A stretch of 64,000 bases of DNA. It comes from Tepidiformaceae bacterium (lineage in GTDB: Bacteria; Chloroflexota; Dehalococcoidia; Tepidiformales; Tepidiformaceae). Shown here piece after piece: positions 1 to 64,000 of the stretch. Within the stretch, counting starts at the first letter, position 1. Every line of letters begins with the position of its first letter. The notes below the pieces were generated by a model. The model was not told the origin of the DNA, searched no databases, and saw nothing but the letters and a program-made list of their open reading frames with translations. The translations under genes were made by a program, and so were the position numbers. Location of the stretch: the NCBI GenBank assembly GCA_958295975.1, contig OY282446.1:595289-659288 (forward strand), written 5' to 3'.

Positions 1-999
1 TTCGACCGCATCCGCGAGCTGGAGCGCGCGGGGGGCATGGACGAGGCGCTCTGGGGCCACCTGCGCGACGCCGGATTCCTCGGCCTCCCCTTCGCCGAAC
101 GCCACGGCGGCGAGGCGGGCGAGCTCGCCGACGCCGCCATCCTGCTGGAGGAGCTGACCCGGCGCGCCTGCATCGTCCCCTTCCTCGAGACGGTGGCCGC
201 CGCCCTCGCCCTTGAGCGCCACGGCGACGAGGCCATCGCGGACGAGATCGTGCGCGGCGTCATCGGCGGGACCGTCACCCTCGCCCCCGCGCCGTCTGCC
301 GCCGACGCCGACGTTCCCGCCGTCGCGGGCGGCGCGCTCGATGGCGAGGGCCGCTTCGTCGATTACGGCGCGGAGGTCACGCACCACCTCGTGGAAGCCG
401 TCGCGGACGGCGAGCCCGGCCTCTGGCTGGTCGATGCCCGCGGCGCGGGCGTGCGCGCCGAGCCGCTGCAGACGATCGCGCGCACGCCCCAGGCGCACGT
501 CCGCTACGCCGCCGCCCCCGCCCGTCGCGCGGGCGGCGCGGAGGCGCTTCAATTCCTGCGCCGCGCGGGCCGCGCCCTCTGCGCCGTCCAGTGCGCCGCC
601 GCCGCCCAGCAGGCGCTCGACATGACGGTCGAATACACGGGCATGCGCGTCCAGTTCGGACGGCCCATCGGCTCCTTCCAGGCGGTGCAGCACCATTGCG
701 CCGACATGGCCACGCAGACGCTCGCCGCCCGCTTCCTCGCCTTCCGCGCCATCTGGAACCTCGACCAGGGCCGCGCCAGCGACCGCGAGATCGCCAAGGC
801 CAAGGCGCTCGCCTCCCGCGCCGCCACGGAGGTCACCATGCAGGCGCACATCCTCCACGGCGGCATCGGCTACACCGAGGAGTACGACCTCCACTTCTTC
901 AGCCGCCGCGGCAAGGAGCGCGCGCTCGCCTGGGGCGCCGCCGGCGAGTGTCTCGCCCTCGTCGCCGCCACGCTCGACGAGGTGCGGCCCTGGCGCTAG
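1..999 (+). CDS. acyl-CoA dehydrogenase family protein (5' end upstream of window)
   Basis: Frame 1 is open from nt 1: FDRIRELERAGG precedes the listed Met at 37. The translation has ACAD-type segments (RVQFGRPIGSFQAVQHHCADM, GGIGYTEEYDLHFFSRR). GC3 is high. Confidence 0.8.
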   Translation, partial: FDRIRELERAGGMDEALWGHLRDAGFLGLPFAERHGGEAGELADAAILLEELTRRACIVPFLETVAAALALERHGDEAIADEIVRGVIGGTVTLAPAPSAADADVPAVAGGALDGEGRFVDYGAEVTHHLVEAVADGEPGLWLVDARGAGVRAEPLQTIARTPQAHVRYAAAPARRAGGAEALQFLRRAGRALCAVQCAAAAQQALDMTVEYTGMRVQFGRPIGSFQAVQHHCADMATQTLAARFLAFRAIWNLDQGRASDREIAKAKALASRAATEVTMQAHILHGGIGYTEEYDLHFFSRRGKERALAWGAAGECLALVAATLDEVRPWR

Positions 1000-1205
1000 A
1001 CCCCGTCTGCGGGCGGGAGGTCGCGGAGCGCGACGTCGACGCCCTCGCCGGGCGGCTCCCCGGCGGCGCGCGCGAACGGCCATCGGGCGCGGGCGTCAAG
1101 CGCTTCTACGGCGGCCGCTGGCACTACTTCTGCTCCGTCCAGTGCCGCCTCGCCTTCATGGCCACCCCCGACGCCTTCGGGGGCGGCGCGAACGAGCCCT
1201 CCTAA
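948..1205 (+). CDS. small YHS/TRASH-type metal-binding domain protein (start uncertain)
   Basis: DPVCGREV...KRFYGGRWHYFCSVQCRLAF fits the YHS/TRASH pattern (DPVCG...yFCS..C...F). No ATG lies nearby. An in-frame GTG at 948 or CTG at 990 are the only start candidates. The ORF overlaps the 3' end of the ACAD gene. Confidence 0.4.
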   Translation: MSRPRRRHARRGAALALDPVCGREVAERDVDALAGRLPGGARERPSGAGVKRFYGGRWHYFCSVQCRLAFMATPDAFGGGANEPS

Positions 1206-3145
1206 TCGGGAAGGGCGAACTCCACGCTCCAGAGATGCCCCGTGTCGTCGTACTGCCCCGTGAGGATGCGGGCGATGCCGTAGTCCGGCAGCTCGACGGT
1301 CGTCAGGCACTTCCCGTCGAACCGCGTGGCCTGCCGGTCGAAGAAGAAGTCGAGGTTGTCGAACCCGTACTGCTGCCGCTCCTGAGGCAGATCGGACGGA
1401 TCGTCGGGGTCGACATGCAGGAAGAACCACGCCTCCGTATCCGCCGGGGCGCACGGCTCTCTGACGTAGACCAGCGTGCGCCCGTTGACGTACACGTCGA
1501 AGGCGCCGCTGGCCGCCAGTTCGCCGGATTCATCCGTCAGCTCGTTCAGGTAGCGGTTCACGTTGGCGCGGTAGCCCGCTTCGTCGAAGCGCCATCCGAT
1601 GGGGAAGCGGTAGACGCCGCCATCGGAAAACTCGCCCACGACTTCCACGCCGGGCAGGAGGTGGATCGTGTCGGCGTATTCGGCCTGGGGGGAGAGGCCT
1701 CCGGCGACGAGCACGACATGCGCGCCTCCCCTCGGGATGCGGGAAACCAGACTCCTGAAGCCTTCCCCGCTCCAGCGGTACCGCCCCTCGCTTGCCGGCA
1801 CCCCGCTGCGGTACCACACCAGATCAAACAGTGGACTGTAGACTGTTCCTGAAACGGGGTTATTCTCCAGCCAGGACAGGGTTTCCGATTCATCCCACTC
1901 GGCAGTATGATGAAGCCACTCCGGATACCCGCGATCCAATCCTTCGGAAGTATCGGATATGTCTTTTTGGATCGTGAATCCGAAATGAATGATACATCCG
2001 ATCATGATGACAGAAACTAGCACCCATTGCAATAGATTACTACTTCTTGACATTAACCTGTCTCCCCAATAAGAAGTCACCAGAATCATTGGGACGTAAA
2101 CAGGCAAAAGATACCGGCCATCTATTGAAGTTCCTGACGTCAGTGGAGTGATGACGGCTATCATTCCCAAATAGATGAGAACGAACAATCCAAGAGGAAG
2201 TACTGGACTGGAGAATGAGCGCAGACACACTCTTTCATCTCTCCTTGATATAACATACGAAAACACTATTACAAAGAAAATAGTAAAAGGAATGTAGAGG
2301 AAGTTCATGAGGTCATGTTCGGTAGGAATAATCCATTGGTCGAATACCGAGAGAATTTGTCGCACGGAATCCAGGATGCTCTGATCTGATGCGAATCTCC
2401 TGTCTCCAATCAACGTCTGCGCCGTTGTCTGATTGTAGACCAGTGCTCCCGCCAATGGGATCGAGGATATGGCTCCAAAGGCCAGAGAAGACTGCAATTT
2501 CTCACTGAATGTCCCGCGTCGCAGGATCATCATCAACAATCCGGCGGTCATTCCAAAGACTCCGGTGTAGCGGGTGACCGCCGCCAGTCCGAAAAGCACT
2601 GCTCCCAGCACCATCGGCGTCCTCTTCCCCGATTGCAAAAACGAATCCATCCGGAACAGGGCCATGAGGGTCAACAGAATGAACAACGGTTCGGTCATTA
2701 GATAGGATGACCTGTCGATCAAGGGGTACGCGACGAGTACGGCGAATGTGCCACCCAGCGCCAGCAGCTGTGAACGGAGGGTACGGGTCAGCCAGATTCC
2801 GGATACCAGGACGATCAACCCGAAGGATGCGGCGTTGATCCACCGCCCCGCCTCTTCCGCATCCATTCCAATCAGTTCGAAGAGTGCAAGCAGCATGGGG
2901 AAAAGCGGTGGCCAGTACACGTAGGGCTTTCCGTCGAAGCTCTTCAGGCCGGCTCCGTCGGCCAGGTTCTCAGCCGCTGCCAAATAGTACGTGGCGTCGA
3001 AACCGACGGCCGCGCCGTACGTCCAGGTGCGCACGAGAATGTGCGTCGCGCCCAACGCCGCCATGACCACGACCAGCACCAGCGTGATGCGATGGTTCGG
3101 GGGGAAAGGCAGCTGGCGCATGGCTCGAATCATGGATCGCCTCAT
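1202..3145 (-). CDS. GT-C fold (ArnT/PMT_2-like) membrane glycosyltransferase with unassigned C-terminal module, copy 1
   Basis: 647-aa ORF with many hydrophobic helices. The N-terminal region TWTYGAAVGFDATYYLAAAENLADGAGLKSFDGKPYVYWPPLFPMLLAL is typical of GT39/GT83-like enzymes. The ATG at 3143-3145 overlaps the TGA of copy 2 (ATGA). Confidence 0.8.
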   Translation of the reverse strand: MRRSMIRAMRQLPFPPNHRITLVLVVVMAALGATHILVRTWTYGAAVGFDATYYLAAAENLADGAGLKSFDGKPYVYWPPLFPMLLALFELIGMDAEEAGRWINAASFGLIVLVSGIWLTRTLRSQLLALGGTFAVLVAYPLIDRSSYLMTEPLFILLTLMALFRMDSFLQSGKRTPMVLGAVLFGLAAVTRYTGVFGMTAGLLMMILRRGTFSEKLQSSLAFGAISSIPLAGALVYNQTTAQTLIGDRRFASDQSILDSVRQILSVFDQWIIPTEHDLMNFLYIPFTIFFVIVFSYVISRRDERVCLRSFSSPVLPLGLFVLIYLGMIAVITPLTSGTSIDGRYLLPVYVPMILVTSYWGDRLMSRSSNLLQWVLVSVIMIGCIIHFGFTIQKDISDTSEGLDRGYPEWLHHTAEWDESETLSWLENNPVSGTVYSPLFDLVWYRSGVPASEGRYRWSGEGFRSLVSRIPRGGAHVVLVAGGLSPQAEYADTIHLLPGVEVVGEFSDGGVYRFPIGWRFDEAGYRANVNRYLNELTDESGELAASGAFDVYVNGRTLVYVREPCAPADTEAWFFLHVDPDDPSDLPQERQQYGFDNLDFFFDRQATRFDGKCLTTVELPDYGIARILTGQYDDTGHLWSVEFALPD

Positions 3146-5106
3146 TGCTCCCGGCCTGTGGAGAGGGCGAACTCCACGCTCCAGAGACGCCCCGTGTCAT
3201 CGTACTGTCCCGTACGGATGCTGGCGATGCCGTAGGCGGGCAGCTCGACGGTCGTCAGGCACTTCCCGTCGAACCACGTGGCCTGCCGGTCGAAGAGGAA
3301 GTCGAGGTTGTCGAACCCGTATTGCTGGCGCTCCTGAGGCAGGTCGGCGGGATCGTCGGGGTCGATGTGCAGGAAGAACCACGCCTCCGTATCTGCCGGG
3401 ATGCACGGCTCCCTGACGTAGACCAGCATGCGCCCGTTGACGTACACGTCGAAAGTGGAACTGGCCGCCAGCTCGCCGGATTCCTCCGTCAGTTCGTTCA
3501 GGTAGCGGTTCACGTTGGCGCGGTAGCCCGCTTCGTCGAAGCGCCATCCGGCGGGGAAGCGGTAGACGCCGCCATCGGAAAACTCGCCCACGACTTCCAC
3601 GCCGGGCAGGAAACGGATCGTGTCGGCGTATTCGGCCTGAGGGAAGGAGCCTCCGGAGACGAGCACGGCATGCGCGCCTTCCCTCGGGATGCGGGAAACG
3701 AGGCTTCTGAGGTTTTCCCCGATCCAGTGGTACCGCCCCTCGCTTGCCGGCGCCCCGCTGCGATACCACACCAGGTCAAACGCTGGGCTGGAGACTATCC
3801 CGGAAACAGGGTTAGTCTCCAGCCAGGAAAGGGTTTCCGATTCATCCCATTCAGCAGTATGATGAAGCCACTCCGGATACCCGCGATCCAATCCTTCGGA
3901 AGTATCGGATATATCTTTTTGGATCGTGAATCCGAAATGAATAATACATCCGATCATGATGACAGAAACTGGCACCCATTGCAATAGATTACCGCTATTT
4001 CTCGACATTAACCTGTCTCCCCAATAAGAAGTCACCAGAATCGTTGGGACGTAAACAGGCAAAAGGTACCGGCTATCTATGGGGGTTCCTGCCGCCAATG
4101 GAGTGATGACAGTGATCATTCCCAAGTAGATGAGAATGAACAATCCAAAAGGAAGAAATGAACTGGAAAGTAAACGTGAATATTCTCTTTTTCCATTAAC
4201 CTTCAATAAAGCGTAAAAAGTCACCATCACAAAGAAAAGGATAAATGGGATATATAGAAAATTCACAAAGTTGTATTCAGTGGGAATAATCCATTGATCG
4301 AACACTGAAAGAATCTGTTTCATGGAATCCAGGATGCTCTGACCCGATGCAAATTCCCTGCCTCCGGTCAGCGTCTGCGCTGTTGCCTGGTTGTAGGCCA
4401 GTGCTCCCGCCAATGGGAGCGAGGAGATGGCTCCAAAAGACAGAGAGGACTTCAGTTTCTCGTTGAACGTCCCGCGTCGCAGGATCACCATCAACAACCC
4501 GGCGATCATTCCGAAGATTCCGGTGTAGCGGGTCACCGCCGCCAGTCCGAAAAGCACTGCTCCCAGCACCATCGATGTTCTCTTCCCCGATTGCAGAAAC
4601 GACTCCATTCGGAATAAGGCCATGAGGGTCAACAGGATGAACAACGGTTCGGTCATCAGGTAGGATGACCTGTCGATCAAGGGGTACGCGATGAGTACGG
4701 CGAACGTGCCGCCCAGCGCCAGCAGCCGCGAACGGAGAGTTCGGGTCAGCCAGATTCCGGATACGAGGACGATCAACCCGAAGGATGCGGCGTTGATCCA
4801 CCGTCCCGCCTCTTCCGCACCCAACCCAATCAGCTCGAAGAGCGCGAGCAGCATGGGAAAAAGCGGCGGCCAGTGCACGTAGTGGAGACCTTCGAAGCTC
4901 TTCAGGCCAGCTCCGGCGGCCAGGTTCTGAGCCGTGGCCAAATAGTGCGTGGCGTCGAAACCGACGGCCGCGCCGTACGTCCAGGTGCGCACGAGGATGT
5001 GCGCCGTGCCCAGCGCCGCCATGGCCACCACCAGCAGCACGGGCAGGGTCTGGCGGTTCGGGCGGAAGCGCGCGACGGACGCGATCACGCGGGACGCCTG
5101 CGGCAT
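3142..5106 (-). CDS. GT-C fold (ArnT/PMT_2-like) membrane glycosyltransferase, copy 2
   Basis: This is a paralog of 1202..3145 with long near-identical stretches. I chose the start at ATG 5104-5106 (MPQASRVIASVARFRPNRQTL...) because it aligns with the N-terminus of copy 1. The longer ORF to 5223 would overlap the divergent CocE gene and its RBS. Confidence 0.8.
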   Translation of the reverse strand: MPQASRVIASVARFRPNRQTLPVLLVVAMAALGTAHILVRTWTYGAAVGFDATHYLATAQNLAAGAGLKSFEGLHYVHWPPLFPMLLALFELIGLGAEEAGRWINAASFGLIVLVSGIWLTRTLRSRLLALGGTFAVLIAYPLIDRSSYLMTEPLFILLTLMALFRMESFLQSGKRTSMVLGAVLFGLAAVTRYTGIFGMIAGLLMVILRRGTFNEKLKSSLSFGAISSLPLAGALAYNQATAQTLTGGREFASGQSILDSMKQILSVFDQWIIPTEYNFVNFLYIPFILFFVMVTFYALLKVNGKREYSRLLSSSFLPFGLFILIYLGMITVITPLAAGTPIDSRYLLPVYVPTILVTSYWGDRLMSRNSGNLLQWVPVSVIMIGCIIHFGFTIQKDISDTSEGLDRGYPEWLHHTAEWDESETLSWLETNPVSGIVSSPAFDLVWYRSGAPASEGRYHWIGENLRSLVSRIPREGAHAVLVSGGSFPQAEYADTIRFLPGVEVVGEFSDGGVYRFPAGWRFDEAGYRANVNRYLNELTEESGELAASSTFDVYVNGRMLVYVREPCIPADTEAWFFLHIDPDDPADLPQERQQYGFDNLDFLFDRQATWFDGKCLTTVELPAYGIASIRTGQYDDTGRLWSVEFALSTGREQ

Positions 5107-5176
5107 GGCCGCAGTATATCGCCCCCGCCCCCGCCGGTCGTGTACCCTTGCCCCGCGCAACGCGAAGGAGGCCCCC

Positions 5177-6931
5177 GTGAGTGAGCTGTCCGCCGCCGAC
5201 GTCATCGTCGACGAGAACGTCATGATCCCGATGCGCGACGGCGTGCGGCTGCAGGCCGACGTCCACCGCCCCGCCGGCGGCGGGCCCGTGCCCGCGCTTC
5301 TCTCCCGCTCCCCCTACGGGCGCAACCCCGGCGGACGGCCCGGCACGGGCGCCGACTTCTGGGTGCCCCGCGGCTACGCCTACGTGACCCAGGACTGCCG
5401 CGGGCGCTTCGGCTCCGAGGGCGACTACACGCCCCACCTGTACGAGGGCCCCGACGGCTACGACACGGTCGAGTGGATCGCCGCCCAGCCCTGGTGCGAC
5501 GGCGCCGTGGGCACGGTCGGCCAGTCCTACCTGGGCGCGGACCAGTACCAGCTCGCGCCCCACAATCCGCCCCACCTGAAGGCGCTGGCCCCCGTCTCCG
5601 GCACCTGCGACCACCGCCAGAGCTGGACCCGCCACGCGGGCGGCGCGCTGGAGCACGGCTGGATGGTGCCCTACTCCCTGCTCAAGGGCCGCAACACGCT
5701 CGAGCGCAAGGGCCTCACAGGCGCGGAGATGGAGACGCTCGAGGGCTACCTCGATCCGCCCGACGAGCACGGCTTCTTCGCCCAGCCGCTCACGCCCGAG
5801 GGCTACGCCCACGTGCCCCTCACGGACTGGTCCGAGCGCATGAAGGACAGCGCCCCCTACTTCGCCGAGTACCTCGAACATCCCGACGACGACCCCTACT
5901 GGTGGGAGATCAACGTGCGCCGCGGCTTCCACACCGTGGACGCGCCCATGCTCCACTTCGGCTCCTGGTACGACATCTTCCTGGAGGGCACGCTCGCCGG
6001 CTTCGAGGGCGTCAACGCCCTGGGCGGGCCCAACGCGCGCGGCCGGCAGCGCCTGCTCGTCGGCCCCTGGGGCCACATCGGCTACTCCGTGCCCACCACC
6101 GGCGGCTGCGGCGAGCTCGACTTCGGCCCCGAGGCCGCCATCGACTTCATGGAGATCCAGGAGCGCTGGTTCGGCCATTGGCTGAAGGGCGAGGACACCG
6201 GCGTCATGGACGAGGCCCCCGTCCGCATCTTCGTCATGGGCGAGAACCGCTGGCGCGACGAACGAGAGTGGCCCCTCGCGCGCACGCGCTACACCCCCTG
6301 GTACCTGCACAGCGGCGGCGCCGCCAACGGCCTCGACGGCGACGGCGCGCTCAGCCCCGAGGCGCCCGCCGTCGAGCCGCCCGACCGCTACGTCTACGAC
6401 CCGCGCGACCCCGTCCCCAGCCTGGGCGGCAACAACCTCATCATCCCCCGCGGCGTCTTCGACCAGCGCCCCGCCGAACGGCGCGACGACGTGCTCGTCT
6501 ACACCGGCGAGGCGCTGACGGAGCCGCTGGAGGTGACCGGGCCCCTGCGCGTCACGCTCTGGGCCGTCTCCTCCGCCGTCGATACCGACTTCACGGCCAA
6601 GCTGGTGGACGTGCACCCCGACGGCTACGCCCGCAACCTGCAGGACGGCATCATCCGCGCGCGCTACCGCGATTCGGCCAGCTCGCCCAGCCTGCTCACG
6701 CCCGGCCAGCCCTACCGCTACGAGATCGACCTCTGGGCCACCAGCCACGTCTTCCTGCCGGGGCACCGCATCCGGCTGGAGATCAGCTCCTCCTGCTTCC
6801 CGCGTTTCGACCGCAACCCGAACACGGGAACGCCCGTGGAGAGCGAGGCGAACCTCGTGCCCGCCGCGCAGCAGGTGCTGCACGACGCGCACCATCCCTC
6901 GCACGTCACCCTGCCGGTGATCCCGCGCTGA
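5177..6931 (+). CDS. CocE/NonD family hydrolase (X-Pro dipeptidyl-peptidase S15-like)
   Basis: GTG at 5177 is preceded by GAAGGAGG. Motifs SRSPYGRN, YVTQDCRGRFGSEGDY and GTVGQSYLGADQ (GxSYxG nucleophile elbow) are characteristic of the family. Confidence 0.85.
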   Translation: MSELSAADVIVDENVMIPMRDGVRLQADVHRPAGGGPVPALLSRSPYGRNPGGRPGTGADFWVPRGYAYVTQDCRGRFGSEGDYTPHLYEGPDGYDTVEWIAAQPWCDGAVGTVGQSYLGADQYQLAPHNPPHLKALAPVSGTCDHRQSWTRHAGGALEHGWMVPYSLLKGRNTLERKGLTGAEMETLEGYLDPPDEHGFFAQPLTPEGYAHVPLTDWSERMKDSAPYFAEYLEHPDDDPYWWEINVRRGFHTVDAPMLHFGSWYDIFLEGTLAGFEGVNALGGPNARGRQRLLVGPWGHIGYSVPTTGGCGELDFGPEAAIDFMEIQERWFGHWLKGEDTGVMDEAPVRIFVMGENRWRDEREWPLARTRYTPWYLHSGGAANGLDGDGALSPEAPAVEPPDRYVYDPRDPVPSLGGNNLIIPRGVFDQRPAERRDDVLVYTGEALTEPLEVTGPLRVTLWAVSSAVDTDFTAKLVDVHPDGYARNLQDGIIRARYRDSASSPSLLTPGQPYRYEIDLWATSHVFLPGHRIRLEISSSCFPRFDRNPNTGTPVESEANLVPAAQQVLHDAHHPSHVTLPVIPR

Positions 6932-6936
6932 ACGCC

Positions 6937-6979
6937 GCGGGGGGGGGGCGGCGCCATCGGCGGAGCCGCCCCCCCCCGC
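6937..6979. terminator. GC-rich hairpin between convergent genes (possible bidirectional terminator)
   Basis: GC-G10-CGGC (6937-6952), a 12-nt loop, then GCCG-C9-GC (6965-6979). The stem is about 13-15 bp. There is no U-tract, so it is not a canonical intrinsic terminator. Confidence 0.35.
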
Positions 6980-6999
6980 GTGCGGAGCCGCCGCGGCCG

Positions 7000-8325
7000 C
7001 TAGCGGTCGGGATCGTAGAGGTACTGCTCCAGCGCGTGGTGCATGGCGCGGATGCGGCGCTCCTCGCTGTTCAGGAGGATGCCGTTGAAGCCGCGCGAGT
7101 GGTAGGACTCCTGCACGATCTGGGCCTGCGCCATGTCCTGCGCCAGCGCCTCGAACACCTCCACGTCGCGCGCCGTGCCGTACACCGTCTGCGGACGCGG
7201 GGGCACGGGCGTGCCCTCCGGCAGGCGCACGGACACCTGGTAGTCCCACAGGCACTTGTTCGGGTCCGTGGGGTGCGGGCGCGCGCGGAAGTAGGTGAGC
7301 GAGGTGCCCCCGATGTTGAGCGTGATGTTGGGGAAGATCATGTAGTGGTAGTCGTCGATCAGCTGCTCGTCGTGCAGCGCCGACACGTCCACGCCCATCT
7401 GCTCGTAGAGCGCGCGGCGCGCCTGCATGATGGCCGGGCGCACGTCGTCCACGCCGCCCTCGAACGACTCCTTCGCGATGCCCACCGCCGCCAGCTGCTG
7501 CCACTGCGAGTCGGTGATCATCTCCTTGCCGTCGTAGCCGTGGCGGCGCGCCATGTCGTCCGTCCAGGCCCCCCCGTCGGGGTAGCCCTGGCGGATGAGC
7601 TGGCGGCTGTGCCTGCCCCCGTCGTACACGTCCAGCGGCGTGCCCGCCGTGTCCCACCACTCGATCAGCTGCGGATGGAGCGCGGGCAGGTGGTAGATCT
7701 CGGCGAACTGGTCCACCGCGAACTTCCAGTTGCAGGCCCACTCCAGCTGGTAATCCTGCACCAGGTGGTAGTCCTCGAAATGGTAGGGGTCGAGGTGCGA
7801 GGGGATGACGCCGAGGAACTCGTGCAGCGGCTCCGCCTGCGGGTCCATGTTGAAGAAGAGGTAGCCGCCCCACGCGTCCACGCGCACCTCCGAGAGGCAC
7901 TGCTTCTCCTCGGGGATGCCGTTCACGAAGTGCTGCCGGTCGGGCACGTCCGTGAGCCGACCCTCGATGTCGAAGGTCCACAGGTGGAAGGGGCACTGCA
8001 GCTGCTCGGCGTGGCCGAGGCCGGAGCTGGCGCGCAGGCGGCTGCCGCGGTGGGGGCAGACGTTGTAGAAGCCCTTGAACTTGCCCTCGCCCGTGCGCAG
8101 GAAGATGAACGACTCCCGCCCCAGGGCGTGCGTGAAGTAGTCGCCCGTCTCGGGGATGTCGCACAGCGGCCCGGCGATGTTCCACACCTTCGTCCACATG
8201 CGCTCCCACTCGAGCTCGGCGAACTCGGGCGAGGTGTAGCGCGTCGGGTCGATCGTGCCCGTGCCCATGTCGGGCTCGTTCACGCGCTCCAGCGGCGTCA
8301 TCGGCATCGGCTGCTTCGTGACCAT
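7000..8325 (-). CDS. Rieske [2Fe-2S] aromatic ring-hydroxylating oxygenase, alpha subunit
   Basis: Rieske motif CPHRGSRL...CPFHLWTF. An AGGGGGA RBS lies upstream of ATG 8323-8325. 441 aa. Confidence 0.85.
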   Translation of the reverse strand: MVTKQPMPMTPLERVNEPDMGTGTIDPTRYTSPEFAELEWERMWTKVWNIAGPLCDIPETGDYFTHALGRESFIFLRTGEGKFKGFYNVCPHRGSRLRASSGLGHAEQLQCPFHLWTFDIEGRLTDVPDRQHFVNGIPEEKQCLSEVRVDAWGGYLFFNMDPQAEPLHEFLGVIPSHLDPYHFEDYHLVQDYQLEWACNWKFAVDQFAEIYHLPALHPQLIEWWDTAGTPLDVYDGGRHSRQLIRQGYPDGGAWTDDMARRHGYDGKEMITDSQWQQLAAVGIAKESFEGGVDDVRPAIMQARRALYEQMGVDVSALHDEQLIDDYHYMIFPNITLNIGGTSLTYFRARPHPTDPNKCLWDYQVSVRLPEGTPVPPRPQTVYGTARDVEVFEALAQDMAQAQIVQESYHSRGFNGILLNSEERRIRAMHHALEQYLYDPDR

Positions 8326-8434
8326 CGGGAATCCCCCTGCGCCGCCGGCGCGGCGACGGTTGCGTTCGCGCGCGGCGGGGCGCGCCGCCCGTTAGCATAC
8401 AGCGGCGCGCCCCTGCGCGCGGGAGCATTCGCAC

Positions 8435-8731
8435 ATGGCAACCGTCGGAGTCGTCGCCCGTTTCACCGTCCAGCCCGACAAGGCGGACGAATTCGCCCGC
8501 GTCGTGAACGAGGGCATCGTCGCCCCCAGCCAGTCGGAGCCCGGCTGCATCCGCTACGAGCTCTGGCGCGACAACGAGGACGCCGCCAGCTTCGCCATGG
8601 TCGAGGAGTGGGAGAGCGACGACGCCCTCAACGCCCACCTCGCGGGCACGCGCACGCGCGAGGGCGGCCCCAGCCTGGGCGACTACCTGGCCGCCCCGCC
8701 GGAGCTGCGCCGCTTCAGCAAGACCGCCTGA
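8435..8731 (+). CDS. antibiotic-biosynthesis-monooxygenase (ABM) domain protein
   Basis: 98-aa ferredoxin-like ABM pattern: VARFTVQPDKADEF...GCIRYELWRDNEDAASFAMVEEWESDDALNAHL. Confidence 0.75.
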   Translation: MATVGVVARFTVQPDKADEFARVVNEGIVAPSQSEPGCIRYELWRDNEDAASFAMVEEWESDDALNAHLAGTRTREGGPSLGDYLAAPPELRRFSKTA

Positions 8732-8735
8732 GCGC

Positions 8736-9626
8736 CTAGCCCGCCTTCATCGGCTTCAGCACCTCCTCCACGAAGCGCAGCACCGGCTCCGTGGAGGTGG
8801 GGTGGCCGAAGTCGCAGGTGAAGTGGCGCACGCCCAGTGCGCGGAGGTGTTCGAGCGTCTCGCGCCACTGCTCCGCCTCGGCGCTGTCGTTGGGCAGGCC
8901 CGCCTCGCGCGTCACGCTGATGGTGATGTCGGCGGGGTCGCGGCCCGCCTCCTCGGCCGCCTTCCGTACGATGTCGCGCTTGCGCGTCCAGTTCTCCTCC
9001 CACTCCTCGCGCGGCCACCAGAAGGTGTTCCAGCCGTCGGCCAGACGGCCCACCATGGGCAGCGACAGCTGCTCGCCCTGCGCGCCCACCATGATTGGGA
9101 TCATGGGGTCGGGCCGCGGCGGCGCCTTGGCGTCCCTGATCGTGTAATGGCGCCCCTCGAAGCTGGGCGACTCCTCCGTCCACATCAGGCGGCAGATCTT
9201 GATCGTCTCCTCCAGCTGGCGGATGCGCGTGGCCGTGGAGGGGAAGTCGTAGCCGTAGCGCTCGAACTCCTCGCCGCGCCAGCCCGCGCCGATGCCGAGG
9301 ATGAAGCGCCCGCCCGACAGCGTCTGCAGCGTGGCCGCCATCTTCGCCGTGAGCGCGGGGTTGCGGTAGCCCTGCCCCAGCACGTGGTGGCACAGCATCA
9401 CCGTGGGGAACTTCGCCGCCAGCCACGTCATCGTCGTCCACGACTCGAGGAAGGGGTCGTTCTCGTTGGCGAAGCCGTAGAAATGGTCCGCCAGCCACAC
9501 GCAGTCGAAATGCTCGAAGGCCGTGGGCAGGATGTTCCGCTCCTGGTACATCACGATCGGCTCGTGGTCGCTGTCCGGCAGGCCGATCACCGGGGACACC
9601 CATCCAAACGTGAGTTCATCGGTCAC
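8736..9626 (-). CDS. luciferase-like (LLM class) flavin/F420-dependent oxidoreductase
   Basis: LLM-type sequence (FDCVWLADHF, RFILGIGAGWRGEEFERYGYDF). I chose GTG 9624-9626 because a GAGAGGAGA RBS precedes it. The longer ORF to 9728 is Arg/Gly-rich. Confidence 0.8.
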   Translation of the reverse strand: MTDELTFGWVSPVIGLPDSDHEPIVMYQERNILPTAFEHFDCVWLADHFYGFANENDPFLESWTTMTWLAAKFPTVMLCHHVLGQGYRNPALTAKMAATLQTLSGGRFILGIGAGWRGEEFERYGYDFPSTATRIRQLEETIKICRLMWTEESPSFEGRHYTIRDAKAPPRPDPMIPIMVGAQGEQLSLPMVGRLADGWNTFWWPREEWEENWTRKRDIVRKAAEEAGRDPADITISVTREAGLPNDSAEAEQWRETLEHLRALGVRHFTCDFGHPTSTEPVLRFVEEVLKPMKAG

Positions 9627-9779
9627 GCGTCGTCTCCTCTCGCCCGCGCTCCCGATTCCGGCGCGGCGCGGGGGCGAGGATACACGAGGGCCGCCGCCCG
9701 CGTTCGCGCCGCCATGCCGCCCCGCCACGCGCTAGAGTGGCCCGCGAACGCCGCCCGCGCGGCGCGGAGGAGGAAGCCC

Positions 9780-10826
9780 ATGCGAGCGCTCGTTTACCGC
9801 GGCCACCGGCGCATCGAGGTGGAGCGCGTTCCCGACGCGGAGACGCCCGGTCCCGACGGCGCCCTCGTGCGCACCACCCGCTTCGCCATCTGCGGCTCCG
9901 ACCTGCACGGCTACCACGGCCCCGTGAACGAGGAGCGCATCGGGCGCGCCATGGGCCACGAGTGCATCGGCGAGGTCGTCTCCGTCGGCCCCGAGGTGCG
10001 CCGCTTCCGCGCGGGCGACCGCGTGCTCGTCTCCGCCGTGGTCGGCTGCGGGCGCTGCGAGGCCTGCGCCGCCCTGCTCACGGCGCGCTGCCCCAACCGC
10101 GAGGGGCGCGTGCTCGGCGCCCCCGGGCTCGACGCCGCCCAGGCCGAGGCCATCGGCGTGCCCGCCGCCGACAGCTCCCTGCTGCGCATCCCCGAGGGCG
10201 TCAGCGACGAGCAGGCCGTGCTCCTCACCGACATCCTGCCCACGGGCTACAAGGGCGCGCGCGGGGCCGGCATCCAGCCCGGCGGCGCGGTCGCCGTGGT
10301 GGGCGCGGGCCCGGTGGGGCAGATGGCCATCGAGACGGCCTTCCTCTTCGGCCCCTCGCGCGTCTTCGCCATCGACCAGGCGGCCTACCGGCTGGCCGAG
10401 GCCGAACGGCTCGGCGCCATCCCCATCGACGCCAGCGAGGTCGATCCCGTCGAGGCCGTGCTCGACCAGACCGGCGGGCGCGGCTGCGCCCACGTCGTCG
10501 AGGCCGCGGGCCCGCAGGCCACGGTGCGCATCGCCTTCGGCGTGCTGGCGCACGGCGGCACGCTCTCGCAGGTGGGCGCCACCGCCGATCCGGAGATGAC
10601 CGTGAACCTCATGGCCGTGTTCGGCAAGGACCTCACCTACCGCGTCGGGCTCGTCTCGCCGCAGTTCGCCTGGCCAGAGCTGGTGCCCCTGCTGCGGGAG
10701 GGGAAGCTCCATCCCGAGCGCGTCTTCACCCACCGCCTGCCCATGTCCGAGGGCCCGCGCGGCTACTCCGTCTTCGACGAGCGCCGCGACGGCGTGATCA
10801 AGGTGCTGCTCGACCCCGCGGGCTAA
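9780..10826 (+). CDS. zinc-dependent alcohol dehydrogenase family (MDR) protein
   Basis: MRALVYRGHRRIEVERVPD...CGSDLHGYHG...GHECIGEVVSVG plus a structural-zinc Cys cluster (GCGRCEAC). GGAGGAGGAAG lies upstream of ATG 9780. Confidence 0.85.
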   Translation: MRALVYRGHRRIEVERVPDAETPGPDGALVRTTRFAICGSDLHGYHGPVNEERIGRAMGHECIGEVVSVGPEVRRFRAGDRVLVSAVVGCGRCEACAALLTARCPNREGRVLGAPGLDAAQAEAIGVPAADSSLLRIPEGVSDEQAVLLTDILPTGYKGARGAGIQPGGAVAVVGAGPVGQMAIETAFLFGPSRVFAIDQAAYRLAEAERLGAIPIDASEVDPVEAVLDQTGGRGCAHVVEAAGPQATVRIAFGVLAHGGTLSQVGATADPEMTVNLMAVFGKDLTYRVGLVSPQFAWPELVPLLREGKLHPERVFTHRLPMSEGPRGYSVFDERRDGVIKVLLDPAG

Positions 10827-10833
10827 GGCGCGC

Positions 10834-13167
10834 TCACTCCCCGTCGGGCACGGCGAACTCCACCTCCCACAACGGGCCAGTCCCGTCGTACTGGCCCGTG
10901 CGCACGCTGGCGATGGGGTAGGCGGGCAGGCGTGCCACCGCCACGCAGTTCCCGTCGATGCGCTCCCCGCTCCGCGCCAGGGTGAAGTCGAGGTTCTCGA
11001 AGCCATGCACCCGGCGAGGCGTAGGCAGGTCATCCGGATCGACCGGCTCGACGTGGAGGAAGAAGCGCGCGGCGGCCTCCTCCGCGGAGCACCCCTCCCG
11101 CAGGTACGTGAGCGCGCGTCCGTCGCGGTAGACGCTGAAGACGGAGCGGGCCAGCGGCTCGCTCGCCAGCGCCTCGCGCCGGGCACGCGCAAGGTCGGAC
11201 CGCGCAGGGTCGGGCGTTGCGGGAGCGATGACCCGCCCGTCGGGCGTGAACTCCGCTTCCCAGTGGACGCCGGCGTCGCTGAGCTGGCCCGTGTGGATGC
11301 TGGCGATGGGGTAGTCGGGCAGGCGCGCGATGGCGATGCAGTTCCCGTCGATGCGGGCATCGAAGGGGAAGTCCCGGTTGTCGAAGCCGTACTCCGCGCG
11401 GCCGGGGGGCAGGTCGTCGGCGTCGACGGGCCGGACGTGCAGGAAGAAGCGACTTTCAATGTCCTCCGCCGGGCAGCCATCCCGGAGGTACGTCAGCTCG
11501 CTCCCGTTGCGATGGATGTGGTAGGTGGAACGGACCAGGGGCTCGGTGGCCAGCGCCGCCCGCCGGAGACCGCCGAAATACGCCACCGGATCGACGAAGC
11601 AATCGAGCGTGACAGCATGGATGCGGCTGACGTAGGCGCCGTCCCGGAGGGGAGCGGGACACGGCTGGCCCCGGCGAAGCTCGTAGAAGTTGCGCTCCCC
11701 GGAACGGAAGTCGCGCGTGTTGGTGAACCGCTTGCGGTCATCCGCGTGGAGCAGCCAGCGGCTCTGCACGTACCGGATCGTGACAAAAAGCCTCCCGGAA
11801 TGGTCCCCGGCGATGGCGCCCAGAACGCCCCCCGCGGACTGTCCCGAGAAATTCAGGTCGTAGCGGGAGGCCAGCCGCTCCGGCGTGGTCCGGTCCACGA
11901 GGACGGTGAAATAGTTGTCCTGCTTCGGGTGGACGCGGACCATGGAGACGGCGGTCACGGCGATGGCCGCGCCCGCCAGCGCATACGTCCCCGCGCGCAT
12001 CCACCGCCCGCGCATGGAGCGCGCCAGTTGGTGAAGCCCGAAGATCGCCAGCAGGAGCAGGGGCGCGTACAGGAAGTACAGATGCCGCCAGCCGCTGGAG
12101 ACGTTGCTCTCCAGAACGACGACGGCCACGACCGTGGCCACGGGCAGCGCCAGCAGCAGGAAACCGAAGCGCGGCGGGCCGTTGCGGAACACGTCGCGGG
12201 GGCGGCGCAGCCCGCGCCACGCCAGCGCGATGGCCCCCAGCGCGGCCAGCAGGAGCACGGCGGGCGGCGTCGTGATCCCCACCCACACGGGCACGTAGTC
12301 GAACGGCGGCCCGTCCGGGGCGTACAGCCATTCGCCACGGAACAGGTTGTAGCCCAGCCAGGGGTGAGAGCTGAGCGTCCCGACCAGCTCCGTAAACTGC
12401 CCGATCGGATCGATCCAGAGCGCCGGCAGCGAGGCGTAGTACGTGAGCATGGCGGTCAGCGCGAAGCCCCCGGCGGTCAGCAGGATGCGACTCCGCTCTT
12501 CCCGGCCGGACGCGGCCAGCAGATCCAGCCCGCGCAGGGCGAGCACGGCGGCGAAGAGGATGATCCCCATGATGCGCAGGTTGACGAGGATGCCGATGCC
12601 CGCCCCGCACAGCAGAAAGGCCCCCAGCGTGTCCCGCCGGAAGGCGCGATGGGTGAGGTAGAGCGCAATCATGAACATGGCCGCGAAGGGGATGTCCTTC
12701 GGGTTGAAGAAGGAGTGCGCGTAGAGACGCGGATGCAGCACGAACAGCACCATTCCCGCGAGCGCAAGGACTCTGCTGTTGAATATCCGGTAGACCAGGA
12801 GGTAACAGAAGACTCCGCTGACGAGGAAGAACAGGTGCGTGAGCATGTGCCGGCTGAGCCAGACGTCCCGACGGTCATCCAGACCGGGAATGCGTTCGAC
12901 GAGCACGAACGGCGCTGCGAAGACCGCGCCGTAGTAGCGGTCAAAGGGAGCGTACAACTGGCCGAAAGCGTGCTCGCCGCCGCCCCCGACATAATCGAGT
13001 GCCGCGTTCCCGATTTTCTGCTGGCTCCCCTCGTCGGACCCGACGCCGTAGTCGTCGAGCACGAGCGCGCCGACCAGCAGGAACCCGGCGCACACGGCCG
13101 CGAGTCCCCAGTGGCGGCGCGCGTGGTGGGCGATGCGCTCCGCGGCGGCGGCCGGGCTGTGCGTCAT
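10834..13167 (-). CDS. GT-C fold (PMT_2/ArnT-like) membrane glycosyltransferase with two C-terminal module copies
   Basis: 777 aa and polytopic. It contains the NPKDIPFAAMFMIALYL-type motif. The C-terminus carries two copies of the same ~100-aa module found in 1202..3145 and 3142..5106. GC-rich throughout. Confidence 0.8.
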   Translation of the reverse strand: MTHSPAAAAERIAHHARRHWGLAAVCAGFLLVGALVLDDYGVGSDEGSQQKIGNAALDYVGGGGEHAFGQLYAPFDRYYGAVFAAPFVLVERIPGLDDRRDVWLSRHMLTHLFFLVSGVFCYLLVYRIFNSRVLALAGMVLFVLHPRLYAHSFFNPKDIPFAAMFMIALYLTHRAFRRDTLGAFLLCGAGIGILVNLRIMGIILFAAVLALRGLDLLAASGREERSRILLTAGGFALTAMLTYYASLPALWIDPIGQFTELVGTLSSHPWLGYNLFRGEWLYAPDGPPFDYVPVWVGITTPPAVLLLAALGAIALAWRGLRRPRDVFRNGPPRFGFLLLALPVATVVAVVVLESNVSSGWRHLYFLYAPLLLLAIFGLHQLARSMRGRWMRAGTYALAGAAIAVTAVSMVRVHPKQDNYFTVLVDRTTPERLASRYDLNFSGQSAGGVLGAIAGDHSGRLFVTIRYVQSRWLLHADDRKRFTNTRDFRSGERNFYELRRGQPCPAPLRDGAYVSRIHAVTLDCFVDPVAYFGGLRRAALATEPLVRSTYHIHRNGSELTYLRDGCPAEDIESRFFLHVRPVDADDLPPGRAEYGFDNRDFPFDARIDGNCIAIARLPDYPIASIHTGQLSDAGVHWEAEFTPDGRVIAPATPDPARSDLARARREALASEPLARSVFSVYRDGRALTYLREGCSAEEAAARFFLHVEPVDPDDLPTPRRVHGFENLDFTLARSGERIDGNCVAVARLPAYPIASVRTGQYDGTGPLWEVEFAVPDGE

Positions 13168-13177
13168 GCGCGCCCCG

Positions 13178-13855
13178 CTAGCGCTGGCGCAGGAAGCCGG
13201 TCCAGCGCGGCGGCGCGCCGGGACGCGGCCCGCCGGGCGGCGTCAGCGTGCGCCAGAAGCGCGCCATCAGCGGCTCGTAGGCGCGCCACAGGGCCACCGT
13301 CGCCACCCAGAAGATGGTCCCGCCCGCCCAGACCGCCAGCAACAGCCGCCAGGTCGCCGCCGTGGCCGTGGGCGGCTCCACGTCGCCGGGGCCGCCGCCC
13401 GCCTCCACCGCCACGCGGAACCAGAGCCCGTCCCCGTCGTACACGTCAAACTGCGAGAGCGCGATCGTCGCCGCCGGCACGATGAGCGTGCGCGCCAGCG
13501 CCAGCGCCAGCGCCAGCGCCGCCGCCATGCGCACGTAGCCGTTGCGCCGCAGCAGCCACAGCCCCGCCAGCAGGCTCGGCGCTCCCGCCGCCGCCAGCAG
13601 CAGCCCCGTGCGCCACACGTCGAAGTAGTAGAGGCACGTCTGCGCGATGTTGCCCTGGAAGCGGCACAGTTCGCCCGCCGACAGCCCCAGCGCCTCCGCC
13701 TCCCGCTCCCCGCCGAGGAAGAACAGGAACAGCATGCCCAGCGGGGCCGTGACCAGCGGCGAGACCGTGATCCAGAAGAAGGGCGACCGCCGCGCCAGCC
13801 AGCGCCACGCCCGCGTTGGCGCCCCCGCCCGCGGGGCGGCCTCAGCCCCCGTCAT
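13178..13855 (-). CDS. hypothetical membrane protein
   Basis: 225-aa ORF with several hydrophobic segments and an ATG at 13853-13855. I recognised no family. Confidence 0.5.
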   Translation of the reverse strand: MTGAEAAPRAGAPTRAWRWLARRSPFFWITVSPLVTAPLGMLFLFFLGGEREAEALGLSAGELCRFQGNIAQTCLYYFDVWRTGLLLAAAGAPSLLAGLWLLRRNGYVRMAAALALALALARTLIVPAATIALSQFDVYDGDGLWFRVAVEAGGGPGDVEPPTATAATWRLLLAVWAGGTIFWVATVALWRAYEPLMARFWRTLTPPGGPRPGAPPRWTGFLRQR

Positions 13856-13870
13856 CCCGCCGCCGGACGC

Positions 13871-14305
13871 TCACGTCGAGAGCTTTCCCCAGTCGCCGCT
13901 CAGGTCCGCGGGGCCGCGGTAGAGCGCCTCCAGGCGGCGCGTCTGGATGTGCCAGTGCCCGTCGATGCGCCGGTAGGTGTCGAAGTAGCAGAGCGAGTTC
14001 ATGGTGCGCCCCTCCGCGCGGTTCAGGAACTCGCCCATGTACCAGCGCCCCGTGGCCGCGTCCCCCGTCACGTCGTCGATCACGCCCGAATAGACGTGCA
14101 TGTACACGTTGGGGATGCCGGACATGATGCGCGTCCAGTCGGCCACGATGGCCTCGCGCCCCGTGCGCGCCGTGCGCGTCACCCACTCGCCGTCCGGCGC
14201 CCAGGTGGCGCCCCACGCCTCCGCGTCGAAGCGGTTGACCGCGTCCGCGTAGCGCTCCGCCAGCTCCCGCAGGGCGGTGTAATCCTCGACCGTCGGCGTT
14301 CCCAT
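13871..14305 (-). CDS. SnoaL-like / NTF2-fold protein
   Basis: MGTPTVEDYTALRELAERYADAVNRFDAEAW... is a typical SnoaL-like N-terminus. GAGGAGGA lies upstream of ATG 14303-14305. Confidence 0.7.
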   Translation of the reverse strand: MGTPTVEDYTALRELAERYADAVNRFDAEAWGATWAPDGEWVTRTARTGREAIVADWTRIMSGIPNVYMHVYSGVIDDVTGDAATGRWYMGEFLNRAEGRTMNSLCYFDTYRRIDGHWHIQTRRLEALYRGPADLSGDWGKLST

Positions 14306-14388
14306 GCGATCCTCCTCGCGTCCGTCCAGCCTACGGCATGGCCGCGTACCGTAGAATTCCCCCAAACGGGACGCGGGAGGGATGCCCC

Positions 14389-15153
14389 ATGGACGACACC
14401 GGCGCGTACGAAGGCATGTTGGCCGAAACCATCACCGTTCCGGGCGACGGCGGGGACCGCATCCACGCCTATTTCGCCCGCCCGCTCGGCGCGGGGCCGT
14501 TCCCCGCCATGCTCCTGTTCCACCACATCCCCGGCTGGGACGAGTGGTACCGGGAGCTGGCGCGCCGCTACGCCCACCACGGCTACGTGGCCATCGCCCC
14601 CGACCTCTACTGCCGCGACAGCCACGGCACCGCCGAGGACGTGGCCGCGAAGGTGCGCGCGGAGGGCGGCGCGCCCGACGAGCGCGTGATCGGCGACGCC
14701 GACGGCGCCATCGCCTTCCTGCGCGCGCTCCCCTACGTGAACGGCAGGGTCGGCGTCATGGGCACCTGCTCCGGCGGGCGCCACAGCGTCCTCGTGGCCA
14801 GCCGCTCCCGCGAGGGCGTGGACGCCGCCGTCGACTGCTGGGGCGGCAACGTGGTCACGCCCCCCGAGCGGCTCACCGAGCGCCAGCCCGTCGCCCCCAT
14901 CGACTACACCGCCGACCTGCAGGCGCCCCTGCTCGGCCTCTTCGGCGAAAACGACCGCAGCCCCACGCCGGAACAGGTTGCCGAACACGAAGCCGCCCTG
15001 CGGCGCGCGGGCAAGGAGTACGAGTTCCACATGTACCCGAACGCGGGCCACGGCTTCTTCTACTACCAGTACCCCCAGGCCTACGCCGCCGAAGCCGCCG
15101 TCGATGGCTGGGAGAAGCTTTGGGACTTCCTCGGCCGTCACCTGGCCGCCTGA
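14389..15153 (+). CDS. dienelactone hydrolase family protein
   Basis: IHAYFARPLGAGPFPAMLLFHHIPGWDEW...VGVMGTCSGGRH...PNAGHGFF matches the DLH nucleophile and His regions. Confidence 0.85.
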   Translation: MDDTGAYEGMLAETITVPGDGGDRIHAYFARPLGAGPFPAMLLFHHIPGWDEWYRELARRYAHHGYVAIAPDLYCRDSHGTAEDVAAKVRAEGGAPDERVIGDADGAIAFLRALPYVNGRVGVMGTCSGGRHSVLVASRSREGVDAAVDCWGGNVVTPPERLTERQPVAPIDYTADLQAPLLGLFGENDRSPTPEQVAEHEAALRRAGKEYEFHMYPNAGHGFFYYQYPQAYAAEAAVDGWEKLWDFLGRHLAA

Positions 15154-15167
15154 GCGGGGAGGACGCC

Positions 15168-15431
15168 ATGTGCACCATGATCGCGGAGAAGATCGAGGTG
15201 GCCGGTTCGGGCAAGGCGCGCGACCGCTGGTTCGACCTCGCCCAGACCTACGTCTCCTTCGACCATCCCTTCCACTACCGGCGCGAGCACGCGCTCAGCC
15301 TCGATTTCGTGAACGAGTCGCTGGGGCCGGGCGCGCGCGTGGCGGTGGAGCTGGCGCCGGACGCGGCGCGCGCCCTGGCCGCGGCCATCCTCCGCATCCT
15401 CGACGAGGGCGCGAAGGCCGAGGGCGCGTGA
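15168..15431 (+). CDS. small conserved hypothetical protein (MCT... N-terminus; from memory resembles DUF6295-type proteins)
   Basis: 87 aa with GGGGAGGA upstream of the ATG and high GC3. Its TGA (15429-15431) overlaps the ATG (15431-15433) of the Fic gene by 1 nt. The family name is recalled, not searched. Confidence 0.6.
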   Translation: MCTMIAEKIEVAGSGKARDRWFDLAQTYVSFDHPFHYRREHALSLDFVNESLGPGARVAVELAPDAARALAAAILRILDEGAKAEGA

Positions 15432-16919
15432 TGGGGGAGAACACGCCCGTCATCGCCCACGAGTGGCGCCGGATCGCGGACCTGCCGGAGAACTGGCGTG
15501 ACCTCTGCCGCCACGACCTCCACGCCGTCCACCGCCAGTGGGTCGATGACCGCGACCTCATCAAGGATCCGGCTAAGCTGGATGCGTTTCAGGATCGTCT
15601 CCATATGCTGTGGGCTATCGAAACGGGCATCATCGAACGCCTCTACCCTGGCGAACGTGGTATTACGGTTCAAATCGCGGCAGCGGGGCTGGAGGCGCTT
15701 GGCCAGTTTCATGCAAGGAAGCTCATCTCCGCTGATGCCCGCGCGCTGATCACGGACCAGCGCGCGGCGCTGGACATGGTCATGGACCTCGTTGGGGGGC
15801 GGCAGGAGCTGACGGCGTTCTTCATCAGGTCTCTCCATGATCAGCTTGCCCGCAGCCAGCAAACGCGCGATGCGGAGGACCAGTTCGGGAAACGCGCTGC
15901 GGGTTCCGCTCTTGAAAGGAGAATGGAAGAAACAGCCGAACAACCCCCGACGTCGCGAAGGATCGATCCACCAGTATTGCCCGCCGGAGTTCGTCCAGGA
16001 CGAGATCGATCAGCTGCTGGTCTGGCACGGGGAGCACGCTGTCGACGAGGTCTGCCCCGAAGTCGAGGCCGCTTGGCTCCACCACCGCTTCGCGCAGATT
16101 CACCCGTTCCAAGACGGCAACGGCCGCGTCGCGCGGGCGCTCGCCGTGGCTGTCTTCCTGAAAGCAGGCCACCTCGCCTTGGTTGTTCGGGACGAGCACA
16201 GGGATCGCTACCTCGGTGCACTTGAAGCCGCCGACGCTGGTGATCTGAAGCCCCTCGTCGATCTCTTCGCCGACATCCAGGTCGCTGACCTTCGTGATGC
16301 GATGAAGTCCATCCTCGAACTCCGTGGCGAGACGATTGTGACCGTCACGGACACACTCGCGGAACGCGCGCGACGGCGCAGGGATGTTCTCCGCAAGCGT
16401 GCTGCTGGCACCATGGACGGCCTGCTTCGGATCGTGCAGGCCCGTTTCGAGGAATCCGGGGCTGAACTGCATCGCGCCTTCGGGGAGAACGGAATGGCTG
16501 TTTCCGTCCAGGTGCGTTCCGACGATGAGCATCCGCAGGAGAACAGTCGTGAATGGTGGTCCTGGCAGATCATCGAGACCGCGAAGGCCCACGATCACTT
16601 TGCCGACCTCGACCGTCCCCGCCGCTGGGTGGCGCTCTATCTGGTTCTGCCGGAAATCAGGGAGGCTACCCGGTTTGTCGTTTCTATCCATGCCGTCGGG
16701 CGCGCCGCCGACTTGCACGTGGTCACGGCCTTCCTCACGAATCCGGTGACAAGCGGCGGGGACGACGAGCCCAGGCGTTGGGAAAGCCGGGTGGTTTCCG
16801 AACGCCCCTTCCGGTTCCGCGCGGAGACAGACAAGGTGGAGGATATCGACAGCCAGTTCCGCGCCTGGCTCGAGGAGACCATCGGGGCCGGCCTGAGCAC
16901 CTGGGGCGAGCGGCTGTAG
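15431..16919 (+). pseudogene. Fic/DOC family protein interrupted by a +1 frameshift
   Basis: The N-terminal part is in frame 2 from ATG 15431 (...FIRSLHDQLARSQQTRDAEDQFG). The Fic core is in frame 3 (GEWKKQPN...PPEFVQDEIDQLL...HPFQDGNGRVARAL, matching HxFx(D/E)GNGRxxR). The switch must lie at about 15860-15925, and the GGGAAA run at 15887-15892 is a candidate site. Confidence 0.7.
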
Positions 16920-16974
16920 CGCCGTCGCGCCGGGGGCGTATCCTGTGGGCCACCGCCAACCACGGAGCCTTGCC

Positions 16975-18609
16975 ATGAAAGCCGAAGTCCATCCCCTCAG
17001 CGGCGCCACCTACACCGAGCTCGGCGACGGCCTCGTGCGCGTCGAGAAGGCCCGCAAGTACGGCGTCTTCAAGTGGGACGGCCACCACGTCGAGGGCGAC
17101 CTCACGCACGCCGACCCCCACCTGCTGCAGTGGGTGGGCGGGCCCGAGCTGCCCGCCGAGGCGAACGAGAACGACCCGCGCCGCCTCGCCCGCATGCAGA
17201 GCGCCGCCGCCGCCGAGGCCCAGTACGCGGGCGGCACCGCCCTCGCCGGCGACGAGCTCGACGAGGCCTTCACGCGCTACACCGGCGACCCCGGCCGCGC
17301 CACGCCCGCCGGGCCGCGCTCCTCCGGCATCTCCTTCATGGAGCTGCTCGACGGCGACCAGTACCCGGAGCGCATCCCCGAGACGCTGCGCATGGAGTCC
17401 TCCCAGCCCGGCGGCGTGCGCAAGGTCCCCACCGAGCGCTACACCAGCAAGGAGTGGCACGACCTCGAGGTCGAACGCCTCTGGAAGCGCGTCTGGCAGA
17501 TGGCCTGCCACGTGGACGACATCCCCGAGGTGGGCGACTACGTCGTCTACGACGTGGCCCACCTCTCGTGGATCGTGGCGCGCACGGGCGCGGACGAGTT
17601 CAAGGCCTTCAACAACGCCTGCCTCCACCGCGGACGCCAGCTGCGCGAGTTCGACGGCAGGGGGGCCACGGAGTTCCGCTGCCCCTTCCACGGCTGGTGC
17701 TGGGAGATCGACGGCGCCCTGCGCGAAATCCCCTCGGAGTGGGACTTCCCCGAGGTGCGCGAGGACGCGGGCCATCTGCGCGAGGCCCAAACGGCCACCT
17801 GGGGCGGCTTCGTCTTCATCAACCCCGACCCCGCCTGCGAGCCCTTCGCGGAGTTCCTCGGCGACCTGCCCCGGCACTACGAGAAGTACGACTACGAGAA
17901 GAAGTACAAGCAGATGCACGTGGCCAAGGTGGTGCGCGCCAACTGGAAGACGAACCAGGAAGCCTTCATGGAGGGCTACCACATCATCGCCACCCATCCG
18001 CAGCTCATGATCTACGGCGGCGACGGGGCGAACCACCAGTACGATTCGTTCGGCAACTGGTCGCGCGCGGTCACCATCGCCGCGCGCTCCAGCCCCCACC
18101 GCGGCATCCATCCCTCGCGCGAGGAGATCTTCGCCACGCGCCACCGCATGGCGGACATGATGCGCGAGAGCCTGCGCGAGGTCGTCGGCGACCGCGTCGA
18201 CGCCTACTGCGACGCCGAGCTCATCGACGGGCAGTACAACAACCTCTTCCCCAACTTCCACCCGTGGGGCTCCTTCAGCCGCATCGTCTACCGCTTCCGC
18301 CCGTACGGGAACGACCCCGACATGAGCATCATGGAGGTCATCTACCTCGCGCCCTGGCCGGAGGGCGAGGAGAAGCCGCCTGCCGCCCCCATCCACTGGC
18401 TCGGCCCCGACGATCCCTGGACCGACGCCCCCGAGATGGGCGGCCTCGCGCGCGTCCTCAACCAGGACAGCTACAACCTGCCGAAGGTGCAGAAGGGCCT
18501 GAAGACGAAGGCCGACCCCTACATTTACCTCGCCGCCTACGAGGAGGGGAAGCTGCGCCACTTCCACCACCTCTACGACCAGTGGGTGGCCTTCGACCGT
18601 CAGGTCTAG
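16975..18609 (+). CDS. Rieske [2Fe-2S] oxygenase alpha subunit with ~130-aa N-terminal extension
   Basis: CLHRGRQL...CPFHGWCWE Rieske motif. ATG 16975 follows ACGGAG. The alternative GTG at 16945 is also possible. Confidence 0.85.
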   Translation: MKAEVHPLSGATYTELGDGLVRVEKARKYGVFKWDGHHVEGDLTHADPHLLQWVGGPELPAEANENDPRRLARMQSAAAAEAQYAGGTALAGDELDEAFTRYTGDPGRATPAGPRSSGISFMELLDGDQYPERIPETLRMESSQPGGVRKVPTERYTSKEWHDLEVERLWKRVWQMACHVDDIPEVGDYVVYDVAHLSWIVARTGADEFKAFNNACLHRGRQLREFDGRGATEFRCPFHGWCWEIDGALREIPSEWDFPEVREDAGHLREAQTATWGGFVFINPDPACEPFAEFLGDLPRHYEKYDYEKKYKQMHVAKVVRANWKTNQEAFMEGYHIIATHPQLMIYGGDGANHQYDSFGNWSRAVTIAARSSPHRGIHPSREEIFATRHRMADMMRESLREVVGDRVDAYCDAELIDGQYNNLFPNFHPWGSFSRIVYRFRPYGNDPDMSIMEVIYLAPWPEGEEKPPAAPIHWLGPDDPWTDAPEMGGLARVLNQDSYNLPKVQKGLKTKADPYIYLAAYEEGKLRHFHHLYDQWVAFDRQV

Positions 18610-18619
18610 CGCCCGCGCC

Positions 18620-18814
18620 GTGCCGCCACGCCGCTGCGCCTTCTGCCCCGCCCCGCCGATCGGGGAGGCGGCGGTCTCCAGCTGGCGCGACGACCCCGCC
18701 GACGTGCGCCGCGAGACCATCGCCCTCTGCCGCAAGCACCTGCTGCGCCTGCGAAAGGCGGGCGCGACGGGCCACCTCCACCGCGGCCTGCGCTACAAGG
18801 AGGGCTTCTGGTAG
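18620..18814 (+). CDS. small Cys-rich hypothetical protein
   Basis: 64 codons from GTG 18620. Nearly every codon ends in G/C, which is strong GC3 evidence for coding. It has CAFC...CRKH (CxxC...CxxH). Its 3' end overlaps the convergent ferredoxin gene by 22 nt. Confidence 0.4.
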   Translation: MPPRRCAFCPAPPIGEAAVSSWRDDPADVRRETIALCRKHLLRLRKAGATGHLHRGLRYKEGFW

Positions 18815-19182
18815 AGCGGGTTCTCGCCGATGAGGCGGTCGGGAAGGGGACGCCCCCGCCCCAGCTCCGCGGCGATGAGGCGGTCGAGCGCGGGCGCGTC
18901 CAGCCCCGCGTACCAGCGGCCCTCCGGGTAGACGACGGCCACGGGACCGTCGCGGCAGACGCGCAGGCAGCCGACCTTCGTGCGGTAGATCGGCGGCCCC
19001 GCGCCGCGCGCGTTCAGCTCGCCCACGCCGCGCTTCAGCCGCGCCCAGGCGGCGGCGCCCGCCTCCGGCGTACAGCAGTCCGGCCCCGTGCAGAGGAAGA
19101 CGTGGCGTCCGTAGCCGCCCACGCCGCGCCGTCGCGCCTCGGCGCGCGCCTCCGCCAGCCCGTCGTCTCCGGCGTCCGGCAC
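18793..19182 (-). CDS. thioredoxin-like [2Fe-2S] ferredoxin domain protein
   Basis: HVFLCTGPDCC...CLRVCRDGPVAVVYPEGRWY pattern. GTG 19180-19182 lies 7 nt after the stop of the upstream ABM-like gene. The rest of the 330-aa listed ORF is Arg/Pro-rich shadow. Confidence 0.7.
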   Translation of the reverse strand: MPDAGDDGLAEARAEARRRGVGGYGRHVFLCTGPDCCTPEAGAAAWARLKRGVGELNARGAGPPIYRTKVGCLRVCRDGPVAVVYPEGRWYAGLDAPALDRLIAAELGRGRPLPDRLIGENPLYQKPSL

Positions 19183-19189
19183 GGGGCCG

Positions 19190-19480
19190 CTAGTCCTCCG
19201 AGAAGAAGGCCCGCTCCGTATGGCCCGGCTCCACCAGCAGGTGCATCTCCGAGCGCAGCGCCAGCATCGTCTGGCTCGAGGCCGCCGCCTCCCCCGCCGC
19301 CTCGTCGCGGTAGATGGCGATGCGCGCCAGCTCCCCGCTCTCGTCGTGCGGCCGGAGCAGGTGCGTCTGCAGGCAGCCCTCGCGCGAGGACGCCTCCGCG
19401 TTGATCCGTTCGAGGACGTCGCGCAGACGATCCTCTTCGCCGCGCCGCGGCTTCGCGATCGAGATGCGGATGTAGGGCAT
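19190..19480 (-). CDS. ABM/Dabb-like small protein
   Basis: 96 aa, MPYIRISIAKPRRGEEDRLRDVLERINAEAS...ARIAIYRDEAA, with ferredoxin-like beta-alpha-beta periodicity. Confidence 0.55.
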   Translation of the reverse strand: MPYIRISIAKPRRGEEDRLRDVLERINAEASSREGCLQTHLLRPHDESGELARIAIYRDEAAGEAAASSQTMLALRSEMHLLVEPGHTERAFFSED

Positions 19481-19598
19481 GGCGGAACTCCTTCGGGTCG
19501 TGGGTCCATCGTAGCCGCTTCGCGGCGCGCCCGCGCGAACGAAGGCCCCCGTCGCGGGGGCGGGGGCCTTCGTCGCGTGGGCTGGCCGGGGCGCGGGG

Positions 19599-19817
19599 CT
19601 ACAGGCGCAGCTTGCCGTGCGACGGCTGGCGGCGGCGCTGGCGCTGGGGCAGCGCCGCTTCCTCCGCCGCCAGGTCGATGGGCGGGCGCGTCAGCACCTC
19701 GTGCACGTAGCCGCACATGATGCAGCTGCCGTAGGTTCCGTGCCAGTCGCGCTCCACGATGATGGAGCCGCTGCACTTCGGGCACGTGCGGGGGGGAGCC
19801 TCCTGCAAGGCGGGCAT
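19599..19817 (-). CDS. small zinc-ribbon protein
   Basis: CPKCSGS...CIMCGY (CxxC-N17-CxxC). I chose ATG 19815-19817 because GAGGAGAA lies upstream. Confidence 0.55.
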   Translation of the reverse strand: MPALQEAPPRTCPKCSGSIIVERDWHGTYGSCIMCGYVHEVLTRPPIDLAAEEAALPQRQRRRQPSHGKLRL

Positions 19818-20178
19818 GGGAACGTTCTCCTCGGTTCCGTGAGGCGTGAAGAAAATGACCTCGCAGCGGGGCGTCCCGCCCGCCGGGCCTTCCATATGCA
19901 TACGGGGTTAGCTGACGGGTTCGGGCGGAAGGTTGCCCTGGGAGCTGGAGACGCTCCGTTCACCCCGGAAGTGGTTCCCCCGCTGCGCCCATGGCGCACT
20001 CTGCAGATTATCGGCTGTACCGAGCGCACGGCCCCGCGAACGGAGCCACGGGGGACGCTATCAGCCCCGTTTCGCCCCTGTCAAGCGCTTTTGCGAAGAA
20101 AATCACAAACTTCGTCGCCAATGCGCCCCCGGTCCGCGCGCGCCGGGGCCGCATCGGCGGGAACCGCCGTCCGCCGCC

Positions 20179-22272
<2,094 letters not shown>

Positions 22273-22396
22273 GGTTCCCCCGGCAAGCGTGCGCCGCATC
22301 GCCCGACCGCCGGAGGGAAGGCCCGCCGGCGGCGAATCGCGGCGCGTGATGAGCGTGTGAGGCCGCTGGCACTCTAGCCGAGGGGCGGATTACGCG

Positions 22397-22741
22397 CTAC
22401 AGGTTCTTCACCGGGTCCGGCAGGTCGCCCTCGCGCGCGGCGTCGATCATCTCCCGCGCGCTCTCCGGCATGTCGATGCCGTACTCGTCGAAGCGCTTCT
22501 CCACCCACGAGCCGATCTGGCGCGGGTCGCGGATGTCCGTCGCGCTCCCGTCCGTGCCCGGATCGCCGTAGCGTTCGAGCACCTCCGCGCGCGAAAAGGA
22601 GCGCGCGAAGCTCGACACCAGCCGCCGCGTGTCCGCGCTCCCGCAGTGCTCGCAGGGCGCCGCCAGCGATGCGTCGGCCTTGCGCGTGAAGTGGCTGGTG
22701 ATGCGCCCGCAGTCCTCGCAGCGGAACTCGTAGATGGGCAT
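22397..22741 (-). CDS. FmdB-family zinc-ribbon regulatory protein
   Basis: MPIYEFRCEDCG...CEHCGS is the N-terminal signature of the family. Confidence 0.8.
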   Translation of the reverse strand: MPIYEFRCEDCGRITSHFTRKADASLAAPCEHCGSADTRRLVSSFARSFSRAEVLERYGDPGTDGSATDIRDPRQIGSWVEKRFDEYGIDMPESAREMIDAAREGDLPDPVKNL

Positions 22742-22765
22742 CGCGCGCCGATGGTAGCACGCCCG

Positions 22766-23143
22766 CTAGGCGTCGGGCTCGTCCGGAATCTCGAGGCCGC
22801 GGAAGTGCTCGACGTGCGCCACTTTCCCGCGCGCGCCGAGGTCGATGCTCACGAGGTCGATGCGCGCGCGCTCCGGGTCGAGGCCGCGCGCCTCGCAGAA
22901 CTCCATGGCGCAGCGCCACATGCGCCGCAGCTTGCGCGCGTCCAGCGACTCCGCCGCGGCCCCCGGCGCGGCCCGCCGCGCGCGCACCTCCACGAAGGCC
23001 ACGTCCGCGCCGTCGCGGGCCACGAGGTCGATCTCGCCGCTGGGCGTGCGCGCGTTGCGCGCGAGGATGGCGAGGCCCGCCGCCTCCAGCCGGTGGGCGG
23101 CCACGCGCTCCCCGAAGGCCCCCAGCCGCTGGCGCTCCGTCAC
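22766..23143 (-). CDS. YraN family (UPF0102) endonuclease-like protein
   Basis: GERVAAHRLEAAGLAILARNARTPSGEIDLVARDGADVAFVEVRAR. GTG 23141-23143 overlaps the rnhB TGA (GTGA). Confidence 0.8.
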   Translation of the reverse strand: MTERQRLGAFGERVAAHRLEAAGLAILARNARTPSGEIDLVARDGADVAFVEVRARRAAPGAAAESLDARKLRRMWRCAMEFCEARGLDPERARIDLVSIDLGARGKVAHVEHFRGLEIPDEPDA

Positions 23144-23784
23144 CGCGCCGGTCCGAGCTGCGGCTGCGCGAAGGGCGCCCAGCTCAGGCGGTGCTCCCCG
23201 CAGGGGCCGCGCCGCTCGATGGCGGCCAGATGGGCGGGCGTGGCGTAGCCCTTGTTGCGGCAGAAGCCGTAGCCGGGGACGCGCGCGCACAGCTCCGCCA
23301 TCCAGCGGTCGCGCGCCACCTTGGCCACGATCGAGGCCGCCGCCACGGCCACGCTGCGCGCGTCCGCCTTCGGCTCCGCGCGCACGCACGGCAGGGGCAG
23401 CGCCAGCGCGTCGGAGATGACGGCGTCGGGCGCGCGCGGCAGCGCCTCAATGGCGCGCATGGCCGCCAGCCGCCGCGCCTCCGCGATGCCGCGCCGGTCG
23501 ACCTCGGCGCTCGTGGCCCAGCCGACGCCGTGGGGGATGGATGCCTCAATCCCGGCGGCCAGCTCCTCGCGCGCCGCGGGCGTGAGCGTCTTGGAATCGC
23601 GCACGCGCCGGAACCAGGGCCGCCGGTCCCGCGGCGCGAGCAGCACCGCCGCCGCCGTGACCGGTCCGGCCAGCGGCCCCACGCCCACCTCGTCCACGCC
23701 CGCCACCAGCGCCGCGCCCGCGCGCCACGCCTCGCGTTCCCAGCGCAGGGAGGGGACGGGGCCGCGACGCGGGCGCGCCGCCAC
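23140..23784 (-). CDS. rnhB: ribonuclease HII
   Basis: VAGVDEVGVGPLAGPV active-site region and the conserved rnhB-yraN gene order. Confidence 0.9.
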   Translation of the reverse strand: MAARPRRGPVPSLRWEREAWRAGAALVAGVDEVGVGPLAGPVTAAAVLLAPRDRRPWFRRVRDSKTLTPAAREELAAGIEASIPHGVGWATSAEVDRRGIAEARRLAAMRAIEALPRAPDAVISDALALPLPCVRAEPKADARSVAVAAASIVAKVARDRWMAELCARVPGYGFCRNKGYATPAHLAAIERRGPCGEHRLSWAPFAQPQLGPAR

Positions 23785-23785
23785 G

Positions 23786-24091
23786 CTAGGCGTCCCGCGC
23801 GTCCTCGTCTGCCCCCTGCCCGAGCAGCGCCCCGAGGGCGGCCTCGTTCTCCGCCAGCTGCCCCTCCATGTCCTCGATGCGGGCGAGCGCGGCCCGCACC
23901 TCGGCCAGCTCGCAGGGCAGCTCGCCCGAGGCCAGCTGGGGGTGAAGGGCCTCGCCGATGACGGTCTTCTCGCGGCGGATGCTCGATTCCAGGCGGTTCG
24001 CCCGCATCTCGAGCTGCGCCCGCTTCGTCTGCTTCTTCGTCACTTCCGTGGCGGTGGCCACGGTCTTGCGAACCTGGTCCCGGAAACTCAT
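23786..24091 (-). CDS. hypothetical coiled-coil protein
   Basis: 101 aa with good GC3 bias and a heptad-like charged sequence. It abuts the rnhB start. Confidence 0.5.
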   Translation of the reverse strand: MSFRDQVRKTVATATEVTKKQTKRAQLEMRANRLESSIRREKTVIGEALHPQLASGELPCELAEVRAALARIEDMEGQLAENEAALGALLGQGADEDARDA

Positions 24092-24157
24092 GGGCCTCGT
24101 CCTGTCCGAATGCGTCGGGGGCGCATCATAGGCCCCACGGCGGCTCCGGCGCCACCG

Positions 24158-24838
24158 TCAGCCGCCCGCCAGCGACTCCTCGTAGACCTGCGCCATGCCC
24201 TCCAGCACGGTATCGGCCAGCCCCAGCACGCTTTCCACCGCCGCCACCGTGTCGTCCGCGCCCAGCTGCGCCTCCGAGGCCAGCTGCACGGCCGTCTCCT
24301 CCAGCGAGCGGCGCAGCGAGTTGAACGTGCCCACCGCGTCCGTGAGCGACACCTCCGCCGCCACCAGCGTGCGCCCGTACTCGCCGCCGATGCTGCGCGC
24401 GTCGTCGCTGAAGCGCTCCGGGCGGGGGCGCGCGCGCGAGGAGAGGAAGCGCGCGGAGAGGTCCACCAGCTGCCGCCCCGTGAAGCGCAGGCGGTCGCGC
24501 GCCGTCTGGTCCAGCCCCTCCAGCGCGTGCGGCTCGCGCTCCCGCCGCCCGCTCAGGCGCCGCTGCACGCGCGCCAGCGCCAGCTCGCTGATGCGGTCCG
24601 TGTCCAGCGGCGGCGCCGTCTGGCCGCCCCGCGTCAGGAACAGGCGCGCGTCCTCCGCGCGGATGCGCCGGTGGCCGCCGCTCGTGCGGAAGGAGCGCAG
24701 CTCGCCCGCGTCGGCCCAGCGGCGCACGGTCGACTGGCTCACGCCCAGCAGCGCGCTGGCCTGGCCCAGGGAGAGCCACTCCCGCGCGGGCGCGTCTGCG
24801 TCGTCGTCCACGAAACCTCCCAAACCTCGCGCCAGCAT
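24158..24838 (-). CDS. excisionase/MerR-type helix-turn-helix DNA-binding protein
   Basis: LSLGQASALLGVSQSTVRRWADAGELRSFRTSGGHRRI. I chose ATG 24836-24838. The 634-aa listed ORF upstream of that point is shadow of dinB. Confidence 0.7.
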   Translation of the reverse strand: MLARGLGGFVDDDADAPAREWLSLGQASALLGVSQSTVRRWADAGELRSFRTSGGHRRIRAEDARLFLTRGGQTAPPLDTDRISELALARVQRRLSGRREREPHALEGLDQTARDRLRFTGRQLVDLSARFLSSRARPRPERFSDDARSIGGEYGRTLVAAEVSLTDAVGTFNSLRRSLEETAVQLASEAQLGADDTVAAVESVLGLADTVLEGMAQVYEESLAGG

Positions 24839-24876
24839 ACGCGCGCGGCCCGCGCCCGCGCCACCGCCGAGGGGCC

Positions 24877-26046
24877 TCAGCGCCCTTCCGCCGTCATCTC
24901 CGCCGCGCGCCGCACCGCGCCGTCGCCGAAACGGTCGCGCAGCGAGCCCACCGTCTCCGCCAGCCGGTCGGCCTCCAGCGTCTCGCCCAGCCGCAGCTGG
25001 CGCGCGCGGGGCATCAGGTTGGCCACGCCCACGCCGATGAGGCGCACGGGACGCCGCCCCTCCTCGCGCCAGAGCCGCTCGAAGAGGTCCGCGCCCGCCG
25101 CGAAGATGTCGTCCGCCAGCGCCACCTGGCGGGCGGGCGTGTGCGAGCGCGTGAGCGTCTGGAAGGGCGGGAAGCGCAGTTTCAGGACGACCGTGCGCGC
25201 GGCGCGCCCGTCGCGGGCCAGATCGCGCGCCACCTGCTCGGCCTGCGCGCGCAGCACGGCGCGCAGGCGGGACCGCCCGGGCTCGTCCTCGCCGAAGGTG
25301 GTTTCGCGGCTGACCGAGCGCGCCGCCGCCCGCTCCGTGAGCACGGGCGCGTCGAAGCGCCCCAGCGCGCGCTCGCGCAGCTCCTCGCCCATGCGCCCGA
25401 AGCGCGCCCGCAGGGCCGCCGCCGGCCAGGCGGCCACCTCCCCGATGGCGCGCAGCCCCAGCTCCGCCAGCCGCGCCTCCAGCCGCGGGCCCACCATGGG
25501 CAGGTCGCGCACGGGCAGCGGCGCGAGGAAGGCCGCCTCCCCGCCCGCGGGCACCACGCACAGCCCGTCCGGCTTGGCCGCGTCGCTGGCCACCTTGGCC
25601 ACGAGCTTGTTGGCGGCCACGCCCGCGGAGGCGGCGATGCCGATTTCCGCGCGCACGCGGGCGCGGATGGCCCGCGCGATCGCCTCGCCGTCGCCGAAGA
25701 GCCGTTCGCAGCCCGCCACGTCGAGGTACGCCTCGTCCGTCCCCGCGCGTTCGCAGGCGGGCGTGTAGTCCCGCAGGATGGCGTGGAAGCGCTCCGACGC
25801 CTCCGCGTAGTACGGAAAGTCCACGGGCAGGCAGGTCGCCTGCGGGCAGAGCCGTCGCGCGCGCGCCATGGGCAGCGCCGAATGCACCCCGAAGGCGCGC
25901 GCCTCGTAGCTGGCGGTGCTGACCACGCCGCGCGGCCCGGTGAAGCCCACCACCACGGGCTTCCCCGCCAGCTCGGGGCGGCGCAGCACCTCCATCGCCA
26001 CGAAGAAGGCGTCCAGATCGACGTGCAGCACGCTTGGCGAACCCAT
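24877..26046 (-). CDS. dinB: DNA polymerase IV (Y-family)
   Basis: VLHVDLDAFFVAMEVLRRPELAGKPVVVG... and the full-length Y-family pattern. Confidence 0.9.
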   Translation of the reverse strand: MGSPSVLHVDLDAFFVAMEVLRRPELAGKPVVVGFTGPRGVVSTASYEARAFGVHSALPMARARRLCPQATCLPVDFPYYAEASERFHAILRDYTPACERAGTDEAYLDVAGCERLFGDGEAIARAIRARVRAEIGIAASAGVAANKLVAKVASDAAKPDGLCVVPAGGEAAFLAPLPVRDLPMVGPRLEARLAELGLRAIGEVAAWPAAALRARFGRMGEELRERALGRFDAPVLTERAAARSVSRETTFGEDEPGRSRLRAVLRAQAEQVARDLARDGRAARTVVLKLRFPPFQTLTRSHTPARQVALADDIFAAGADLFERLWREEGRRPVRLIGVGVANLMPRARQLRLGETLEADRLAETVGSLRDRFGDGAVRRAAEMTAEGR

Positions 26047-26048
26047 GC

Positions 26049-26060
26049 GAACACCCGTTC
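26049..26060. promoter_or_regulatory. candidate LexA (SOS) box upstream of dinB
   Basis: Perfect palindrome GAACACCCGTTC (GAAC-N4-GTTC) starting 3 nt upstream of the annotated dinB ATG. Confidence 0.55.
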
Positions 26061-26191
26061 ATCCAGCCTACACCATCCGCCGGAGCGGCGGGCTCCGGTG
26101 CCCCGTCAGAAGCGTGGCCGCGTCCCCCCTGCGCCCGCTTCCGCTACAGTGTGCGAAGCCCGCGCTCGAACGCGGGGCGAAGGAGCCTTCC

Positions 26192-26641
26192 ATGTCGTCG
26201 TCCCCGTCGTCGCCGGACCCCACGCCGCTGGAGCGGATGCTCGCCTTCAACCAGGGGGTGATCGAGGAGTTCCGCGCGAACGGCGGGAGCGTCACGGGGC
26301 GGTTCGCGGGCGCGCCCCTGCTGCTGCTCACGACCACGGGCGCGCAGAGCGGCGAGCCGCGCACGACGCCGCTCGTGCACAGCACCGACGGCGAGCGCGT
26401 CGTCATCATCGCCTCCTACGCGGGCGGGCCGAGGCATCCCGCCTGGTTCCTCAACCTGCGCGCCACCCCGGAGGTCACGGTCGAGCTGCCGGGGGAGACG
26501 TTCCGCGGGCGCGCGCGCATCGCCGCGGGCGAGGAGCGCGAGCGCCTCTACGACCAGCAGGCGGCGCGGATGCCGCAGTTCAACGAGTATCGGGAGAAGA
26601 CCAGCCGCGAGATTCCGGTGGTCGTGATCGAGCGCGCCTGA
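26192..26641 (+). CDS. deazaflavin(F420)-dependent nitroreductase family (DDN/PF04075-like) protein
   Basis: FNQGVIEEFRANGGSVTGRFAGAPLLLLTTTGAQSGEPRTTPLV...GGPRHPAWFLNLRATPEVTVE. AGGAG lies upstream of ATG 26192. Confidence 0.8.
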   Translation: MSSSPSSPDPTPLERMLAFNQGVIEEFRANGGSVTGRFAGAPLLLLTTTGAQSGEPRTTPLVHSTDGERVVIIASYAGGPRHPAWFLNLRATPEVTVELPGETFRGRARIAAGEERERLYDQQAARMPQFNEYREKTSREIPVVVIERA

Positions 26642-26701
26642 CGGCGGCGCTGCACGCGCATCGGGTAGGATCGGCCCCCGCAACGCGAAAGGAGTCGCCC
26701 C

Positions 26702-27925
26702 ATGCCCAGGCCCCGCGTCCTCACCGAACTCGACGAGTGGCCCCGCCACCAGACGATCGACACCTTCGACTCCGTGGCCACGGCCAGCACGGAGTGGAGC
26801 GACGGCTACTGGTTCTGCTTCGGCGATCCGGCGGGGGAGGTGAACCTGATCACGGCCATCCGCCTCTACCACAACACGAACGTGATGGACGCCTACGCCA
26901 TCGTCAGCCTGGACGACGGCAAGCAGTACAACCTGCGCGCCAGCCGCCGCCTGCGCCCGCGCATCGACGAGCTGGAGGTGGGGCCGTTCTGGCAGGAGAT
27001 CGTGCGCGGGCTGCGCACGGTGCGGGTGGGCTGCCGCGAGAACCCGCACGGCATCGAGTTCGACATCCTCTGGGAGAGCACGGCCCCGCCCTACGACGAG
27101 GCCCCGGGCGGGCGCTTCCGGGTGGACGGGCGGCTGGTGGCCGAGCGCTCCAACTACATCCAGTCCGCCGACATCGCGGGCCGCGTGAAGGTGAACGGGC
27201 GCGAGTGGACGTTCGATTTCGGCGAGGGCTGGGCGGGCACGCGCGACCACTCCTGGGGCATCGGCGCGGGCACGGGCAGCGGCGGCAAGGCCAACCCCTA
27301 CGTGGCGCCGCTCCTGCAGCCGCCCGAGCGGGGCAGCTTCTCCGCCGACGGGATGCGCCACTGGGGGGTGGTGAACTTCCCCGACCGCTGCCTCTACTAC
27401 GCCTTCCGCCTGGGCGAGGACGGGCGCTACACCGCCTCCGGCACGGGCCGCCAGAGCACGGGGCCGCTGCACAGCTGGGTCGAATACGCCTACGACTCCG
27501 GCCGCGAGGGCTTCGCCTACGCCGACGTCTCCATCGAGGCGCACGAGTGGGAGGACGGCCATCCCCGCTTCAAGCGCGGACGCCTCAACCTGACGCGCCC
27601 CGACGGCGGCGTCGACCGCTTCCAGCTGGAGGTGGTGGGCGAACCCGTCTACATGCGCGCGGGCGGCTACGCCGACGGCTGGAACGACACCCTCGGGCGC
27701 GGCGTCTACCGCGGCGAGGAAGTGGTGGAGGGCGAGGTCTGGGACGTCTCCCATCCGGTCAAGGTGTACGACCTGGAGGGGAACGAGGTGCCGCAGATGA
27801 GCGGCGGCGGCTCCTACGCCGAGCTCTCCACCGTCTACCGCAACCTCGACGATCCCGACGACGTGGGGCTGGGCATCCTCGAGTGCGCGATCATGACCGA
27901 GTTCGAGGGCGTCAGGGGCCCGTAG
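26702..27925 (+). CDS. conserved hypothetical protein
   Basis: 407-aa ORF with good coding bias and non-repetitive composition. I could not confidently assign a family. Confidence 0.6.
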   Translation: MPRPRVLTELDEWPRHQTIDTFDSVATASTEWSDGYWFCFGDPAGEVNLITAIRLYHNTNVMDAYAIVSLDDGKQYNLRASRRLRPRIDELEVGPFWQEIVRGLRTVRVGCRENPHGIEFDILWESTAPPYDEAPGGRFRVDGRLVAERSNYIQSADIAGRVKVNGREWTFDFGEGWAGTRDHSWGIGAGTGSGGKANPYVAPLLQPPERGSFSADGMRHWGVVNFPDRCLYYAFRLGEDGRYTASGTGRQSTGPLHSWVEYAYDSGREGFAYADVSIEAHEWEDGHPRFKRGRLNLTRPDGGVDRFQLEVVGEPVYMRAGGYADGWNDTLGRGVYRGEEVVEGEVWDVSHPVKVYDLEGNEVPQMSGGGSYAELSTVYRNLDDPDDVGLGILECAIMTEFEGVRGP

Positions 27926-28475
27926 CCGCGGGCGGCGGGGGCGCGACGGCGGCCAGCTCGCGCAGGAGTTCGAGCCGCTCGCCGTGCCAGCGGCTGGCGA
28001 GGCCGCTCGACGAGGGAACCACCCAGGGAACGGTCGCGCCGATGCGTTCGGGCTGCTCGCCGTTGGGGCGGCGCGTCAGCGCGGCGCGCGGCAGACCCAG
28101 CGCATGGCGCCCGAAATGGACGTAGATGCCGCGCCCGCTGAACACGGCCCGGCGTGGCTGGAACTCCAGCAGCTGGGCGTGCAGGCGGCGCGCACCCGCG
28201 GCGATCTCCGCCTCCGTGAGCTCGTCCGCGCGCACCGTGGCGCGCGGGCAGAGGTCGACGAAGCCGATGCCCGCCGCATCCATGAGGGAGGCGTCGTCGC
28301 CGGGACCGGCGGGACGCGGCAGCAGGCCGCTCGCGTTGAGCTGCCGCCAGAAGGCGTTGCCGCCGCGCGCGTAGTAGTGGCCCGCTTCGGCGGAGTAGAC
28401 GGAGGGGTTGTAGCCGATGAAGACGATACGCAGGCCGGGGCGCAGGTAGTGGGGCAGGGTGGGGCCATCGCTCAC
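27912..28475 (-). CDS. mug: mismatch-specific uracil/G:T DNA glycosylase (UDG family 2, Mug-like)
   Basis: PGLRIVFIGYNPSVYSAEAGHYYARGGNAFW and VVPSSSGLA align with the E. coli Mug motifs GINPGL...NRFW and LPNPSGLS. The GTG start overlaps the upstream TGA. Confidence 0.75.
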   Translation of the reverse strand: MSDGPTLPHYLRPGLRIVFIGYNPSVYSAEAGHYYARGGNAFWRQLNASGLLPRPAGPGDDASLMDAAGIGFVDLCPRATVRADELTEAEIAAGARRLHAQLLEFQPRRAVFSGRGIYVHFGRHALGLPRAALTRRPNGEQPERIGATVPWVVPSSSGLASRWHGERLELLRELAAVAPPPPAATGP

Positions 28476-28972
28476 GGCCCGTCCGCCGCCAGCGCGAAGC
28501 GCACGCCCGGATCGGGCAGGCGCAGGGTGCGGGGTTCGGCCCCGCCGTCGGGCCGCGGGAAGGTGAGCGCGATCGTCTCGTCCGCGCCCTCGTCGAGCCG
28601 CGGCGGCGCGCGCCCATCCGGCCAGTCGAGGGGGACGCGCTCGCCGTCCGCCAGCTCGAGCTCGACGCCCTCAGGCTCGAAGGTCCAGGCTTCCTCCGCG
28701 CGGACGCGCAGGGCGACGGTCCAGGCGGGCGGCGCTTCCGCGGGCAGGACCGTTTCCACCGAAATCGTCACGCCCTCGCCACGCCAGGCCTCGCCGGGCG
28801 CCACGTCCGCCTCGCCGTAGAAGAAATCGACGGCGGCGGGGACGCCGAAGATGCCGGCGGGGATGCCCACGAGGATGCCGAGGATGGCGGCCACGCGCAG
28901 GCAGCCGCCGCGCCCGGCGGGGGCGTCCGGCTCGGCCGGGACGGCGACGCGGCGGCGGGACGATTCGCTCAC
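28472..28972 (-). CDS. hypothetical membrane-anchored protein
   Basis: GTG 28970-28972, one N-terminal TM helix (VAAILGILVGIPAGIFGV), and a soluble C-terminal part. The stop overlaps the mug start. Confidence 0.5.
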   Translation of the reverse strand: MSESSRRRVAVPAEPDAPAGRGGCLRVAAILGILVGIPAGIFGVPAAVDFFYGEADVAPGEAWRGEGVTISVETVLPAEAPPAWTVALRVRAEEAWTFEPEGVELELADGERVPLDWPDGRAPPRLDEGADETIALTFPRPDGGAEPRTLRLPDPGVRFALAADGP

Positions 28973-28980
28973 GCGCGGCG

Positions 28981-29643
28981 CTAGCGGACGCGGGCGGCGA
29001 GGACGAAGCGGAAGTCGGGGGACGCGCCCAGTTCGTAGCGCTCGTCGGCGGCGAGGGCGCGGAGGAAGCGCTGGAGCGAGGCCGCGCCCGCGTCGCCGGG
29101 GCGCTCCGCGAGGACCGCGGGCAGCGTCCCCGCATTGACGACGAGGAGCGCGCCGCCGGTGCGCACGAGCCGCGCGAGGTGGCCGCCCATGCGCTCGCAT
29201 TCGCGCCAGCGCGCCCCCGCGATGGCGAGGTCGTAGGGCCCGTTGAGGGCGCGCACGACGGTGGGGGCGTCGCCCGCGTGGACGCGGACGCGCTCGGCGA
29301 GGGCGTGCCGCCCGGCGTGGGCGGCGATGGCCGCGGCGAGGCGTTCGTGGCTCACCACGGCCTCGAGATGGCCGGTCTGGCCGAACGCGCCCGCCACGTG
29401 GAGGCTGGCGTGGGCGGCGACGGCCTCGCCCGCCGCGCCGGAGGGCAGGTCGCTGGCCACGTGCAGGACGTAGGTGGCGCGCATGGCGCGGACGATGGCG
29501 GCCAGCTGGCGGGCGGACGCCAGCGCATCGAGGCGGTCCTCCGCGGGCAGATCGGCGATGACGGATGCGAAGCGATCGGGGCGCGCGTCCAGCAGCTCGC
29601 GCGCGAAGCCGGCGGCGGCGGACGTGTCGGACATCCTGGCCAT
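28981..29643 (-). CDS. O-methyltransferase family 3-like protein (degenerate SAM motif)
   Basis: YDLAIAGARWRECERMGGHLARLVRTGGALLVVN resembles FDfiFiDAdK..Y..y.e....L.pGGli.vDN. The glycine-rich SAM loop is not obvious. Confidence 0.45.
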   Translation of the reverse strand: MARMSDTSAAAGFARELLDARPDRFASVIADLPAEDRLDALASARQLAAIVRAMRATYVLHVASDLPSGAAGEAVAAHASLHVAGAFGQTGHLEAVVSHERLAAAIAAHAGRHALAERVRVHAGDAPTVVRALNGPYDLAIAGARWRECERMGGHLARLVRTGGALLVVNAGTLPAVLAERPGDAGAASLQRFLRALAADERYELGASPDFRFVLAARVR

Positions 29644-29648
29644 TGTAG

Positions 29649-30272
29649 TCAGGCGGGGGCGTCGCCGCCCGCCAGCGCCCGTTCGAGGAGGGCGCGGTCC
29701 TCCGGCGCGAGGTCCGCGCGCAGGGCCAGCTCGCGGGCGGCGGGGCTGATCTTGCGCCACGTCCGGCGCAGCACCCGCTCCATGGTGGCGGGATCGGCGC
29801 GCGCGGCCAGGTCGTGCAGCTGCGTTTCCACGAACACGAGCGTGAGGGCGTCCTCGTAGGCCTGCCCCTCGGGGTCGCGCCGGGGCGTCTCCTTGCGGAT
29901 GAGGCGCTCGACGCGGGCGATGGTTTCCCCGTCGTAGCCCGCTTCCGCGAGGATGGCGCGGGCGTGGCGGGCGTGGCGCAGCTGCAGGTCGCGCCGCCAG
30001 CGCAGGTAGCCGCGCCGCCCCGCCGGATGGTCCGCGCGCGGGGATTCCCAGCGGCGCACGTGGTGGGCGCGGGCCGCGAGCAGCAGCGCCTCGCCAGCGT
30101 CGGGGCGCAACCGCTCCACCCAGGCCGTCATCATGCGCGCGTGCGTCAGTTCCCTGGGCGCGGGCCGCCCGTCCACGACGATGGTCGCGGGATCGGGGGC
30201 GTTGGCCTCGTCGATGAGCGCGATGGCGCGGGCGAAGCGGGGGCCGAAGCGGGAGGCGTCCACGCCGCCCAT
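29649..30272 (-). CDS. DUF4202-like protein
   Basis: 207 aa. The ...HARMMTAWVERLRPDAGEALLLAARAHHVRRWE...YLRWRRDL... pattern is recalled from the DUF4202 family and was not searched. Confidence 0.6.
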   Translation of the reverse strand: MGGVDASRFGPRFARAIALIDEANAPDPATIVVDGRPAPRELTHARMMTAWVERLRPDAGEALLLAARAHHVRRWESPRADHPAGRRGYLRWRRDLQLRHARHARAILAEAGYDGETIARVERLIRKETPRRDPEGQAYEDALTLVFVETQLHDLAARADPATMERVLRRTWRKISPAARELALRADLAPEDRALLERALAGGDAPA

Positions 30273-30316
30273 CTTTCCACAGCGGCGGGGGCGGCGGCGA
30301 ACCCTACAATGGGCGC

Positions 30317-31654
30317 GTGGACGAACGCGCGGCCATCGCCTACCTCGAATCGCTCCACGACATGGAGCGCGAGCCGGGGGCCTCCGCGAATCCGCCCATG
30401 AGCCTCGCCTCCATGCGCGCGCTGCTGCGGCGGCTGGGCGATCCCCAGCGCGGGCGGCGCACGGCGCACGTGACGGGCACGAACGGCAAGGGCAGCGTGG
30501 CCGCCATGATCGAGGGGGCGCTGCGCGCGGGCGGCGCGCGCACGGCGCTCTTCACCAGCCCCCACCTGCACGCCTGGACGGAGCGCATCCGCTTCGGCGG
30601 CGAGCCCGTGGCCATGTCCGAACTGGCGGCGGGCGTGCGCGCCATCCGCCCCGCGCTGGAGGCGGAGCGGGCGGCCTCCGGCGGGGCGGTGAGCACCTTC
30701 GGGGCGCTCACCGCCGCCTTCTTCCGGCTGGCGCGGGAACGGGACGCGGACTGGCAGGTGACGGAGGTGGGGCTGGGCGGATCCTTCGACGCCACCAACG
30801 TGCACGAGGACGGGGCCGAACTGGCCGTCATCACGCCCGTCGCGCTCGACCACACGGCGGTGCTGGGGGGCACGGTGGAGGCCATCGCGCGGGACAAGGC
30901 GGGCATCGTGGGGCCGCGCTCGATCTGCGTGCTCGCGCCCCAGCCCCATCCCGCCGCCGACGGGATCGTGCGCGCGCGCTGCCGCGAGACCGGGGCCGCG
31001 CTCGCGTCCGTGGCGGACGAGTGGGAGGTCGAGCCGCTGGCGGGCGACGGCGACGGGCAGTCCTTCCGGCTGCGCGGGCCGGACGGGACGCTTGACCTGC
31101 GGACGCCGCTGGCGGGGGCGCACCAGCTGGCGAACGCGGCCACGGCGGCGGCGGCCATCCACGCCCTGCACGCGCGCGGCGCGGCCATCCCCGACGAGGC
31201 GCTCGCGCGGGGCATCGCCGGGGCGCGCGTGGCGGGGCGGCTGGAAACGCTGGCGCGCGCGCCCCTGCTGCTGGCCGACGGCGCCCACAACCCGGCGGCG
31301 GCGGCGGCGCTCGCGCGGGCGCTGCGCGACTGCTACGCATGGCGGCGCTGCTTCCTCGTGCTCGGCGTCATGGCCGACAAGGACGCGCGCGGCATGGGGG
31401 CGGCGCTCGCGGGGCTGGCGGACGCCATCTGGTGCTGCGCGTCCGATTCGCCGCGCGCCCGCGATCCCGCCTCCCTGGCGGCGGCGCTGCGGCCCTTCGG
31501 CGCGCCCGCGACGGAGGCGGCCAGCGTGGCCGAGGGCATCGCGCGGGCGCGCGAGCGCGCGGGCCCCGACGACCTCATCTGCGTGGCCGGGTCGCTGCGC
31601 GCCGTGGCGGAGGCGCGCGCGGCGGTCCTCGGCGCGGACGCCGCCGCCCCCTGA
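30317..31654 (+). CDS. folC: bifunctional folylpolyglutamate synthase / dihydrofolate synthase
   Basis: HVTGTNGKGSVAAMIE P-loop and a Mur-ligase-like layout. GTG start at 30317. Confidence 0.9.
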   Translation: MDERAAIAYLESLHDMEREPGASANPPMSLASMRALLRRLGDPQRGRRTAHVTGTNGKGSVAAMIEGALRAGGARTALFTSPHLHAWTERIRFGGEPVAMSELAAGVRAIRPALEAERAASGGAVSTFGALTAAFFRLARERDADWQVTEVGLGGSFDATNVHEDGAELAVITPVALDHTAVLGGTVEAIARDKAGIVGPRSICVLAPQPHPAADGIVRARCRETGAALASVADEWEVEPLAGDGDGQSFRLRGPDGTLDLRTPLAGAHQLANAATAAAAIHALHARGAAIPDEALARGIAGARVAGRLETLARAPLLLADGAHNPAAAAALARALRDCYAWRRCFLVLGVMADKDARGMGAALAGLADAIWCCASDSPRARDPASLAAALRPFGAPATEAASVAEGIARARERAGPDDLICVAGSLRAVAEARAAVLGADAAAP

Positions 31655-31679
31655 GCGGCGCGGGGGACTGGACCGGAAG

Positions 31680-32522
31680 ATGGCGCGCGCCACAGGCTGG
31701 GGGAACATGTCGTTCGCGGAAGCGCTGGCGCGTGGCGCGTTTCCGGTCACGCTCGAAATCACGCCGCCGCGCCGGTCCACCCCGGCGGTGCTGCTGCGGC
31801 GCGCGCGGCTGCTCGGGGGACGCGCGCTGGCCGTGAACGTGATCCAGCGGCCCGAACGCCAGCCCAGCCTGGAGGCGGCGCTGGCGCTGCGGCGCGCGGG
31901 CGTCGAGCCGGTCTGGCACCTGGCCACGGGCGGACGCCCGCGCGCGGCCATCGCCGCCGACGCGGAACGGGCGCGCGCGGGCGGCGTCGGCCACGCGCTC
32001 TGCCTGCGGGGCGACCACCGCGCGGCGGGCGGCCCCTCCGTGCGCGAGGCCATCGCCCTCCTGCGCGAGCGCGCGCCGGAGCTGGCGGTCGGGGCGGCGC
32101 TCGACCAGTACCGCGCGGGCGAGGACGCACGGCGGGCGCTGGCGGGCAAGCTGCGCGCGGGCGCGACCTGCCTCTGGACGCAGCCCGCCTTCGAGCTCGC
32201 GCCCCTGCTGCGGGCGGCGGAGACGGCGAAGACGCTGCAGCCGGAGGCGCGCGTCATGGCCATGGCCATCCCCATGCTCACGCCGCAAGCGCTCGACGCC
32301 ATCGGCGAGCGGCTGCGCATCCCCGCGCCGGAGGGGCTGCGGCGGCGCATCGCCGCGGGCGAGGCCGAGGCCTGGCGCGCCTTCGACGAAACGCTGGCCG
32401 CGCTGGCGGCGGCGGACGCCATCGACGGCGTGGCCATCATGACCTGGCGCGCCGACCCGCCCGCGGGCACGGGCGAGCGCATCGTCGAGGGGCTGCGGCG
32501 CGCGGGCCTGACGATGGAGTAG
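31680..32522 (+). CDS. methylenetetrahydrofolate reductase-like protein
   Basis: FPVTLEITPPRR...AVNVIQRPERQ...LRGDHR...TQPAFE resembles MetF/MTHFR family blocks. It sits directly downstream of folC. The start is 31680 or 31707. Confidence 0.65.
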   Translation: MARATGWGNMSFAEALARGAFPVTLEITPPRRSTPAVLLRRARLLGGRALAVNVIQRPERQPSLEAALALRRAGVEPVWHLATGGRPRAAIAADAERARAGGVGHALCLRGDHRAAGGPSVREAIALLRERAPELAVGAALDQYRAGEDARRALAGKLRAGATCLWTQPAFELAPLLRAAETAKTLQPEARVMAMAIPMLTPQALDAIGERLRIPAPEGLRRRIAAGEAEAWRAFDETLAALAAADAIDGVAIMTWRADPPAGTGERIVEGLRRAGLTME

Positions 32523-32531
32523 GCTGCGCGT

Positions 32532-33482
32532 ATGGAGACGCGCCCCTTCGGACCGCTCGGCATGGTGAGCGCCCTCACGCTCGGCGGCGGGGGCACGGGC
32601 GGCGTGTGGGGCGCGACCACGCGCGACGAGGCGGTGGCCACCGTGCGCGCGGCGGTCGATGGCGGCATCGACTTCCTCGACGTGGCCCCCGGCTACGGGG
32701 ACGGCGAGGCCGAGCGCGTGGTCGGCGAGGCCTTCGGCGGACGGCTGCCGGACGGCGTGCGCATCTCCACCAAGCACCACCTCGGCAACCCGCCCGCGGG
32801 CGAGGTGGCGGGGGCGCTGCGGGCGGCGCTGGCGGCCAGCCTCGAACGGCTGCGGCTGGAGCGCGTGGACCTCTTCTTCCTGCACGGCATGGTCGTGCCC
32901 GACGGCTTCGCGGGGCGGGGCACGCCGCGCTCCCTCTTCGCGGAAACGGCGCGGCCCGCCTTCGAGGCCCTGGCCGCGGAGGGGCTGAGCGGCGCGTGGG
33001 GCCTGAGCGGCGTGGGCGTGCCCACGGCCCTGCTGGAGACGCTGGCGGAGGACCCGCCGCCCGCCGCCATCCAGTGCGTGGCCAACCTGCTCGATTCGCC
33101 CGGCGGCATGAAGGCGTACGACGAGCCGCCGCGCCCGCGCGCGCTGATCGCGGCGGCGACGGCGCGCGGCGCGGGCGTCATGGGCATCCGCGCCGTGCAG
33201 GCGGGCGCGCTCACGGACGCCATCGACCGCGAGCTGCCGCCCGACCACGCGGAGCTGGCCGATTTCCGGCGGGCGGCCCCCTTCCGGGCGCTGGCGCGCG
33301 AGCTGGGCGAATCGCCCGCCTCCCTCGCGCACCGCTACGCGCTGGGCATGGAGGGCGTCTCGACCGTGGTCCTCGGCGTGAAGAACCGCGCGGAGCTGGC
33401 GGAGTGTCTGGCGGCGGAGGCCAGGGGACCGCTCGGCGCGGAGTTGACGGCGCGCATCGACGCCGCCGTGGCGGGCCGCTAG
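32532..33482 (+). CDS. aldo/keto reductase
   Basis: LTLGGGGTGGVWGATTRDEAVATVRAAVDGGIDFLDVAPGYGDGEAERVVGEA is a typical AKR N-terminus. Confidence 0.85.
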   Translation: METRPFGPLGMVSALTLGGGGTGGVWGATTRDEAVATVRAAVDGGIDFLDVAPGYGDGEAERVVGEAFGGRLPDGVRISTKHHLGNPPAGEVAGALRAALAASLERLRLERVDLFFLHGMVVPDGFAGRGTPRSLFAETARPAFEALAAEGLSGAWGLSGVGVPTALLETLAEDPPPAAIQCVANLLDSPGGMKAYDEPPRPRALIAAATARGAGVMGIRAVQAGALTDAIDRELPPDHAELADFRRAAPFRALARELGESPASLAHRYALGMEGVSTVVLGVKNRAELAECLAAEARGPLGAELTARIDAAVAGR

Positions 33483-34681
33483 CGCACGCGCAGGGCGGCG
33501 GGCGCGTGCTCGCCGAGACGCGCGTCGAGCGCCTCGTGCCAGCGCCGCACGGCCTCGCTCCCGCTCTCCAGCGCGCCGCCCCGTTCCGCCAGCTCCGCCA
33601 CGGCCTCCGCGTCGCCCGCGAGCGCCTCCGCGATGCCGTCGAGCAGGCCCTGCGTCCATTCGAGCCGCGTCCGCCAGGCGGGCTGCACGGCGGGCGAATC
33701 GCCCTCGCCCCAGTCGGGGGCGTACCAGACGGCGTCGAGCAACGCCGAGGCCTCGCCCTCGGGCCAGACGGCGAGGCCGAGGACGCCGTCCGGCGCGAGC
33801 GCGACCAGCAGGTTGGGGAAGAGGACGTAGGCCGCGGCGGCGGAGTGGAGCATCGCGCCCGGGCCGGGGCTGGCGGACGGAGCCCCGTCCGCGGGGTCGA
33901 TCCAGTCGAGGGGACTGGCGAGGCCGAGGGCGCTGGCGCTCTCCGGCGTGAAGGGGGCGACGACGCGCAGGTGGCCGTTCGCCAGCGTCTCCGCGTCGGC
34001 GGCGTCGCCGTCCGCGATCAGCGGCCCCGCGCCCGCGCGCGGGGGCGCGGGGGGCGCGGCCAGCAGGCGCCCCATGACGCGCTTCCAGTTGGCCGCGACG
34101 GTGACGGAGCGCCGGTCGAGCGTGCGCAGCCCCTCGCCGGCGGCGGCGCGCAGCTCCTCCCCGGCGGGGCCGAGCCAGTCGCGCAGGTCGGGGGCGGCGG
34201 CTTCCTCGTTCACGAAGATGGCGCCGTCCGCGAGGGCGCAGGCCACGGGCACGAGGCCGCGCTCCTCGCGGCGCAGGTCCACGAAATCGCGTTCGTCGGG
34301 AACGGACACGAGCTTGCCGGAGGTGTCGTAGGTCCAGCTGTGGTACTGGCAGCGGAGGGCGCGGTTGCGGCCGCGGGGGACGCGCACGACGGGCGCGCCG
34401 CGGTGGCGGCAGCTGTTGTAGAAGCAGCGCACGACGCCATCGACGGCGTGCACGACGATGAGGGGCACGCGCGTCTTCTCCCAGGTCATGTAGAGGCCGG
34501 GGCTGGCCACCTCGTCGAGACGCCCCGCGAGGAGCCAGCTGCGGGCGAAGAGGCGGGCGCGCTCGGCTTCGTGGAAGGACGGGTCGGCGTAGCGGCCCGC
34601 GGGCAGCCGCGCGGACTCGCGCGAGGGGGGCGCTCCGGCGCGCGCGCGCAGCCGTTCGCGGATGTCCCCGGCAAGCGTCAC
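33479..34681 (-). CDS. Rieske [2Fe-2S] oxygenase alpha subunit
   Basis: CRHRGAPV...CQYHSWTY. GGGAGGG RBS lies upstream of GTG 34679-34681. Confidence 0.85.
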   Translation of the reverse strand: MTLAGDIRERLRARAGAPPSRESARLPAGRYADPSFHEAERARLFARSWLLAGRLDEVASPGLYMTWEKTRVPLIVVHAVDGVVRCFYNSCRHRGAPVVRVPRGRNRALRCQYHSWTYDTSGKLVSVPDERDFVDLRREERGLVPVACALADGAIFVNEEAAAPDLRDWLGPAGEELRAAAGEGLRTLDRRSVTVAANWKRVMGRLLAAPPAPPRAGAGPLIADGDAADAETLANGHLRVVAPFTPESASALGLASPLDWIDPADGAPSASPGPGAMLHSAAAAYVLFPNLLVALAPDGVLGLAVWPEGEASALLDAVWYAPDWGEGDSPAVQPAWRTRLEWTQGLLDGIAEALAGDAEAVAELAERGGALESGSEAVRRWHEALDARLGEHAPAALRVR

Positions 34682-34735
34682 GCCCGTGCCCTCCCGCGCG
34701 GCGAGTGGGCGCGATTCTACGCGAAGGCGCGGCCG

Positions 34736-35833
34736 ATGGGCGCGGAGGGGCGGGGTTCGCTACGCTACGGGGCGGTGAACCGCTCAAGCGCCGCCCCCTC
34801 CCGACCCCCCTCGCCGATCGCGCGCCTGACGCGGCTGGAGATCGACCGCGAGCGGCGCTCGGTGCGCTTCGCGCGGCGCTCGGTGACGGTGCCCGTCTAC
34901 CTGGCGTCGTTCCTCATCAACACCGTGGGGGCGCCGCTCTTCCTCGCGGTGGCGCTGCTGGCGGACCTGGCGCGGGGTCGGGGCACGGTGCTCGTGCGCT
35001 GCGTGCTGGGGCTGTGGGCCTATCTGGCGGTGGAGGCGTTCGGGCTGCTGCTGTTCCTGCCCCTGTGGCTGGCGGGGCGGGGGAACCGGGAGCGTCGGCT
35101 CGCCCTGCACCACTGGTTCGCGCGGGTGTGGGCGCGCAGCATTTTCTGGAGCCTCGTGCGCCTGTTCGAGGTGCGCGTGGCCGTGGAGGGCGCCGCCGAG
35201 GCCGCGCGCGGGCCGGTGATCGTGTTCTGCCGCCACGTCTCGCCCGTGGACAACCTGCTGGCGGCGGTCTTCCTCGAGGGACGGCACGGGCTGCGCCTGC
35301 GCTGGGTGATGAACGCGTGGCTGGCGCGCGACCCCTGCATCGACTTCGTGGGGCACCGCGTGACGAGCACGTTCCTGACGGTGGGCTCGCGGGAGGGGCC
35401 GCGCCAGATCGCCAAGGTGGCGGCGCTGGGCGAGAACCTGGGGCCGCGCGACGGCGTGCTCGTCTTCCCCGAGGGCGGGCTCTTCACGCCGCGGCGGCTG
35501 GCGCGGGCGGTGGCGCGTCTGCGCCGCGGGGGCGGCGGCGAGGAGGCGGAGCGCGCCGCCGCCTTCCGCAACGTGCTCCCGCCCCAGCTGGGCGGGGCGC
35601 TGGCCCTGCTCGAACGCGCGGAGGGCGCGGACGTGGTGTTCTGCGCGCACACGGGGCTGGAGGACGGCAGCTACCGCGCCGTGCTCGCGGGCGGGCTCCT
35701 GCGCCGCCAGCTGCGCGTGGCCTTCTGGCGCGTGCCGCGCGCGGACATCCCCGCCGACGTGAAGGCCCGCGGCGACTGGCTGCACGAGCAGTGGCGGCGC
35801 GTGGACGACTGGATCGAGCGGAACGCGCCCTGA
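34736..35833 (+). CDS. lysophospholipid (PlsC-type) acyltransferase-like membrane protein
   Basis: HVSPVD (HX4D) and VFPEGG blocks follow two N-terminal TM segments. The start at ATG 34736 is tentative. Confidence 0.65.
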   Translation: MGAEGRGSLRYGAVNRSSAAPSRPPSPIARLTRLEIDRERRSVRFARRSVTVPVYLASFLINTVGAPLFLAVALLADLARGRGTVLVRCVLGLWAYLAVEAFGLLLFLPLWLAGRGNRERRLALHHWFARVWARSIFWSLVRLFEVRVAVEGAAEAARGPVIVFCRHVSPVDNLLAAVFLEGRHGLRLRWVMNAWLARDPCIDFVGHRVTSTFLTVGSREGPRQIAKVAALGENLGPRDGVLVFPEGGLFTPRRLARAVARLRRGGGGEEAERAAAFRNVLPPQLGGALALLERAEGADVVFCAHTGLEDGSYRAVLAGGLLRRQLRVAFWRVPRADIPADVKARGDWLHEQWRRVDDWIERNAP

Positions 35834-35839
35834 CTCTGA

Positions 35840-38071
35840 CTACTTGGCGGTCTCGGAGCCGGGATCGAGGTCGCCCTCGATGCGGAGTTCGGGGAGCCAT
35901 TCGAGCCAGCGCGGCAGGTACCAGTTGGCCGAGCCCAGCACGGCCATGCTGGCGGGCACGATCACCGAGCGGATGATGGTGGCGTCGAGGATGACGGCCA
36001 CGCCCAGCCCGAAGCCCGCCTGCTGCAGGGGCACGAGGTCGCCGATGGCCGTGCCCCCGAAGACCGCCACCATGATCAGGGCCGCGCCCGTGATGATGGC
36101 CCCCGTGGAGCGCACGCCGAACATCACCGATTCGCGGTTGCCGCCCGTGATGCCGTAGCGCTCGCGGATGCGGCTGAGCAGGAACACGTGGTAGTCCATG
36201 GAGAGCCCGAACATGACGGCGAAGAGGAAGAGCGGCAGCCACGCCTCGATCGTCTCCGAGCGCCGGAAGCCCAGCAGCTCGTTGCCGATGCCGTGCTGGA
36301 AGACGAGCACGACGATGCCGTAGGCCGCTCCCACCGAGAGCAGGTTCATGGCGATGGCCTTGAGGGGCACGACGATGGAGCGGAACACGAGCAGCAGCAG
36401 CACGAAGCTGAGGCCCAGCACGGACGAGAACACGATGGGCGTGTAGAGCGCGATCACGTCGAAGAAGTCCACGTCCCCGGCGGTGGGGCCGGCCACGAGC
36501 ACGGTGGCGTCGGCGCCGGCGAAGGCCGCGGGGATGTAGTCGTTCCGCAGGCGGCGCACGGCGTCGTGGGCCCCGGCGCTGCGCGGATCGACCGTGAGCA
36601 GGGCGGAGACGAGGGCGAGGTCGCTGGCCTCGTTCACCGCCACGCCCGCGGGGGCGAGGACGGCGTCGGCGGCGAGGCTGGCGGTGAGCGCCGCGATGGA
36701 GGCGGTCACGTCAGGGCTGGTCGCGTCGGGCGCGTCGACGACGATCTCGACGGGAGAGACAAGCCCCGCGCTGAATTCCTCCTGCAGCAGCTCGAAGGCG
36801 AGGCGGCGGTCGTTGTCCTCCGGCAGGGTGGAGACGCCCGCCACGCCGGAGCGCAGCGTGAAGGCGGGCACGGTGGCGGCGAGCAGCAGCCCCGAGGCCA
36901 CGGCCAGGCTGATGAGGGGGCGGCGCATGACGGCGCGCACGATGAGCGACCAGAGGCCGCCGCCGCCGTTGCGGTCGTGGAGCTTCATGCGCGGGATGAA
37001 GGGGATGCGCAGGGCGTCCACGCGGTCGCCCAGCACGCTGAGCATGGCGGGCAGCAGGGTGAGGGACGCCAGCACCGCCGCCAGGGCCACCATGATCGCG
37101 CCCAGGCCGAGGCTGCGGTACATGCTGCTGGGGATGAGCAGCAGCCCCAGCAGGCCGATGACGACGGCCCCGCCGGAGAAGAGCACGGCGCGGTTGGCGG
37201 TCGCGCCCGCGCGCGTGATGGCGTCGGCGATGATGAAGCCGCGCAGGCGCTCCTCGCGGAAGCGCTGCACGATGAAGAGCGAGTAGTCGATGCCCACGGC
37301 CAGGCCGATGGCGGTGATCATGTTGACCACGAAGAAGGAGAGCTCGAAGCCCTGGCCGATGAGGAAGGCCCCGCCGAGGGCCGTGACGATGGCGATGAGG
37401 GCCACCACCACGGGGATGCCCGCCGCCGCCGCCGCGCCGAAGACGGCCAGCAGGATGAGCATGGCGATGGGCAGGCCGATGCCCTCCCCGCGGCGCAGGT
37501 CGCGCTCCGAAATCTCCGTGACGGTGAGGCCGATGCTGCCCTGGCCGGTAATCAGCGCCTCGAAGCCCGGCGGCGTGTCGAAGCCCTCCACGAGCGCCAC
37601 CAGCGGGCCCGCCGTCTCGCGCGCGTCGTCCACGCTCCCCGCCAGCGTGACGGGGATGAGGGCGGTGCGACGGTCGGTGGAGACGAGCATCTCGTTCGCC
37701 GTCTCGTGGTAGCTGACGGCGGCGACCACCGTGCCATCCAGGGCGCGCACCTCGGCCAGCAGGCGGCCCGCGAGCGCCGCGAAGGCGGGATCGTCCACGG
37801 CGCCCTCGTCGGCGCGCAGGAGGATGAACTCGCGCGGCAGTTCGGGGCCGCGGAGGCGCTCCTCGATGAGCGTGCGCGCGCGCTCCGATTCGGTGTTCGG
37901 GTCGAGCCGATCGTTGGTGGTGAGCACGTCGCGGATGTCGAAGGCGAGCACGGCGGCGGCGCCCACCAGCACCGCCCAGGCCGCGATGATGTACCAGCGA
38001 TGGCGGGCGCTGAACCGCGCGACGCGCGCCGTGAAGGAGCGCTGGGCCGACCCCGAACTCCGACGCGCCAT
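35840..38071 (-). CDS. MMPL family (RND superfamily) transporter
   Basis: 743 aa with two 6-TM bundles and repeated SMDYHVFLLSRIRE / GIDYSLFIVQRFRE motifs. Confidence 0.9.
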   Translation of the reverse strand: MARRSSGSAQRSFTARVARFSARHRWYIIAAWAVLVGAAAVLAFDIRDVLTTNDRLDPNTESERARTLIEERLRGPELPREFILLRADEGAVDDPAFAALAGRLLAEVRALDGTVVAAVSYHETANEMLVSTDRRTALIPVTLAGSVDDARETAGPLVALVEGFDTPPGFEALITGQGSIGLTVTEISERDLRRGEGIGLPIAMLILLAVFGAAAAAGIPVVVALIAIVTALGGAFLIGQGFELSFFVVNMITAIGLAVGIDYSLFIVQRFREERLRGFIIADAITRAGATANRAVLFSGGAVVIGLLGLLLIPSSMYRSLGLGAIMVALAAVLASLTLLPAMLSVLGDRVDALRIPFIPRMKLHDRNGGGGLWSLIVRAVMRRPLISLAVASGLLLAATVPAFTLRSGVAGVSTLPEDNDRRLAFELLQEEFSAGLVSPVEIVVDAPDATSPDVTASIAALTASLAADAVLAPAGVAVNEASDLALVSALLTVDPRSAGAHDAVRRLRNDYIPAAFAGADATVLVAGPTAGDVDFFDVIALYTPIVFSSVLGLSFVLLLLVFRSIVVPLKAIAMNLLSVGAAYGIVVLVFQHGIGNELLGFRRSETIEAWLPLFLFAVMFGLSMDYHVFLLSRIRERYGITGGNRESVMFGVRSTGAIITGAALIMVAVFGGTAIGDLVPLQQAGFGLGVAVILDATIIRSVIVPASMAVLGSANWYLPRWLEWLPELRIEGDLDPGSETAK

Positions 38072-38181
38072 GGCGTTCCCCCCACCGTGCCCTTCAGGCT
38101 AGCACAGCCCCGCGCCGAACGGACCCCGAAAACGGGGCGCATTCGCGAAGAATTACGCGGCGTTTCCCCGGGTTCAGCCGC

Positions 38182-39267
38182 TCAGAAGACGACGACGCCG
38201 CGGGCGTTCCTGCCAGCGGTCATGTCCGCGAAGGCGCGGGCCGTCTCCTCGATGGGGTAGGTGGTGGTGACGAGGGCGTCGAGTTCGAGCTTGCCCGCGC
38301 GGTACCAGTCGAGCATGCGGGGGAAGTCGCGCACGCTCGCCCCGCCGCCGCAGAAGGACCCCTTGAGCGTCTTCTCGGTGACGGCGACGAGGCCCGCGGA
38401 GAGGGAGAAGGCGTCGTCGAAGCGGCCCACGCCGACGATGGTGGCGGTGCCGCCGCGGCGCGCGGCCATCCACGCCTGCTCCATGGTCGCGCCCACGCCG
38501 ATGGCCTCGAAGGTGTAGTCCGCGCCGCGGCCCCCGGTGAGCGCCATCACGCGCTCGACGGCGTTCTCGCCGGAGGCGTCGACCACGTGCGTGGCGCCGA
38601 CGCGGCGGGCGAGGTCGAGCTTGTCGGGGTTCATGTCGATGGCCACGATGGCGGACGCGCCCGCGATGCGGCAGCCCTGGATCACGCTGAGGCCGACGCC
38701 GCCCGCGCCCCACACGGCGCAGCTGGTCCCCGGGCGCACGCCCGCTGTGTTGATGGCCGCGCCCACGCCCGTGATCACGCCGCAGCCCAGCAGGGAGGCG
38801 CTCAGCAGGGGGATGTCGTCGGCGATCTTGATGGCCGTGTTCTCGGCCACCACGGTGTACTCGCAGAGCCCGCCGACGGAGGCGAAGGGCGTCAGGTCGT
38901 CGCCGTCCAGATGGAAGGGCGTGGACGTGTTGTTCGTGAGGGGCATGCGCTCGCACTGGGCGTACTGGCCCTCGACGCACTGCAGGCAGCGCCCGCAGAA
39001 GGCGGTGGTGGTCATGATCACGTGGTCGCCCGGGGCGAGCGCGGTCACGCCCGCGCCCACGGACTCGACCACGCCCGCGCCCTCGTGGCCGAGCACGAGG
39101 GGGTTCATGGCGGGCAGCACGCCCTCCAGCACGGACTGGTCCGTGTGGCAGAGGCCGCAGGCGCTGAGTTTGACGCGCACCTGCCCGGGGCCGGGATCGT
39201 CGACCGTCACGGTCCGCACTTCGAGGGGCGTACCGCTGGCGCGCAGCACGGCGGCTTTGGCTTGCAT
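38182..39267 (-). CDS. zinc-dependent alcohol dehydrogenase (class III/Adh-like)
   Basis: CGLCHTDQSVLEG...LGHEGAGVVESVG. I chose ATG 39265-39267 because GGAGG lies 5 nt upstream. Confidence 0.9.
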   Translation of the reverse strand: MQAKAAVLRASGTPLEVRTVTVDDPGPGQVRVKLSACGLCHTDQSVLEGVLPAMNPLVLGHEGAGVVESVGAGVTALAPGDHVIMTTTAFCGRCLQCVEGQYAQCERMPLTNNTSTPFHLDGDDLTPFASVGGLCEYTVVAENTAIKIADDIPLLSASLLGCGVITGVGAAINTAGVRPGTSCAVWGAGGVGLSVIQGCRIAGASAIVAIDMNPDKLDLARRVGATHVVDASGENAVERVMALTGGRGADYTFEAIGVGATMEQAWMAARRGGTATIVGVGRFDDAFSLSAGLVAVTEKTLKGSFCGGGASVRDFPRMLDWYRAGKLELDALVTTTYPIEETARAFADMTAGRNARGVVVF

Positions 39268-39337
39268 GGTCACCTCCGGCGCGCCACGAGCGGTCGCGCG
39301 CGCCGATTGTACCGCGCGTTGGTACTATAGCGCCAAG

Positions 39338-40468
39338 TCAGTCTGAGAATAAATTAAATTCCTCTGGGTCGGAGTTGTCGACAAAATCCGGGTCGCGCCT
39401 ATACAAGAGATTCGAAAGAACCTCCTCGGGTATTGATTCGCCAGAACGAGTTCGCACCACCATAGGGTCGGGCTGGGTAGTCACAACAAATTGGTCAATT
39501 ATCCTCCGTTGCTTTTTTTCGCCAAAAGATCGCCACGCAGCAGGAGATATCATAATACCTTCAGTTTCATCTAGAATTGTCTTGGACAACAGGGCGGATG
39601 CAAGATTCGTATCTTCTTCCCAGAATGCGGGAATATAGACATGGACTAGGGAATCCCATCCTTTAGGGAAAGAAAGAATTGCAACATTTCTGTCAGGTTC
39701 TGGATAGACTGTCACGAACATTAGTATCTCGGAAGGAGATCGAATAATCCCTCTTTCTGCAATTTTCCTCTCTTCTCGTGGCGTACCCATATTCCTTCCT
39801 TCGCGGTAAGTAACGACATTGGCTGCAATTTTTGGGACACTTTTGATAACAATAATTCGATGTTCCATACCAGAATTTCTTCCATTACGCACGTGAATCA
39901 ATGCATTTTCTACCTGAATTTTGAATCTTTCTGCCAGAGCTTTTCGCTCGGCACTAATAGAAATCCTCGAAGAAAATACAGTCGTTTGGAACTCTCGCCC
40001 GAGTTCTTTATAAAACCTAAGTATCACACACTTCTTGAAGTAGTCAAACAGAACAGTACGATAAGCAAGCAGAAGGCAATGTTCTTCATTGGCAGCATCG
40101 AGGTTTCCTTTTTCGATTTGGGAAAACGTGCTATCATCGTGACGCTTGCATGCCCATTTTCCCGTGATGATCGGATTGCTAATACTACGATACTGACGGA
40201 AAATTTTATCTCTTTCATTTTCCATAGCACTCGCCATGGAGAAGTCTTTAATCACGTCAATGGACAAGATTTGCAATTTCCTCCTCTTATCCGCGATCAA
40301 GATGAGCTTAGCCTTCTGGATCGAGTGCGCCTCAACGAGTTGCACACTGCATTCAGATTGTGGTCCAATGAGACAGCGAGCCTCAGCGTTCCTAGCCCGC
40401 AGATATGCGGATTCCGCGCGCCTGAAGTCCTCGCGGGTAGGGCCATGCGGCCCCAAGTCCTTTTCCAT
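39338..40468 (-). CDS. AT-rich orphan protein (376 aa), function unknown
   Basis: It is the only long ORF in a ~1.1-kb segment that hand-counts at ~42-50% G+C, against ~75% in the flanks. The composition is non-repetitive. The N-terminus has C-x8-C-x7-H (CLIGPQSECSVQLVEAHSIQK). I recognised no family. Confidence 0.65.
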   Translation of the reverse strand: MEKDLGPHGPTREDFRRAESAYLRARNAEARCLIGPQSECSVQLVEAHSIQKAKLILIADKRRKLQILSIDVIKDFSMASAMENERDKIFRQYRSISNPIITGKWACKRHDDSTFSQIEKGNLDAANEEHCLLLAYRTVLFDYFKKCVILRFYKELGREFQTTVFSSRISISAERKALAERFKIQVENALIHVRNGRNSGMEHRIIVIKSVPKIAANVVTYREGRNMGTPREERKIAERGIIRSPSEILMFVTVYPEPDRNVAILSFPKGWDSLVHVYIPAFWEEDTNLASALLSKTILDETEGIMISPAAWRSFGEKKQRRIIDQFVVTTQPDPMVVRTRSGESIPEEVLSNLLYRRDPDFVDNSDPEEFNLFSD

Positions 40469-40582
40469 AGGGGCTATCGTAGCACAGGATGGCTACGGGG
40501 CAAAGCGGTCCTCATCGCCGATACGCAAAATCGACGCCCTGCGCCCCGCCATCATCATCCGCTATCATCGCGCGCGACCGCC

Positions 40583-41626
40583 ATGATCGCCGTGCTGCAC
40601 GGACTCGACGAACTGCGCCTGCGCCGCCGCCTGCGCGCCATCCGCGGCGACGACGCGGACGTGACGCTGCTCGACGGGCGCGACGCCAAGCCGGAGGACA
40701 TCCTCGCGCCCGCCTTCACCGCGCCCTTCCTCGCCCCGCGCCGCGCCGTCATCGTGGAGGGGCTGCTGGAGCGCTTCGAGTCGGGGCGCGGGAGCGGGCG
40801 CGCGCCCCGCGCCAACGCCTTCGACCCGCTGATCGAGGGGCTGGCCGCGGGCGTCCCCGACACGACCGCGCTGGCGTTCGTGGACGGACCGCTGGGGGCG
40901 CGCAATCCCCTGCTGCGGCGGCTGGAGGAGGCGGGCGCGACCGTCGAGCACTTCCCCGAGCTGAAGCGCGGGGAGCTGGCGGCGTTCGTGCGCGAGGAGG
41001 CGGAGCGCCAGGGCGTGGCCCTGCGGCGGGGACGGTCGGCGCGCCCGCTGCCCGCGGACGAGGAGTGGCGGCGTCCGCGCGAGGACGATCCCGCCCAGCT
41101 GCTGGCCGCGCTCCATCCGAACACGCTCGAGCTGGCGCGCGAACTGGAGAAGCTGGCGCTCTACACGATGGGCCGCGAGGCCACCGTGGACGACGTGGAC
41201 CTGCTCTGCGGGGGCGAGCGCGGGGCCACCATCTGGGAGCTCGTGGACGCGGTGCTGGACGGGGAGACGGCGAAGGCGCTGCAGGCCCTGCGCTTCCTGC
41301 GCTCGCGGGGGGAGACGGTGAACGGCCTGCTGGCGCAGCTGGCGGCGGCCTACCGCCCGCTGGTGACGGTGGGGGAGATGCTGGAGGAGGGCGCGGGCGC
41401 GGAGGAGATCGGCAAGGCCATCCGGCGGCCCTGGCCGCGGCTGCGCGACCAGGCCATCCAGCGCGCGCGGCGGCTGGGGCGCGGGGGCGTGCTGCGCGCC
41501 TACGAGATCCTGGCGGCGGCGGACGGCGGCGTGAAGCGCGGCGAGCTGCGCGACGAGGTGGCGCTGGAGGTGGCCGTCACGCGGCTGCTGGCGCTCGCCC
41601 CGCGCGCGGGCCGCCGGGCGTCTTAA
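40583..41626 (+). CDS. holA: DNA polymerase III delta subunit
   Basis: MIAVLHGLDELRLRRRL...LDGRDAKPEDIL...PFLAPRRAVIVEG... and a C-terminal helical region typical of HolA. Confidence 0.75.
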   Translation: MIAVLHGLDELRLRRRLRAIRGDDADVTLLDGRDAKPEDILAPAFTAPFLAPRRAVIVEGLLERFESGRGSGRAPRANAFDPLIEGLAAGVPDTTALAFVDGPLGARNPLLRRLEEAGATVEHFPELKRGELAAFVREEAERQGVALRRGRSARPLPADEEWRRPREDDPAQLLAALHPNTLELARELEKLALYTMGREATVDDVDLLCGGERGATIWELVDAVLDGETAKALQALRFLRSRGETVNGLLAQLAAAYRPLVTVGEMLEEGAGAEEIGKAIRRPWPRLRDQAIQRARRLGRGGVLRAYEILAAADGGVKRGELRDEVALEVAVTRLLALAPRAGRRAS

Positions 41627-41652
41627 GGGGCGCGGGGTGCCCGGCGGCGGCC

Positions 41653-42288
41653 CTAGCCGCTGGGGCGGATGGAGGTGATGAAGCGGCCCTGCACGCGCAC
41701 GTCCGAGGCATCGGCGTAGATGGGCGGCATGGCCGAGTTGGCGGGCTGCAGGCGCACGCGGTCGCCCTCGCGGTAGAGCCGCTTGAGCGTGACCTCGCCG
41801 CGGTCCTCCAGCCACACGGCCACCTTCTCGCCGTCGGCGGCGGTGGCGGCGGGTTCGAGGAAGACGATGTCGCCGTCGGCGATGAGGTCCTCGATCATGG
41901 ATTCGCCCTTCACGCGCAGGGCGAAGACGTTGCGGCGGCCGCGCAGCATCTCCTCGGTGACGGTGACGGTGTCCTCGACGTCGGCCTGCCAGCGCTCGCT
42001 GGCGGGGACGGGGATGGGCTGGCCGGCGGCGATGGCGCCGAGCACGGGCACGTCCACGGTGCGCGCGCGACGGCGGCCCTCCAGCAGCTCGATGCCGCGC
42101 GAGACCTCGCGGTCGCGCCGCAGCACCCCCTTCTCCTCCAGCCGCCGCAGGTTGTAATCCACCACGGACGTGCTGCTGATGCCGCAGCCGCGCTGGATGT
42201 CGCGGATGGACGGCGGGTAGTCCTTCTCGTCGAGGAAGTCGCGGATGTACTCGAAGATGCTGCTCTGACGGGCGGAAAGTTCACTCAT
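41653..42288 (-). CDS. lexA: LexA repressor
   Basis: MSELSARQSSIFEYIRDFLDEKDYPPSIRDIQ... is a winged HTH, followed by an S24 peptidase C-terminus (ALRVKGESM...). GGAGGA lies 6 nt upstream of ATG 42286-42288. Confidence 0.9.
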   Translation of the reverse strand: MSELSARQSSIFEYIRDFLDEKDYPPSIRDIQRGCGISSTSVVDYNLRRLEEKGVLRRDREVSRGIELLEGRRRARTVDVPVLGAIAAGQPIPVPASERWQADVEDTVTVTEEMLRGRRNVFALRVKGESMIEDLIADGDIVFLEPAATAADGEKVAVWLEDRGEVTLKRLYREGDRVRLQPANSAMPPIYADASDVRVQGRFITSIRPSG

Positions 42289-42300
42289 TTCATCCTCCGC

Positions 42301-42314
42301 GAAACGCATGTTCC
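42301..42314. promoter_or_regulatory. candidate LexA box in the lexA 5' UTR
   Basis: On the lexA strand the sequence is GGAACATGCGTTTC. This is GAAC-N4-GTTT, one mismatch from GAAC-N4-GTTC. It lies 12-25 nt upstream of the preferred ATG. Confidence 0.5.
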
Positions 42315-42404
42315 GCCATTGAACACCGTCGAATCCTTAACGTCAAAGCCCGTTCCGCACGAACGGCGGTTGCGGTCCCGCGCGCGCCGTGTCTGGATGG
42401 ACGC

Positions 42405-44042
42405 ATGGACGCGCGCGCGCGCATCGAGGCGCTCGCCGCCGACGCCGGTTTCGACCGCGTGCGCTTCGCGGGCGCGGAGACGCTGGAGGAGGCGCGCACG
42501 GCGGCGCGCGCGGCCCGGGAGGAGGGACGGCTGGCGGACCTGCGCTGGATGACGGACGGCTGGATCGACCGCGCCGCCGACCCCGATGCGTTCCTGGCGG
42601 GGGCGCGCACGGTGGCCCTCTTCGCGGTGGCCGCGCACGCCCCCGACCCGGCCCGTCCCGACGGACGGGCGCGGGGACGCATCGCCCGCTACGCGCGCGG
42701 GCGCGACTACCACCGCCTGTTCGAGCCGGGGCTGCGGCGCATCGCGCGCGCCATCCGCGAGGAGCTGGGCGGGGAGGCGCGGGCCACGGTGGACTACGGG
42801 CCGCTGCTGGAACGCCCCCTGGCGGCGCGCGCGGGGCTGGGCTGGCTGGGCAAATCGACCATGCTGCTGGCCCCGGGCCTCGGCCCCTGGGCGCTGCTGG
42901 GGGCGGTGGCGACGACGCTGGAAATCGCGCCCGACGCGCCCCTTCGCAAGAGCTGCGGCTCGTGCACGCGCTGCATCGTGGCCTGCCCCACGGGGGCCAT
43001 CGCGCCCGACGGCGGGGAGCTCGACGCGCGCCTCTGCATCAGCTACCACACGATCGAGAGCCGCGCGCCCATCCCGCGGACCCTGCGCCCGAAGTTCGGC
43101 GACTGGATCTTCGGCTGCGACGACTGCCTCAATTCCTGCCCCGTGGGGGCGCGCGGCGGGGCGGGCCATCCCGACCTCGCGCCCGCCTCGGCGGACGACG
43201 CCTTCCCCCCGCTGGCGGAGCTGCTGGCGCTGGACGAGGCCGCCTTCCGCGCGCGCTTCCGCGGACGCGCCATCCGGCGGGCCACGCGCGACGGCTTCCT
43301 GCGCAACGTCTGCGTGGCGCTCGGCAATGTGGGCGCGCCGGAGGACGCGGACGCGCTGGAGAGGGCGCTGGCCGACGGCGCGGCGCTCGTGCGCGGGCAC
43401 GCGGCCTGGGCGCTCGGCGAGATCGCGCGGCGGCACGGGATCGGCGCGCGCGCGGCGGCGGCGCTCGGGGCGCGGCTGGCGGTGGAGCCGGACGACTGGG
43501 CGCGCGAGGAGCTGGCGGCGGCGCTGGCGGTCGCCTCCGCGGCGGGCGGGACCGCGCCCGCGCCGCCGGTCACGCCCGCGTCCGCCGTCACGCTGCGGGA
43601 GATCACGCAGGAGAACCTCGAGGCCGTCCTCGCGCTCTCCGTGCGCGACTCGCAGCGGGGGTTCGTGGCGACGAACGAGCGCTCGCTCGCGCAGGCGCAC
43701 TTCGAGGAAGCCGCCTGGTTCCGGGCGGTCTACGCGGACGGGGCGCCGGTCGGGTTCGTCATGCTCCACGACGAGAGCCTGCGCGCGGCGCCGCGCGAAC
43801 GCGGCTACCTCGTCCTCTGGCGCATGATGATCGACGCGCGCTTCCAGGGCATGGGCTTCGGCCGCCGCGCCATCGCGCTGCTGATCGCGCACGCGCGCAC
43901 GCGGCCCCACGTGACGCGGCTGCGGACGAGCTGGCGGCGGGGGGAAGGCAGCGCCGAGGGCTTCTACCGCAAGCTCGGATTCACGGTCACGGGAATCGAC
44001 GACGGTGGCGAGGTGTGGGCGCAACTCGACCTGCGCGGCTAG
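42405..44042 (+). CDS. queG: epoxyqueuosine reductase QueG fused to a C-terminal GNAT acetyltransferase domain
   Basis: QueG blocks are RIARYARGRDYH, GLGWLGKSTMLL, CGSCTRCIVACPTGAI and FGCDDCLNSCP, plus a HEAT-like region. After an Ala/Pro linker comes a GNAT domain (from ~43587: ...LWRMMIDARFQGMGFGRRAI...GFYRKLGF). There is no stop between the two parts. Confidence 0.85.
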   Translation: MDARARIEALAADAGFDRVRFAGAETLEEARTAARAAREEGRLADLRWMTDGWIDRAADPDAFLAGARTVALFAVAAHAPDPARPDGRARGRIARYARGRDYHRLFEPGLRRIARAIREELGGEARATVDYGPLLERPLAARAGLGWLGKSTMLLAPGLGPWALLGAVATTLEIAPDAPLRKSCGSCTRCIVACPTGAIAPDGGELDARLCISYHTIESRAPIPRTLRPKFGDWIFGCDDCLNSCPVGARGGAGHPDLAPASADDAFPPLAELLALDEAAFRARFRGRAIRRATRDGFLRNVCVALGNVGAPEDADALERALADGAALVRGHAAWALGEIARRHGIGARAAAALGARLAVEPDDWAREELAAALAVASAAGGTAPAPPVTPASAVTLREITQENLEAVLALSVRDSQRGFVATNERSLAQAHFEEAAWFRAVYADGAPVGFVMLHDESLRAAPRERGYLVLWRMMIDARFQGMGFGRRAIALLIAHARTRPHVTRLRTSWRRGEGSAEGFYRKLGFTVTGIDDGGEVWAQLDLRG

Positions 44043-44248
44043 AGGCGCAGGCCCAGCAGCTCGCGCGTGAGCGTTCCCCCCGCACCCACCTTCACCACCA
44101 CCCAGGTGAGGCGCAGCTTGACGGGGCCATCGTCCGTCTCCAGCCACACCTCGTCGCCCTTCTCCCAGCGGTAGTCGGAGTCGATGGTGAGGTAGTGGCG
44201 GCCCTTGCCGCCGGAGAATTCGTCGGCCTCGAAGAAGCTGGTCTCCAT
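44039..44248 (-). CDS. small hypothetical protein
   Basis: 69 codons with strong GC3 bias, directly downstream of tgt on the same strand. Confidence 0.5.
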   Translation of the reverse strand: METSFFEADEFSGGKGRHYLTIDSDYRWEKGDEVWLETDDGPVKLRLTWVVVKVGAGGTLTRELLGLRL

Positions 44249-44258
44249 GCGCGCCAGT

Positions 44259-45437
44259 CTACGGGGCTGACGCCTTCGCGGAGCGGCGGGCGCGCTGGTC
44301 GGCGCGGACGGCCTCGTCGACGGGCCGGTAGCGGGCGAGGAAGTCCGACGCGAAGGCGTCGAAGGTTCCGGCCAGGATGGCGCTTCTCATGCGCTCGCAG
44401 AGGCGCAGCAGGTAGCGCAGGTTGTGGATGCTGGCGAGCCGGTAGCCCAGCAGCTCGCGGTTGCGGAAGAGGTGGTGGACGTAGGCGGCGGAGTGGTCCG
44501 CGCACATGGCGCAGTCGCAGCCCGCGACGAAGGGGCCGTCGCGTTCGCGGTGGCGCGCGGCGCGGATGTTGACGCGGCCATCGTCGCTGAAGAGCGCGCC
44601 CGTGCGCCCCAGGCGGGTGGGCAGCACGCAGTCGAAGAGGTCGGCGCCGCGGGCGACGGCGTGGACGAGGTCCTCGGGGCTGCCCACGCCCATGAGGTAG
44701 CGCGGGCGATCGGCGGGGAGTTCGGCGCAGGCGGCGGCGAGGGCGGCGTGCATCTCGGCCTTGCGCTCGCCCACGGAGAGGCCGCCGATGGCGTAGCCGG
44801 GCGCGTCGAGGGCGGCGAGGGCGCGGGCGTGGCGGCGGCGCAGGTCCTCGTCCGTGCCGCCCTGCGCGATGGCGAAGAGGGCGGGCGCGTCCGCATCCCC
44901 GCCGAGGGCCGCGCGCGAGCGCTCGTACCAGCGCAGGGTGCGTTCGGCGGCGTCGCGCTGGTCCGCCGCGGAGGCGTCGGCGGGCTGGACGTGGTCGAGC
45001 GGCATGGCCACGTCCACGCCGAGCGCGCGCTGCGCCGCGATCGCCAGCTCGGGCGTCCAGGCGTGTTCGGAGCCGTCGAGGTGGGAGCGGAAGCGCACGC
45101 CCGCGTCGTCCACGCGCACGAGGCGGGCGAGGCTGAACACCTGGAAGCCGCCGCTGTCGGAGAGGACGGGGCCGTTCCAGCGCATGAAGCGGTGGACGCC
45201 GCCGAGGGTCTCGATGAGCCGGTGGCCGGGGCGCAGGGAGAGGTGCCAGGCGTTGACGAGGACGATGCGGGCCCCGGCGGCGGCCACCTCGGCGGGCGTG
45301 AGCGCCTTCACGGCGGCGAGCGTGCCCACGGGCATGAAGGCGGGCGTGGGCACGGCCCCGCGGGCGGTGACGAGGACGCCCGCGCGCGGGGCGACGGGGC
45401 CCGCGCCGCCGCCTTCGAGCCGGAAGGCGACGGACAC
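44259..45437 (-). CDS. tgt: queuine tRNA-ribosyltransferase (tRNA-guanine transglycosylase)
   Basis: TPAFMPVGTLAAVKALTP, LSDSGGFQVFSL and GGLSVGE, plus a zinc site (CDCAMC...H). Confidence 0.9.
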   Translation of the reverse strand: MSVAFRLEGGGAGPVAPRAGVLVTARGAVPTPAFMPVGTLAAVKALTPAEVAAAGARIVLVNAWHLSLRPGHRLIETLGGVHRFMRWNGPVLSDSGGFQVFSLARLVRVDDAGVRFRSHLDGSEHAWTPELAIAAQRALGVDVAMPLDHVQPADASAADQRDAAERTLRWYERSRAALGGDADAPALFAIAQGGTDEDLRRRHARALAALDAPGYAIGGLSVGERKAEMHAALAAACAELPADRPRYLMGVGSPEDLVHAVARGADLFDCVLPTRLGRTGALFSDDGRVNIRAARHRERDGPFVAGCDCAMCADHSAAYVHHLFRNRELLGYRLASIHNLRYLLRLCERMRSAILAGTFDAFASDFLARYRPVDEAVRADQRARRSAKASAP

Positions 45438-45439
45438 GC

Positions 45440-47062
45440 TCAGGCGAGCACGGCGTCGAGGGCGGCGGCGACCGCTTCGTCGGGCACGTCGCGGTGGACG
45501 GCGGCGTGGCCGATGCGGTCGAGCAGCACCCAGGAGACGGCGCCGTCGCGCACCTTCTTGTCGCCGCGCATGGCCTCGCGCACGGCCCCGCGGTCCACGC
45601 CGTCGGCGCGTTCGGGCAGGCCGCAGGCGCGCAGCAGCTCCTGCTGGCGGGCGAGGGCGTCCGGGGCGAGCAGGCCGCGCTCGCGGGCGATGAGCGCGGC
45701 GGCGCGCATGCCGATGGCCACCGCCTCGCCGTGGAGGCAGGCGCCGAAGCCGGCGGCGGCCTCGATGGCGTGGCCGACGGTGTGGCCGTAGTTGAGGAGC
45801 GTGCGCGCGCCCGCCTCGCGCTCGTCGCCGGAGACGACGCGGGCCTTGATGGCGACGCTGCGGGCGATGAGGTCGCCGCTGGCCAGGGCGGCGGGATCGC
45901 CCGCGCGCGCCTCCAGCAGCGCCACCAGCTCCTCGTCGAGGATGAGGCCGTGCTTGACCAGCTCGGCCAGCCCCGCGCGCAGGTGACGGGGCGGGAGCGT
46001 GGCCAGCAGGGCCGGGTCGATGACGACGAGGCGCGGCTGCGCGAAGGCCCCCACGAGGTTCTTGCCGAGGGCGTGATCGACGCCCGTCTTGCCCCCGATG
46101 GCGGCGTCCACCATGCCGAGCAGGCTGGTGGGGACGTGCGCGAAGGGGACGCCGCGCAGCACGGTGGCGGCGGCGAACCCGCCCAGGTCGGTGACGACGC
46201 CGCCGCCGAGGCAGACGACGAAGTCGCCGCGCTCGACGCGCTCGCCGAGGAGCCAGTCCCAGACGGCGGAGACGGTGGCCAGCGTCTTGTGCTCCTCGCC
46301 CGCGGGGATGGCCAGGTCCAGCGCGCGGAAGCCCGCCGCGCGCAGCGAGTCGAGGGCGCGCGCGGCGAAGCGGGGGCCGGTTCCGGCGTCGGCGAGGAGG
46401 AAGGCGCGGCCCGACAGCCCCGCCCCGGCGCAGAGCGCGCCGAGGCCGTCGAGCGCGCCCTCGCGCACGACGATGGGGTAGCGCCCGCCGGGAGCGCGCA
46501 CGACGGCGGCCACGTCGGGCAGTTCCGCGGCGGCGGGCGCTACCGGATGCGACTCGCCCCAGAGACGCAGGACCTCATCGCACGCCTCCCCGGGCGTGAG
46601 GCCGTCCACGTCGATGGAGGCGTCGGCGCGCGCGTAGGCGGCGCGGCGGGCGCGGAGCAGCGCCTCCAGCCGTTCGGCGGGGTCGCCGCCGTCGAGCAGG
46701 GGGCGCGGTTCGCCGCTTGCCCCACGGGCCAGGCGGGCGGCGGCGGCGGCGGGGCTGACGGCGAGCCAGACGCTGAAGCCGCCGGCGAGGGCGCGCCGTC
46801 CGGCGGCGTGGACGGGCGCGCCGCCGCCGGTGGCGACCACGGCGCGATCGGCGCGGGCGGCGCGGGCCAGCGCCTCCGCCTCGAGCGCACGAAAGGCGGC
46901 CTCGCCCTGCTCGCGGAAGATGGCGGCCACGGAGCGCCCGGCGGCCTCCTCCACGAGCGCGTCGGTGTCGAGGAACTCCCAGCCGAGGCGGTCGGCGAGG
47001 AGCCGTCCGACGGTCGACTTGCCAGCGCCGGAGAGGCCGGTGAGGAAGATGCGGGCGGGCAT
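45440..47062 (-). CDS. aroB: bifunctional shikimate kinase / 3-dehydroquinate synthase (AroK-AroB fusion)
   Basis: The N-terminus IFLTGLSGAGKSTVGRLLADRLGWEFLDTD is AroK. The C-terminus LGGGVVTDLGGFAAATVLRGVPFAHVPTSLLGMVDAAIGGKTGVDH is AroB. Both lie in a single 540-aa ORF. Confidence 0.9.
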   Translation of the reverse strand: MPARIFLTGLSGAGKSTVGRLLADRLGWEFLDTDALVEEAAGRSVAAIFREQGEAAFRALEAEALARAARADRAVVATGGGAPVHAAGRRALAGGFSVWLAVSPAAAAARLARGASGEPRPLLDGGDPAERLEALLRARRAAYARADASIDVDGLTPGEACDEVLRLWGESHPVAPAAAELPDVAAVVRAPGGRYPIVVREGALDGLGALCAGAGLSGRAFLLADAGTGPRFAARALDSLRAAGFRALDLAIPAGEEHKTLATVSAVWDWLLGERVERGDFVVCLGGGVVTDLGGFAAATVLRGVPFAHVPTSLLGMVDAAIGGKTGVDHALGKNLVGAFAQPRLVVIDPALLATLPPRHLRAGLAELVKHGLILDEELVALLEARAGDPAALASGDLIARSVAIKARVVSGDEREAGARTLLNYGHTVGHAIEAAAGFGACLHGEAVAIGMRAAALIARERGLLAPDALARQQELLRACGLPERADGVDRGAVREAMRGDKKVRDGAVSWVLLDRIGHAAVHRDVPDEAVAAALDAVLA

Positions 47063-47071
47063 GGCGGCCCG

Positions 47072-48242
<1,171 letters not shown>

Positions 48243-48250
<8 letters not shown>

Positions 48251-48271
48251 GATGCGCGCTCCTCCGCGCCC
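48243..48271. repeat. 29-bp direct repeat, left copy (contains the aroC RBS and GTG)
   Basis: CCCGTCACGATGCGCGCTCCTCCGCGCCC is identical to 49844-49872. The bases flanking each copy differ. Confidence 0.9.
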
Positions 48272-48352
48272 CATGCTACGCCAGCCGCGCGTTACGGCGC
48301 GGGCCAGAACCAGCGTTCGCGCATTGCGGGCGTGGATGCTATCCTGAGCGTG

Positions 48353-49180
48353 ATGCCCGAACCGCGCTCGATCTACCCGAAGCACTTCTCCCAGGGCCCG
48401 CCCGTGCCCCGCAGGAGGACGGGCTTCATCCTGATGCCGTTCAAAGGTGAGTTCGAGCCTGTCCACGAAGCCATCAAGGCGGCAATCGAGGATGCCAATC
48501 TTGAGCCGTTGCGGGCTGACGATGTCTTCAGCACGCAGGCGGGGATGGAGAAGATTCTGCGGGGAATCGCCGAGGCGGAGGTCGTCGTGGCCGACATGTC
48601 GGAGAGAAACGCGAACGTCTTCTACGAGGCGGGCATCGCCCACATGGCAAAGGAGAACGTTGTTCTTCTGACTCGGGACCGTAAAGACTTCCCGTTCGAC
48701 CTCCAGCACATCGACCACATCATCTACGAGCCGAGCGAGAAGGGCCTTCGGGAGCTTACGGAGCGGCTCGGCCAAGTTATCCGCAACCTTCCTCCCGAAC
48801 CAGCATTCGAGCTACGCAGCGCCAGCATCGCTGATCTATCCCCAGTACAAATTAAGCGTGAAATGCGTCGACTGCTCCATTCCTGCAAGCAGCAATGGTT
48901 GGATGACGTTATTCCTGCCCAAATCTCAGTGTTTGAAAAGGATTTTGAAGAGCGTATATTTCGTCACCAGTCGGATGTGGAGCAAGCGAAAGTGATCGAA
49001 GAGTCGATTCGTGTCATTCAGCCTGCTTTTTTGCGATCATGGCGGCCCATCGAAGAGATTGGATTCTCCATTATTGACCGCACGCATAGCGACATTTATC
49101 CCGGATTGATAGATGCTATAGAGCGTGCTTATTCTATCTCAATTATTCCCGGAAATCTTGATTGGATTAGTAGTTACTGA
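48353..49180 (+). CDS. nucleoside 2-deoxyribosyltransferase/TIR-like domain protein (N-terminal part of a TGA-interrupted frame)
   Basis: FILMPFKGEFEPVHEAIKAAI...VVVADMSERNANVFYEAGIAHMAKENVVLLT...FPFDLQH resembles the Rossmann-like NDT/TIR-like fold signature (D..g.n.NV.fE.G.A...gk.vi). Start is ATG 48353, or GTG 48350. It ends at TGA 49178-49180. Confidence 0.65.
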   Translation: MPEPRSIYPKHFSQGPPVPRRRTGFILMPFKGEFEPVHEAIKAAIEDANLEPLRADDVFSTQAGMEKILRGIAEAEVVVADMSERNANVFYEAGIAHMAKENVVLLTRDRKDFPFDLQHIDHIIYEPSEKGLRELTERLGQVIRNLPPEPAFELRSASIADLSPVQIKREMRRLLHSCKQQWLDDVIPAQISVFEKDFEERIFRHQSDVEQAKVIEESIRVIQPAFLRSWRPIEEIGFSIIDRTHSDIYPGLIDAIERAYSISIIPGNLDWISSY

Positions 49181-49186
49181 CCTCTC

Positions 49187-49750
49187 TTGGCACTCCGAAC
49201 ATGGATAGTCTGGGGGGCATATGCACTGGATTCCGAAAATTGGGAAATCGTCGAGACATTACTCCACAGCGAGATTGATTTTGGATATAACCAAAAGAGT
49301 TCGTTCTCCGAGTTCCGGTCGGCATTTTATCCACAGGCTTCAGGTAGAAATATTAAGCTAGCGATAGACTCTGTCTATCAGCAAGGAGAACAGTTGGCCA
49401 ATTCTCACTTTGGAGACACTGAGGCAATGAATGGTTTTATTAGTTTTTGGCTATTTTCTACTGATATTATGGCAGATGCCTCGGATTCTTGGATGCTCGG
49501 TGCGTGGTTCCGTTCTCCTGTAGGACAATTTGAAAAACTTGCTTCTCGTCTTGAACATGATTCTGAATACGCACGGAATTTTACTCAAGCCGTGACCCGT
49601 ACCAGCCCGGCATCGCTAAATCAGCGCTGGCAGGGTGGCAATCCCCTTAATCTTGGCAACCTCCGTAACCGCCTTTTGGATCGTGGGCGGTTGGGATCGA
49701 GAACATCGGCTTGGGATCTTCCCCAAATCCCTCAGCGCTTCGCGGAATAG
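49187..49750 (+). CDS. hypothetical protein in the same frame as 48353..49180 (possible C-terminal continuation)
   Basis: Only a TTG start is available (49187), with no RBS. It lies 6 nt after the TGA and in the same reading frame (frame 2). It appears alpha-helical and I recognised no family. Confidence 0.45.
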   Translation: MALRTWIVWGAYALDSENWEIVETLLHSEIDFGYNQKSSFSEFRSAFYPQASGRNIKLAIDSVYQQGEQLANSHFGDTEAMNGFISFWLFSTDIMADASDSWMLGAWFRSPVGQFEKLASRLEHDSEYARNFTQAVTRTSPASLNQRWQGGNPLNLGNLRNRLLDRGRLGSRTSAWDLPQIPQRFAE

Positions 49751-49843
49751 CGAGCGCTTGATCGCGCGCCGCATGACGGCCACGAGCGCGGCGATGATCC
49801 ATTCCTGGACGAGTACACAGTGATTCTCTCCTTGCGGGCCATG

Positions 49844-49872
49844 CCCGTCACGATGCGCGCTCCTCCGCGCCC
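49844..49872. repeat. 29-bp direct repeat, right copy (contains the 3' end and TGA of 49848..50504)
   Basis: Identical to 48243-48271. On the minus strand it reads ...GCG GAG GAG CGC GCA TCG TGA, the last codons of the upstream hypothetical gene, with an overlapping GTG. Confidence 0.9.
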
Positions 49873-50504
49873 GCGTCGGCGGGGGGGTAGGGGTGGCCGA
49901 GGGGGGGCGGGAGGGCGATGGGGACGGGCGCGCCGCTGGCGTCCGGCGGCTCGTACGCGGTGTCGAGGCGCGCGAGGATTTCGGCGGGATCGAGCCCGTC
50001 CCAATCGATGGCGTCGGCCTCGCGGCGGCGGGCGGTGGTGGTGAGGATGGGGCGCTGGATGGCCGCCCCGCCGTCCGCCGCGAAGGTGGCGTACACGTCC
50101 ACGCGAACGCTCCCGAGGCTGAGGTTGGGGACATCGTACAGCATCATCTCGGCCAGCCTGGCGGCGAGGGGGACGGCCTCGTCGAGCGCGGAGGCGACCT
50201 GCTCGCGCCGTCCGTCCACGGAGCGGAAGGCGCGCTCGGCGGAGGACTGTACGGTCGCGGCTTCGGCGTCGGCGGCCACCAGCTCGGCACGCTGGACGCC
50301 CGCCCAGAGACTCGGGGCCACGTCGCGGGGCGGGCGGGCGCGCCGCCAGCCGGCCATGGCCTCGAGGATGAGGGCGGCCACGATGGCGTGGTCGCCGGAG
50401 GCCACGCGCCGCCGCCAGCCGCGCTGCTGGAACATCTCCGTGGCGATGACCCAGCCGGTGAGCAGGAAGAGGGCGAGGGCGACGCTGACGCCGATGACGA
50501 TCAT
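49848..50504 (-). CDS. hypothetical membrane-anchored protein
   Basis: MIVIGVSVALALFLLTGWVIA is a TM helix, followed by a soluble domain and a Pro-rich tail. The ATG overlaps the aroE TGA (ATGA). Confidence 0.6.
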   Translation of the reverse strand: MIVIGVSVALALFLLTGWVIATEMFQQRGWRRRVASGDHAIVAALILEAMAGWRRARPPRDVAPSLWAGVQRAELVAADAEAATVQSSAERAFRSVDGRREQVASALDEAVPLAARLAEMMLYDVPNLSLGSVRVDVYATFAADGGAAIQRPILTTTARRREADAIDWDGLDPAEILARLDTAYEPPDASGAPVPIALPPPLGHPYPPADAGAEERAS

Positions 50505-51325
50505 GGCGCGGGGGCGAGGGCGTCGCGGGCGGCCTCGCGCATGGCGTCGAGCGGGGCCGCGCGGCCCGTCCAGCGCTCGAAGGCGAGCGCGCCCTGGTGG
50601 ACCAGCATGGGCAGCCCGCCGAGCGTGGGGCGTCCGGCGGCGCGGGCGGCACGCAGCAGGGGCGTCTCGGCGGGGGCGTAGACGATGTCGACGATGAGCG
50701 CGCGCGGGGCGGACTCCGCCGGATCGCGGATGAGCACGGCCTCCGCGCCGCCCCCCTCCATGCCCGCGGAGGTGCAGTTGACCACGCAGTCGAAGGGCGC
50801 GAGCGGCGTCCCGAAGGGGAGGGCGCAACCGTCCGCGGCTTCGGCCAGCGCTTCGGCGGCTTCGGGACGGCGGGCGGCGATGGCGACGGCGGCGGCGTCC
50901 GCGCGCGCGAGGGCGAGGGCGATGCCGCGCGCCGCGCCGCCCGCGCCCAGCAGCAGGAAGCGTTTGCCCGCGGGCGCGAAGCCGGCCTCCGCCAGCGCCG
51001 CCGTGAAGCCGTCGCCGTCGGTGTTGTGCCCGACGAGCCGTCCGCCGTCGTTGACGATGGTGTTGACGGCCCCGGCCCCGGCGGCGGGCGGGGCGAGCTC
51101 GTCGAGGAGGGGGAGCACGGCGCGCTTGTGGGGGATGGTCACGTTCGCGCCGAGGCAGTCGGGGGCGCGCAGGGCGGCGATGCGTTCCGGCAGGGCCCCG
51201 GGCGGCGTGTCCCAGCGCTCGTAGGAGGCGTCGATGCCCGCGGCGCGCAGGGCGGCCCCCTGCATGGCGGGCGACAGGGAGTGGGCCACGGGATGGCCGA
51301 CGATGCCGAGCCGCGCGCGCGTCAC
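50501..51325 (-). CDS. aroE: shikimate dehydrogenase
   Basis: LGIVGHPVAHSLSPAMQGAALRAAGIDASY...ANVTIPHKRAV. The GTG overlaps the mltG TGA. Confidence 0.9.
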   Translation of the reverse strand: MTRARLGIVGHPVAHSLSPAMQGAALRAAGIDASYERWDTPPGALPERIAALRAPDCLGANVTIPHKRAVLPLLDELAPPAAGAGAVNTIVNDGGRLVGHNTDGDGFTAALAEAGFAPAGKRFLLLGAGGAARGIALALARADAAAVAIAARRPEAAEALAEAADGCALPFGTPLAPFDCVVNCTSAGMEGGGAEAVLIRDPAESAPRALIVDIVYAPAETPLLRAARAAGRPTLGGLPMLVHQGALAFERWTGRAAPLDAMREAARDALAPAP

Positions 51326-52437
51326 GGGCAGGCCGCCGAGCGCTCAATGTTGGCCTGGTGCTGGGCGAAGGCGATGGCGAAGGCGTGCGAGTCGTCGCCC
51401 GCGCAGGCGTCGAGCACGTAGTAGTAGTAGCTGGTCTCGACGGGGTCGGCGACGGCCTCGATGGCGGCCAGGCCGGGGCTGGCGATGGGGCCGGGCGGCA
51501 GGCCGGGGTGCAGGCGCGTGTTGTAGGGCGAGGGATGTTCGAGGTCGGCCACGGTGATCTCGGCGCCCGGCTTCCACCAGCCGAATTCGGCCACGCTGTC
51601 GGGGTCGGCGGCGATGGCGTACTGCACGGTGGCGTCCGCGCCGAGGCGGTCGCCCGCGGCGAGGCGGTTGAAGAAGACGCCCGCCACGATGGGGCGCTCG
51701 CTGGCGAGGACGATCTCGCGCTCGATGATGGAGGCGAGCGTGAGCGTGTCGTGGACGGTGAGGCCGCGCGCGGCGGCGGCCTCGCGCAGCGTGGCGGAGA
51801 AGCGCTGGCGCATCGTCTCGAACATGAGCGCGACGAGGTCGGCGGCGGTGGAGCCGAGGGGCAGGATGTAGGTGTCGGGGAAGAGGTAGCCCTCGCGGCC
51901 AACGTCCTCGGGCAGATCCGCGGCGAGGCCGGGGGGGAGGTCGGCCGCTGCGACGGCGACGACGAATTCGTCGGCGGTTCCGAAGCCCGCCGCTTCGGCG
52001 ATGGCGGCCATCTCCTCGATGCGCAGGCCCTCGGGGAAGGTCACGCGCACGGTGGGCACGGCCTCGCCCACGGTGAGCTGGTCGATGATGGAGGCGATGG
52101 AAGCGCCGGGCGTGAGCGTGTAGGAGCCGGAGGCGAGGCGGTTCTGCAGGCCCAGCAGCGAGGCCAGCACGTTGAACTGCGTGGCCGAGCGGATGACGCC
52201 GAGCGCCTCCAGCTGGCCGGCCACGCCGGTGGCGGTGCTGCCCTCGGCGAGGATGTAGCGCTGGGGGGCGGCGGGCGGCGCGGGCGCGGCGGGCGGCACG
52301 ATGTCCCCGCCGAGCGTGGCGCGCGGCGTGCCCGCCATCAGGGCCGCGCCGAGGATGACGGCCCCGGCGACGAGGCCGAACCCCGCCGCCATGAGCAGGG
52401 AACGCCCCGTGAGGAGCGCGCCGATCGTGGCGTTCAC
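51322..52437 (-). CDS. mltG: endolytic murein transglycosylase MltG (YceG-like)
   Basis: N-terminal TM helix and LTLASIIEREIV...VFFNRL...LGADATVQY...YNTRLHPGLPPGPIASPG. Confidence 0.85.
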   Translation of the reverse strand: MNATIGALLTGRSLLMAAGFGLVAGAVILGAALMAGTPRATLGGDIVPPAAPAPPAAPQRYILAEGSTATGVAGQLEALGVIRSATQFNVLASLLGLQNRLASGSYTLTPGASIASIIDQLTVGEAVPTVRVTFPEGLRIEEMAAIAEAAGFGTADEFVVAVAAADLPPGLAADLPEDVGREGYLFPDTYILPLGSTAADLVALMFETMRQRFSATLREAAAARGLTVHDTLTLASIIEREIVLASERPIVAGVFFNRLAAGDRLGADATVQYAIAADPDSVAEFGWWKPGAEITVADLEHPSPYNTRLHPGLPPGPIASPGLAAIEAVADPVETSYYYYVLDACAGDDSHAFAIAFAQHQANIERSAACP

Positions 52438-52832
52438 GGGCCGCCGCCCGCGCGCGCGTCGAGTTCGGCCTGCAGGAGGATGGCGGCGGCGGCGGAATCG
52501 AGCGATCCGTCGCGGCGGGCGCGGGCGGGCGCGTGGCGGGCCGCCTCCACCGTGGTGAGGCGCTCGTCGCGCGTGCGCACGGGCACGGGCAGGCGCTCGC
52601 GCAGGCGTTCGGCGAGGGCGCGCGCGGCGCGCGTCTGGTCGGAATCGCCGCCCGCCAGCGTGAGCGGCAGCCCCACGATGACCTCGCCGACGCCCTCGCG
52701 TTCGACGAGCGCGGGCAGGGCGTCGAGGAGGGCGCGCGCGCCGCCGTGGAGGGCGGGCCGGGGATGGGCGTAGAGGCCGAGCTCGTCGCTCACGGCCACG
52801 CCCGTGCGGCGGGCACCGGGGTCAAGGGCCAT
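52434..52832 (-). CDS. ruvX: Holliday junction resolvase-like RuvX (YqgF)
   Basis: MALDPGARRTGVAVSD...VIVGLPLTLAGGDS...DERLTT. The alaS-ruvX-mltG neighbourhood is conserved. Confidence 0.85.
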   Translation of the reverse strand: MALDPGARRTGVAVSDELGLYAHPRPALHGGARALLDALPALVEREGVGEVIVGLPLTLAGGDSDQTRAARALAERLRERLPVPVRTRDERLTTVEAARHAPARARRDGSLDSAAAAILLQAELDARAGGGP

Positions 52833-54411
52833 CAGCCGTCTCCCCGTCGTCGGGGGCGGGCTCGGGGGGGCGGGCGGCGAAGGCGACGTCGATGCGGAAT
52901 CCGAAGCGCGGGAGCCACGGCGCCCAGCCCGGCGAGAGCTCGATTTCGACATCCTCACTACCATAGCGGCTTCGCAGTTCCGCTTCCGCCGATGCGGCGC
53001 TCCGGCCCCGCACGGCGTCCTCAACGGCGGCGGGCGCGGGGGCGTCGGGGAAGGCCCCGCTCAGGCGCAGCTCGGACGTGTAGGAGCCGTCGGCGTGATT
53101 CCGCCGCGCGCCGTCCGTCTCGACCGCGACGACCGTGCCGGGGATAAGCGCGCCGAAGCCCTCGGGCGCTTCCAGCACGGAGCGCGCGAGGGCTTCGAGC
53201 GCCGCCGGGGGGATGACGAGCGCCCGCACGGTCGTGCGCACTTCCATGAAGACGGCGGCGGCGGGATCGCCCTCGGCGGCGCTGGGCGTCCCCAGCTCGA
53301 CGGTGGCGGCGGCGCTGCGGGCGATGACGGCGTGGCCGGGGCGGGCCTCCGCCAGCAGGGCGGCGAGGGAGACGTCCCCGGCGATCTCGTCGGCCAGCGT
53401 TCCGAGGGCGCGGAGGTCGGCGGCGGCGACCGCGCGGCGGGTATCGTCGGCGCCGCCGGAGGCCGCTTCGGGGTTGGTGACGTCGAGCGCGATGAACGAC
53501 TGGTTGCGCCACTGCGTGATGGCGTCCGCCGCCACGTTGCCCTCCGCGCCCGCGGCGATGGCGGTGGCGGCGGCCTCCGTCTGGCCCCCGGCCGGGACCG
53601 TGACCGCCTCGTCGAGCGCGAAGGAGACGAATTCGGGCAGGGCGAAGACGATGGACCCGGCGGGCACGGTGACGGCGTCGCCGGTGGGGTTGGCGATGAC
53701 GAGCGTGGCCGCGGCGGGGGACACGCCCCGCGTGACCGTGCCCGTGGCGGGCACGGCGAGCAGGATGGCGCGTTCGACGGCGGCGGACTCGGCGGGCAGC
53801 GTCAGCGTTTCGAGGTTGGGCGCGTCCACGCGGGGCGAGGCGCGCACCACCACGAGCCGCTCGACCCGCTCCACGGGCGGGTAGACGGTGACCGTGGCCG
53901 CGGGCCCGACGGTGAACAGCGCGGCGAGCGCCGCCAGCGCGAGCAGGCCGAGGACGAGGTGCGGCGCGTAGCGCTCGACCGGGGGCGCCAGCAGCGTGGC
54001 GAAGCCCAGGCGGAGGACGGCCCTGCCCCCGGAACCCCAGTGCACGCGGTGGGGCGCGGTGGCAACGGGCACGCGCTGGCGGCGCGCGCGGCGGGTGAGC
54101 GTCCCCGAACGGGTGGCGACGGCGAGCAGGCGGCCCCGCGCTCGCGCGTGGCGCACGACGCGGCGCATGCCCAGTTCCTCGGCCAGGGCGCGGTTGCCGC
54201 CGGGCGCGTGCAGGACGACGGCGAGCGTGGGGGCGGCGTCGATGCGCCCGCAGATGCCGTCGATCTCCTCATGACGGCCGACGGGCACGACGGAGGCGAC
54301 GGAGGGTTCGCCGCCGCCACCGTCGCCCGCGACTTCGGCGGGCGGCGGCTCCCCGATCGGCGGGGCGTCGGCGGGCGCGGCGGGATCGGGCGCGTTCGCG
54401 GATGCGTCCAT
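52822..54411 (-). CDS. hypothetical single-pass membrane protein (weak baseplate-J-like motif)
   Basis: I chose ATG 54409-54411 because it lies after the alaS stop. There is one TM helix (HLVLGLLALAALAALFTV). IANPTGDAVTVPAGSIV...GAEGNVAADAITQW is reminiscent of baseplate J/gp47-type proteins. That resemblance is from memory and was not searched. Confidence 0.55.
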   Translation of the reverse strand: MDASANAPDPAAPADAPPIGEPPPAEVAGDGGGGEPSVASVVPVGRHEEIDGICGRIDAAPTLAVVLHAPGGNRALAEELGMRRVVRHARARGRLLAVATRSGTLTRRARRQRVPVATAPHRVHWGSGGRAVLRLGFATLLAPPVERYAPHLVLGLLALAALAALFTVGPAATVTVYPPVERVERLVVVRASPRVDAPNLETLTLPAESAAVERAILLAVPATGTVTRGVSPAAATLVIANPTGDAVTVPAGSIVFALPEFVSFALDEAVTVPAGGQTEAAATAIAAGAEGNVAADAITQWRNQSFIALDVTNPEAASGGADDTRRAVAAADLRALGTLADEIAGDVSLAALLAEARPGHAVIARSAAATVELGTPSAAEGDPAAAVFMEVRTTVRALVIPPAALEALARSVLEAPEGFGALIPGTVVAVETDGARRNHADGSYTSELRLSGAFPDAPAPAAVEDAVRGRSAASAEAELRSRYGSEDVEIELSPGWAPWLPRFGFRIDVAFAARPPEPAPDDGETADGP

Positions 54412-54425
54412 CGCGCGGGCCCTTC

Positions 54426-57074
54426 CTAGCCGTCCGCCAGGGCGGCGGCGGCGCGGCGGCGGCCCTCGGCGAGGGCGGCGTCGAGGGCGGAGGGGTCGCG
54501 CGCGCCCGCCTCGGCGAGGTCGGGGCGTCCGCCGCCGCCGCCGCCCGCGACCTTCGCCACCTCGCGCACGATGTCGCCCGCGTGCACGCCCGCGGCCACG
54601 AGGTCGGGCGTGGCGGCGACGAGGAAGGCGGGGCGCTCGTCGATGACGGCGGCGAGCACGAGCAGGGCGGGCGCGAGGCGGCGGCGCAGGTCGTCGGCCA
54701 GCTCCTTGAGCGCCTGCCGCGAGGGGGCGCGCACGCGCGCGACCAGCAGGTTGGCCCCGCCCACGCGCTCGGCGGCGGCGGCGAGGTCCGCGCCCTGCCC
54801 GGCGGCGCGCGCCCGTTCGAGGGCGGCCACCTGACCGCGCAGCTCCTCCAGTTCGGCCTGCAGCCCCTCGATGCGCTCCTCCAGCGCGGCGGGGGGCGCG
54901 CCGAGGCGTTCGGCCAGCCGCCGCAGACGGGCGTGCTGTTCCAGCAGGAAACGCTCGGCGGACGCGCCGGAGAGCGCCTCGATGCGGCGCGTGCCGGCGG
55001 CCACGGCGGACTCGCGCAGGACGTGCACGAGGCCCAGTTCGCCCGTGCGGCGCACGTGCGTGCCGCCGCAGAGCTCGGCGCTGGCGAGGACGCCCTCCGC
55101 GCCGATCTCGACGACGCGCACCTCGCTCCCGTACTTGTCGCCGAAGAAGGCGAGCGCGCCGCCGTCGATGGCCTCGCGGTAGCTGGTCATGCGCCATTCG
55201 ACGGGAACGTCGCGGCGCACGGTCTCGTTCACCAGCGCCTCGACCTCGTCGAGCGCCTCGCGGGGGGCGCGTTCGAGGTGGGTGAAATCGAAGCGCAGGC
55301 GGTCGCTGGCGACGAGCGATCCCTGCTGGCGCACGTGCTGGCCGAGCACGGCGCGCAGGCCGGCGTGGAGCAGGTGCGTGGCGGTGTGGTTGCGGGCGGC
55401 GCCGCCGCGCCAGACGGGATCGACCTCGGCGCGCAGGGAGTCCCCCGCGCGCAGCTCGCCCGCGGTCACGCGCCCGTGGTGGAGGATGGCCCCGCCCGCC
55501 GCGCGCGTGTCCTCCACGGCGAAGAGGCCGCCGGAGGCGCGCAGCAGGCCGCGGTCGCCCAGCTGGCCGCCGCCCTCGGGGTAGAAGGGCGTGGCGTCGA
55601 GCGCGACGGCGCCCTCGGCCCCCTCGGGGAGGACGTCGACAGGCTGGCCCGCGCGCAGGATGGCGGCGGCGCGGGCCTCGCCCTCGATCTCCCGCCAGCC
55701 GGTGAAGGCGCCGCGCTCGCCCGCGGCGGCGGCCACGGCGGGGCGCTCCGCGTCGTCGGACGCGGCGGCGGCGCGGGCGGCGCGGCGCTGTTCCTCGAGC
55801 GCGGCCTCGAAGGCGGCGGCGTCCACGCCGAAGCCGCGGGCGGCGGCGATCTCGCGCGTGAGCTCGATGGGCAGGCCGAAGGTGTCGTAGAGGGTGAAGG
55901 CCTCCTCGCCGGGGAGCGTGCGGCGGCCCGCGCCCTCCAGCCGGTCGAGCAGCAGGTCGAGGCGCCGGGAGGCGGTGGCCAGCGTGCGCAGGAAGCGCTC
56001 CTCCTCCGCCGCGATGGCGCGCAGGATGAAGTCGCGCTCCGCCTCCAGGTGGGGGTAGGCGGGGGCGAGGCGGGCGATGGCGGCGGCGGCCAGACGGTGG
56101 AGGAAGGGCTCGGCCACGCCCTCGCCGCGGGCGAGGTAGACGGCGCGGCGCAGGATGCGGCGGAGCACGTAGCCGCGGCCCTCGTTGCTGGGGGCCACGC
56201 CGTCGCCCACGAGCAGGGCGGCGGCGCGCGCATGCTCGGACATGGCGCGGACGGCGCGGCCCGCGGCGGCGCCCGCGCGCCCGCCCAGGTAGTCGACGCC
56301 GACGACGGCGGCGGCCTCCGCGAGGATGGGGAGGAAGACGTCGGTCTCGTAGACGCTGCGCACGCCCTGCTGGATGGCGGCCACGCGCTCGAGGCCGCTG
56401 CCCGTGTCGATGTTCCGGGCGGGCAGGTCGTCGAGCGAGCCGTCCTCGCGCCGGAAGTTCTGCATGAGCACGAGGTTCCAGTATTCGAGGAAGCGTTCGC
56501 CGTCGGCGGCGGGGTCGGCGCCGTCGGGACCGCGTTCGGGGAAGAAGTCGTAGAAGATCTCCGTGTTCGGGCCACAGGGGCCGACGGGGCCGCTGTACCA
56601 GTAGTTCTCGGACTCGTCGTAGCGGTGGATGCGCGCGTGGGGCACGCCCGTGGCGCGCCAGGCCTCGTAGGACTCCTCGTCGTCGAGGTGGATGCTGACG
56701 TGGATGCGTTCGGGGGGCAGGCGGTAGACCGCGGTGCTCAGCTCCCAGGCCCAGTCGATGGCCTCCTTCTTGAAGTAGTCGCCGAAGCTGAAGTTGCCGA
56801 GCATCTCGAAGGCGGTGAGGTGGCTGAGGTCGCCGACCTCCTCGACGTCGGTCACGCGGAAGGTGCGCTGCACGGTGGTGGCGCGGCGCACGGGGGGCTC
56901 CGCTTCGCCCGTGAAGTACGGCTTGAACTGTTGCATCCCCGCGCTGGTGAAGAGCGTGGAGGCGTCGCCGATGGGCACGAGCGGCCAGGGGGGGAGGTGG
57001 CGATGATCGCGCGCCCCGAAGAAATCGAGGAAGGCCGTGCGAATCTCGTCGGAGCTCCGCGGGGGAGTGGGCAT
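54426..57074 (-). CDS. alaS: alanine--tRNA ligase
   Basis: IRTAFLDFFGARDHRHLP..., FEMLGNFSFGDYFK, and the C-terminal editing and DHHA1 regions. ATG 57072-57074. Confidence 0.95.
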   Translation of the reverse strand: MPTPPRSSDEIRTAFLDFFGARDHRHLPPWPLVPIGDASTLFTSAGMQQFKPYFTGEAEPPVRRATTVQRTFRVTDVEEVGDLSHLTAFEMLGNFSFGDYFKKEAIDWAWELSTAVYRLPPERIHVSIHLDDEESYEAWRATGVPHARIHRYDESENYWYSGPVGPCGPNTEIFYDFFPERGPDGADPAADGERFLEYWNLVLMQNFRREDGSLDDLPARNIDTGSGLERVAAIQQGVRSVYETDVFLPILAEAAAVVGVDYLGGRAGAAAGRAVRAMSEHARAAALLVGDGVAPSNEGRGYVLRRILRRAVYLARGEGVAEPFLHRLAAAAIARLAPAYPHLEAERDFILRAIAAEEERFLRTLATASRRLDLLLDRLEGAGRRTLPGEEAFTLYDTFGLPIELTREIAAARGFGVDAAAFEAALEEQRRAARAAAASDDAERPAVAAAAGERGAFTGWREIEGEARAAAILRAGQPVDVLPEGAEGAVALDATPFYPEGGGQLGDRGLLRASGGLFAVEDTRAAGGAILHHGRVTAGELRAGDSLRAEVDPVWRGGAARNHTATHLLHAGLRAVLGQHVRQQGSLVASDRLRFDFTHLERAPREALDEVEALVNETVRRDVPVEWRMTSYREAIDGGALAFFGDKYGSEVRVVEIGAEGVLASAELCGGTHVRRTGELGLVHVLRESAVAAGTRRIEALSGASAERFLLEQHARLRRLAERLGAPPAALEERIEGLQAELEELRGQVAALERARAAGQGADLAAAAERVGGANLLVARVRAPSRQALKELADDLRRRLAPALLVLAAVIDERPAFLVAATPDLVAAGVHAGDIVREVAKVAGGGGGGRPDLAEAGARDPSALDAALAEGRRRAAAALADG

Positions 57075-57247
57075 GGCTGCCCGCCGATGGTACAGCGCCA
57101 GCGGCCAGGTGTCAGCGCGCGGCGCTTGACATCGCCCGACGGCGGCCCCAGCATGGCCGCCAGGCAGTCGCGCATGACCGACGACCCCGATCCCCACGAA
57201 CGCGGACCCGTTCCGAGACCCGGCCCCCGCGGGCGACTCCGCCCGCG

Positions 57248-58447
57248 ATGAGCGGACGGCTCGGCGTGGTCGTGCTCGCGGGGGAGCGCGCCGAAGGGAT
57301 GCGCTCCGCGCTGCCGCCCGCGCTGCATCCCGTGGCGGGCGTTCCCGCCGCGCGCTACGCCATCGACGCCGCGCTCGCGCTTTCCCCCGAACGCATCGCC
57401 GTCGCGGTGGCGGACGAGGCGGAGGCGCGCGCGGCGCTGGCGATCAACGGCCCGCGCTTCGTTCCGCAACCCGAGGGGACGGGCGCGGGCGCGGCCATCG
57501 CGCGCTGCCGCGAGGCGCTGGCGGGCTGCGACGCCGTGCTCGTGGCGTGGGGCGACGCGCCGCTGGCGGAAAGCGATCTGCTGCGCGCGTTGCTCGAGGC
57601 GCGGGGCGGCGCGCCGCTGGCCGTGGCCGCGGCAGACGGGCGCGCGGGCCCCTGGTGCGCGGACGCCGCCTGGCTGTGGGAACGCATGGAGACGGCGGGC
57701 GCGGACCCGCCGCGTTCCCTCGCGTCGGAAGCGCCCGTGACGGTGGCCGCGGAGGCCACCGTGATCGGGCGCATCGACGACCGCGCCTCGCTGGCGGCGG
57801 CGGAGACGGCCATGCGGCGGCGGCTGATCGCGGGCCATCTGGCCGCGGGCGTCACCTTCCGCGACCCCGCCACCGTCTACGTGGACCGCGGCGTGCGGCT
57901 GGCGGCGGAGACGACGGTCGAGCCGAACTGCCACCTGTACGGCGCGACGGAGGTGGCGGCGGGGGCCGTCATCGGGCCCGGCGCGACGCTGCGGAACGCG
58001 CGCGTGGGGGCGGGGAGCCGCGTGCTCCACTCGGTGGTGGAGGACTCGACGGTGGGGGCGCGCACGGTGGTGGGGCCGTTCGCGCACGTGCGCGACGGGG
58101 CCGCCATCGGCGACGGCTGCGAGGTGCACAACTACGCGGAGGTCAAGAACTCGGCGGTGGGCGACGGCGTGAAGATGCACCACTTCGGCTACCTCGGCGA
58201 CGCCGACGTGGGCGCGGGCGCGAACATCGGCGCGGGCGCGGTGACGGTGAATTTCGACGGCCGGGCGAAGCACCGCACGCACATCGGCGCGCGCGCCTTC
58301 GTGGGCTGCGACACGATGCTGATCGCGCCCGTGTCCGTGGGCGAGGGCGCCTTCACGGCGGCGGGGGCGGTGGTCACGCGCGACGTGGCGGCGGGGGCGC
58401 TGGTGGCGGGCGTGCCCGCGCGGGAGCTGCCCCGCGGGGGGGCGTGA
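57248..58447 (+). CDS. GlmU-like nucleotidyltransferase / left-handed beta-helix acetyltransferase (atypical N-terminal motif)
   Basis: The C-terminal hexapeptide repeats (IGPGATLRNARVGAGSRV..., GDGVKMHHFGYLGDADVGAGANIGAG) resemble GlmU. The N-terminal loop reads LAGERAEGMRS instead of LAAGxGTRMxS. The protein is 399 aa. Confidence 0.65.
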   Translation: MSGRLGVVVLAGERAEGMRSALPPALHPVAGVPAARYAIDAALALSPERIAVAVADEAEARAALAINGPRFVPQPEGTGAGAAIARCREALAGCDAVLVAWGDAPLAESDLLRALLEARGGAPLAVAAADGRAGPWCADAAWLWERMETAGADPPRSLASEAPVTVAAEATVIGRIDDRASLAAAETAMRRRLIAGHLAAGVTFRDPATVYVDRGVRLAAETTVEPNCHLYGATEVAAGAVIGPGATLRNARVGAGSRVLHSVVEDSTVGARTVVGPFAHVRDGAAIGDGCEVHNYAEVKNSAVGDGVKMHHFGYLGDADVGAGANIGAGAVTVNFDGRAKHRTHIGARAFVGCDTMLIAPVSVGEGAFTAAGAVVTRDVAAGALVAGVPARELPRGGA

Positions 58448-59700
58448 TGGGCGCGGACCTGATCGGGGCCATCGCCGCCATCGCCGGGTCGGCGCTGGCG
58501 CTGGCGCTCACGGCGGGCGCGGAGACGGCGCTGGCGCGCGCCAACGCGGCCCGCATCCAGGCGCTGGCGCGCAAGGGCAACGCCGCCGCCCTGCGCATCG
58601 TGGGCGCGGTGGAGCGCCCCGTGGACCCGCTGGGGCCGCTGACGGTGGCGCGCGTGCTGGCGGCGACGGGGCTCGTGAGCGCCTGCGCCTACGTGGGCGC
58701 GAACCAGCTGGGGGCGGCGGGCGCGGCCTGGATCGGACTGGCCGGGGGCGGCGCGGCGGCGCTCCTGCAGATGACGGTGGGCACGCTGGCGGCGCGCCGC
58801 CCGGAGTATTCCGTGCTGCAGCTGCACCGCGTGATCGTGGTCGTGCGGCGGCTCTTCGCGGCGCCCGCCTGGGCGCTGGGGGCGCCCGCGCGCCTGATCG
58901 CAGCCCCCCTGCAGGCGGTGGCGCCGGGCGCGGACGACGAGGACCTCATCGCCCTGCTGGAGCGGGAGGAGGCGCGGGGCGAGGTGGAGGAGGAGGAGCG
59001 GCGCATGATCCGCGGCATCATCGGGCTGGAGGACAAGACGGCGCGCGAGGTGATGGTGCCCCGCATCGACATCGTGGCCACGGAGGCGGAGGCCAGCGTG
59101 GCCGAGGCCGCGCGGCTGGCCACGGAGCGCGGCTTCAGCCGCATCCCCGCCCACGGCGAGAGCATCGACGACATCGCCGGCATCGCCTACGCCAAGGACC
59201 TGCTGGAGGCGCTCATCACGGGGCGCGACGACGCCCCCCTGCGCGCGCTCCTGCGCGATCCCGTCTTCATCCCCGAATCCAAGCGCGCCGACCAGCTGCT
59301 GACGGAGATGCGCGCCAACCGCACGCATCTCGCCATCGTGGTGGACGAATACGGGGGCACGGCGGGGCTGATCACGATCGAGGACCTGATCGAGGAGATC
59401 GTGGGCGAGATCGAGGACGAGTACGACGTGGCCGCGCCCGCGCTGGAGCAGATCTCCGAGGACGAGGTGCTGCTGGACGCGAGCATGCCCGCGGAGGCGC
59501 TGGACGATATCTTCGGCTACGAGGCGGAGAGCGAGGATTTCGACACCATCGGCGGCTTCGTCATCCACGCGCTGGGGCGGCTGCCGGCGGTGGGCGACGA
59601 GGTGCGCGTGGACGGCCTGCGGCTGCGCGTGCTGAGCATGTCCGGGCGGCGGCTGCGGCGGCTGCGCGTGGTGCGCGAGCGCGAGGGCGCGACGGTCTGA
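58447..59700 (+). CDS. CNNM/CorC-type hemolysin-family protein (DUF21-CBS-CorC_HlyC)
   Basis: TM N-terminus, then [24 protein letters not shown], a CBS pair, and a C-terminal CorC domain. The ATG overlaps the upstream TGA by 1 nt. Confidence 0.85.
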
Positions 59701-59728
59701 GCGCGCGCCGTGCTAGAGTCCGCGCACG

Positions 59729-60940
59729 ATGGCGGACGCGGACAACGCGGACATCGATCGCGCGCGCTGGATCGCCCTGCGGCGCGCGGGCCTGGGGTCG
59801 GAGAGCTTTCGCAACCTGATCGCCCGCTTCGGCGGCGTCGCCGAGGCGTGGGACGCGCCCGACGGCGAGGCCAAGCGCGCGGGGCTGCGCACGCAGTACG
59901 TGCGCGCCTTCGAGCGGGCGCGGCGCACGTTCGACCCCGAACGGGAGCTGGCGGCGCTGGCCGAACACGACGTGCGCACCCTCACCTGGGAGGACGCGGA
60001 GTACCCCGAGCTGCTCAGGGAGATTCCCCAGAGCCCGCCCGTGCTGTTCGCCCGGGGGAGCGCGGGGCCGCGCTTCGCGCAGGCGCTGGCGGTGGTGGGC
60101 ACGCGTGACGCCACGCCCTACGGACGGGAGGCCTGCGAGCAGCTGTGCGGGGCGGCGGCGCGCGCGGGCGTGGCCATCGTGAGCGGGCTGGCGCGCGGCA
60201 TCGACGCCCTCGCCCACCGCGCCGCGCTCGACGCGGGCGCGCCCACGGTGGCCGTGCTGGGCGGCGGCATCGACGCCATCTACCCGCGCGAGCACGCGGG
60301 GCTGGCGGAGCGCATCATGGCGAACGGCTGCCTGCTCTCGGAGTACCCGGTGGGGTCGAAGGCGAGGCCGGACCACTTCCCGCGGCGCAACCGCATCATC
60401 GCCGGGCTGGCGCAGGCCACGCTGGTGGTGGAGGCGGGCGAGCGCAGCGGGGCGCTGCTCACGGCCGACCACGCGCTGGAGCAGAACCGCGAGGTGCTGG
60501 CCGTGCCGGGCGACATCTTCTCGCCGCGCAGCAAGGGCGTGAACCGGCGCATCCGCGAGAGCGGGGCGAAGCTGGTGGGCTCGGCGGAGGACCTGCTCGA
60601 GGAGCTGAACCTGCTCAGCGTGGGGGCGCAGCCGCCGTTGCCGGAGATGCCGCGGGTGGCCCCTGCCGCGCCACGCGGGGAGACGGGTCCGCGCGAGTCC
60701 GCTCCCATTCCCGCTCCCGCCGAAACGGCGGCGGCAGCGCCCGCGCCGCCGGAGCCCGAGCCGGCGAACGACGCCGAGGGGCGCGTGCTCCAGTGCCTGG
60801 AGGGCGGGCCGCTGCACGTGGACGAGGTGGCGCGGCTGGCGGAGCTGCCGATCCAGGCGGTGACGGCGGCGATGCTGACGCTGGAGCTGCGGGGGCTGGT
60901 GCGGCAGCAGGCGCCGATGACCTACCGGCGCGCGCCGTAG
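59729..60940 (+). CDS. dprA: DNA-processing protein DprA
   Basis: VGTRDATPYGRE...IVSGLARGIDALAHRAAL...VLGGGIDAIYPREH Rossmann-like core, plus a C-terminal winged-helix tail. Confidence 0.9.
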   Translation: MADADNADIDRARWIALRRAGLGSESFRNLIARFGGVAEAWDAPDGEAKRAGLRTQYVRAFERARRTFDPERELAALAEHDVRTLTWEDAEYPELLREIPQSPPVLFARGSAGPRFAQALAVVGTRDATPYGREACEQLCGAAARAGVAIVSGLARGIDALAHRAALDAGAPTVAVLGGGIDAIYPREHAGLAERIMANGCLLSEYPVGSKARPDHFPRRNRIIAGLAQATLVVEAGERSGALLTADHALEQNREVLAVPGDIFSPRSKGVNRRIRESGAKLVGSAEDLLEELNLLSVGAQPPLPEMPRVAPAAPRGETGPRESAPIPAPAETAAAAPAPPEPEPANDAEGRVLQCLEGGPLHVDEVARLAELPIQAVTAAMLTLELRGLVRQQAPMTYRRAP

Positions 60941-60990
60941 GGGCGGCGGGGGCGATGCGCGAATCTTCACATTCGGGGGCGGGGGGCAAT

Positions 60991-61020
60991 TTGACAGGAT
61001 GGGCGGCAGGCCCCATTCTT
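60991..61020 (+). promoter_or_regulatory. candidate rRNA operon promoter
   Basis: TTGACA at 60991-60996, a 17-nt spacer, then CATTCT at 61014-61019. It lies about 120 nt upstream of the 16S 5' end. The -10 element is weak. Confidence 0.35.
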
Positions 61021-61051
61021 CTCCTTCGGGCCTGTCGCAGGGTCCGGCGGA

Positions 61052-61060
61052 CTTTAACAA
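61052..61060 (+). promoter_or_regulatory. boxA-like antitermination element (leader)
   Basis: CTTTAACAA matches the core of the E. coli rrn boxA (TGCTCTTTAACAA). A related copy lies upstream of 23S. Confidence 0.4.
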
Positions 61061-61135
61061 CTGGATAGCGGACGAAAGAGAACGTCTGGGAACCCGTCGA
61101 GGGAATGATCCCGGTCTCCGGATCGGGTGGAAGCT

Positions 61136-62640
<1,505 letters not shown>

Positions 62641-62811
62641 AGGGAGTACGCCCTTCCGGCAAGACGCCCCGGCACGCGGTGTGCCGGAGCGCGGAAGGGA
62701 ACAACCCCCAGGTCGATCGTCGCGGGTTCGCCCCGCGGCGTCCCAACAGGCCTTCAGGCGGCCTGCTTCCGTCCGCTATTCAGCTCTTAAAGGCCGTGCC
62801 GGCCCGACCGG

Positions 62812-62888
62812 GGGCCATTAGCTCAGCTGGTTAGAGCGCAGTCCTGATAAGACTGAGGTCTCTGGTTCGAGTCCAGAATGGCCCACCA
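62812..62888 (+). tRNA. tRNA-Ile (anticodon GAT)
   Basis: GGGCCAT/ATGGCCC acceptor stem, anticodon loop CCTGATAAG, TPsiC arm GGTTCGAGTCC, encoded CCA. Confidence 0.95.
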
Positions 62889-62906
62889 CCGCCGTGGCCA
62901 GGGCGC

Positions 62907-62982
62907 GGGGCCGTAGCTCAGCTGGGAGAGCGCCGCCTTTGCAAGGCGGAAGTCGGGAGTTCGATTCTCCCCGGCTCCACCA
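62907..62982 (+). tRNA. tRNA-Ala (anticodon TGC)
   Basis: GGGGCCG/CGGCTCC acceptor stem with a G3:U70 pair, anticodon loop CTTTGCAAG, GGTTCGATTCC-like TPsiC arm, encoded CCA. Confidence 0.95.
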
Positions 62983-63066
62983 TCGGGCAACCTGCGGGAC
63001 CGGCGGCACGGGCTTCGCGATCGGCGAGCGCCAGGGGGCGCTCGCCGGCGGCGAAGCCGGAAACGG

Positions 63067-63080
63067 ACCTTCACAACTGA
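63067..63080 (+). promoter_or_regulatory. boxA-like element in the spacer upstream of 23S
   Basis: ACCTTCACAACTGA compared with the leader ACTTTAACAACTGG at 61051-61064 shows 11 of 14 identical positions. Confidence 0.3.
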
Positions 63081-63173
63081 AGAGCGATGGAACTGCGAAC
63101 GGGTTCGGCGTGCGTCCCCTCGGGGATGGGTGCCGGAGCCGGGAGAGATCCAATGCGTGCGAGCCTTGATTGA

Positions 63174-64000
<827 letters not shown>

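Follow-up and report, generated by a model that had tools for sequence, protein, structure and literature searches.

We analysed a 64,000-nt window of a Tepidiformaceae bacterium contig (OY282446.1), in which an AT-rich gene, referred to here as gene X, lies between adh and holA. ORF calling and base composition confirmed the preliminary description of a single 376-aa ORF at this position (Table 1). The GC content is 40–47% in 200-nt windows between positions 39400 and 40400 and 72–79% in the flanks, with the switch completed within 100–200 nt on either side of X. Gene X has a GC content of 45.1% and a GC3 of 0.44, compared to 72.6% and 0.97 for adh and a GC content of 71.7% for the whole window, and codons ending in A or T make up 56% of X versus 3% in the host genes used for comparison. 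As had been described, the 5' end of X is GC-richer (0.585–0.63 GC over the first 30–55 codons), and no mobility gene, tRNA or long repeat lies close to X; the tRNAs of the window are all located at 62.8 kb. We found no meaningful repeats flanking X, the sole 18-nt inverted match falling in native GC-rich flank DNA, and no signature of transposition or integration at X in the form of terminal inverted repeats, target-site duplications or a tRNA. There is no small partner ORF in the cassette, as would be expected of a type II toxin–antitoxin module, X being its single ORF, with gaps of 64 nt to adh and approximately 114 nt to holA.

We determined the borders of the cassette by comparing empty slots (L009, L010, L011, L015, L018) with occupied ones. 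The cassette stands in place of 27–45 nt between the adh and holA -10 boxes of genomes with an empty slot. The TATCAT box of holA lies 14 nt ahead of the true holA start, an ATG at 40583 that corrects the start given previously. Upstream of X, a TGYGCTAYGRT-like box is found at equal distance in six of seven highly divergent alleles, while L044 has CGTGGTACCAT. This conserved -10-like box suggests that X has its own promoter and may be translated from a leaderless or near-leaderless mRNA. A generic promoter and terminator scan was uninformative and did not call the box, so the case for it is its conservation. With regard to SOS control, the X promoter contains no LexA-box-like site, matches being at chance level.

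Table 1. Position and basis of the features of the X cassette and of its borders (window coordinates)
Feature	Position	Strand	Basis
Whole foreign cassette: X, its own 5' region and a short 3' UTR	~39314..40559		Empty/occupied slot comparison, composition profile
Native adh -10 box TACAAT, directly outside the cassette	39306..39311	-	Kept in empty and occupied slots
Native holA -10-like box TATCAT, directly outside the cassette	40563..40568	+	Kept in empty and occupied slots
TG-extended -10-like box TGTGCTACGAT, 7 nt upstream of the X start codon	40476..40486	-	Conservation among alleles
Gene X, 376-aa Rugutis-family protein, intact	39338..40468	-	ATG-start ORF, conserved columns, Rugutis homology, AF2 model
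N-terminal Cys/His module, codons 29–135	40064..40384	-	Conservation, allele identity, dN/dS
Variable middle, codons 136–253	39710..40063	-	Allele identity, AF2 secondary structure, regional dN/dS
C-terminal alpha/beta core, codons 254–328	39485..39709	-	Alignment, allele identity, Rugutis alignment
Nearly invariant acidic tail DPDFVDNSDPEEFNLFSD, codons 357–376	39341..39400	-	Allele identity, dN/dS, superfamily motif count

Occupied and empty holA–adh slots

Most Tepidiformaceae genomes have an empty holA–adh slot, among them the species representatives in which the adh–holA junction is preserved. Occupied slots contain at least seven alleles, which are 46–74% identical even with flanks that are 99–100% identical. 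For example, the flanks of an empty slot (L009) are 98.5–99.3% identical at the nucleotide level to those of L001, L004 and L005, which carry three alleles that are 52–61% identical. Between near-identical flanks (98.5–100%), the slot is either empty or occupied by alleles that are 47–61% identical, the pattern by which a chromosomal defence hotspot is recognised. The block of divergence at the slot is sharply bounded, and the phylogeny of the alleles conflicts with that of the flanking genes. In a single species, some genomes have an empty slot and others carry one of a number of intact alleles that are old and strongly divergent. Since X is missing from conspecific genomes, it is not a housekeeping gene.

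All seven alleles are intact and keep the core residues. Their dS ranges from 0.66 to saturation, with a dN/dS of 0.17–0.30. The compositional contrast is repeated in the six other alleles, found on related contigs (GC3 of 0.47–0.51 versus 0.96–0.98 in host genes), and the composition of X is therefore not due to chance. Polarised synonymous changes are balanced between the two directions (GC-to-AT 15, 39 and 22 versus AT-to-GC 18, 35 and 24), indicating that amelioration is not ongoing. The slot alleles are old, under purifying selection and at an AT-rich compositional equilibrium. The claim that X was recently acquired has to be given up, given the low identity of alleles in the same slot, their dS values and the lack of drift toward host GC. 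The preliminary description had also named orthologs of native composition at the same locus across the lineage as the observation that would speak against a foreign defence gene. Alleles do occupy this locus in relatives, but their composition is foreign, and the gene is missing from most of the lineage.

Relationship of X to Rugutis

Although X had been called an orphan, it has 18 close homologues and falls in a superfamily of approximately 200 clusters. This superfamily includes Rugutis (pUCCL633_059), an experimentally validated antiphage protein of the Lactococcus plasmid pUCCL633A (Grafakou et al., NAR 2024, PMC11381338; PNAS 2025, PMC12184496). By sequence and profile comparison, X is a distant homologue of Rugutis: BLASTP aligned the two with an E-value of 3e-9 (20% identity over 297 aa), and hhalign matched Rugutis to the close-family profile with 97.9% probability (E = 6e-13) and to the superfamily profile with 100% probability (E = 1e-42). 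Rugutis was reached by tblastn from a central superfamily member, which matched a 359-aa SEC-C protein of pUCCL633A; we took this subject as Rugutis because plasmid, length (359 aa) and N-terminal SEC-C motif agree with the published description (PMC11381338). Using X itself, tblastn gave one marginal plasmid match and zero phage matches. The close-family alignment had no matches in JGI metagenomes and IMG/VR, and a profile search of a word-indexed protein collection added almost no relatives.

Homology between X and Rugutis covers about 290 residues, and each is a single gene of similar size. Conserved columns among 59 diverse members define an invariant core (two Cys and a His; C-x2-H-D; Tyr; Pro; Glu; Pro) that is present in both proteins. 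Both also carry the motifs C..C..AHS.Q, C..HD..F..IE, YRA, (F/Y)P(D/E) and (T)EN..(I)(S/N)P..W, as well as a C-terminal (N/D)LF, Rugutis ending in ...YPGYDLFKL. As reported for Rugutis (PMC11381338), X has a confident AF2 model without a neighbour in the PDB. On the other hand, the two proteins are only 20% identical, the acidic tail of X is longer and nearly invariant, and X lacks the N-terminal SEC-C zinc motif. X is also chromosomal and multi-allelic, with core genes on either side in a Chloroflexota genome of 72% GC, whereas Rugutis is carried as cargo between IS elements on a plasmid of a low-GC Firmicute. Given the low identity and the lack of SEC-C, the function of X, and above all its trigger specificity, may differ from that of Rugutis. 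The SEC-C motif, which had no match in X, is found in only 15 of the 168 collected superfamily proteins and is thus an accessory of one branch rather than a defining feature of the superfamily. Matches of the 59 relatives to PADLOC 'E2', 'E1-E2' and 'PDC-S12' and to NCBIfam 'YchJ/SWIM' were rejected because they reflect the 20–40-residue SEC-C of a few members and not the core.

The AF2 model of X has a pLDDT of 90.7 and a pTM of 0.90. We found nothing meaningful for X in Pfam, NCBIfam, PHROGs or PADLOC, no significant match in the PDB by sequence (a single sequence and two profiles), and no neighbour of the full model in the PDB or BFVD using Foldseek. The predicted fold of X is novel, with an invariant Cys/His centre. 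All core residues of the superfamily are present in X (C32, C40, H48, C107, H110, D111, F115, Y136, P256, E303, P309). The N-terminal module contains C-x7-C-x7-H (C32, C40, H48; previously spaced as C-x8-C-x7-H), followed by C-x2-H-D-x3-F-x2-IE and NEEHCLLLAYR, and its C, C, H, C and H are invariant among the N-domains of 44 diverse sequences. Mean allele identity in this module is 0.58–0.77 except at residues 61–90, with a dN/dS of 0.07–0.24 in the conserved parts. We infer that the module forms a putative metal-binding or catalytic centre.

The middle part of X spans a long helical hairpin (helices 128–160 and 163–194 in the AF2 model) and the first beta strands. It is the most variable part among slot alleles, with a mean pairwise identity of 0.27–0.53 versus 0.66–0.88 in conserved blocks, and is a candidate for the region that confers specificity or acts as a sensor. 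Regional dN/dS peaks at residues 196–253 (0.4–0.6), still below 1. The search for positive selection found no region of the slot alleles with a dN/dS above 1 (Nei–Gojobori), so the data do not demonstrate diversifying selection on the candidate sensor surface. The C-terminal core contains VTVYPE, LSFPKGW, PAFWEE and LLSKTILEETENIMISP..W (allele identity 0.61–0.77) and aligns with TIFPD ... TTENLVINPSSW of Rugutis. The acidic tail has an allele identity of 0.75–0.88, a dN/dS of about 0–0.05 and a pLDDT of 86–93. LF occurs within the last 8 residues of 97 of 168 superfamily proteins, and the (N/D)LF end motif is a hallmark of the superfamily.

Family members keep company with defence loci, a guilt-by-association argument drawn from individual loci. 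Some relatives lie inside BREX-related loci of the HEPN-DUF499/DUF1156 type; P0017 and P0018, which are 38% identical to X, are located between the HEPN-DUF499 ATPase and DUF1156 methyltransferase genes. BREX-related DUF499 (BR/Hma) loci are reported to contain stand-alone effectors embedded at this position (PMC12839542), which P0017 and P0018 hold. The catalogued effectors are HNH, PD-(D/E)XK, HEPN, TOPRIM/OLD, PIN and Schlafen proteins (PMC12839542), none of which is the family of X, and X differs further in being alone in its window with no BR system nearby. Other relatives adjoin Schlafen/AlbA_2 genes, pifC with a P-loop NTPase (PifA-like), or TIR/Fic/Hachiman genes. One relative belongs to a P4-like element, where an AAA ATPase and DUF4435 pair (PARIS-like) lies next to it, one adjoins an Abi family protein and another is near AbiH. 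Together with the homology to Rugutis, these neighbourhoods support the earlier suggestion that X is a stand-alone, compositionally foreign gene with a probable single-gene defence or abortive-infection function.

Proposed function and alternative explanations

We propose, with a probability of roughly 75%, that X is a chromosomal, stand-alone antiphage protein of the Rugutis family and abortive-infection type, encoded in a holA–adh defence hotspot of this Tepidiformaceae bacterium. Rugutis is a single-gene, abortive-infection-type system that acts after DNA injection and gives an Abi-like lysis phenotype (PMC11381338). Mutants of phage c2 that escape it all map to the ATPase domain of the large terminase TerL, and expression of TerL is toxic only when Rugutis is also present (PMC11381338; PMC12184496). 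Toxicity was kept when mutated TerL was co-expressed with Rugutis (PMC11381338; PMC12184496), so TerL as the direct activator is not fully established. By analogy with these experiments, X would be made at a low level and kept inactive until, late in infection, a phage protein activates it (for Rugutis, the ATPase domain of the large terminase). Activated X would then cause growth stop or cell death, aborting the phage burst. Conservation suggests that the C32/C40/C107/H110 cluster may bind metal and that H48, D111, Y136 and E303 may form the effector site, although the structure searches detected no known catalytic fold. Further, residues ~136–253 might decide which phage variant is recognised, and the conserved acidic (N/D)LF tail might dock on the body and act as a latch, either regulatory or structural. 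Alleles could pass between strains by homologous recombination via the conserved flanks, and phage-driven balancing selection could keep them in the population.

A similar working logic is known elsewhere. Avs proteins are large STAND NTPases whose effector domains can be recognised, whereas X, at 376 aa, has an unrelated fold and lacks an NTPase domain, so the comparison is an analogy of logic and not one of membership. Avs have been named as terminase-sensing immune proteins (PMC12184496), and X would share their working model, in which the large terminase, a conserved late protein of the phage, triggers a suicidal or arresting effector.

It is unlikely that X is instead a toxin or addiction module, or a non-defence zinc protein of stress response or regulation, with only an incidental link to phages and a role in, for example, locus stabilisation or conflict between strains. 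Rugutis constructs were unstable in, or impossible to introduce into, some strains (PMC11381338), which hints at intrinsic toxicity; one homologue is followed by an HTH_3 gene; and polymorphic toxin or immunity loci are typically multi-allelic as well. However, the gaps of 64 nt and ~114 nt beside X leave no room for an antitoxin or immunity ORF, X contains no secretion or delivery domain and is missing from conspecific genomes, and for its homologue there are direct phage-resistance data and TerL escape mutants.

We consider it very improbable that X is a free-standing, homing-endonuclease-like selfish gene that targets the holA–adh site and is copied in during repair of cut empty sites. It would fit such a gene that X always occupies one and the same intergenic position, that it is present in some but not in other near-identical genomes, that it is a lone ORF with its own putative promoter and that its Cys/His motif is invariant, as would a match to the chain of an 'HNH nuclease domain-containing protein' in a profile search of PDB sequences, which at E = 0.28 is non-significant. 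Yet X has no match to known homing-endonuclease families, nor to a nuclease family by sequence or structure. The resemblance to HNH_2 noted earlier found no support either, with no HNH family match for X (E up to 10) or the 59 relatives (E up to 0.01) and no structural neighbour. The beta-hairpin and helix bearing C107/H110/D111 are present in the AF2 model of X; a separate N-domain model had no Foldseek match in the PDB, a search limited by an N-domain pLDDT of only 76.5 and by the weakness of Foldseek on very small motifs. Furthermore, active homing would give near-identical copies, whereas identity among the copies at this site is 46–74% and their dS is saturated, relatives elsewhere occupy many unrelated sites, typically defence islands and plasmids, and a plasmid-borne homologue confers phage resistance (PMC11381338). 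Scarcely credible is the idea of X as an orphan of recent import that has no function or is decaying and has yet to ameliorate: the extreme contrast in GC3 (0.44 versus 0.97) and the absence of X from most relatives would fit, but it is largely refuted by seven intact alleles with core residues and a dN/dS of 0.17–0.30, by a dS of 0.66 to saturation with balanced synonymous changes, and by the conserved promoter box and tail.

Defence hotspots flanked by core genes occur in bacterial chromosomes, phages and satellites (for P2/P4, compare PMC13586616), and classic ones hold different, unrelated systems. The holA–adh slot resembles them in its constant position between conserved genes and in a content that varies among near-identical strains, but it contains deeply diverged alleles of one family or nothing, and every allele keeps an equally alien composition. 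In this respect, it is closer in appearance to an allelic series of an immune gene than to a hotspot for cargo. More tentatively, the slot could be an ancient, trans-species balanced polymorphism in which phages sustain numerous recognition alleles and the null, as for the MHC, and in which the AT-rich, rare-codon composition of X gates a toxic immune protein. The alien composition would then be actively maintained and functional rather than a leftover of recent transfer, as might be expected from an allele GC3 of about 0.47 versus 0.97 in the genome despite saturated dS and balanced changes. Rare tRNAs that restrict translation, or the silencing of DNA rich in AT, could serve as the gate, and infection would relieve it.

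The antiphage activity of Rugutis, whose fold is new, was validated recently, and the X locus extends the Rugutis family to Chloroflexota and to a chromosomal setting. The locus also defines the invariant Cys/His core and the C-terminal (N/D)LF motif of the superfamily. With at least seven alleles and a null on near-isogenic backgrounds, it provides a natural allelic series that maps tolerated change to residues ~61–90 and ~136–253, a guide for mutagenesis and for trigger specificity. X adds to a known defence family, and its multi-allelic hotspot is unusual. A foreign-looking composition that persists at equilibrium in a 72%-GC genome challenges the view that AT-rich means recent transfer.

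Composition and anatomy of the adh–holA cassette

We found that X, the 376-aa gene between adh and holA, is the lone ORF spanning a composition trough of 40–47% GC (39400–40400) vs 72–79% on either side, as calculated in 200-nt windows; the whole window averages 71.7% GC. X starts with ATG and has 45.1% GC, with a GC3 of 0.44 vs 0.97 for neighboring adh, and its 5' end, up to codon 30–55, is GC-richer than the remainder. These data bear out the preliminary description of an AT-rich gene with abrupt borders, GC-richer over its first ~30 codons and free of flanking mobility genes, tRNAs, and long repeats. Indeed, the flanks contain no tRNA, meaningful repeat, or mobility gene.

In related genomes with an empty slot, the start codons of adh and holA are only ~100 bp apart, and comparison of empty and occupied slots places the cassette between two native -10-like boxes. 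The -10-like box of X itself, recognized by conservation, lies at an unchanged distance in six of seven alleles despite their divergence. This suggests that X has its own promoter and a leaderless mRNA, a reading taken from conservation since a generic promoter scan missed the box.

Coordinates of features in the window
Feature	Position	Strand	Remark
X	39338..40468	-	376 aa
Native adh -10-like box TACAAT	39306–39311	-	survives beside cassette
Native holA -10-like box TATCAT	40563–40568		survives beside cassette
Foreign cassette, ~1.25 kb	~39314..40559		takes the place of 27–45 nt between the two native boxes
X TG-extended -10-like box TGTGCTACGAT	40476–40486		7 nt 5' of X ATG
holA start codon (ATG)	40583
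holA–lexA gap	41626-41653		27 nt
lexA start codon	42309
Candidate LexA box CGAACGGCGGTTGC	42360-42373		~50 nt 5' of lexA
Second AT-rich island	48400-49750	+	43–48% GC
ORF part in second island, starting MPEPRSIYPKHF...ILMPF...NVFYEAGIAHMAKENVVLL	ends 49180	+
187-aa ORF in second island	49187..49750	+	follows the ORF part
Membrane-protein gene, 647 aa	1202-3145	-	tandem paralogue; sub-threshold PMT_2 glycosyltransferase match
Membrane-protein gene, 693 aa	3142-5223	-	tandem paralogue; sub-threshold PMT_2 glycosyltransferase match
Putative rRNA operon	61600-63600		58–60% GC
tRNA-Ile(GAT) and tRNA-Ala(TGC)	62812–62982

The second sharp AT-rich island gave no Pfam match; in PADLOC, a TIR effector model matched weakly (E = 6e-4). 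The island is possibly another foreign defense cassette. In both membrane-protein paralogues, GC content drops to 39–45% in the central thirds only (~1800–2400 and ~3800–4300), the rest of the genes being GC-rich. The region ending the table carries the usual 16S–23S spacer tRNA pair and is therefore probably an rRNA operon, not a foreign island. The candidate LexA box is of the Gram-positive type with two mismatches, such matches occurring at chance frequency in the window, and may be an autoregulatory site of lexA.

Homology, conserved residues, and predicted structure

None of the curated libraries searched recognized X, which had been considered an orphan. Large protein collections nevertheless contain 18 close homologues, and an exhaustive HMMER search recovered ~200 superfamily cluster representatives of 300–400 aa that align over X residues ~25–335. 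Using tblastn, a central superfamily member (P0050) matched plasmid homologues, five of them on Lactococcus dairy plasmids. One match is pUCCL633A (strain UCCL633), encoding a 359-aa 'SEC-C domain-containing protein' taken here as the single-gene antiphage protein Rugutis. X matches Rugutis by BLASTP (E = 3e-9, 20% identity, 297 aa), as do the close-family profile (97.9% probability, E = 6e-13) and the superfamily profile (100% probability, E = 1e-42). On this sequence evidence X and Rugutis are homologous, which supports the earlier guess of a defense function. Rugutis retains every core motif and ends in ...YPGYDLFKL, whereas X and the majority of the family lack its SEC-C motif. PADLOC and NCBIfam matches among relatives were set aside, all being confined to the SEC-C motif.

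Among 59 diverse members, C32, C40, H48, C107, H110, D111, F115, Y136, P256, E303, and P309 are conserved, and the Cys, Cys, His, Cys, His series is invariant across 44 N-domains. The N-terminal motif is C-x7-C-x7-H, not C-x8-C-x7-H as originally read, and the proposed HNH_2 likeness was not supported; that X is a selfish gene resembling a homing endonuclease is unlikely.

Another recurrent feature is a short motif of the (N/D)LF type at the C-terminus: 97 of 168 proteins contain LF in the last 8 residues, and in the close family the motif is embedded in a nearly invariant acidic tail, DPDFVDNSDPEEFNLF. In X (window 39341-39400) and its superfamily, this ending, with (N/D)LF terminal or nearly so after an acidic stretch, resembles the QL[SD]LF motifs that bind the beta clamp, as well as the SSB tail with its acidic-hydrophobic character. 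Here X adjoins holA, which encodes the clamp-loader delta subunit, but family members in other genomes do not, so this adjacency is probably a coincidence. In the AF2 model of X from a deep alignment (pLDDT 90.7, pTM 0.90), a beta-rich Cys/His module forms the N-terminus, residues 128–194 make up a long helical hairpin, and the C-terminal domain is alpha/beta; confidence is low in a linker and recovers in the tail. Since the tail is modeled with high confidence, the model suggests that it docks in cis. Foldseek found no neighbor of the whole model in PDB and BFVD, nor of a separate N-domain model in PDB.

Allelic variation at the adh–holA slot

Scanning one genome per species with holA placed the host lineage in Tepidiformaceae (Chloroflexota). 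In the species representatives of this family that retain the adh–holA junction, the slot is empty. Metagenomic contigs carry X alleles at exactly the same slot, with identities to the window protein of 74, 69, 61–62, 51, 51–52, and 47–48%. Flanking genes are much closer between contigs than X alleles are: flanks are 99–100% identical (aa) vs 52% for X between contigs L001 and L005, 99% vs 61% between L001 and L004, and 98–100% vs 47% between L002 and L046. The flanks of empty genome L009 are 98.5–99.3% identical (nt) to those of L001, L004, and L005. Likewise, empty L010 is 98% identical to L044, which bears X. Three or more deep alleles thus coexist with a null state within a single species.

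The divergence block extends from the holA promoter side to ~80 nt short of the X stop codon, while most pairs retain 88–94% identity in the tail-coding part and 3' UTR. Allele grouping conflicts with the flanks: L001 falls together with the window and L002, and L005 pairs with L046, each time cutting across the flank groups, pointing to recombinational exchange or polymorphism predating the species.

Nearby, L001 (14741-16234) and L005 (8636-10129) carry, behind an MMPL gene, an inserted gene for a 497-aa N6_N4 methyltransferase–HNH fusion, which is not at this position in L004 and L002; this second variable slot of the species group is separated from the X slot by a few kb. The closest relatives examined (L001, L002, L004, L005, L044, and L046) have a 327-aa ABC_tran/oligo_HPY gene between lexA and holA, which is not present in the window. 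L009 and L010 were also among the sequences compared with the window here.

Whole-gene dN/dS of X is 0.17–0.30, with dS from 0.66 to saturation, indicating that X alleles are old, functional lineages; an inert recent import is unlikely. Variation is concentrated in residues 61–90 and 136–253 (hairpin identity 0.27–0.37), residues 46–60, 106–135, 254–328, and 357–376 are conserved, and dN/dS exceeded 1 in none of the regions of X. GC3 is 0.44–0.51 in all alleles, A/T-ending codons make up 56% of X vs 3% of host genes, and 20% of X codons are types absent from 2,218 neighboring host codons. Polarized synonymous changes are balanced (GC-to-AT vs AT-to-GC, 15 vs 18, 39 vs 35, and 22 vs 24), so X is not ameliorating toward the host. 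Family members elsewhere show a mild AT shift only (54% vs 68% and 55% vs 60%). Simple recent transfer leaves the equilibrium AT-richness of X unexplained. Comparison of the junction in relatives, as proposed in the preliminary description, revealed both presence and absence of the gene. The occupied slots hold old divergent alleles, at odds with the recent acquisition suggested in that description.

Genomic company and proposed function

Two members 38% identical to X (P0017 and P0018) lie within a BREX-related (BR/Hma) system, with its HEPN-DUF499 ATPase gene on one side and its DUF1156 methyltransferase gene on the other, in an island additionally carrying Dcm/Vsr and AAA_15/DUF3226. BR/Hma loci have been described to house embedded auxiliary effectors (PMC12839542). 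A 23%-identical member accompanies a Schlafen/AlbA_2 gene beside an integrase and IS elements. Plasmid members adjoin pifC and a P-loop NTPase, an AAA ATPase and DUF4435 pair (in a P4-like element), or an 'Abi family protein', or are close to TIR, Fic, and Hachiman genes or to AbiH; one in Pseudoalteromonas is solitary, with housekeeping genes on either side. Two Listeria phage records also contain a family member. This company is consistent with a defense role through guilt by association. The 41%-identical homologue P0016 has a 101-aa HTH_3 (XRE-type) gene 13 nt downstream (contig L007, 11114-11419), both inserted amid metabolic genes, and the HTH_3 product may be a regulator partner in this branch of the family.

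Rugutis acts after DNA injection with an Abi-like phenotype, protecting at low MOI and leading to culture collapse or arrest at high MOI, and certain constructs proved unstable. Induction of c2 TerL lowered viability specifically in Rugutis-expressing cells, with the caveat that mutated TerL kept its toxicity (PMC12184496). A 2026 review assigns no mechanism to Rugutis. By extension from Rugutis, X would be triggered by the phage large terminase, and its activation would result in arrest or death. Conservation suggests that the Cys/His residues may form a metal center, with the variable middle region as a putative sensor and the tail as a putative latch. A toxin or some other non-defense function is unlikely. 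We consider it probable, at roughly three chances in four, that X belongs to the Rugutis family of single-gene antiphage (Abi-type) proteins and occupies a multi-allelic chromosomal hotspot. X extends a known defense family by a new, very divergent member, and its population genetics are notable.

Follow-up and report, generated by a model that had tools for sequence, protein, structure and literature searches.

The question raised by this locus is how an insert bounded by two identical 29-bp sequences came to lie inside the aro operon of a Tepidiformaceae bacterium, between aroC and a conserved hypothetical gene (referred to as hyp). A site-specific integrative element with a 29-bp att core had been proposed from the letters of the 64,000-nucleotide stretch alone (referred to as the sequence-only reading; the whole stretch is referred to as the window). 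We consider it probable, on balance, that an old insertion duplicated the gene junction, and that the site has since turned into a small core-gene-flanked defence hotspot; the insert is not a recent, self-contained mobile element.

Structure of the repeat and the insert

Exact search with the 29-mer CCCGTCACGATGCGCGCTCCTCCGCGCCC gave two copies in the window, at 48243-48271 and 49844-49872, which were identical at 29 of 29 positions; no further copy was found in the window at up to 3 mismatches (nor in 100 shuffles). The bases just outside the two copies were unlike each other on direct reading. These results, together with the minus-strand content of the repeat (the last hyp codons and TGA, ...ADAGAEERAS*, plus GGAGGAG and the GTG of aroC), agreed with the sequence-only reading. 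The aroC-proximal copy (48243..48271, minus strand) gives the RBS (GGAGGAG) and GTG start of aroC (chorismate synthase; 47072..48250, minus strand; PF01264 Chorismate_synt, E 3.4e-116), and is readable too as a leftover hyp tail (..WGAEERAS*). Hyp ends (last codons plus TGA) within the hyp-proximal copy (49844..49872, minus strand), where the GTG start that comes next has been orphaned. The other flanking core gene, hyp (49848..50504, minus strand; 218 amino acids), has an N-terminal hydrophobic stretch that by eye resembles a membrane helix, and its frame in the window ends cleanly through the repeat copy, with a tail similar to those of outgroups (..DREAS*).

The termini of the insert are CATG...CATG (a 4-bp palindrome), and no terminal inverted repeats were found at its ends beyond these 4 bp. 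The G+C content fell from ~76% to 43-46% across 48.9-49.6 kb, and stood at ~60% over 48.3-48.8 kb, the leftmost third of the AT-rich insert. The sequence-only reading needs correcting on one point: the insert has a single gene on the plus strand (48353..49750) instead of several. Adjoining the aroC-proximal copy, within the insert, is an arm of ~36 nt (48272..48307; CATGCTACGCCAGC...), conserved irrespective of cargo. The upstream region of the cargo gene (48308..48352, plus strand) was common to five related loci (L001, L086, L087, L088, and L089), and contains a putative promoter spotted by eye (TTCGCG-N18-TATCCT), at which a consensus scan made no call. The 3' untranslated region of the cargo gene (49751..49812) may contain what is left of the opening codons of an MTase-HNH gene since lost: it weakly continued the alignment with L004, and its similarity to the 3' untranslated region of L001/L087 was matched by 7-8 of 500 shuffles. 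A vestigial MTase-HNH cassette leader of 31 nt (49813..49843; CATGGCCCGCAAGGAGAGAATCACTGTGTAC on the minus strand) stands directly after the hyp-proximal copy, and the same sequence was found in L174, L089, and L004. The 135 bp at 49756-49890 had no BLAST-detectable counterpart in relatives, except for the 29-mer against their aroC-side copies.

Occupied and empty hyp/aroC sites

The ancestral state was found in ~70 more distant relatives (hyp 34-74% identical), in which the site was empty and hyp abutted or overlapped aroC, typically with a junction of the form GGAGG..cTGATGgg where the hyp stop overlaps the aroC start. Because these relatives carry an empty hyp/aroC junction, the repeat is a duplicated junction, and the direct joining of hyp to aroC bore out the claim that insertion had occurred exactly at the coupled stop/start junction with both gene ends regenerated. 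Hyp was always located between aroE and aroC in the same order, and hyp and aroC bordered the region in every occupied locus as well as in the ~70 empty ones.

No empty site was found among close relatives (hyp at least 86% identical): all ten loci of this clade were occupied at the same point, empty sites being confined to relatives with hyp at most 74% identical, and all 31 hyp variants at or above 86% identity had non-ancestral tails. The sequence-only reading had held that an islet present in all relatives, with no empty site, would be of ancient, non-mobile origin; this was largely found for the insertion event, while the content is still turning over.

The aroC-side junction (29-mer plus ~36-nt arm) was common to all ten occupied loci, with the 29-mer kept at 26-29 of 29 positions, and L001, L003, L004, L087, L088, L089, L172, and L174 had an identical aroC-side junction (the L172 type is also represented by another contig, L173). 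The cassette boundary at the end of the arm was the same in L003, L004, and the TIR-type alleles, and looks more site-specific than expected from random recombination, which counts against the reading preferred here.

The occupied loci carried at least seven different cargo sets, made up of a TIR-like gene, GmrSD, MTase-HNH, or a trypsin-like gene, alone or combined. L001, L004, and L089 were 97-99% identical in five flanking genes and carried three different cargo sets, in which the gene types in common were only 50-83% identical. The hotspot held 1-3 genes (1.5-3.6 kb), and its cassettes occurred in both orientations with their own promoters. The same two flanking core genes and differing content among close relatives are features of a core-flanked hotspot. 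Two stacked cassettes in L172 were parted by an internal copy of arm and core; arm plus decayed core flanked the cassettes, and the hyp-side copy still served as the GTGA-coupled start of the first cassette gene. In L174, the MTase cassette lay between copies of a repeated hyp-tail segment of 67-88 bp (an apparent nested insertion in the GmrSD gene of this locus was rejected, the sequence reading as a frameshifted gene plus a spurious antisense ORF). L086 is a translocated block at another locus, and extends past the core by 26 bp into aroC and ~85 bp into hyp. Since this block had moved with aroC and hyp fragments, and the C-terminus of the L089 cargo had been replaced, illegitimate events are visible in this clade.

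None of the other nine occupied loci kept the hyp-side copy intact; it was either decayed or missing. In L089 and L004, it was decayed (21/29 matches plus indels) and followed by the same leader as in the window; the Smith-Waterman scores of the window against these loci were 46 and 42, respectively, and neither was reached by any of 500 dinucleotide shuffles. There was no recognisable second core in L003, L087, and L001. A right-copy vestige in L086, L001, L087, and L003, collinear by eye, was rejected because the alignments were not individually significant: that of L086 was matched by 166/500 shuffles, and the best alignments of L001, L087, and L003 fell elsewhere in the region. Since L089 and L004 keep a decayed copy together with the leader of the window, the duplication is older than the split of these lineages.

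The ...AEERAS tail was found in 1/31 sampled hyp variants, i.e., in the window only. The divergence of those lineages at 4-fold sites was 0.12-0.13, and the copy of the window was intact (29/29) versus ~28% divergence of the same copy in L089/L004, a contrast that counts against the reading preferred here; the rough Poisson probability of retaining a perfect copy by chance, calculated from the 4-fold divergence, was 0.05-0.15. If chance is not the reason, the perfect repeat must reflect either earlier constraint on it as a coupled start or gene conversion. A longer and older duplication, in which the arm would have decayed from a hyp-tail copy, was rejected (local alignments of arm and tail were reached by 30-933/1000 shuffles). 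The third aroC codon (ACG vs ACC) was also rejected as a clock for the repeat: the decayed right copy of L089 has TGACG too, so that ACG is ancestral and uninformative for dating.

Cargo genes and their relation to defence

The cargo gene of the window (48353..49750, plus strand) encodes a TIR / nucleoside-2-deoxyribosyltransferase-like N-terminal domain and an all-helical C-terminal domain. An in-frame TGA at 49178-49180 interrupts and inactivates it; at this position, intact homologues (455-478 amino acids) have a conserved Gly. The N-terminal alpha/beta domain resembles TIR and DNPH1/Rcl by fold: the best Foldseek matches were TIR domains (E 2e-3 or weaker), and PADLOC gave a weak TIR effector match (E 8e-7 over ~60 residues). 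Unlike known TIR and nucleoside 2-deoxyribosyltransferase-like effectors, the cargo scored below Pfam thresholds (13.6-18.5 vs the cutoff of 28.8 bits for PF05014, and no TIR match), had no partner genes, and is stop-truncated in the window. Homologues share a conserved N-terminal domain and a hypervariable helical C-terminal domain, and a NANVFYE motif has an invariant Glu. No annotated or solved member of the full-length family was found, a sequence search of solved structures giving no usable match, and viral contigs and plasmids contained only the N-terminal domain.

Among the other cassettes, matches were obtained with GmrSD_N (E 2.5e-29) and N6_N4_Mtase+HNH, while ORFs of 169 and 57 amino acids had no family match; the trypsin-like gene corresponds to Pfam Trypsin_2, and no role in defence is known for it. 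By these family matches, the cargo types resemble defence genes and may serve in defence. The unannotated TIR/NDT-like family with its hypervariable C-terminal domain is a candidate defence gene.

Origin of the duplication and turnover of the cassettes

The ancestral hyp/aroC junction was probably translationally coupled, with the hyp stop, and the RBS and start of aroC inside the hyp tail. Insertion of foreign DNA in the ancestor of a Tepidiformaceae sub-clade would have duplicated this junction and produced the 29-bp repeat; presumably, only a junction-duplicating insertion could leave hyp and the essential aroC both translatable. The gap between the junction copies would then have become a small defence-gene hotspot, in which cassettes were gained, stacked, truncated, and replaced, most likely by homologous recombination within conserved sequence on both sides (aroC plus 29-mer plus arm on one side, and hyp on the other), by recombination between the duplicated junction pieces, and by occasional illegitimate joins. 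In the window, this hotspot would be seen at one stage, with just one TIR-like gene, nonsense-mutated, and the 31-nt vestige of the MTase leader lying between identical junction copies.

The core defence hotspots cDHS1 and cDHS2 of Pseudomonas aeruginosa are flanked by conserved core genes, and exchange by homologous recombination in the flanks has been proposed for known core defence hotspots (Johnson et al. 2023, PMC10250203). The hyp/aroC site resembles them in its fixed position between core genes, in its highly variable, low-G+C content of defence-like genes among close relatives, and in the lack of obvious mobile-element genes, and the flank recombination route fits here too. On the other hand, it is much smaller (1-3 genes, 1.5-3.6 kb, versus a median of 26 kb), its place is a translationally coupled stop/start junction within an essential biosynthetic operon and not beside tRNA or tmRNA, and its founding scar, the duplicated junction, is still visible and has been reused as a coupled start and as a cassette separator. 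The founding and rebuilding of core-gene-flanked defence hotspots was left as an open question by the Pseudomonas authors (PMC10250203). The hyp/aroC hotspot is small enough for a base-by-base reading of the founding scar and of its later states, in which the duplicated piece decays, serves an incoming gene as a coupled start, or separates stacked cassettes. This provides a concrete and testable model of how, in a compact genome, a "safe landing pad" may come about with neither a tRNA gene nor a resident mobile element involved.

Integrase-less islands flanked by att sites, and tandem accretion at these sites, are reportedly known from work on ICESt1 and CIMEs of Streptococcus thermophilus, and an element of this kind, inserted and excised by a tyrosine recombinase whose gene lies elsewhere in the genome, is a possible though unlikely source of the insert. 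The 29-mer would be the att core, the arm and leader would be the arm sites of the recombinase, and the window would be recent, with its relatives older and decayed. The perfect repeat of the window is consistent with this, since identical direct repeats at both insert ends are a feature of integrative elements and CIMEs, as are the regeneration of the gene 3' end (known for islands at tRNA or protein genes), the insert without a recombination module, and the tandem stacking in L172 with an internal copy of arm and core, as in accretion at att sites. All occupied loci also had the same junction position, with an inner flank conserved irrespective of cargo. However, as the sequence-only reading had stated for the window, no integrase or transposase was present in any insert, and no recombinase was found within ~5 kb of any locus with recovered flanks; the called genes of L001, L089, L172, and L174 (~5-6 kb on each side) contained no Phage_integrase, Resolvase, or transposase families, and neither a cognate integrase nor a parent element occurred at the same site in relatives (inserts and ~5-6 kb flanks). 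In relatives, the inspection covered ~5-6 kb to either side, so that a recombinase gene at another place in the genome is possible.

A site-specific element definable today by a 29-bp att core was thus not supported; it is also difficult to reconcile with the variable length and position of the repeats, which differ between cassettes and reach 67-88 bp of the hyp tail in L174, with close relatives that are all occupied and differ in cargo, and with hyp-side copies that are decayed in most genomes and have no recognisable counterpart in L003, L087, and L001. The ends of the translocated L086 block did not fall at the core; because it includes aroC and hyp sequence beyond the core, it is not a precise att excision, and precise excision was not supported. 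A phage source carrying an attP-like copy, as envisaged by the sequence-only reading, was rejected: neither the exact 29-mer nor the junction of core and arm occurred in IMG/VR viral contigs. By inspection, the 29-mer also lacks the two inverted 11-bp arms of a dif/Xer-type site.

A recent origin of the repeat, restricted to the lineage of the window, is rather unlikely. In this reading, DNA from the occupied locus of a relative would have entered either as a circle, by a Campbell-type single crossover through the short shared junction, or as a linear fragment anchored by homology in aroC and illegitimately joined just before the recipient's own junction; both routes would leave the junction on both sides. 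This would account for the perfect copy in the window only, for 49756-49890 having no detectable counterpart beyond the 29-mer, and for the local repeats of variable length in other cassettes, as would follow from repeats being as long as the homology used; the movement of islet blocks together with pieces of their flanks is seen in L086. However, an empty or repaired recipient is needed, yet every sampled clade member was occupied, and 29 bp is very short for a RecA-dependent crossover. Moreover, the order of decayed copy and then leader in L089/L004 indicates inheritance and not a new event, and the cargo is already nonsense-mutated.

An integron-like cassette platform without a linked integrase appears doubtful; the ~36-nt arm and junction core would form the recombination site of each cassette, and a recombinase encoded elsewhere would place the cassette at the duplicated hyp/aroC junction. 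If so, the essential aro operon would supply transcription, the junction copy would be a ready-made coupled translation start, and the perfect repeats of the window and the arm and core copy in L172 would have been produced by this reaction. Like integron arrays, the site has single-gene cassettes stacked proximal to the promoter, arm and core recurring at cassette boundaries, and a host operon that can supply expression signals. Unlike integrons, there was no intI, attI, or evident attC-type imperfect palindrome at the site, and cassettes occurred in both orientations with their own promoters; an integron proper was rejected since no integrase was adjacent and the boundary of arm and junction had no evident palindrome.

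Target-site duplication by a transposase or casposase-like integrase, with later loss of the element ends, is very improbable: a direct repeat of target sequence does surround the inserted DNA, with ends of CATG...CATG, but these 4 bp are the only inverted ends, no transposase or cas1 was found, and the duplication exceeds the usual fixed lengths (2-15 bp) and is not constant between cassettes (29 vs 67-88 bp), so that a transposon or IS was also rejected. Finally, an assembly artefact in the second repeat copy (a collapsed or mis-resolved repeat joining empty and occupied strains, or chromosome and free circle) is hardly credible: the right junction (49756-49890) was in no other assembly, but the insert and left junction were reproduced in nine independent assemblies, the order of copy and then leader at the right end recurred, decayed, in L089, L004, and L174, and the hyp frame closes through the copy with an outgroup-like tail.

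The duplicated hyp/aroC junction and its insert

The window contains two exact copies of the 29-mer CCCGTCACGATGCGCGCTCCTCCGCGCCC (48243-48271 and 49844-49872), in agreement with the direct repeats reported by the sequence-only reading, and no further copy was found in the window (or in shuffles) with up to 3 mismatches allowed. Read on the minus strand, the right copy terminates a conserved hypothetical ORF (49848..50504; referred to as hyp) with the tail ...ADAGAEERAS*, and the left copy supplies the GGAGGAG and GTG of the chorismate synthase gene, aroC (47072..48250; product versus Chorismate_synt, E 3e-116). Both this minus-strand interpretation and the difference between the bases directly outside the two copies, as first proposed, were confirmed by reading the sequence. 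The four outermost bases were mirrored: GCGT-[29]-CATG at the left (48239-48275) and CATG-[29]-GCGT at the right (49840-49876), implying a reconstructed empty site of GCGT-29-GCGT and a circle of CATG-29-CATG; this may be due to chance because GCGT was not kept at the hyp side of relatives.

The G+C content dropped from ~76% to 43-46% at 48.9-49.6 kb, but was ~60% in the left third of the insert. The orientation opposite to the operon was correct, but the 1572 bp between the copies contained one gene (48353..49750, plus strand), not several. An in-frame TGA (49178-49180) interrupts this cargo gene. Approximately 30 homologues (455-478 aa) span the full length of the protein uninterrupted, and the TGA site corresponds to Gly of their conserved GHG(P/Q)LLALRTW, so that the window gene is either a nonsense mutant (GGA to TGA) or contains a base error. 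The N-terminal 275 aa, containing a TIR-like domain, could still be produced.

The cargo family is without annotation. The N-terminal 150 residues weakly matched the PADLOC TIR effector model (E 6e-4; E 8e-7 with P0002, an intact homologue) and, under the Pfam cutoff, nucleoside 2-deoxyribosyltransferase. The AlphaFold model of P0002 (pLDDT 84.5) consisted of an alpha/beta N-domain and an all-helical C-domain, and the best PDB folds were TIR domains, DNPH1/Rcl, and flavodoxin-like proteins, all weak (top E 2e-3). An invariant NxNVFYExGIAH in the family alignment (P0002 residues 88-99) resembles the catalytic-Glu motif of nucleoside 2-deoxyribosyltransferases, and suggests that the putative active site is of the N-glycosidase type and not of the classical TIR type. 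The N-domain alone was found in viral contigs and plasmids. Another homologue, P0012, was located in a mobile or defence region of a different genome (L002, 3001-12000), with an AbiV-type HEPN gene, DDE transposase fragments, an HTH/NYN gene, and a large serine recombinase as neighbours.

Empty and occupied sites in relatives

Scans with the hyp protein recovered 3 genome loci and 80 metagenome loci. In approximately 70 of these (hyp 34-74% identical), aroC started 0-270 bp past the hyp match (mostly <100 bp); the usual junction was GGAGG...cTGATGgg, in which the stop of hyp and the start of aroC overlap and the hyp tail contains the ribosome-binding site of aroC. The 29-mer is the homologue of this empty-site junction, and the earlier claim that the insert interrupted a coupled junction, which was restored at either end, was therefore correct. 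Empty sites were present at this distance, but not among close relatives: ten loci whose hyp was at least 86% identical, all from Tepidiformaceae (Chloroflexota) genomes assembled from metagenomes, carried inserted DNA at the same point.

On the aroC side, all occupied loci shared the 29-mer (26-29/29), followed by a conserved arm of ~36 nt (48272..48307 in the window; CATGCTACGCCAGC...). The cargo differed: alleles of the TIR-like gene in L001, L087, and L088; a GmrSD-type gene in L003 (GmrSD_N, E 2.5e-29); an N6_N4-MTase+HNH gene with two small ORFs in L004; a TIR-like gene and MTase-HNH in L089; a trypsin-like gene and GmrSD in L172 (and in L173, a second contig of the same type); and MTase-HNH with a frameshifted, AT-rich GmrSD, downstream and in the operon orientation, in L174. 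A defence role for these genes may be inferred from family resemblance. L001, L004, and L089 were pairwise 97-99% identical over mltG, aroE, hyp, aroC, and aroKB, but carried three different cargo sets, and identities among alleles were 73-83% for the MTase and ~45-60% (protein level) for the TIR-like gene. The content thus turns over much faster than the flanks diverge.

Age and later states of the duplication

In the hyp sense, the right copy of the window and the next 31 nt (CGCGGGCGCGGAGGAGCGCGCATCG--TGACGGGC--ATGGCCCGCAAGGAGAGAATCACTGTGTAC) aligned with the end of hyp and the MTase leader in L004 and L089 (L089: CGCGGGCGGGGAGTAG-GGACTTGGTTTGACGCGCCGCTGGCCCACATGG-GAGAATAA--GTGTAC). The scores of 46 (L089) and 42 (L004) were reached by 0/500 dinucleotide shuffles (mean ~21-22, maxima 36-40), so both loci retain this duplication in decayed form (21/29 matches and additional indels; hyp stops earlier owing to a G-to-T change), and the window retains the vestigial leader (49813-49843) of an MTase cassette since lost. 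The duplication is thus older than the split of these loci from the window lineage; 4-fold site divergence was 0.12-0.13 among these lineages versus 0.37-0.44 to the nearest empty-site relative. Vestige alignments for L001, L003, L086, and L087 were suggestive, not significant. Among 31 hyp variants (at least 86% identical), the tail past PPPIG(Q/H)P was hypervariable, and ..ADAGAEERAS was found in the window protein only. The hyp-side copy of the window is intact for one of three reasons: past use as the coupled start of the MTase gene since lost, homogenisation with the aroC-side copy, or chance, for which the measured 4-fold site divergence gives a rough Poisson probability of 0.05-0.15 for 0 changes in 29 nt.

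The duplicated pieces were also found in other states. In L172, the GTG of the trypsin-like gene overlaps the hyp TGA (980-1000; ..GGAGCGCCCGTGAGCC..), the hyp-side copy still being in use, and the arm with a decayed core lies between the trypsin-like and GmrSD cassettes (2247-2295); positions 1125-1224 of this scaffold are all N. The MTase-HNH cassette of L174 lies between direct repeats of the hyp 3' end (6553-6640 and 8301-8367; 67-88 bp, 98.5% over 67 nt), the second of which comes after the MTase stop codon. The C-terminal residues of the L089 TIR-like protein are replaced where its gene meets the MTase cassette. In L086, a TIR-like allele was translocated to an unrelated position, with an NTP-transferase gene on one side and nadE on the other (4947-6598); the translocated block also includes the arm, the 29-mer with three mismatches, 26 bp from aroC, and ~85 bp from the hyp tail. 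In the hyp sense, this block begins at TGAGCCGCCGGA, the start point of the second hyp-tail copy of L174. Local-sequence repeats of varying length and imprecise joins argue against both the fixed core of one site-specific recombinase and a fixed-length transposase duplication.

Origin and turnover of the site

We favour, with moderate confidence, a founding insertion that duplicated the coupled junction, followed by turnover through three routes. Duplication of the junction would have allowed the insertion to survive, since one copy kept the hyp stop and the other the ribosome-binding site and start of aroC, and the gap between them may have become neutral ground within an essential operon. 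Turnover would involve homologous recombination through the conserved flanking genes, a route proposed for core defence hotspots (PMC10250203), exchange between the duplicated pieces (L172 stacking, L174 repeat), and illegitimate joins (L089, L086). The arm and aroC-side copy probably remain conserved as the present 5' region of aroC.

The strongest claim of the sequence-only reading, an att-bounded mobile element, was only partly supported: a duplicated junction does bound the insert. A recombinase encoded elsewhere and acting on the 29-mer and arm, CIME-like or integron-like, would account for the lack of variation in the junction and the cassette boundary, for the internal arm and core in L172, and for the perfect repeat in the window. 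We nevertheless consider it unlikely: no integrase, resolvase, or transposase was found among the called genes in and around L001, L089, L172, and L174 (about 5-6 kb per side), the repeat lengths vary, the L086 block is imprecise, and close relatives lack an empty site. That the window lineage recently acquired the insert by a Campbell-type or a homology-facilitated illegitimate event is rather unlikely; this agrees with the perfect copy being unique to the window, but requires an empty recipient, none of which was observed, and conflicts with L089 and L004 having orthologous vestiges. A more novel possibility, an integron-like platform on which an unlinked recombinase acts, is quite doubtful. 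Transposase-type duplication is very unlikely, with no inverted repeats and no transposase, and an assembly artefact most unlikely of all, since nine other assemblies reproduce the left junction and three of them the order of copy and then leader.

The site behaves like the defence hotspots between core genes known from Pseudomonas (PMC10250203), with which it shares flanks of fixed core genes, a variable, low-G+C content of putative defence type, very fast turnover, and the absence of evident mobile-element genes. It differs from them in being tiny (1-3 genes), in lying at a translationally coupled junction within the aro operon, not beside an RNA gene, and in keeping its founding duplication, later a coupled start and cassette separator.

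Other loci of reduced G+C content were noted in the window. An AT-rich single-gene islet of ~40% G+C (39338-40468, minus strand), between an alcohol-dehydrogenase-like and a holA-like gene, encodes a 376-aa ORF with no Pfam or PADLOC match and is without flanking direct repeats. Two tandem, AT-rich paralogous genes (1202-5223, minus strand; 647 and 693 aa; G+C minimum 39%), in ~1.95-kb units 80-91% identical, apparently encode multi-pass membrane proteins, and the G+C content was also lowered at 60901-63901 (minimum ~58%).

Follow-up and report, generated by a model that had tools for sequence, protein, structure and literature searches.

A low-GC cassette carrying an interrupted TIR/DrHyd-class gene behind a LexA-type box in a Tepidiformaceae genome: a candidate immune-type gene

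Results and discussion

The low-GC islet and its insertion site

The window analysed here is a 64 kb stretch of the chromosome of a Tepidiformaceae bacterium in which a shikimate operon of 75–80% GC is broken by an islet of quite different composition. The GC fraction is 0.44–0.63 over positions 48250–49750 of the window, compared with 0.75–0.80 in the flanks, which bears out the foreign composition noted in a first-pass annotation of this DNA. The islet is enclosed by a perfect 29 bp direct repeat, CCCGTCACGATGCGCGCTCCTCCGCGCCC, found by a repeat search at 48243–48271 and 49844–49872 (100% identity, spacing 1601). Read on the minus strand, the left copy (48243–48271) provides the Shine–Dalgarno sequence and the GTG start of aroC, and the right copy (49844–49872) supplies the final codons (GAEERAS) and the TGA stop codon of the upstream gene, which codes for a protein of 218 residues. 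The left copy is kept with one mismatch in the relatives L082 and L084; among cassette-bearing relatives the right copy is present only in degraded form. The relative L086 has an empty site, at which the stop codon of the 218-residue gene overlaps the start of aroC with nothing in between.

The islet does not qualify as a self-mobile element: it holds no recombinase or transposase, the only open reading frame with homologs between 48272 and 49843 being the gene itself, and the repeat search gave no terminal inverted repeats pairing the two islet ends; an insertion sequence, a transposon and an integrative element are ruled out on these grounds. Of the mobile-like boundaries that had been proposed, the perfect direct repeat stands, whereas the lack of a recombinase and of terminal inverted repeats, and the occupation of the same site in several relatives, speak against mobility. 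A terminator scan of the islet found none. The stretch at 49790–49843 (minus strand) has a modest similarity to the sequence just upstream of a convergent methyltransferase–HNH gene at the same site in L084, a suggestive resemblance only, and is probably what is left of a second cargo gene.

One gene interrupted by a stop codon

Two open reading frames were called on the plus strand of the islet, ORF1 (48353–49180, 275 residues) and ORF2 (49187–49750). They share one frame, the sole interruption between them is the TGA at 49178–49180, and homologs that cover both are single proteins of 455–478 residues; we thus treat them as one gene with a nonsense codon and rule out a two-gene module. The one- or two-gene system of the first-pass annotation is in this respect corrected to a single gene, cut by an in-frame stop and not in working order here. 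Comparison with homologs identifies the TGA as the inactivating lesion: it takes the place of a nearly invariant glycine in the motif GHG(Q/P)LLALRTW, for which L082 has GGA. Upstream of it, 48794–49177 (plus strand) encodes the linker and the first part of an all-α C-terminal domain, and the rest of that domain (ORF2) follows at 49181–49750 on the same strand, as judged from the alignment and the structure model. ORF2 ends in LPQRFAE followed by TAG, with an insertion of 5–6 residues near the end.

Apart from the glycine replaced by the stop, all of the family-invariant residues in 48353–49750 are intact, and hence the loss would be either recent or a base-call error. We accordingly read this copy as one or the other, a recent pseudogene created by a GGA-to-TGA change or a sequencing artefact, and the gene is interrupted and probably non-functional in this genome. 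Decoding of TGA as glycine (code 25) or selenocysteine is ruled out, given that the adjacent 218-residue host gene ends in TGA and that relatives carry an ordinary GGA. The region 48353–49750 should be annotated as one pseudogene rather than as two hypothetical proteins. Intact orthologues exist elsewhere (for example P0002, P0005 and P0034).

Promoter and LexA-type box

A motif scan located GAACCAGCGTTC, a LexA-type (Cheo) box, at 48307–48318 on the plus strand, overlapping the −35 region of the promoter of the islet gene. The motif GAAC-N4-GTTC is defined as a LexA operator in PMC3323433. The 64 kb window contains four exact matches to it against 0.48 expected; the only other intergenic one, at 26049–26060, lies directly before dinB, and a box with one mismatch lies upstream of lexA. 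Of 13 family loci, 11 have the exact box 45–47 nt before the start codon, and these represent two unrelated genomic sites and boxes with three different spacers; the remaining two lack it. In the family loci it is usually alone within 17 kb. The motif points to LexA (SOS) control of the islet gene through 48307–48318.

A −10-like hexamer, TATCCT, is proposed at 48340–48345 (plus strand), 7 nt before the ATG, from the conservation of its position: every locus has a TAnnnT hexamer at this offset, and the surrounding sequence differs between the two genomic sites. A simple σ70 scan did not call it. There is no Shine–Dalgarno sequence before the ATG, and the mRNA is for this reason probably leaderless.

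The N-terminal domain

The first-pass annotation had described an NDT/TIR-like N-terminal domain, and the segments that it quoted (FILMPF, VVVADMSERNANVFYEAGIAHMAKENVVLLT, FPFDLQH and IIYE) are all present in ORF1. HMM searches, alignment, AF2, Foldseek and hhalign together place a Rossmann-like domain of the TIR/DrHyd class at residues 1–147 (48353–48793, plus strand), with the motifs MPF, AD(x4)NANVFYExG(I)AH and PFD intact. The AF2 model of the orthologue P0002 has strands at residues 23–27, 51–54, 79–83 and 105–109 alternating with helices, a predicted Rossmann-like three-layer α/β fold with a parallel sheet. Foldseek matched this domain to DNPH1 (PDB entry 8qhr; target-normalised TM score of 0.64–0.67, r.m.s.d. 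of 3.7–4.3) and to viral NDT models (TM score of 0.55–0.57), in both cases with weak E-values. Among TIR proteins, a viral CAP12/Pycsar model was matched at an E-value of 5.9e-4 and TIR-STING, SPARTA TIR-APAZ, TcpB, RUN1 and TLR10 at 0.014–0.1; the scores of flavodoxin and PurE folds are similar. Even the best E-values are weak (0.013 against the PDB and ∼6e-4 against the viral models), with flavodoxin-like folds equal to TIR and NDT.

The sequence profiles give a similar picture. The NDT/DNPH1 family PF05014 matches ORF1 at 13.6 bits (E = 0.074), under its gathering score of 28.8 bits, and gives weak matches in 23 of 36 relatives (best E-value 4.4e-4), with scores of 13.6–18.5 bits that are all below the curated cut-off. 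The Pfam TIR models (PF13676 and PF01582) have no match at E ≤ 1 in ORF1 or in the 36 relatives. The PADLOC TIR-effector HMM PDLC00733 has a local match of 60 residues, with E-values of 6e-4 for the copy at 48353–49750 and 7.8e-7 for the intact orthologue P0002. The strongest relationship is that given by hhalign to the N-terminal domain of DUF4071/MAP3K_TRAF_bd (probability 99.3%, E = 2.9e-20, columns 11–152, ∼138 columns), and the family and bacterial DUF4071 proteins have the invariant MPF, AD, NANVFYE.G, H and PFD set in common. This domain, rather than NDT proper, is on the alignments the nearest demonstrable relative. The earlier assignment holds for the class, the domain being marginally NDT/DNPH1- and TIR-like according to AF2, Foldseek, the weak PF05014 matches and the PADLOC HMM; it shifts as to the closest relative, for which DUF4071 is preferred to the sub-cut-off PF05014.

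The glutamate of YExG (E92 in the protein encoded at 48353–49750) is invariant across the family. It had been placed at the catalytic position of NDT enzymes, and hhalign does align it with the glutamate of YELG in human DNPH1, at a probability of only 20%; the position is conserved and the correspondence tentative. The polar residues that one would look for in an active site (an aspartate, two asparagines, a glutamate, a histidine and an aspartate) are invariant in the family and in bacterial DUF4071 proteins.

The C-terminal helical domain

The remaining part of the protein, ∼330 residues that were said to match nothing recognizable, has no Pfam family (hmmscan of the ORFs and relatives) and no structural neighbour in the PDB (Foldseek of the model), in agreement with that description. 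It contains an all-α domain of ∼300 residues that is modelled with a pLDDT of 90.8 and a pTM of 0.91. Identity with TPR-S is ruled out: hhalign gave no hit beyond the N-terminal domain and Foldseek gave nothing. The sequence hints at a TPR only through a low-scoring hit to the TPR protein EMC2 (E = 0.034), and none of 36 family members has an hmmscan match to PF13281 or PF20308, for both of which the control P0076 scored strongly. The domain is rare, with 67 representative clusters among 1.84 billion proteins, and is found behind several other N-terminal partners: TIR_2/ThsB-like/PDC-S66 in P0285, SLFN_AlbA_2 (Schlafen-AlbA2) in P0253, a ParA-like ATPase with or without RNase_H_2/PDC-M28B in P0270, P0273, P0276 and P0292, and an ECH (crotonase-like) domain in P0288.

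Distribution and neighbourhoods of the family

At E ≤ 1e-3 187 database proteins match, well beyond what chance would give, and 31 of them are full-length relatives with 43–60% identity. The family is rare and mostly confined to the Tepidiformales (Chloroflexota): the GTDB species set has a single full-length member, the JGI metagenome scans have no full-length member and IMG/VR has no member at all. Phage records give only weak matches to the N-terminal domain, and these together with the absence from IMG/VR rule out a phage origin.

Two chromosomal sites are used by the family, one between the 218-residue gene and aroC and the other between fumarase and a gene for a 128-residue protein. Other cargo at or near the variable sites includes the methyltransferase–HNH gene (type II, at the same site in L084) and an IS1595 element, with a T4SS next door, and the neighbours of P0012 are HEPN_AbiV, UvrD, a transposase, NYN and a serine recombinase. 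In L081 the cassette has moved to another site along with aroC and 218-residue-gene fragments. Several of the loci lie among ordinary metabolic genes and not in classical defence islands. As the first-pass annotation had anticipated, the neighbourhoods of homologs are variable sites and none is a nucleotide-salvage operon. The PADLOC search that it suggested gave the local TIR-effector match; PADLOC-DB v2 gave no whole-protein match to a component of a known defence system. A conserved small partner gene is ruled out, as an 88-residue ORF is restricted to the fumarase site, where it varies, and the 128-residue neighbour is core-like (it has no Pfam or PADLOC hit).

Allelic hypervariability

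At both sites related genomes carry very different alleles, with saturated synonymous divergence against a flank dS of 0.01–0.3. A sharp case is at the fumarase site, where the flanks of two genomes match at 98.9% identity across 7.6 and 8.0 kb and their alleles have 38–49% identity at the amino-acid level, with no similarity detected in the DNA across 1.8 kb. At the aro site dS is 0.17–0.30 in the flanks, 0.44–1.06 in the N-terminal domain and 1.4 to saturated in the rest of the gene; the composition of the cassette differs from that of the flanks and may inflate dS, although the contrast in pS is still large (0.65–0.75 versus 0.15–0.24). Mosaic breakpoints relative to L085 lie near codons 136 and 236. 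With a dN/dS of 0.1–0.3 at this site and saturated dS, positive selection on a vertically inherited gene is ruled out as the cause of the divergence.

Proposed function and alternatives

The explanation that we favour, and to which we give about an even chance, is that of an SOS-gated single-protein sensor–effector of the TIR/DrHyd kind, carried on a variable cassette and dead in this genome. The gene is most likely of an immune type; we infer its defence role from context and evolution. The anti-phage role proposed in the first-pass annotation is retained to that extent, for a gene that is not working here. One gene with its own promoter would form a low-GC cassette of ∼1.6 kb, inserted once, where the stop of the 218-residue gene overlaps the start of aroC, and with a 29 bp target duplication. 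LexA would repress it through the GAAC-N4-GTTC operator over the −35 region, and DNA damage, phage infection or incoming DNA would elicit the SOS response and with it the leaderless mRNA. The variable C-terminal domain would be a receptor or regulator that restrains the N-terminal domain until its trigger is met. The N-terminal domain, as a hydrolase of the TIR/DrHyd class with the invariant glutamate of NANVFYExG where NDT/DNPH1 enzymes place their nucleophile, would then cleave NAD+ or a (deoxy)nucleotide at an N-glycosidic bond, leading to arrest or death in the manner of abortive-infection immunity. Alleles of the whole cassette, and separately of the C-terminal domain, would be swapped by recombination through the conserved flanks, so that diversity is maintained in the population, and the GGA-to-TGA nonsense change would have inactivated the gene in the genome studied here.

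An SOS-regulon housekeeping accessory could also have a conserved LexA-type operator, a sole Pfam similarity to nucleoside 2-deoxyribosyltransferase/DNPH1 and a place as a single gene, with no partner, among metabolic genes. Such a protein would be a damage-induced sanitizer of the nucleotide pool (compare DNPH1 acting on hydroxymethyl-dUMP) or another nucleotide-metabolizing enzyme, and would take no part in conflicts with phages or mobile elements. We think this quite improbable, since SOS housekeeping genes are not swapped for alleles with saturated dS between 98.9% identical strains; the gene is also missing in one relative (L086), is foreign in composition and is dispensable here, as the stop codon indicates, and its C-terminal domain is common to ThsB-like TIR and PDC-type candidate defence proteins. 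The foreign composition, target duplication and patchy presence, and the move of the cassette with aroC and 218-residue-gene fragments in L081, would suit a selfish or stress toxin. Such a protein, induced by SOS to cause growth arrest or addiction, would be retained because it spreads itself or aids persistence, and not as a part of immunity. A number of chromosomal toxins are typically under LexA control, which counts in the same direction. This reading is nonetheless distinctly unlikely: no antitoxin or immunity gene adjoins the gene in a conserved manner (the 88-residue ORF being limited to the fumarase site and the 128-residue neighbour core-like), there is no recombinase, and purifying selection (dN/dS of 0.1–0.3) on a large, variable, receptor-like domain is unexpected in a simple toxin.

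A third possibility concerns catalysis. The protein might be a non-catalytic nucleotide sensor or scaffold like the N-terminal module of ASK1, a module placed together with DUF4071 by Pfam. Its α/β domain would then bind a partner or a ligand, its helical domain would mediate assembly, and any effector would act in trans. The closest demonstrable relative is indeed the N-terminal domain of DUF4071/MAP3K_TRAF_bd, the α/β domain and helical repeats of ASK1 form a regulatory, non-enzymatic module (bioRxiv 10.1101/2023.12.20.572539), and domains of the TDS class include inactive sensors (PMC9503650). The invariance of the putative active-site residues in the family and in bacterial DUF4071 proteins nevertheless argues for an enzyme, no effector gene is conserved in the neighbourhood, and in relatives of the C-terminal domain the position of the N-terminal domain is held by genuine enzymatic effectors, TIR_2 among them; we regard a pure sensor as highly improbable.

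The sensor–effector reading can be carried further, into a joint proposal that we put forward tentatively and consider rather unlikely as a whole. The C-terminal domain would be a previously unseen immune receptor fold that directly recognizes rapidly evolving proteins of phages or plasmids and is exchanged both among alleles and from one effector type to another (DUF4071-type DrHyd/TIR-like, ThsB-like TIR, Schlafen-AlbA2 and ParA-nuclease). Two signals would be needed, LexA cleavage for the protein to be made and binding of the trigger for it to fire, upon which the N-terminal domain would use an NDT-like covalent glutamate mechanism to destroy NAD+ or a (deoxy)nucleotide. If the receptor-fold proposal is right, the gene would represent a new defence family of single genes in which balancing selection has left an unusually clear signature at the population level. 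The favoured sensor–effector reading would, if true, add an undescribed immune family that joins in a single gene three subjects mostly studied separately: a DUF4071/ASK1-type domain, a helical domain without a Pfam family or a structural neighbour in the PDB that is found behind several effectors, and direct LexA control. The sharp replacement of cassettes between near-identical genomes is a natural experiment, and the shared flanks allow the determinants of specificity to be mapped.

Comparison with known systems

The closest parallel is with bacterial DUF4071 proteins (PF13281 MAP3K_TRAF_bd plus PF20308 TPR-S), which are related to the N-terminal module of the animal ASK/MAP3K5 kinases. They have a homologous N-terminal α/β domain, which we take to be of the DRHyd class, with a helical domain behind it in a single protein of ∼450 residues, and are matched by the same PADLOC TIR-effector HMM. 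The helical part of the present family, in contrast, has no alignment to TPR-S or to the rest of PF13281. As for the LexA box, the low-GC cassette and the hypervariability of alleles, the analysis covered the 48353–49750 family only. The origins of the ASK signalosome were reportedly the subject of work by Burroughs and Aravind in 2020 in J Bacteriol, and we know of no test of the bacterial function of a DUF4071/ASK1-type TIR/DrHyd-class domain. With NDT/DNPH1 (Rcl) enzymes of PF05014, in the DrHyd superfamily, the family has in common the Rossmann-like fold and the strand–loop–helix motif (A)DvvvA....(N/G)V.YE.G, the glutamate of which falls on the DNPH1 nucleophile at low probability; it differs in its extra C-terminal domain of ∼300 residues, its sub-cut-off scores and the absence of a salvage context.

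TIR immune effectors (Thoeris ThsB, CBASS/Pycsar TIR, SPARTA TIR-APAZ and the PADLOC candidate PDC-S66) are probably of the same structural class, with the local PDLC00733 match, and follow a comparable logic of sensor plus effector in a single protein; the C-terminal domain of the family is also found behind a true ThsB-like TIR_2 (P0285). Unlike them, the family has no Pfam TIR match and no partner gene that produces or reads a signal. The promoter resembles those of the LexA regulon of Gram-positive-type bacteria, with an exact GAAC-N4-GTTC as before dinB in the same window. The switching on of defence genes by DNA damage is a common theme, known from defence systems controlled by WYL regulators (PMC12392091, PMC10693628). 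Control in the present case, in contrast to that by WYL or CapH/CapP-type regulators, is predicted to be by LexA itself with no dedicated regulator. Compared with defence-hotspot cassettes, the cargo invariably belongs to one gene family, where hotspots hold mixed systems, and there is no integrase or tRNA target, whereas the two sites in the conserved core with very different alleles, the other cargo and the empty site in a relative are features that the two have in common.

Gene structure and context

The islet gene (48353-49750, +) reads as two open reading frames, ORF1 (48353-49180, +; 275 aa) and ORF2 (49187-49750, +), which lie in one frame, divided by one TGA at 49178-49180. When 5.8 billion proteins were searched, 187 matched, and 31 of these are single proteins of 433-478 aa spanning both ORFs with 43-60% identity. 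In the family alignment the TGA sits at a nearly invariant Gly of GHG(Q/P)LLALRTW, encoded by GGA in the orthologue from the related locus L082, and the window copy keeps all of the family-invariant columns. As these columns are intact and TGA serves as a stop in the host (the neighbouring 218-aa gene terminates with it), the simplest reading is one gene in which GGA has recently mutated to the nonsense codon TGA, or in which a base was miscalled. Host use of TGA also makes recoding unlikely. The two-gene variant of the module proposed in the first-pass annotation is likewise improbable, given the single-protein homologues and the GGA codon.

The islet interrupts a minus-strand operon (ruvX, mltG (YceG), aroE, the 218-aa gene, the islet, aroC, aroK-aroB, tgt), with the 218-aa gene (49848-50504, -) on the aroE side and aroC (47072 to about 48250, -) on the other. 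Its G+C content is 44-63% between about 48270 and 49840, compared with 75-80% across the window, which bears out the foreign composition assigned to it earlier; every family member lies below its host in G+C. The peptide segments originally quoted are all present in the ORFs. The first islet bases past the left repeat, CAT on the plus strand (48272-48274), provide an in-frame ATG for aroC eight codons upstream of its native GTG start, and gene callers use this ATG in relatives (MGRGGARIVTGRFRF...).

Other low-G+C or variable features lie nearby. A second islet (39338-40468, -; about 48-54% G+C) has an alcohol dehydrogenase and a holA-like gene as neighbours, and its 376-aa ORF matches nothing in Pfam or PADLOC. 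The window queG (42405-44042, +) encodes 545 aa and runs into a GNAT-like C-terminal region; its counterparts in L082 and L084 encode 386 aa. Since these two loci carry a 528-aa leucine-rich-repeat protein gene (2288-3874) between queG and tgt that is absent from the equivalent window position (about 44043-44258), this interval is another variable site. The lower G+C content of 61000-64000 is attributable to adjacent tRNA-Ile(GAT) and tRNA-Ala(TGC) genes (62812-62982, +), which resemble an rRNA operon spacer.

N-terminal domain

AlphaFold2 modelling of P0002, an intact orthologue, with 36 relatives (mean pLDDT 85.8) gave a β-α-β-α-β-α-β domain (residues 23-147) with an all-helical region behind it. 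Using Foldseek against the PDB, the N-domain retrieved flavodoxin-like domains, several TIR domains and DNPH1 (TM 0.64-0.67, target-normalised), with no match below an E of 1e-3. The best matches among viral models were a CAP12/Pycsar TIR protein (5.9e-4), a CMP hydrolase (7.4e-4) and NDTs. A PADLOC TIR effector HMM matches the islet protein locally. Pfam Nuc_deoxyrib_tr was found in 23 of 36 family members, by sub-threshold matches alone, and by Pfam's own criterion the N-domain falls outside PF05014. The NDT/TIR-like assignment made from sequence thus holds at the level of fold class, and not for the Pfam NDT family.

The firm result among these comparisons comes from profile-profile alignment, which matches the domain to its counterpart in bacterial DUF4071 proteins (PF13281 MAP3K_TRAF_bd + PF20308 TPR-S; probability 99.3%, E 2.9e-20), the match being confined to the N-domain. 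The two families have the invariant residues MPF, AD, N.NVFYE.G, H and PFD in common. The conserved Glu aligns with that of the DNPH1 YELG motif, at low probability.

C-terminal domain

Modelled alone from 18 sequences, the C-domain is confidently predicted to be all-α with one small hairpin (pLDDT 90.8, pTM 0.91). It has no Pfam family and no structural neighbour was found in the PDB (best E 0.3, TM ≤ 0.25), in agreement with the initial impression that this part matched nothing recognisable. Searched exhaustively with HMMER, 1.84 billion representative proteins yielded 67 clusters at E ≤ 1e-3, 18 of them at E ≤ 1e-30. In the distant matches the domain is again C-terminal, behind different modules: a true TIR_2 domain (matching ThsB and the PADLOC candidate PDC-S66), a Schlafen AlbA_2 domain, ParA-like ATPases (one with an RNase_H_2 nuclease; PDC-M28B-like) and a crotonase-fold domain. 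Per-column entropy is 0.6-1.2 bits in the conserved N-domain and 1.5-2.5 bits in the variable C-domain, which retains two conserved islands, PAFL.PW..IE.LGF and RTW.LWGA.AL. This pattern is that of a common regulatory or receptor module whose effectors are exchangeable.

Upstream elements

Alignment of the upstream regions of nine family loci revealed two conserved elements, GAAC-N4-GTTC and a TAnnnT hexamer ending 7-8 nt 5' of the start codon. The former is the LexA motif of Dehalococcoides. It is also that of Firmicutes and Actinobacteria (PMC3323433).

Four exact copies occur in the window, where 0.48 are expected by chance. One (26049-26060) stands 3 nt before the start of dinB (24877-26046, -), a canonical SOS gene for a DinB-type Y-family polymerase, and would fit a LexA regulon of the Gram-positive type in this organism. 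Another is 46 nt before the islet gene; the remaining two are within paralogous low-G+C coding sequences. Tandem paralogous membrane proteins at 1202-5223 (-; 647 and 693 aa, 51-61% G+C; weak PMT_2 match, dolichyl-phosphate-mannose protein mannosyltransferase-like) each have an identical GAACAACGGTTC within the coding sequence. In the divergent lexA (-)/queG region a one-mismatch box, AAACGCATGTTC (about 42296-42307), precedes lexA, and the same region of L082 has two mismatches. Of 13 family loci, 11 have an exact box that begins at -45 to -47. These boxes have three different spacers and occur at two unrelated chromosomal sites, and each is usually the sole copy in 17 kb. We infer that LexA represses the islet gene and that its transcript is leaderless.

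Insertion sites and allele replacement

Intact family members occupy the identical 218-aa gene/aroC junction in L082, L084 and L085. The L084 junction also holds a convergent type II methyltransferase-HNH gene (9489-11105, -), whose 538-aa product joins an N6_N4 methyltransferase to an HNH nuclease, and the window retains a short stretch similar to its upstream region. In the more distant relative L086 the site is empty and the 218-aa gene stop overlaps the aroC start. The perfect 29-bp repeat of the window duplicates exactly this junction, and therefore the 218-aa gene end and the aroC ribosome-binding site and start survive; in relatives the right copy persists only in degraded form. The mobile-like boundaries noted previously are supported by the repeat. 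Neither a recombinase nor terminal inverted repeats were found in the islet. The L081 cassette has a different context (NTP-transferase/NAD synthase) and is flanked by two pieces, from aroC (about 55 nt) and from the 218-aa gene (62 nt), at 7947-8000 and 9538-9598. Because it carries these pieces, it was transplanted whole from an aro-type locus, as a DNA fragment and not a defined element.

In five genomes family members occupy a second fixed site, which has fumarase on one side and a 128-aa gene plus methylmalonyl-CoA mutase on the other. Type IV secretion genes (TrbL, VirB8, CagX, TrbI) and a HigB-like toxin adjoin the cassette in L174 (9884-15811), and in L090 an IS1595 transposase (5887-6825) splits the fumarase C-terminal gene beside it.

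For the genes flanking the aro site, dS is 0.17-0.30; for the cassette gene it is 0.44-1.06 across the N-domain and ranges from 1.4 to saturation elsewhere, with a dN/dS of 0.1-0.3. Identity between the window allele and its closest relative steps near codons 136 and 236. The L088 and L091 flanks at the fumarase site are 98.9% identical across 7.6 and 8.0 kb; their alleles share 38-49% amino-acid identity, with sharp edges and no detectable DNA similarity across 1.8 kb. Recombination thus replaces whole cassettes and domains, with ancient alleles being maintained. The divergence is not fast adaptive change within one lineage, given the low dN/dS and the saturated dS.

Interpretation

The best-supported reading is that the family is an SOS-induced single-protein sensor-effector of the TIR/DrHyd kind (DrHyd includes NDT and DNPH1). 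The SOS response would turn the gene on through LexA, the variable helical domain would act as receptor or regulator, and the conserved N-domain would be a hydrolase with a glycosidic bond as substrate; the loci would be kept diverse as other immune loci are. Gene structure, homology, fold class, operator conservation, cassette replacement and the empty site are observed, and LexA control, catalysis, substrate, trigger and an immune role are inferred. An enzyme of the nucleotide pool under SOS control would explain part of the data, as would a selfish or stress toxin or a non-catalytic sensor like the ASK1 module, but all three account less well for hypervariability, dispensability and shared C-domain partners in combination.

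The helical domain, the range of effectors joined to it, the LexA box and the cassette polymorphism at two sites appear to be new in the literature searched, although the interrupted window copy moderates their significance. The coupling of defence with DNA damage is already known (PMC12392091, PMC10693628), as are single-protein TIR-type effectors.
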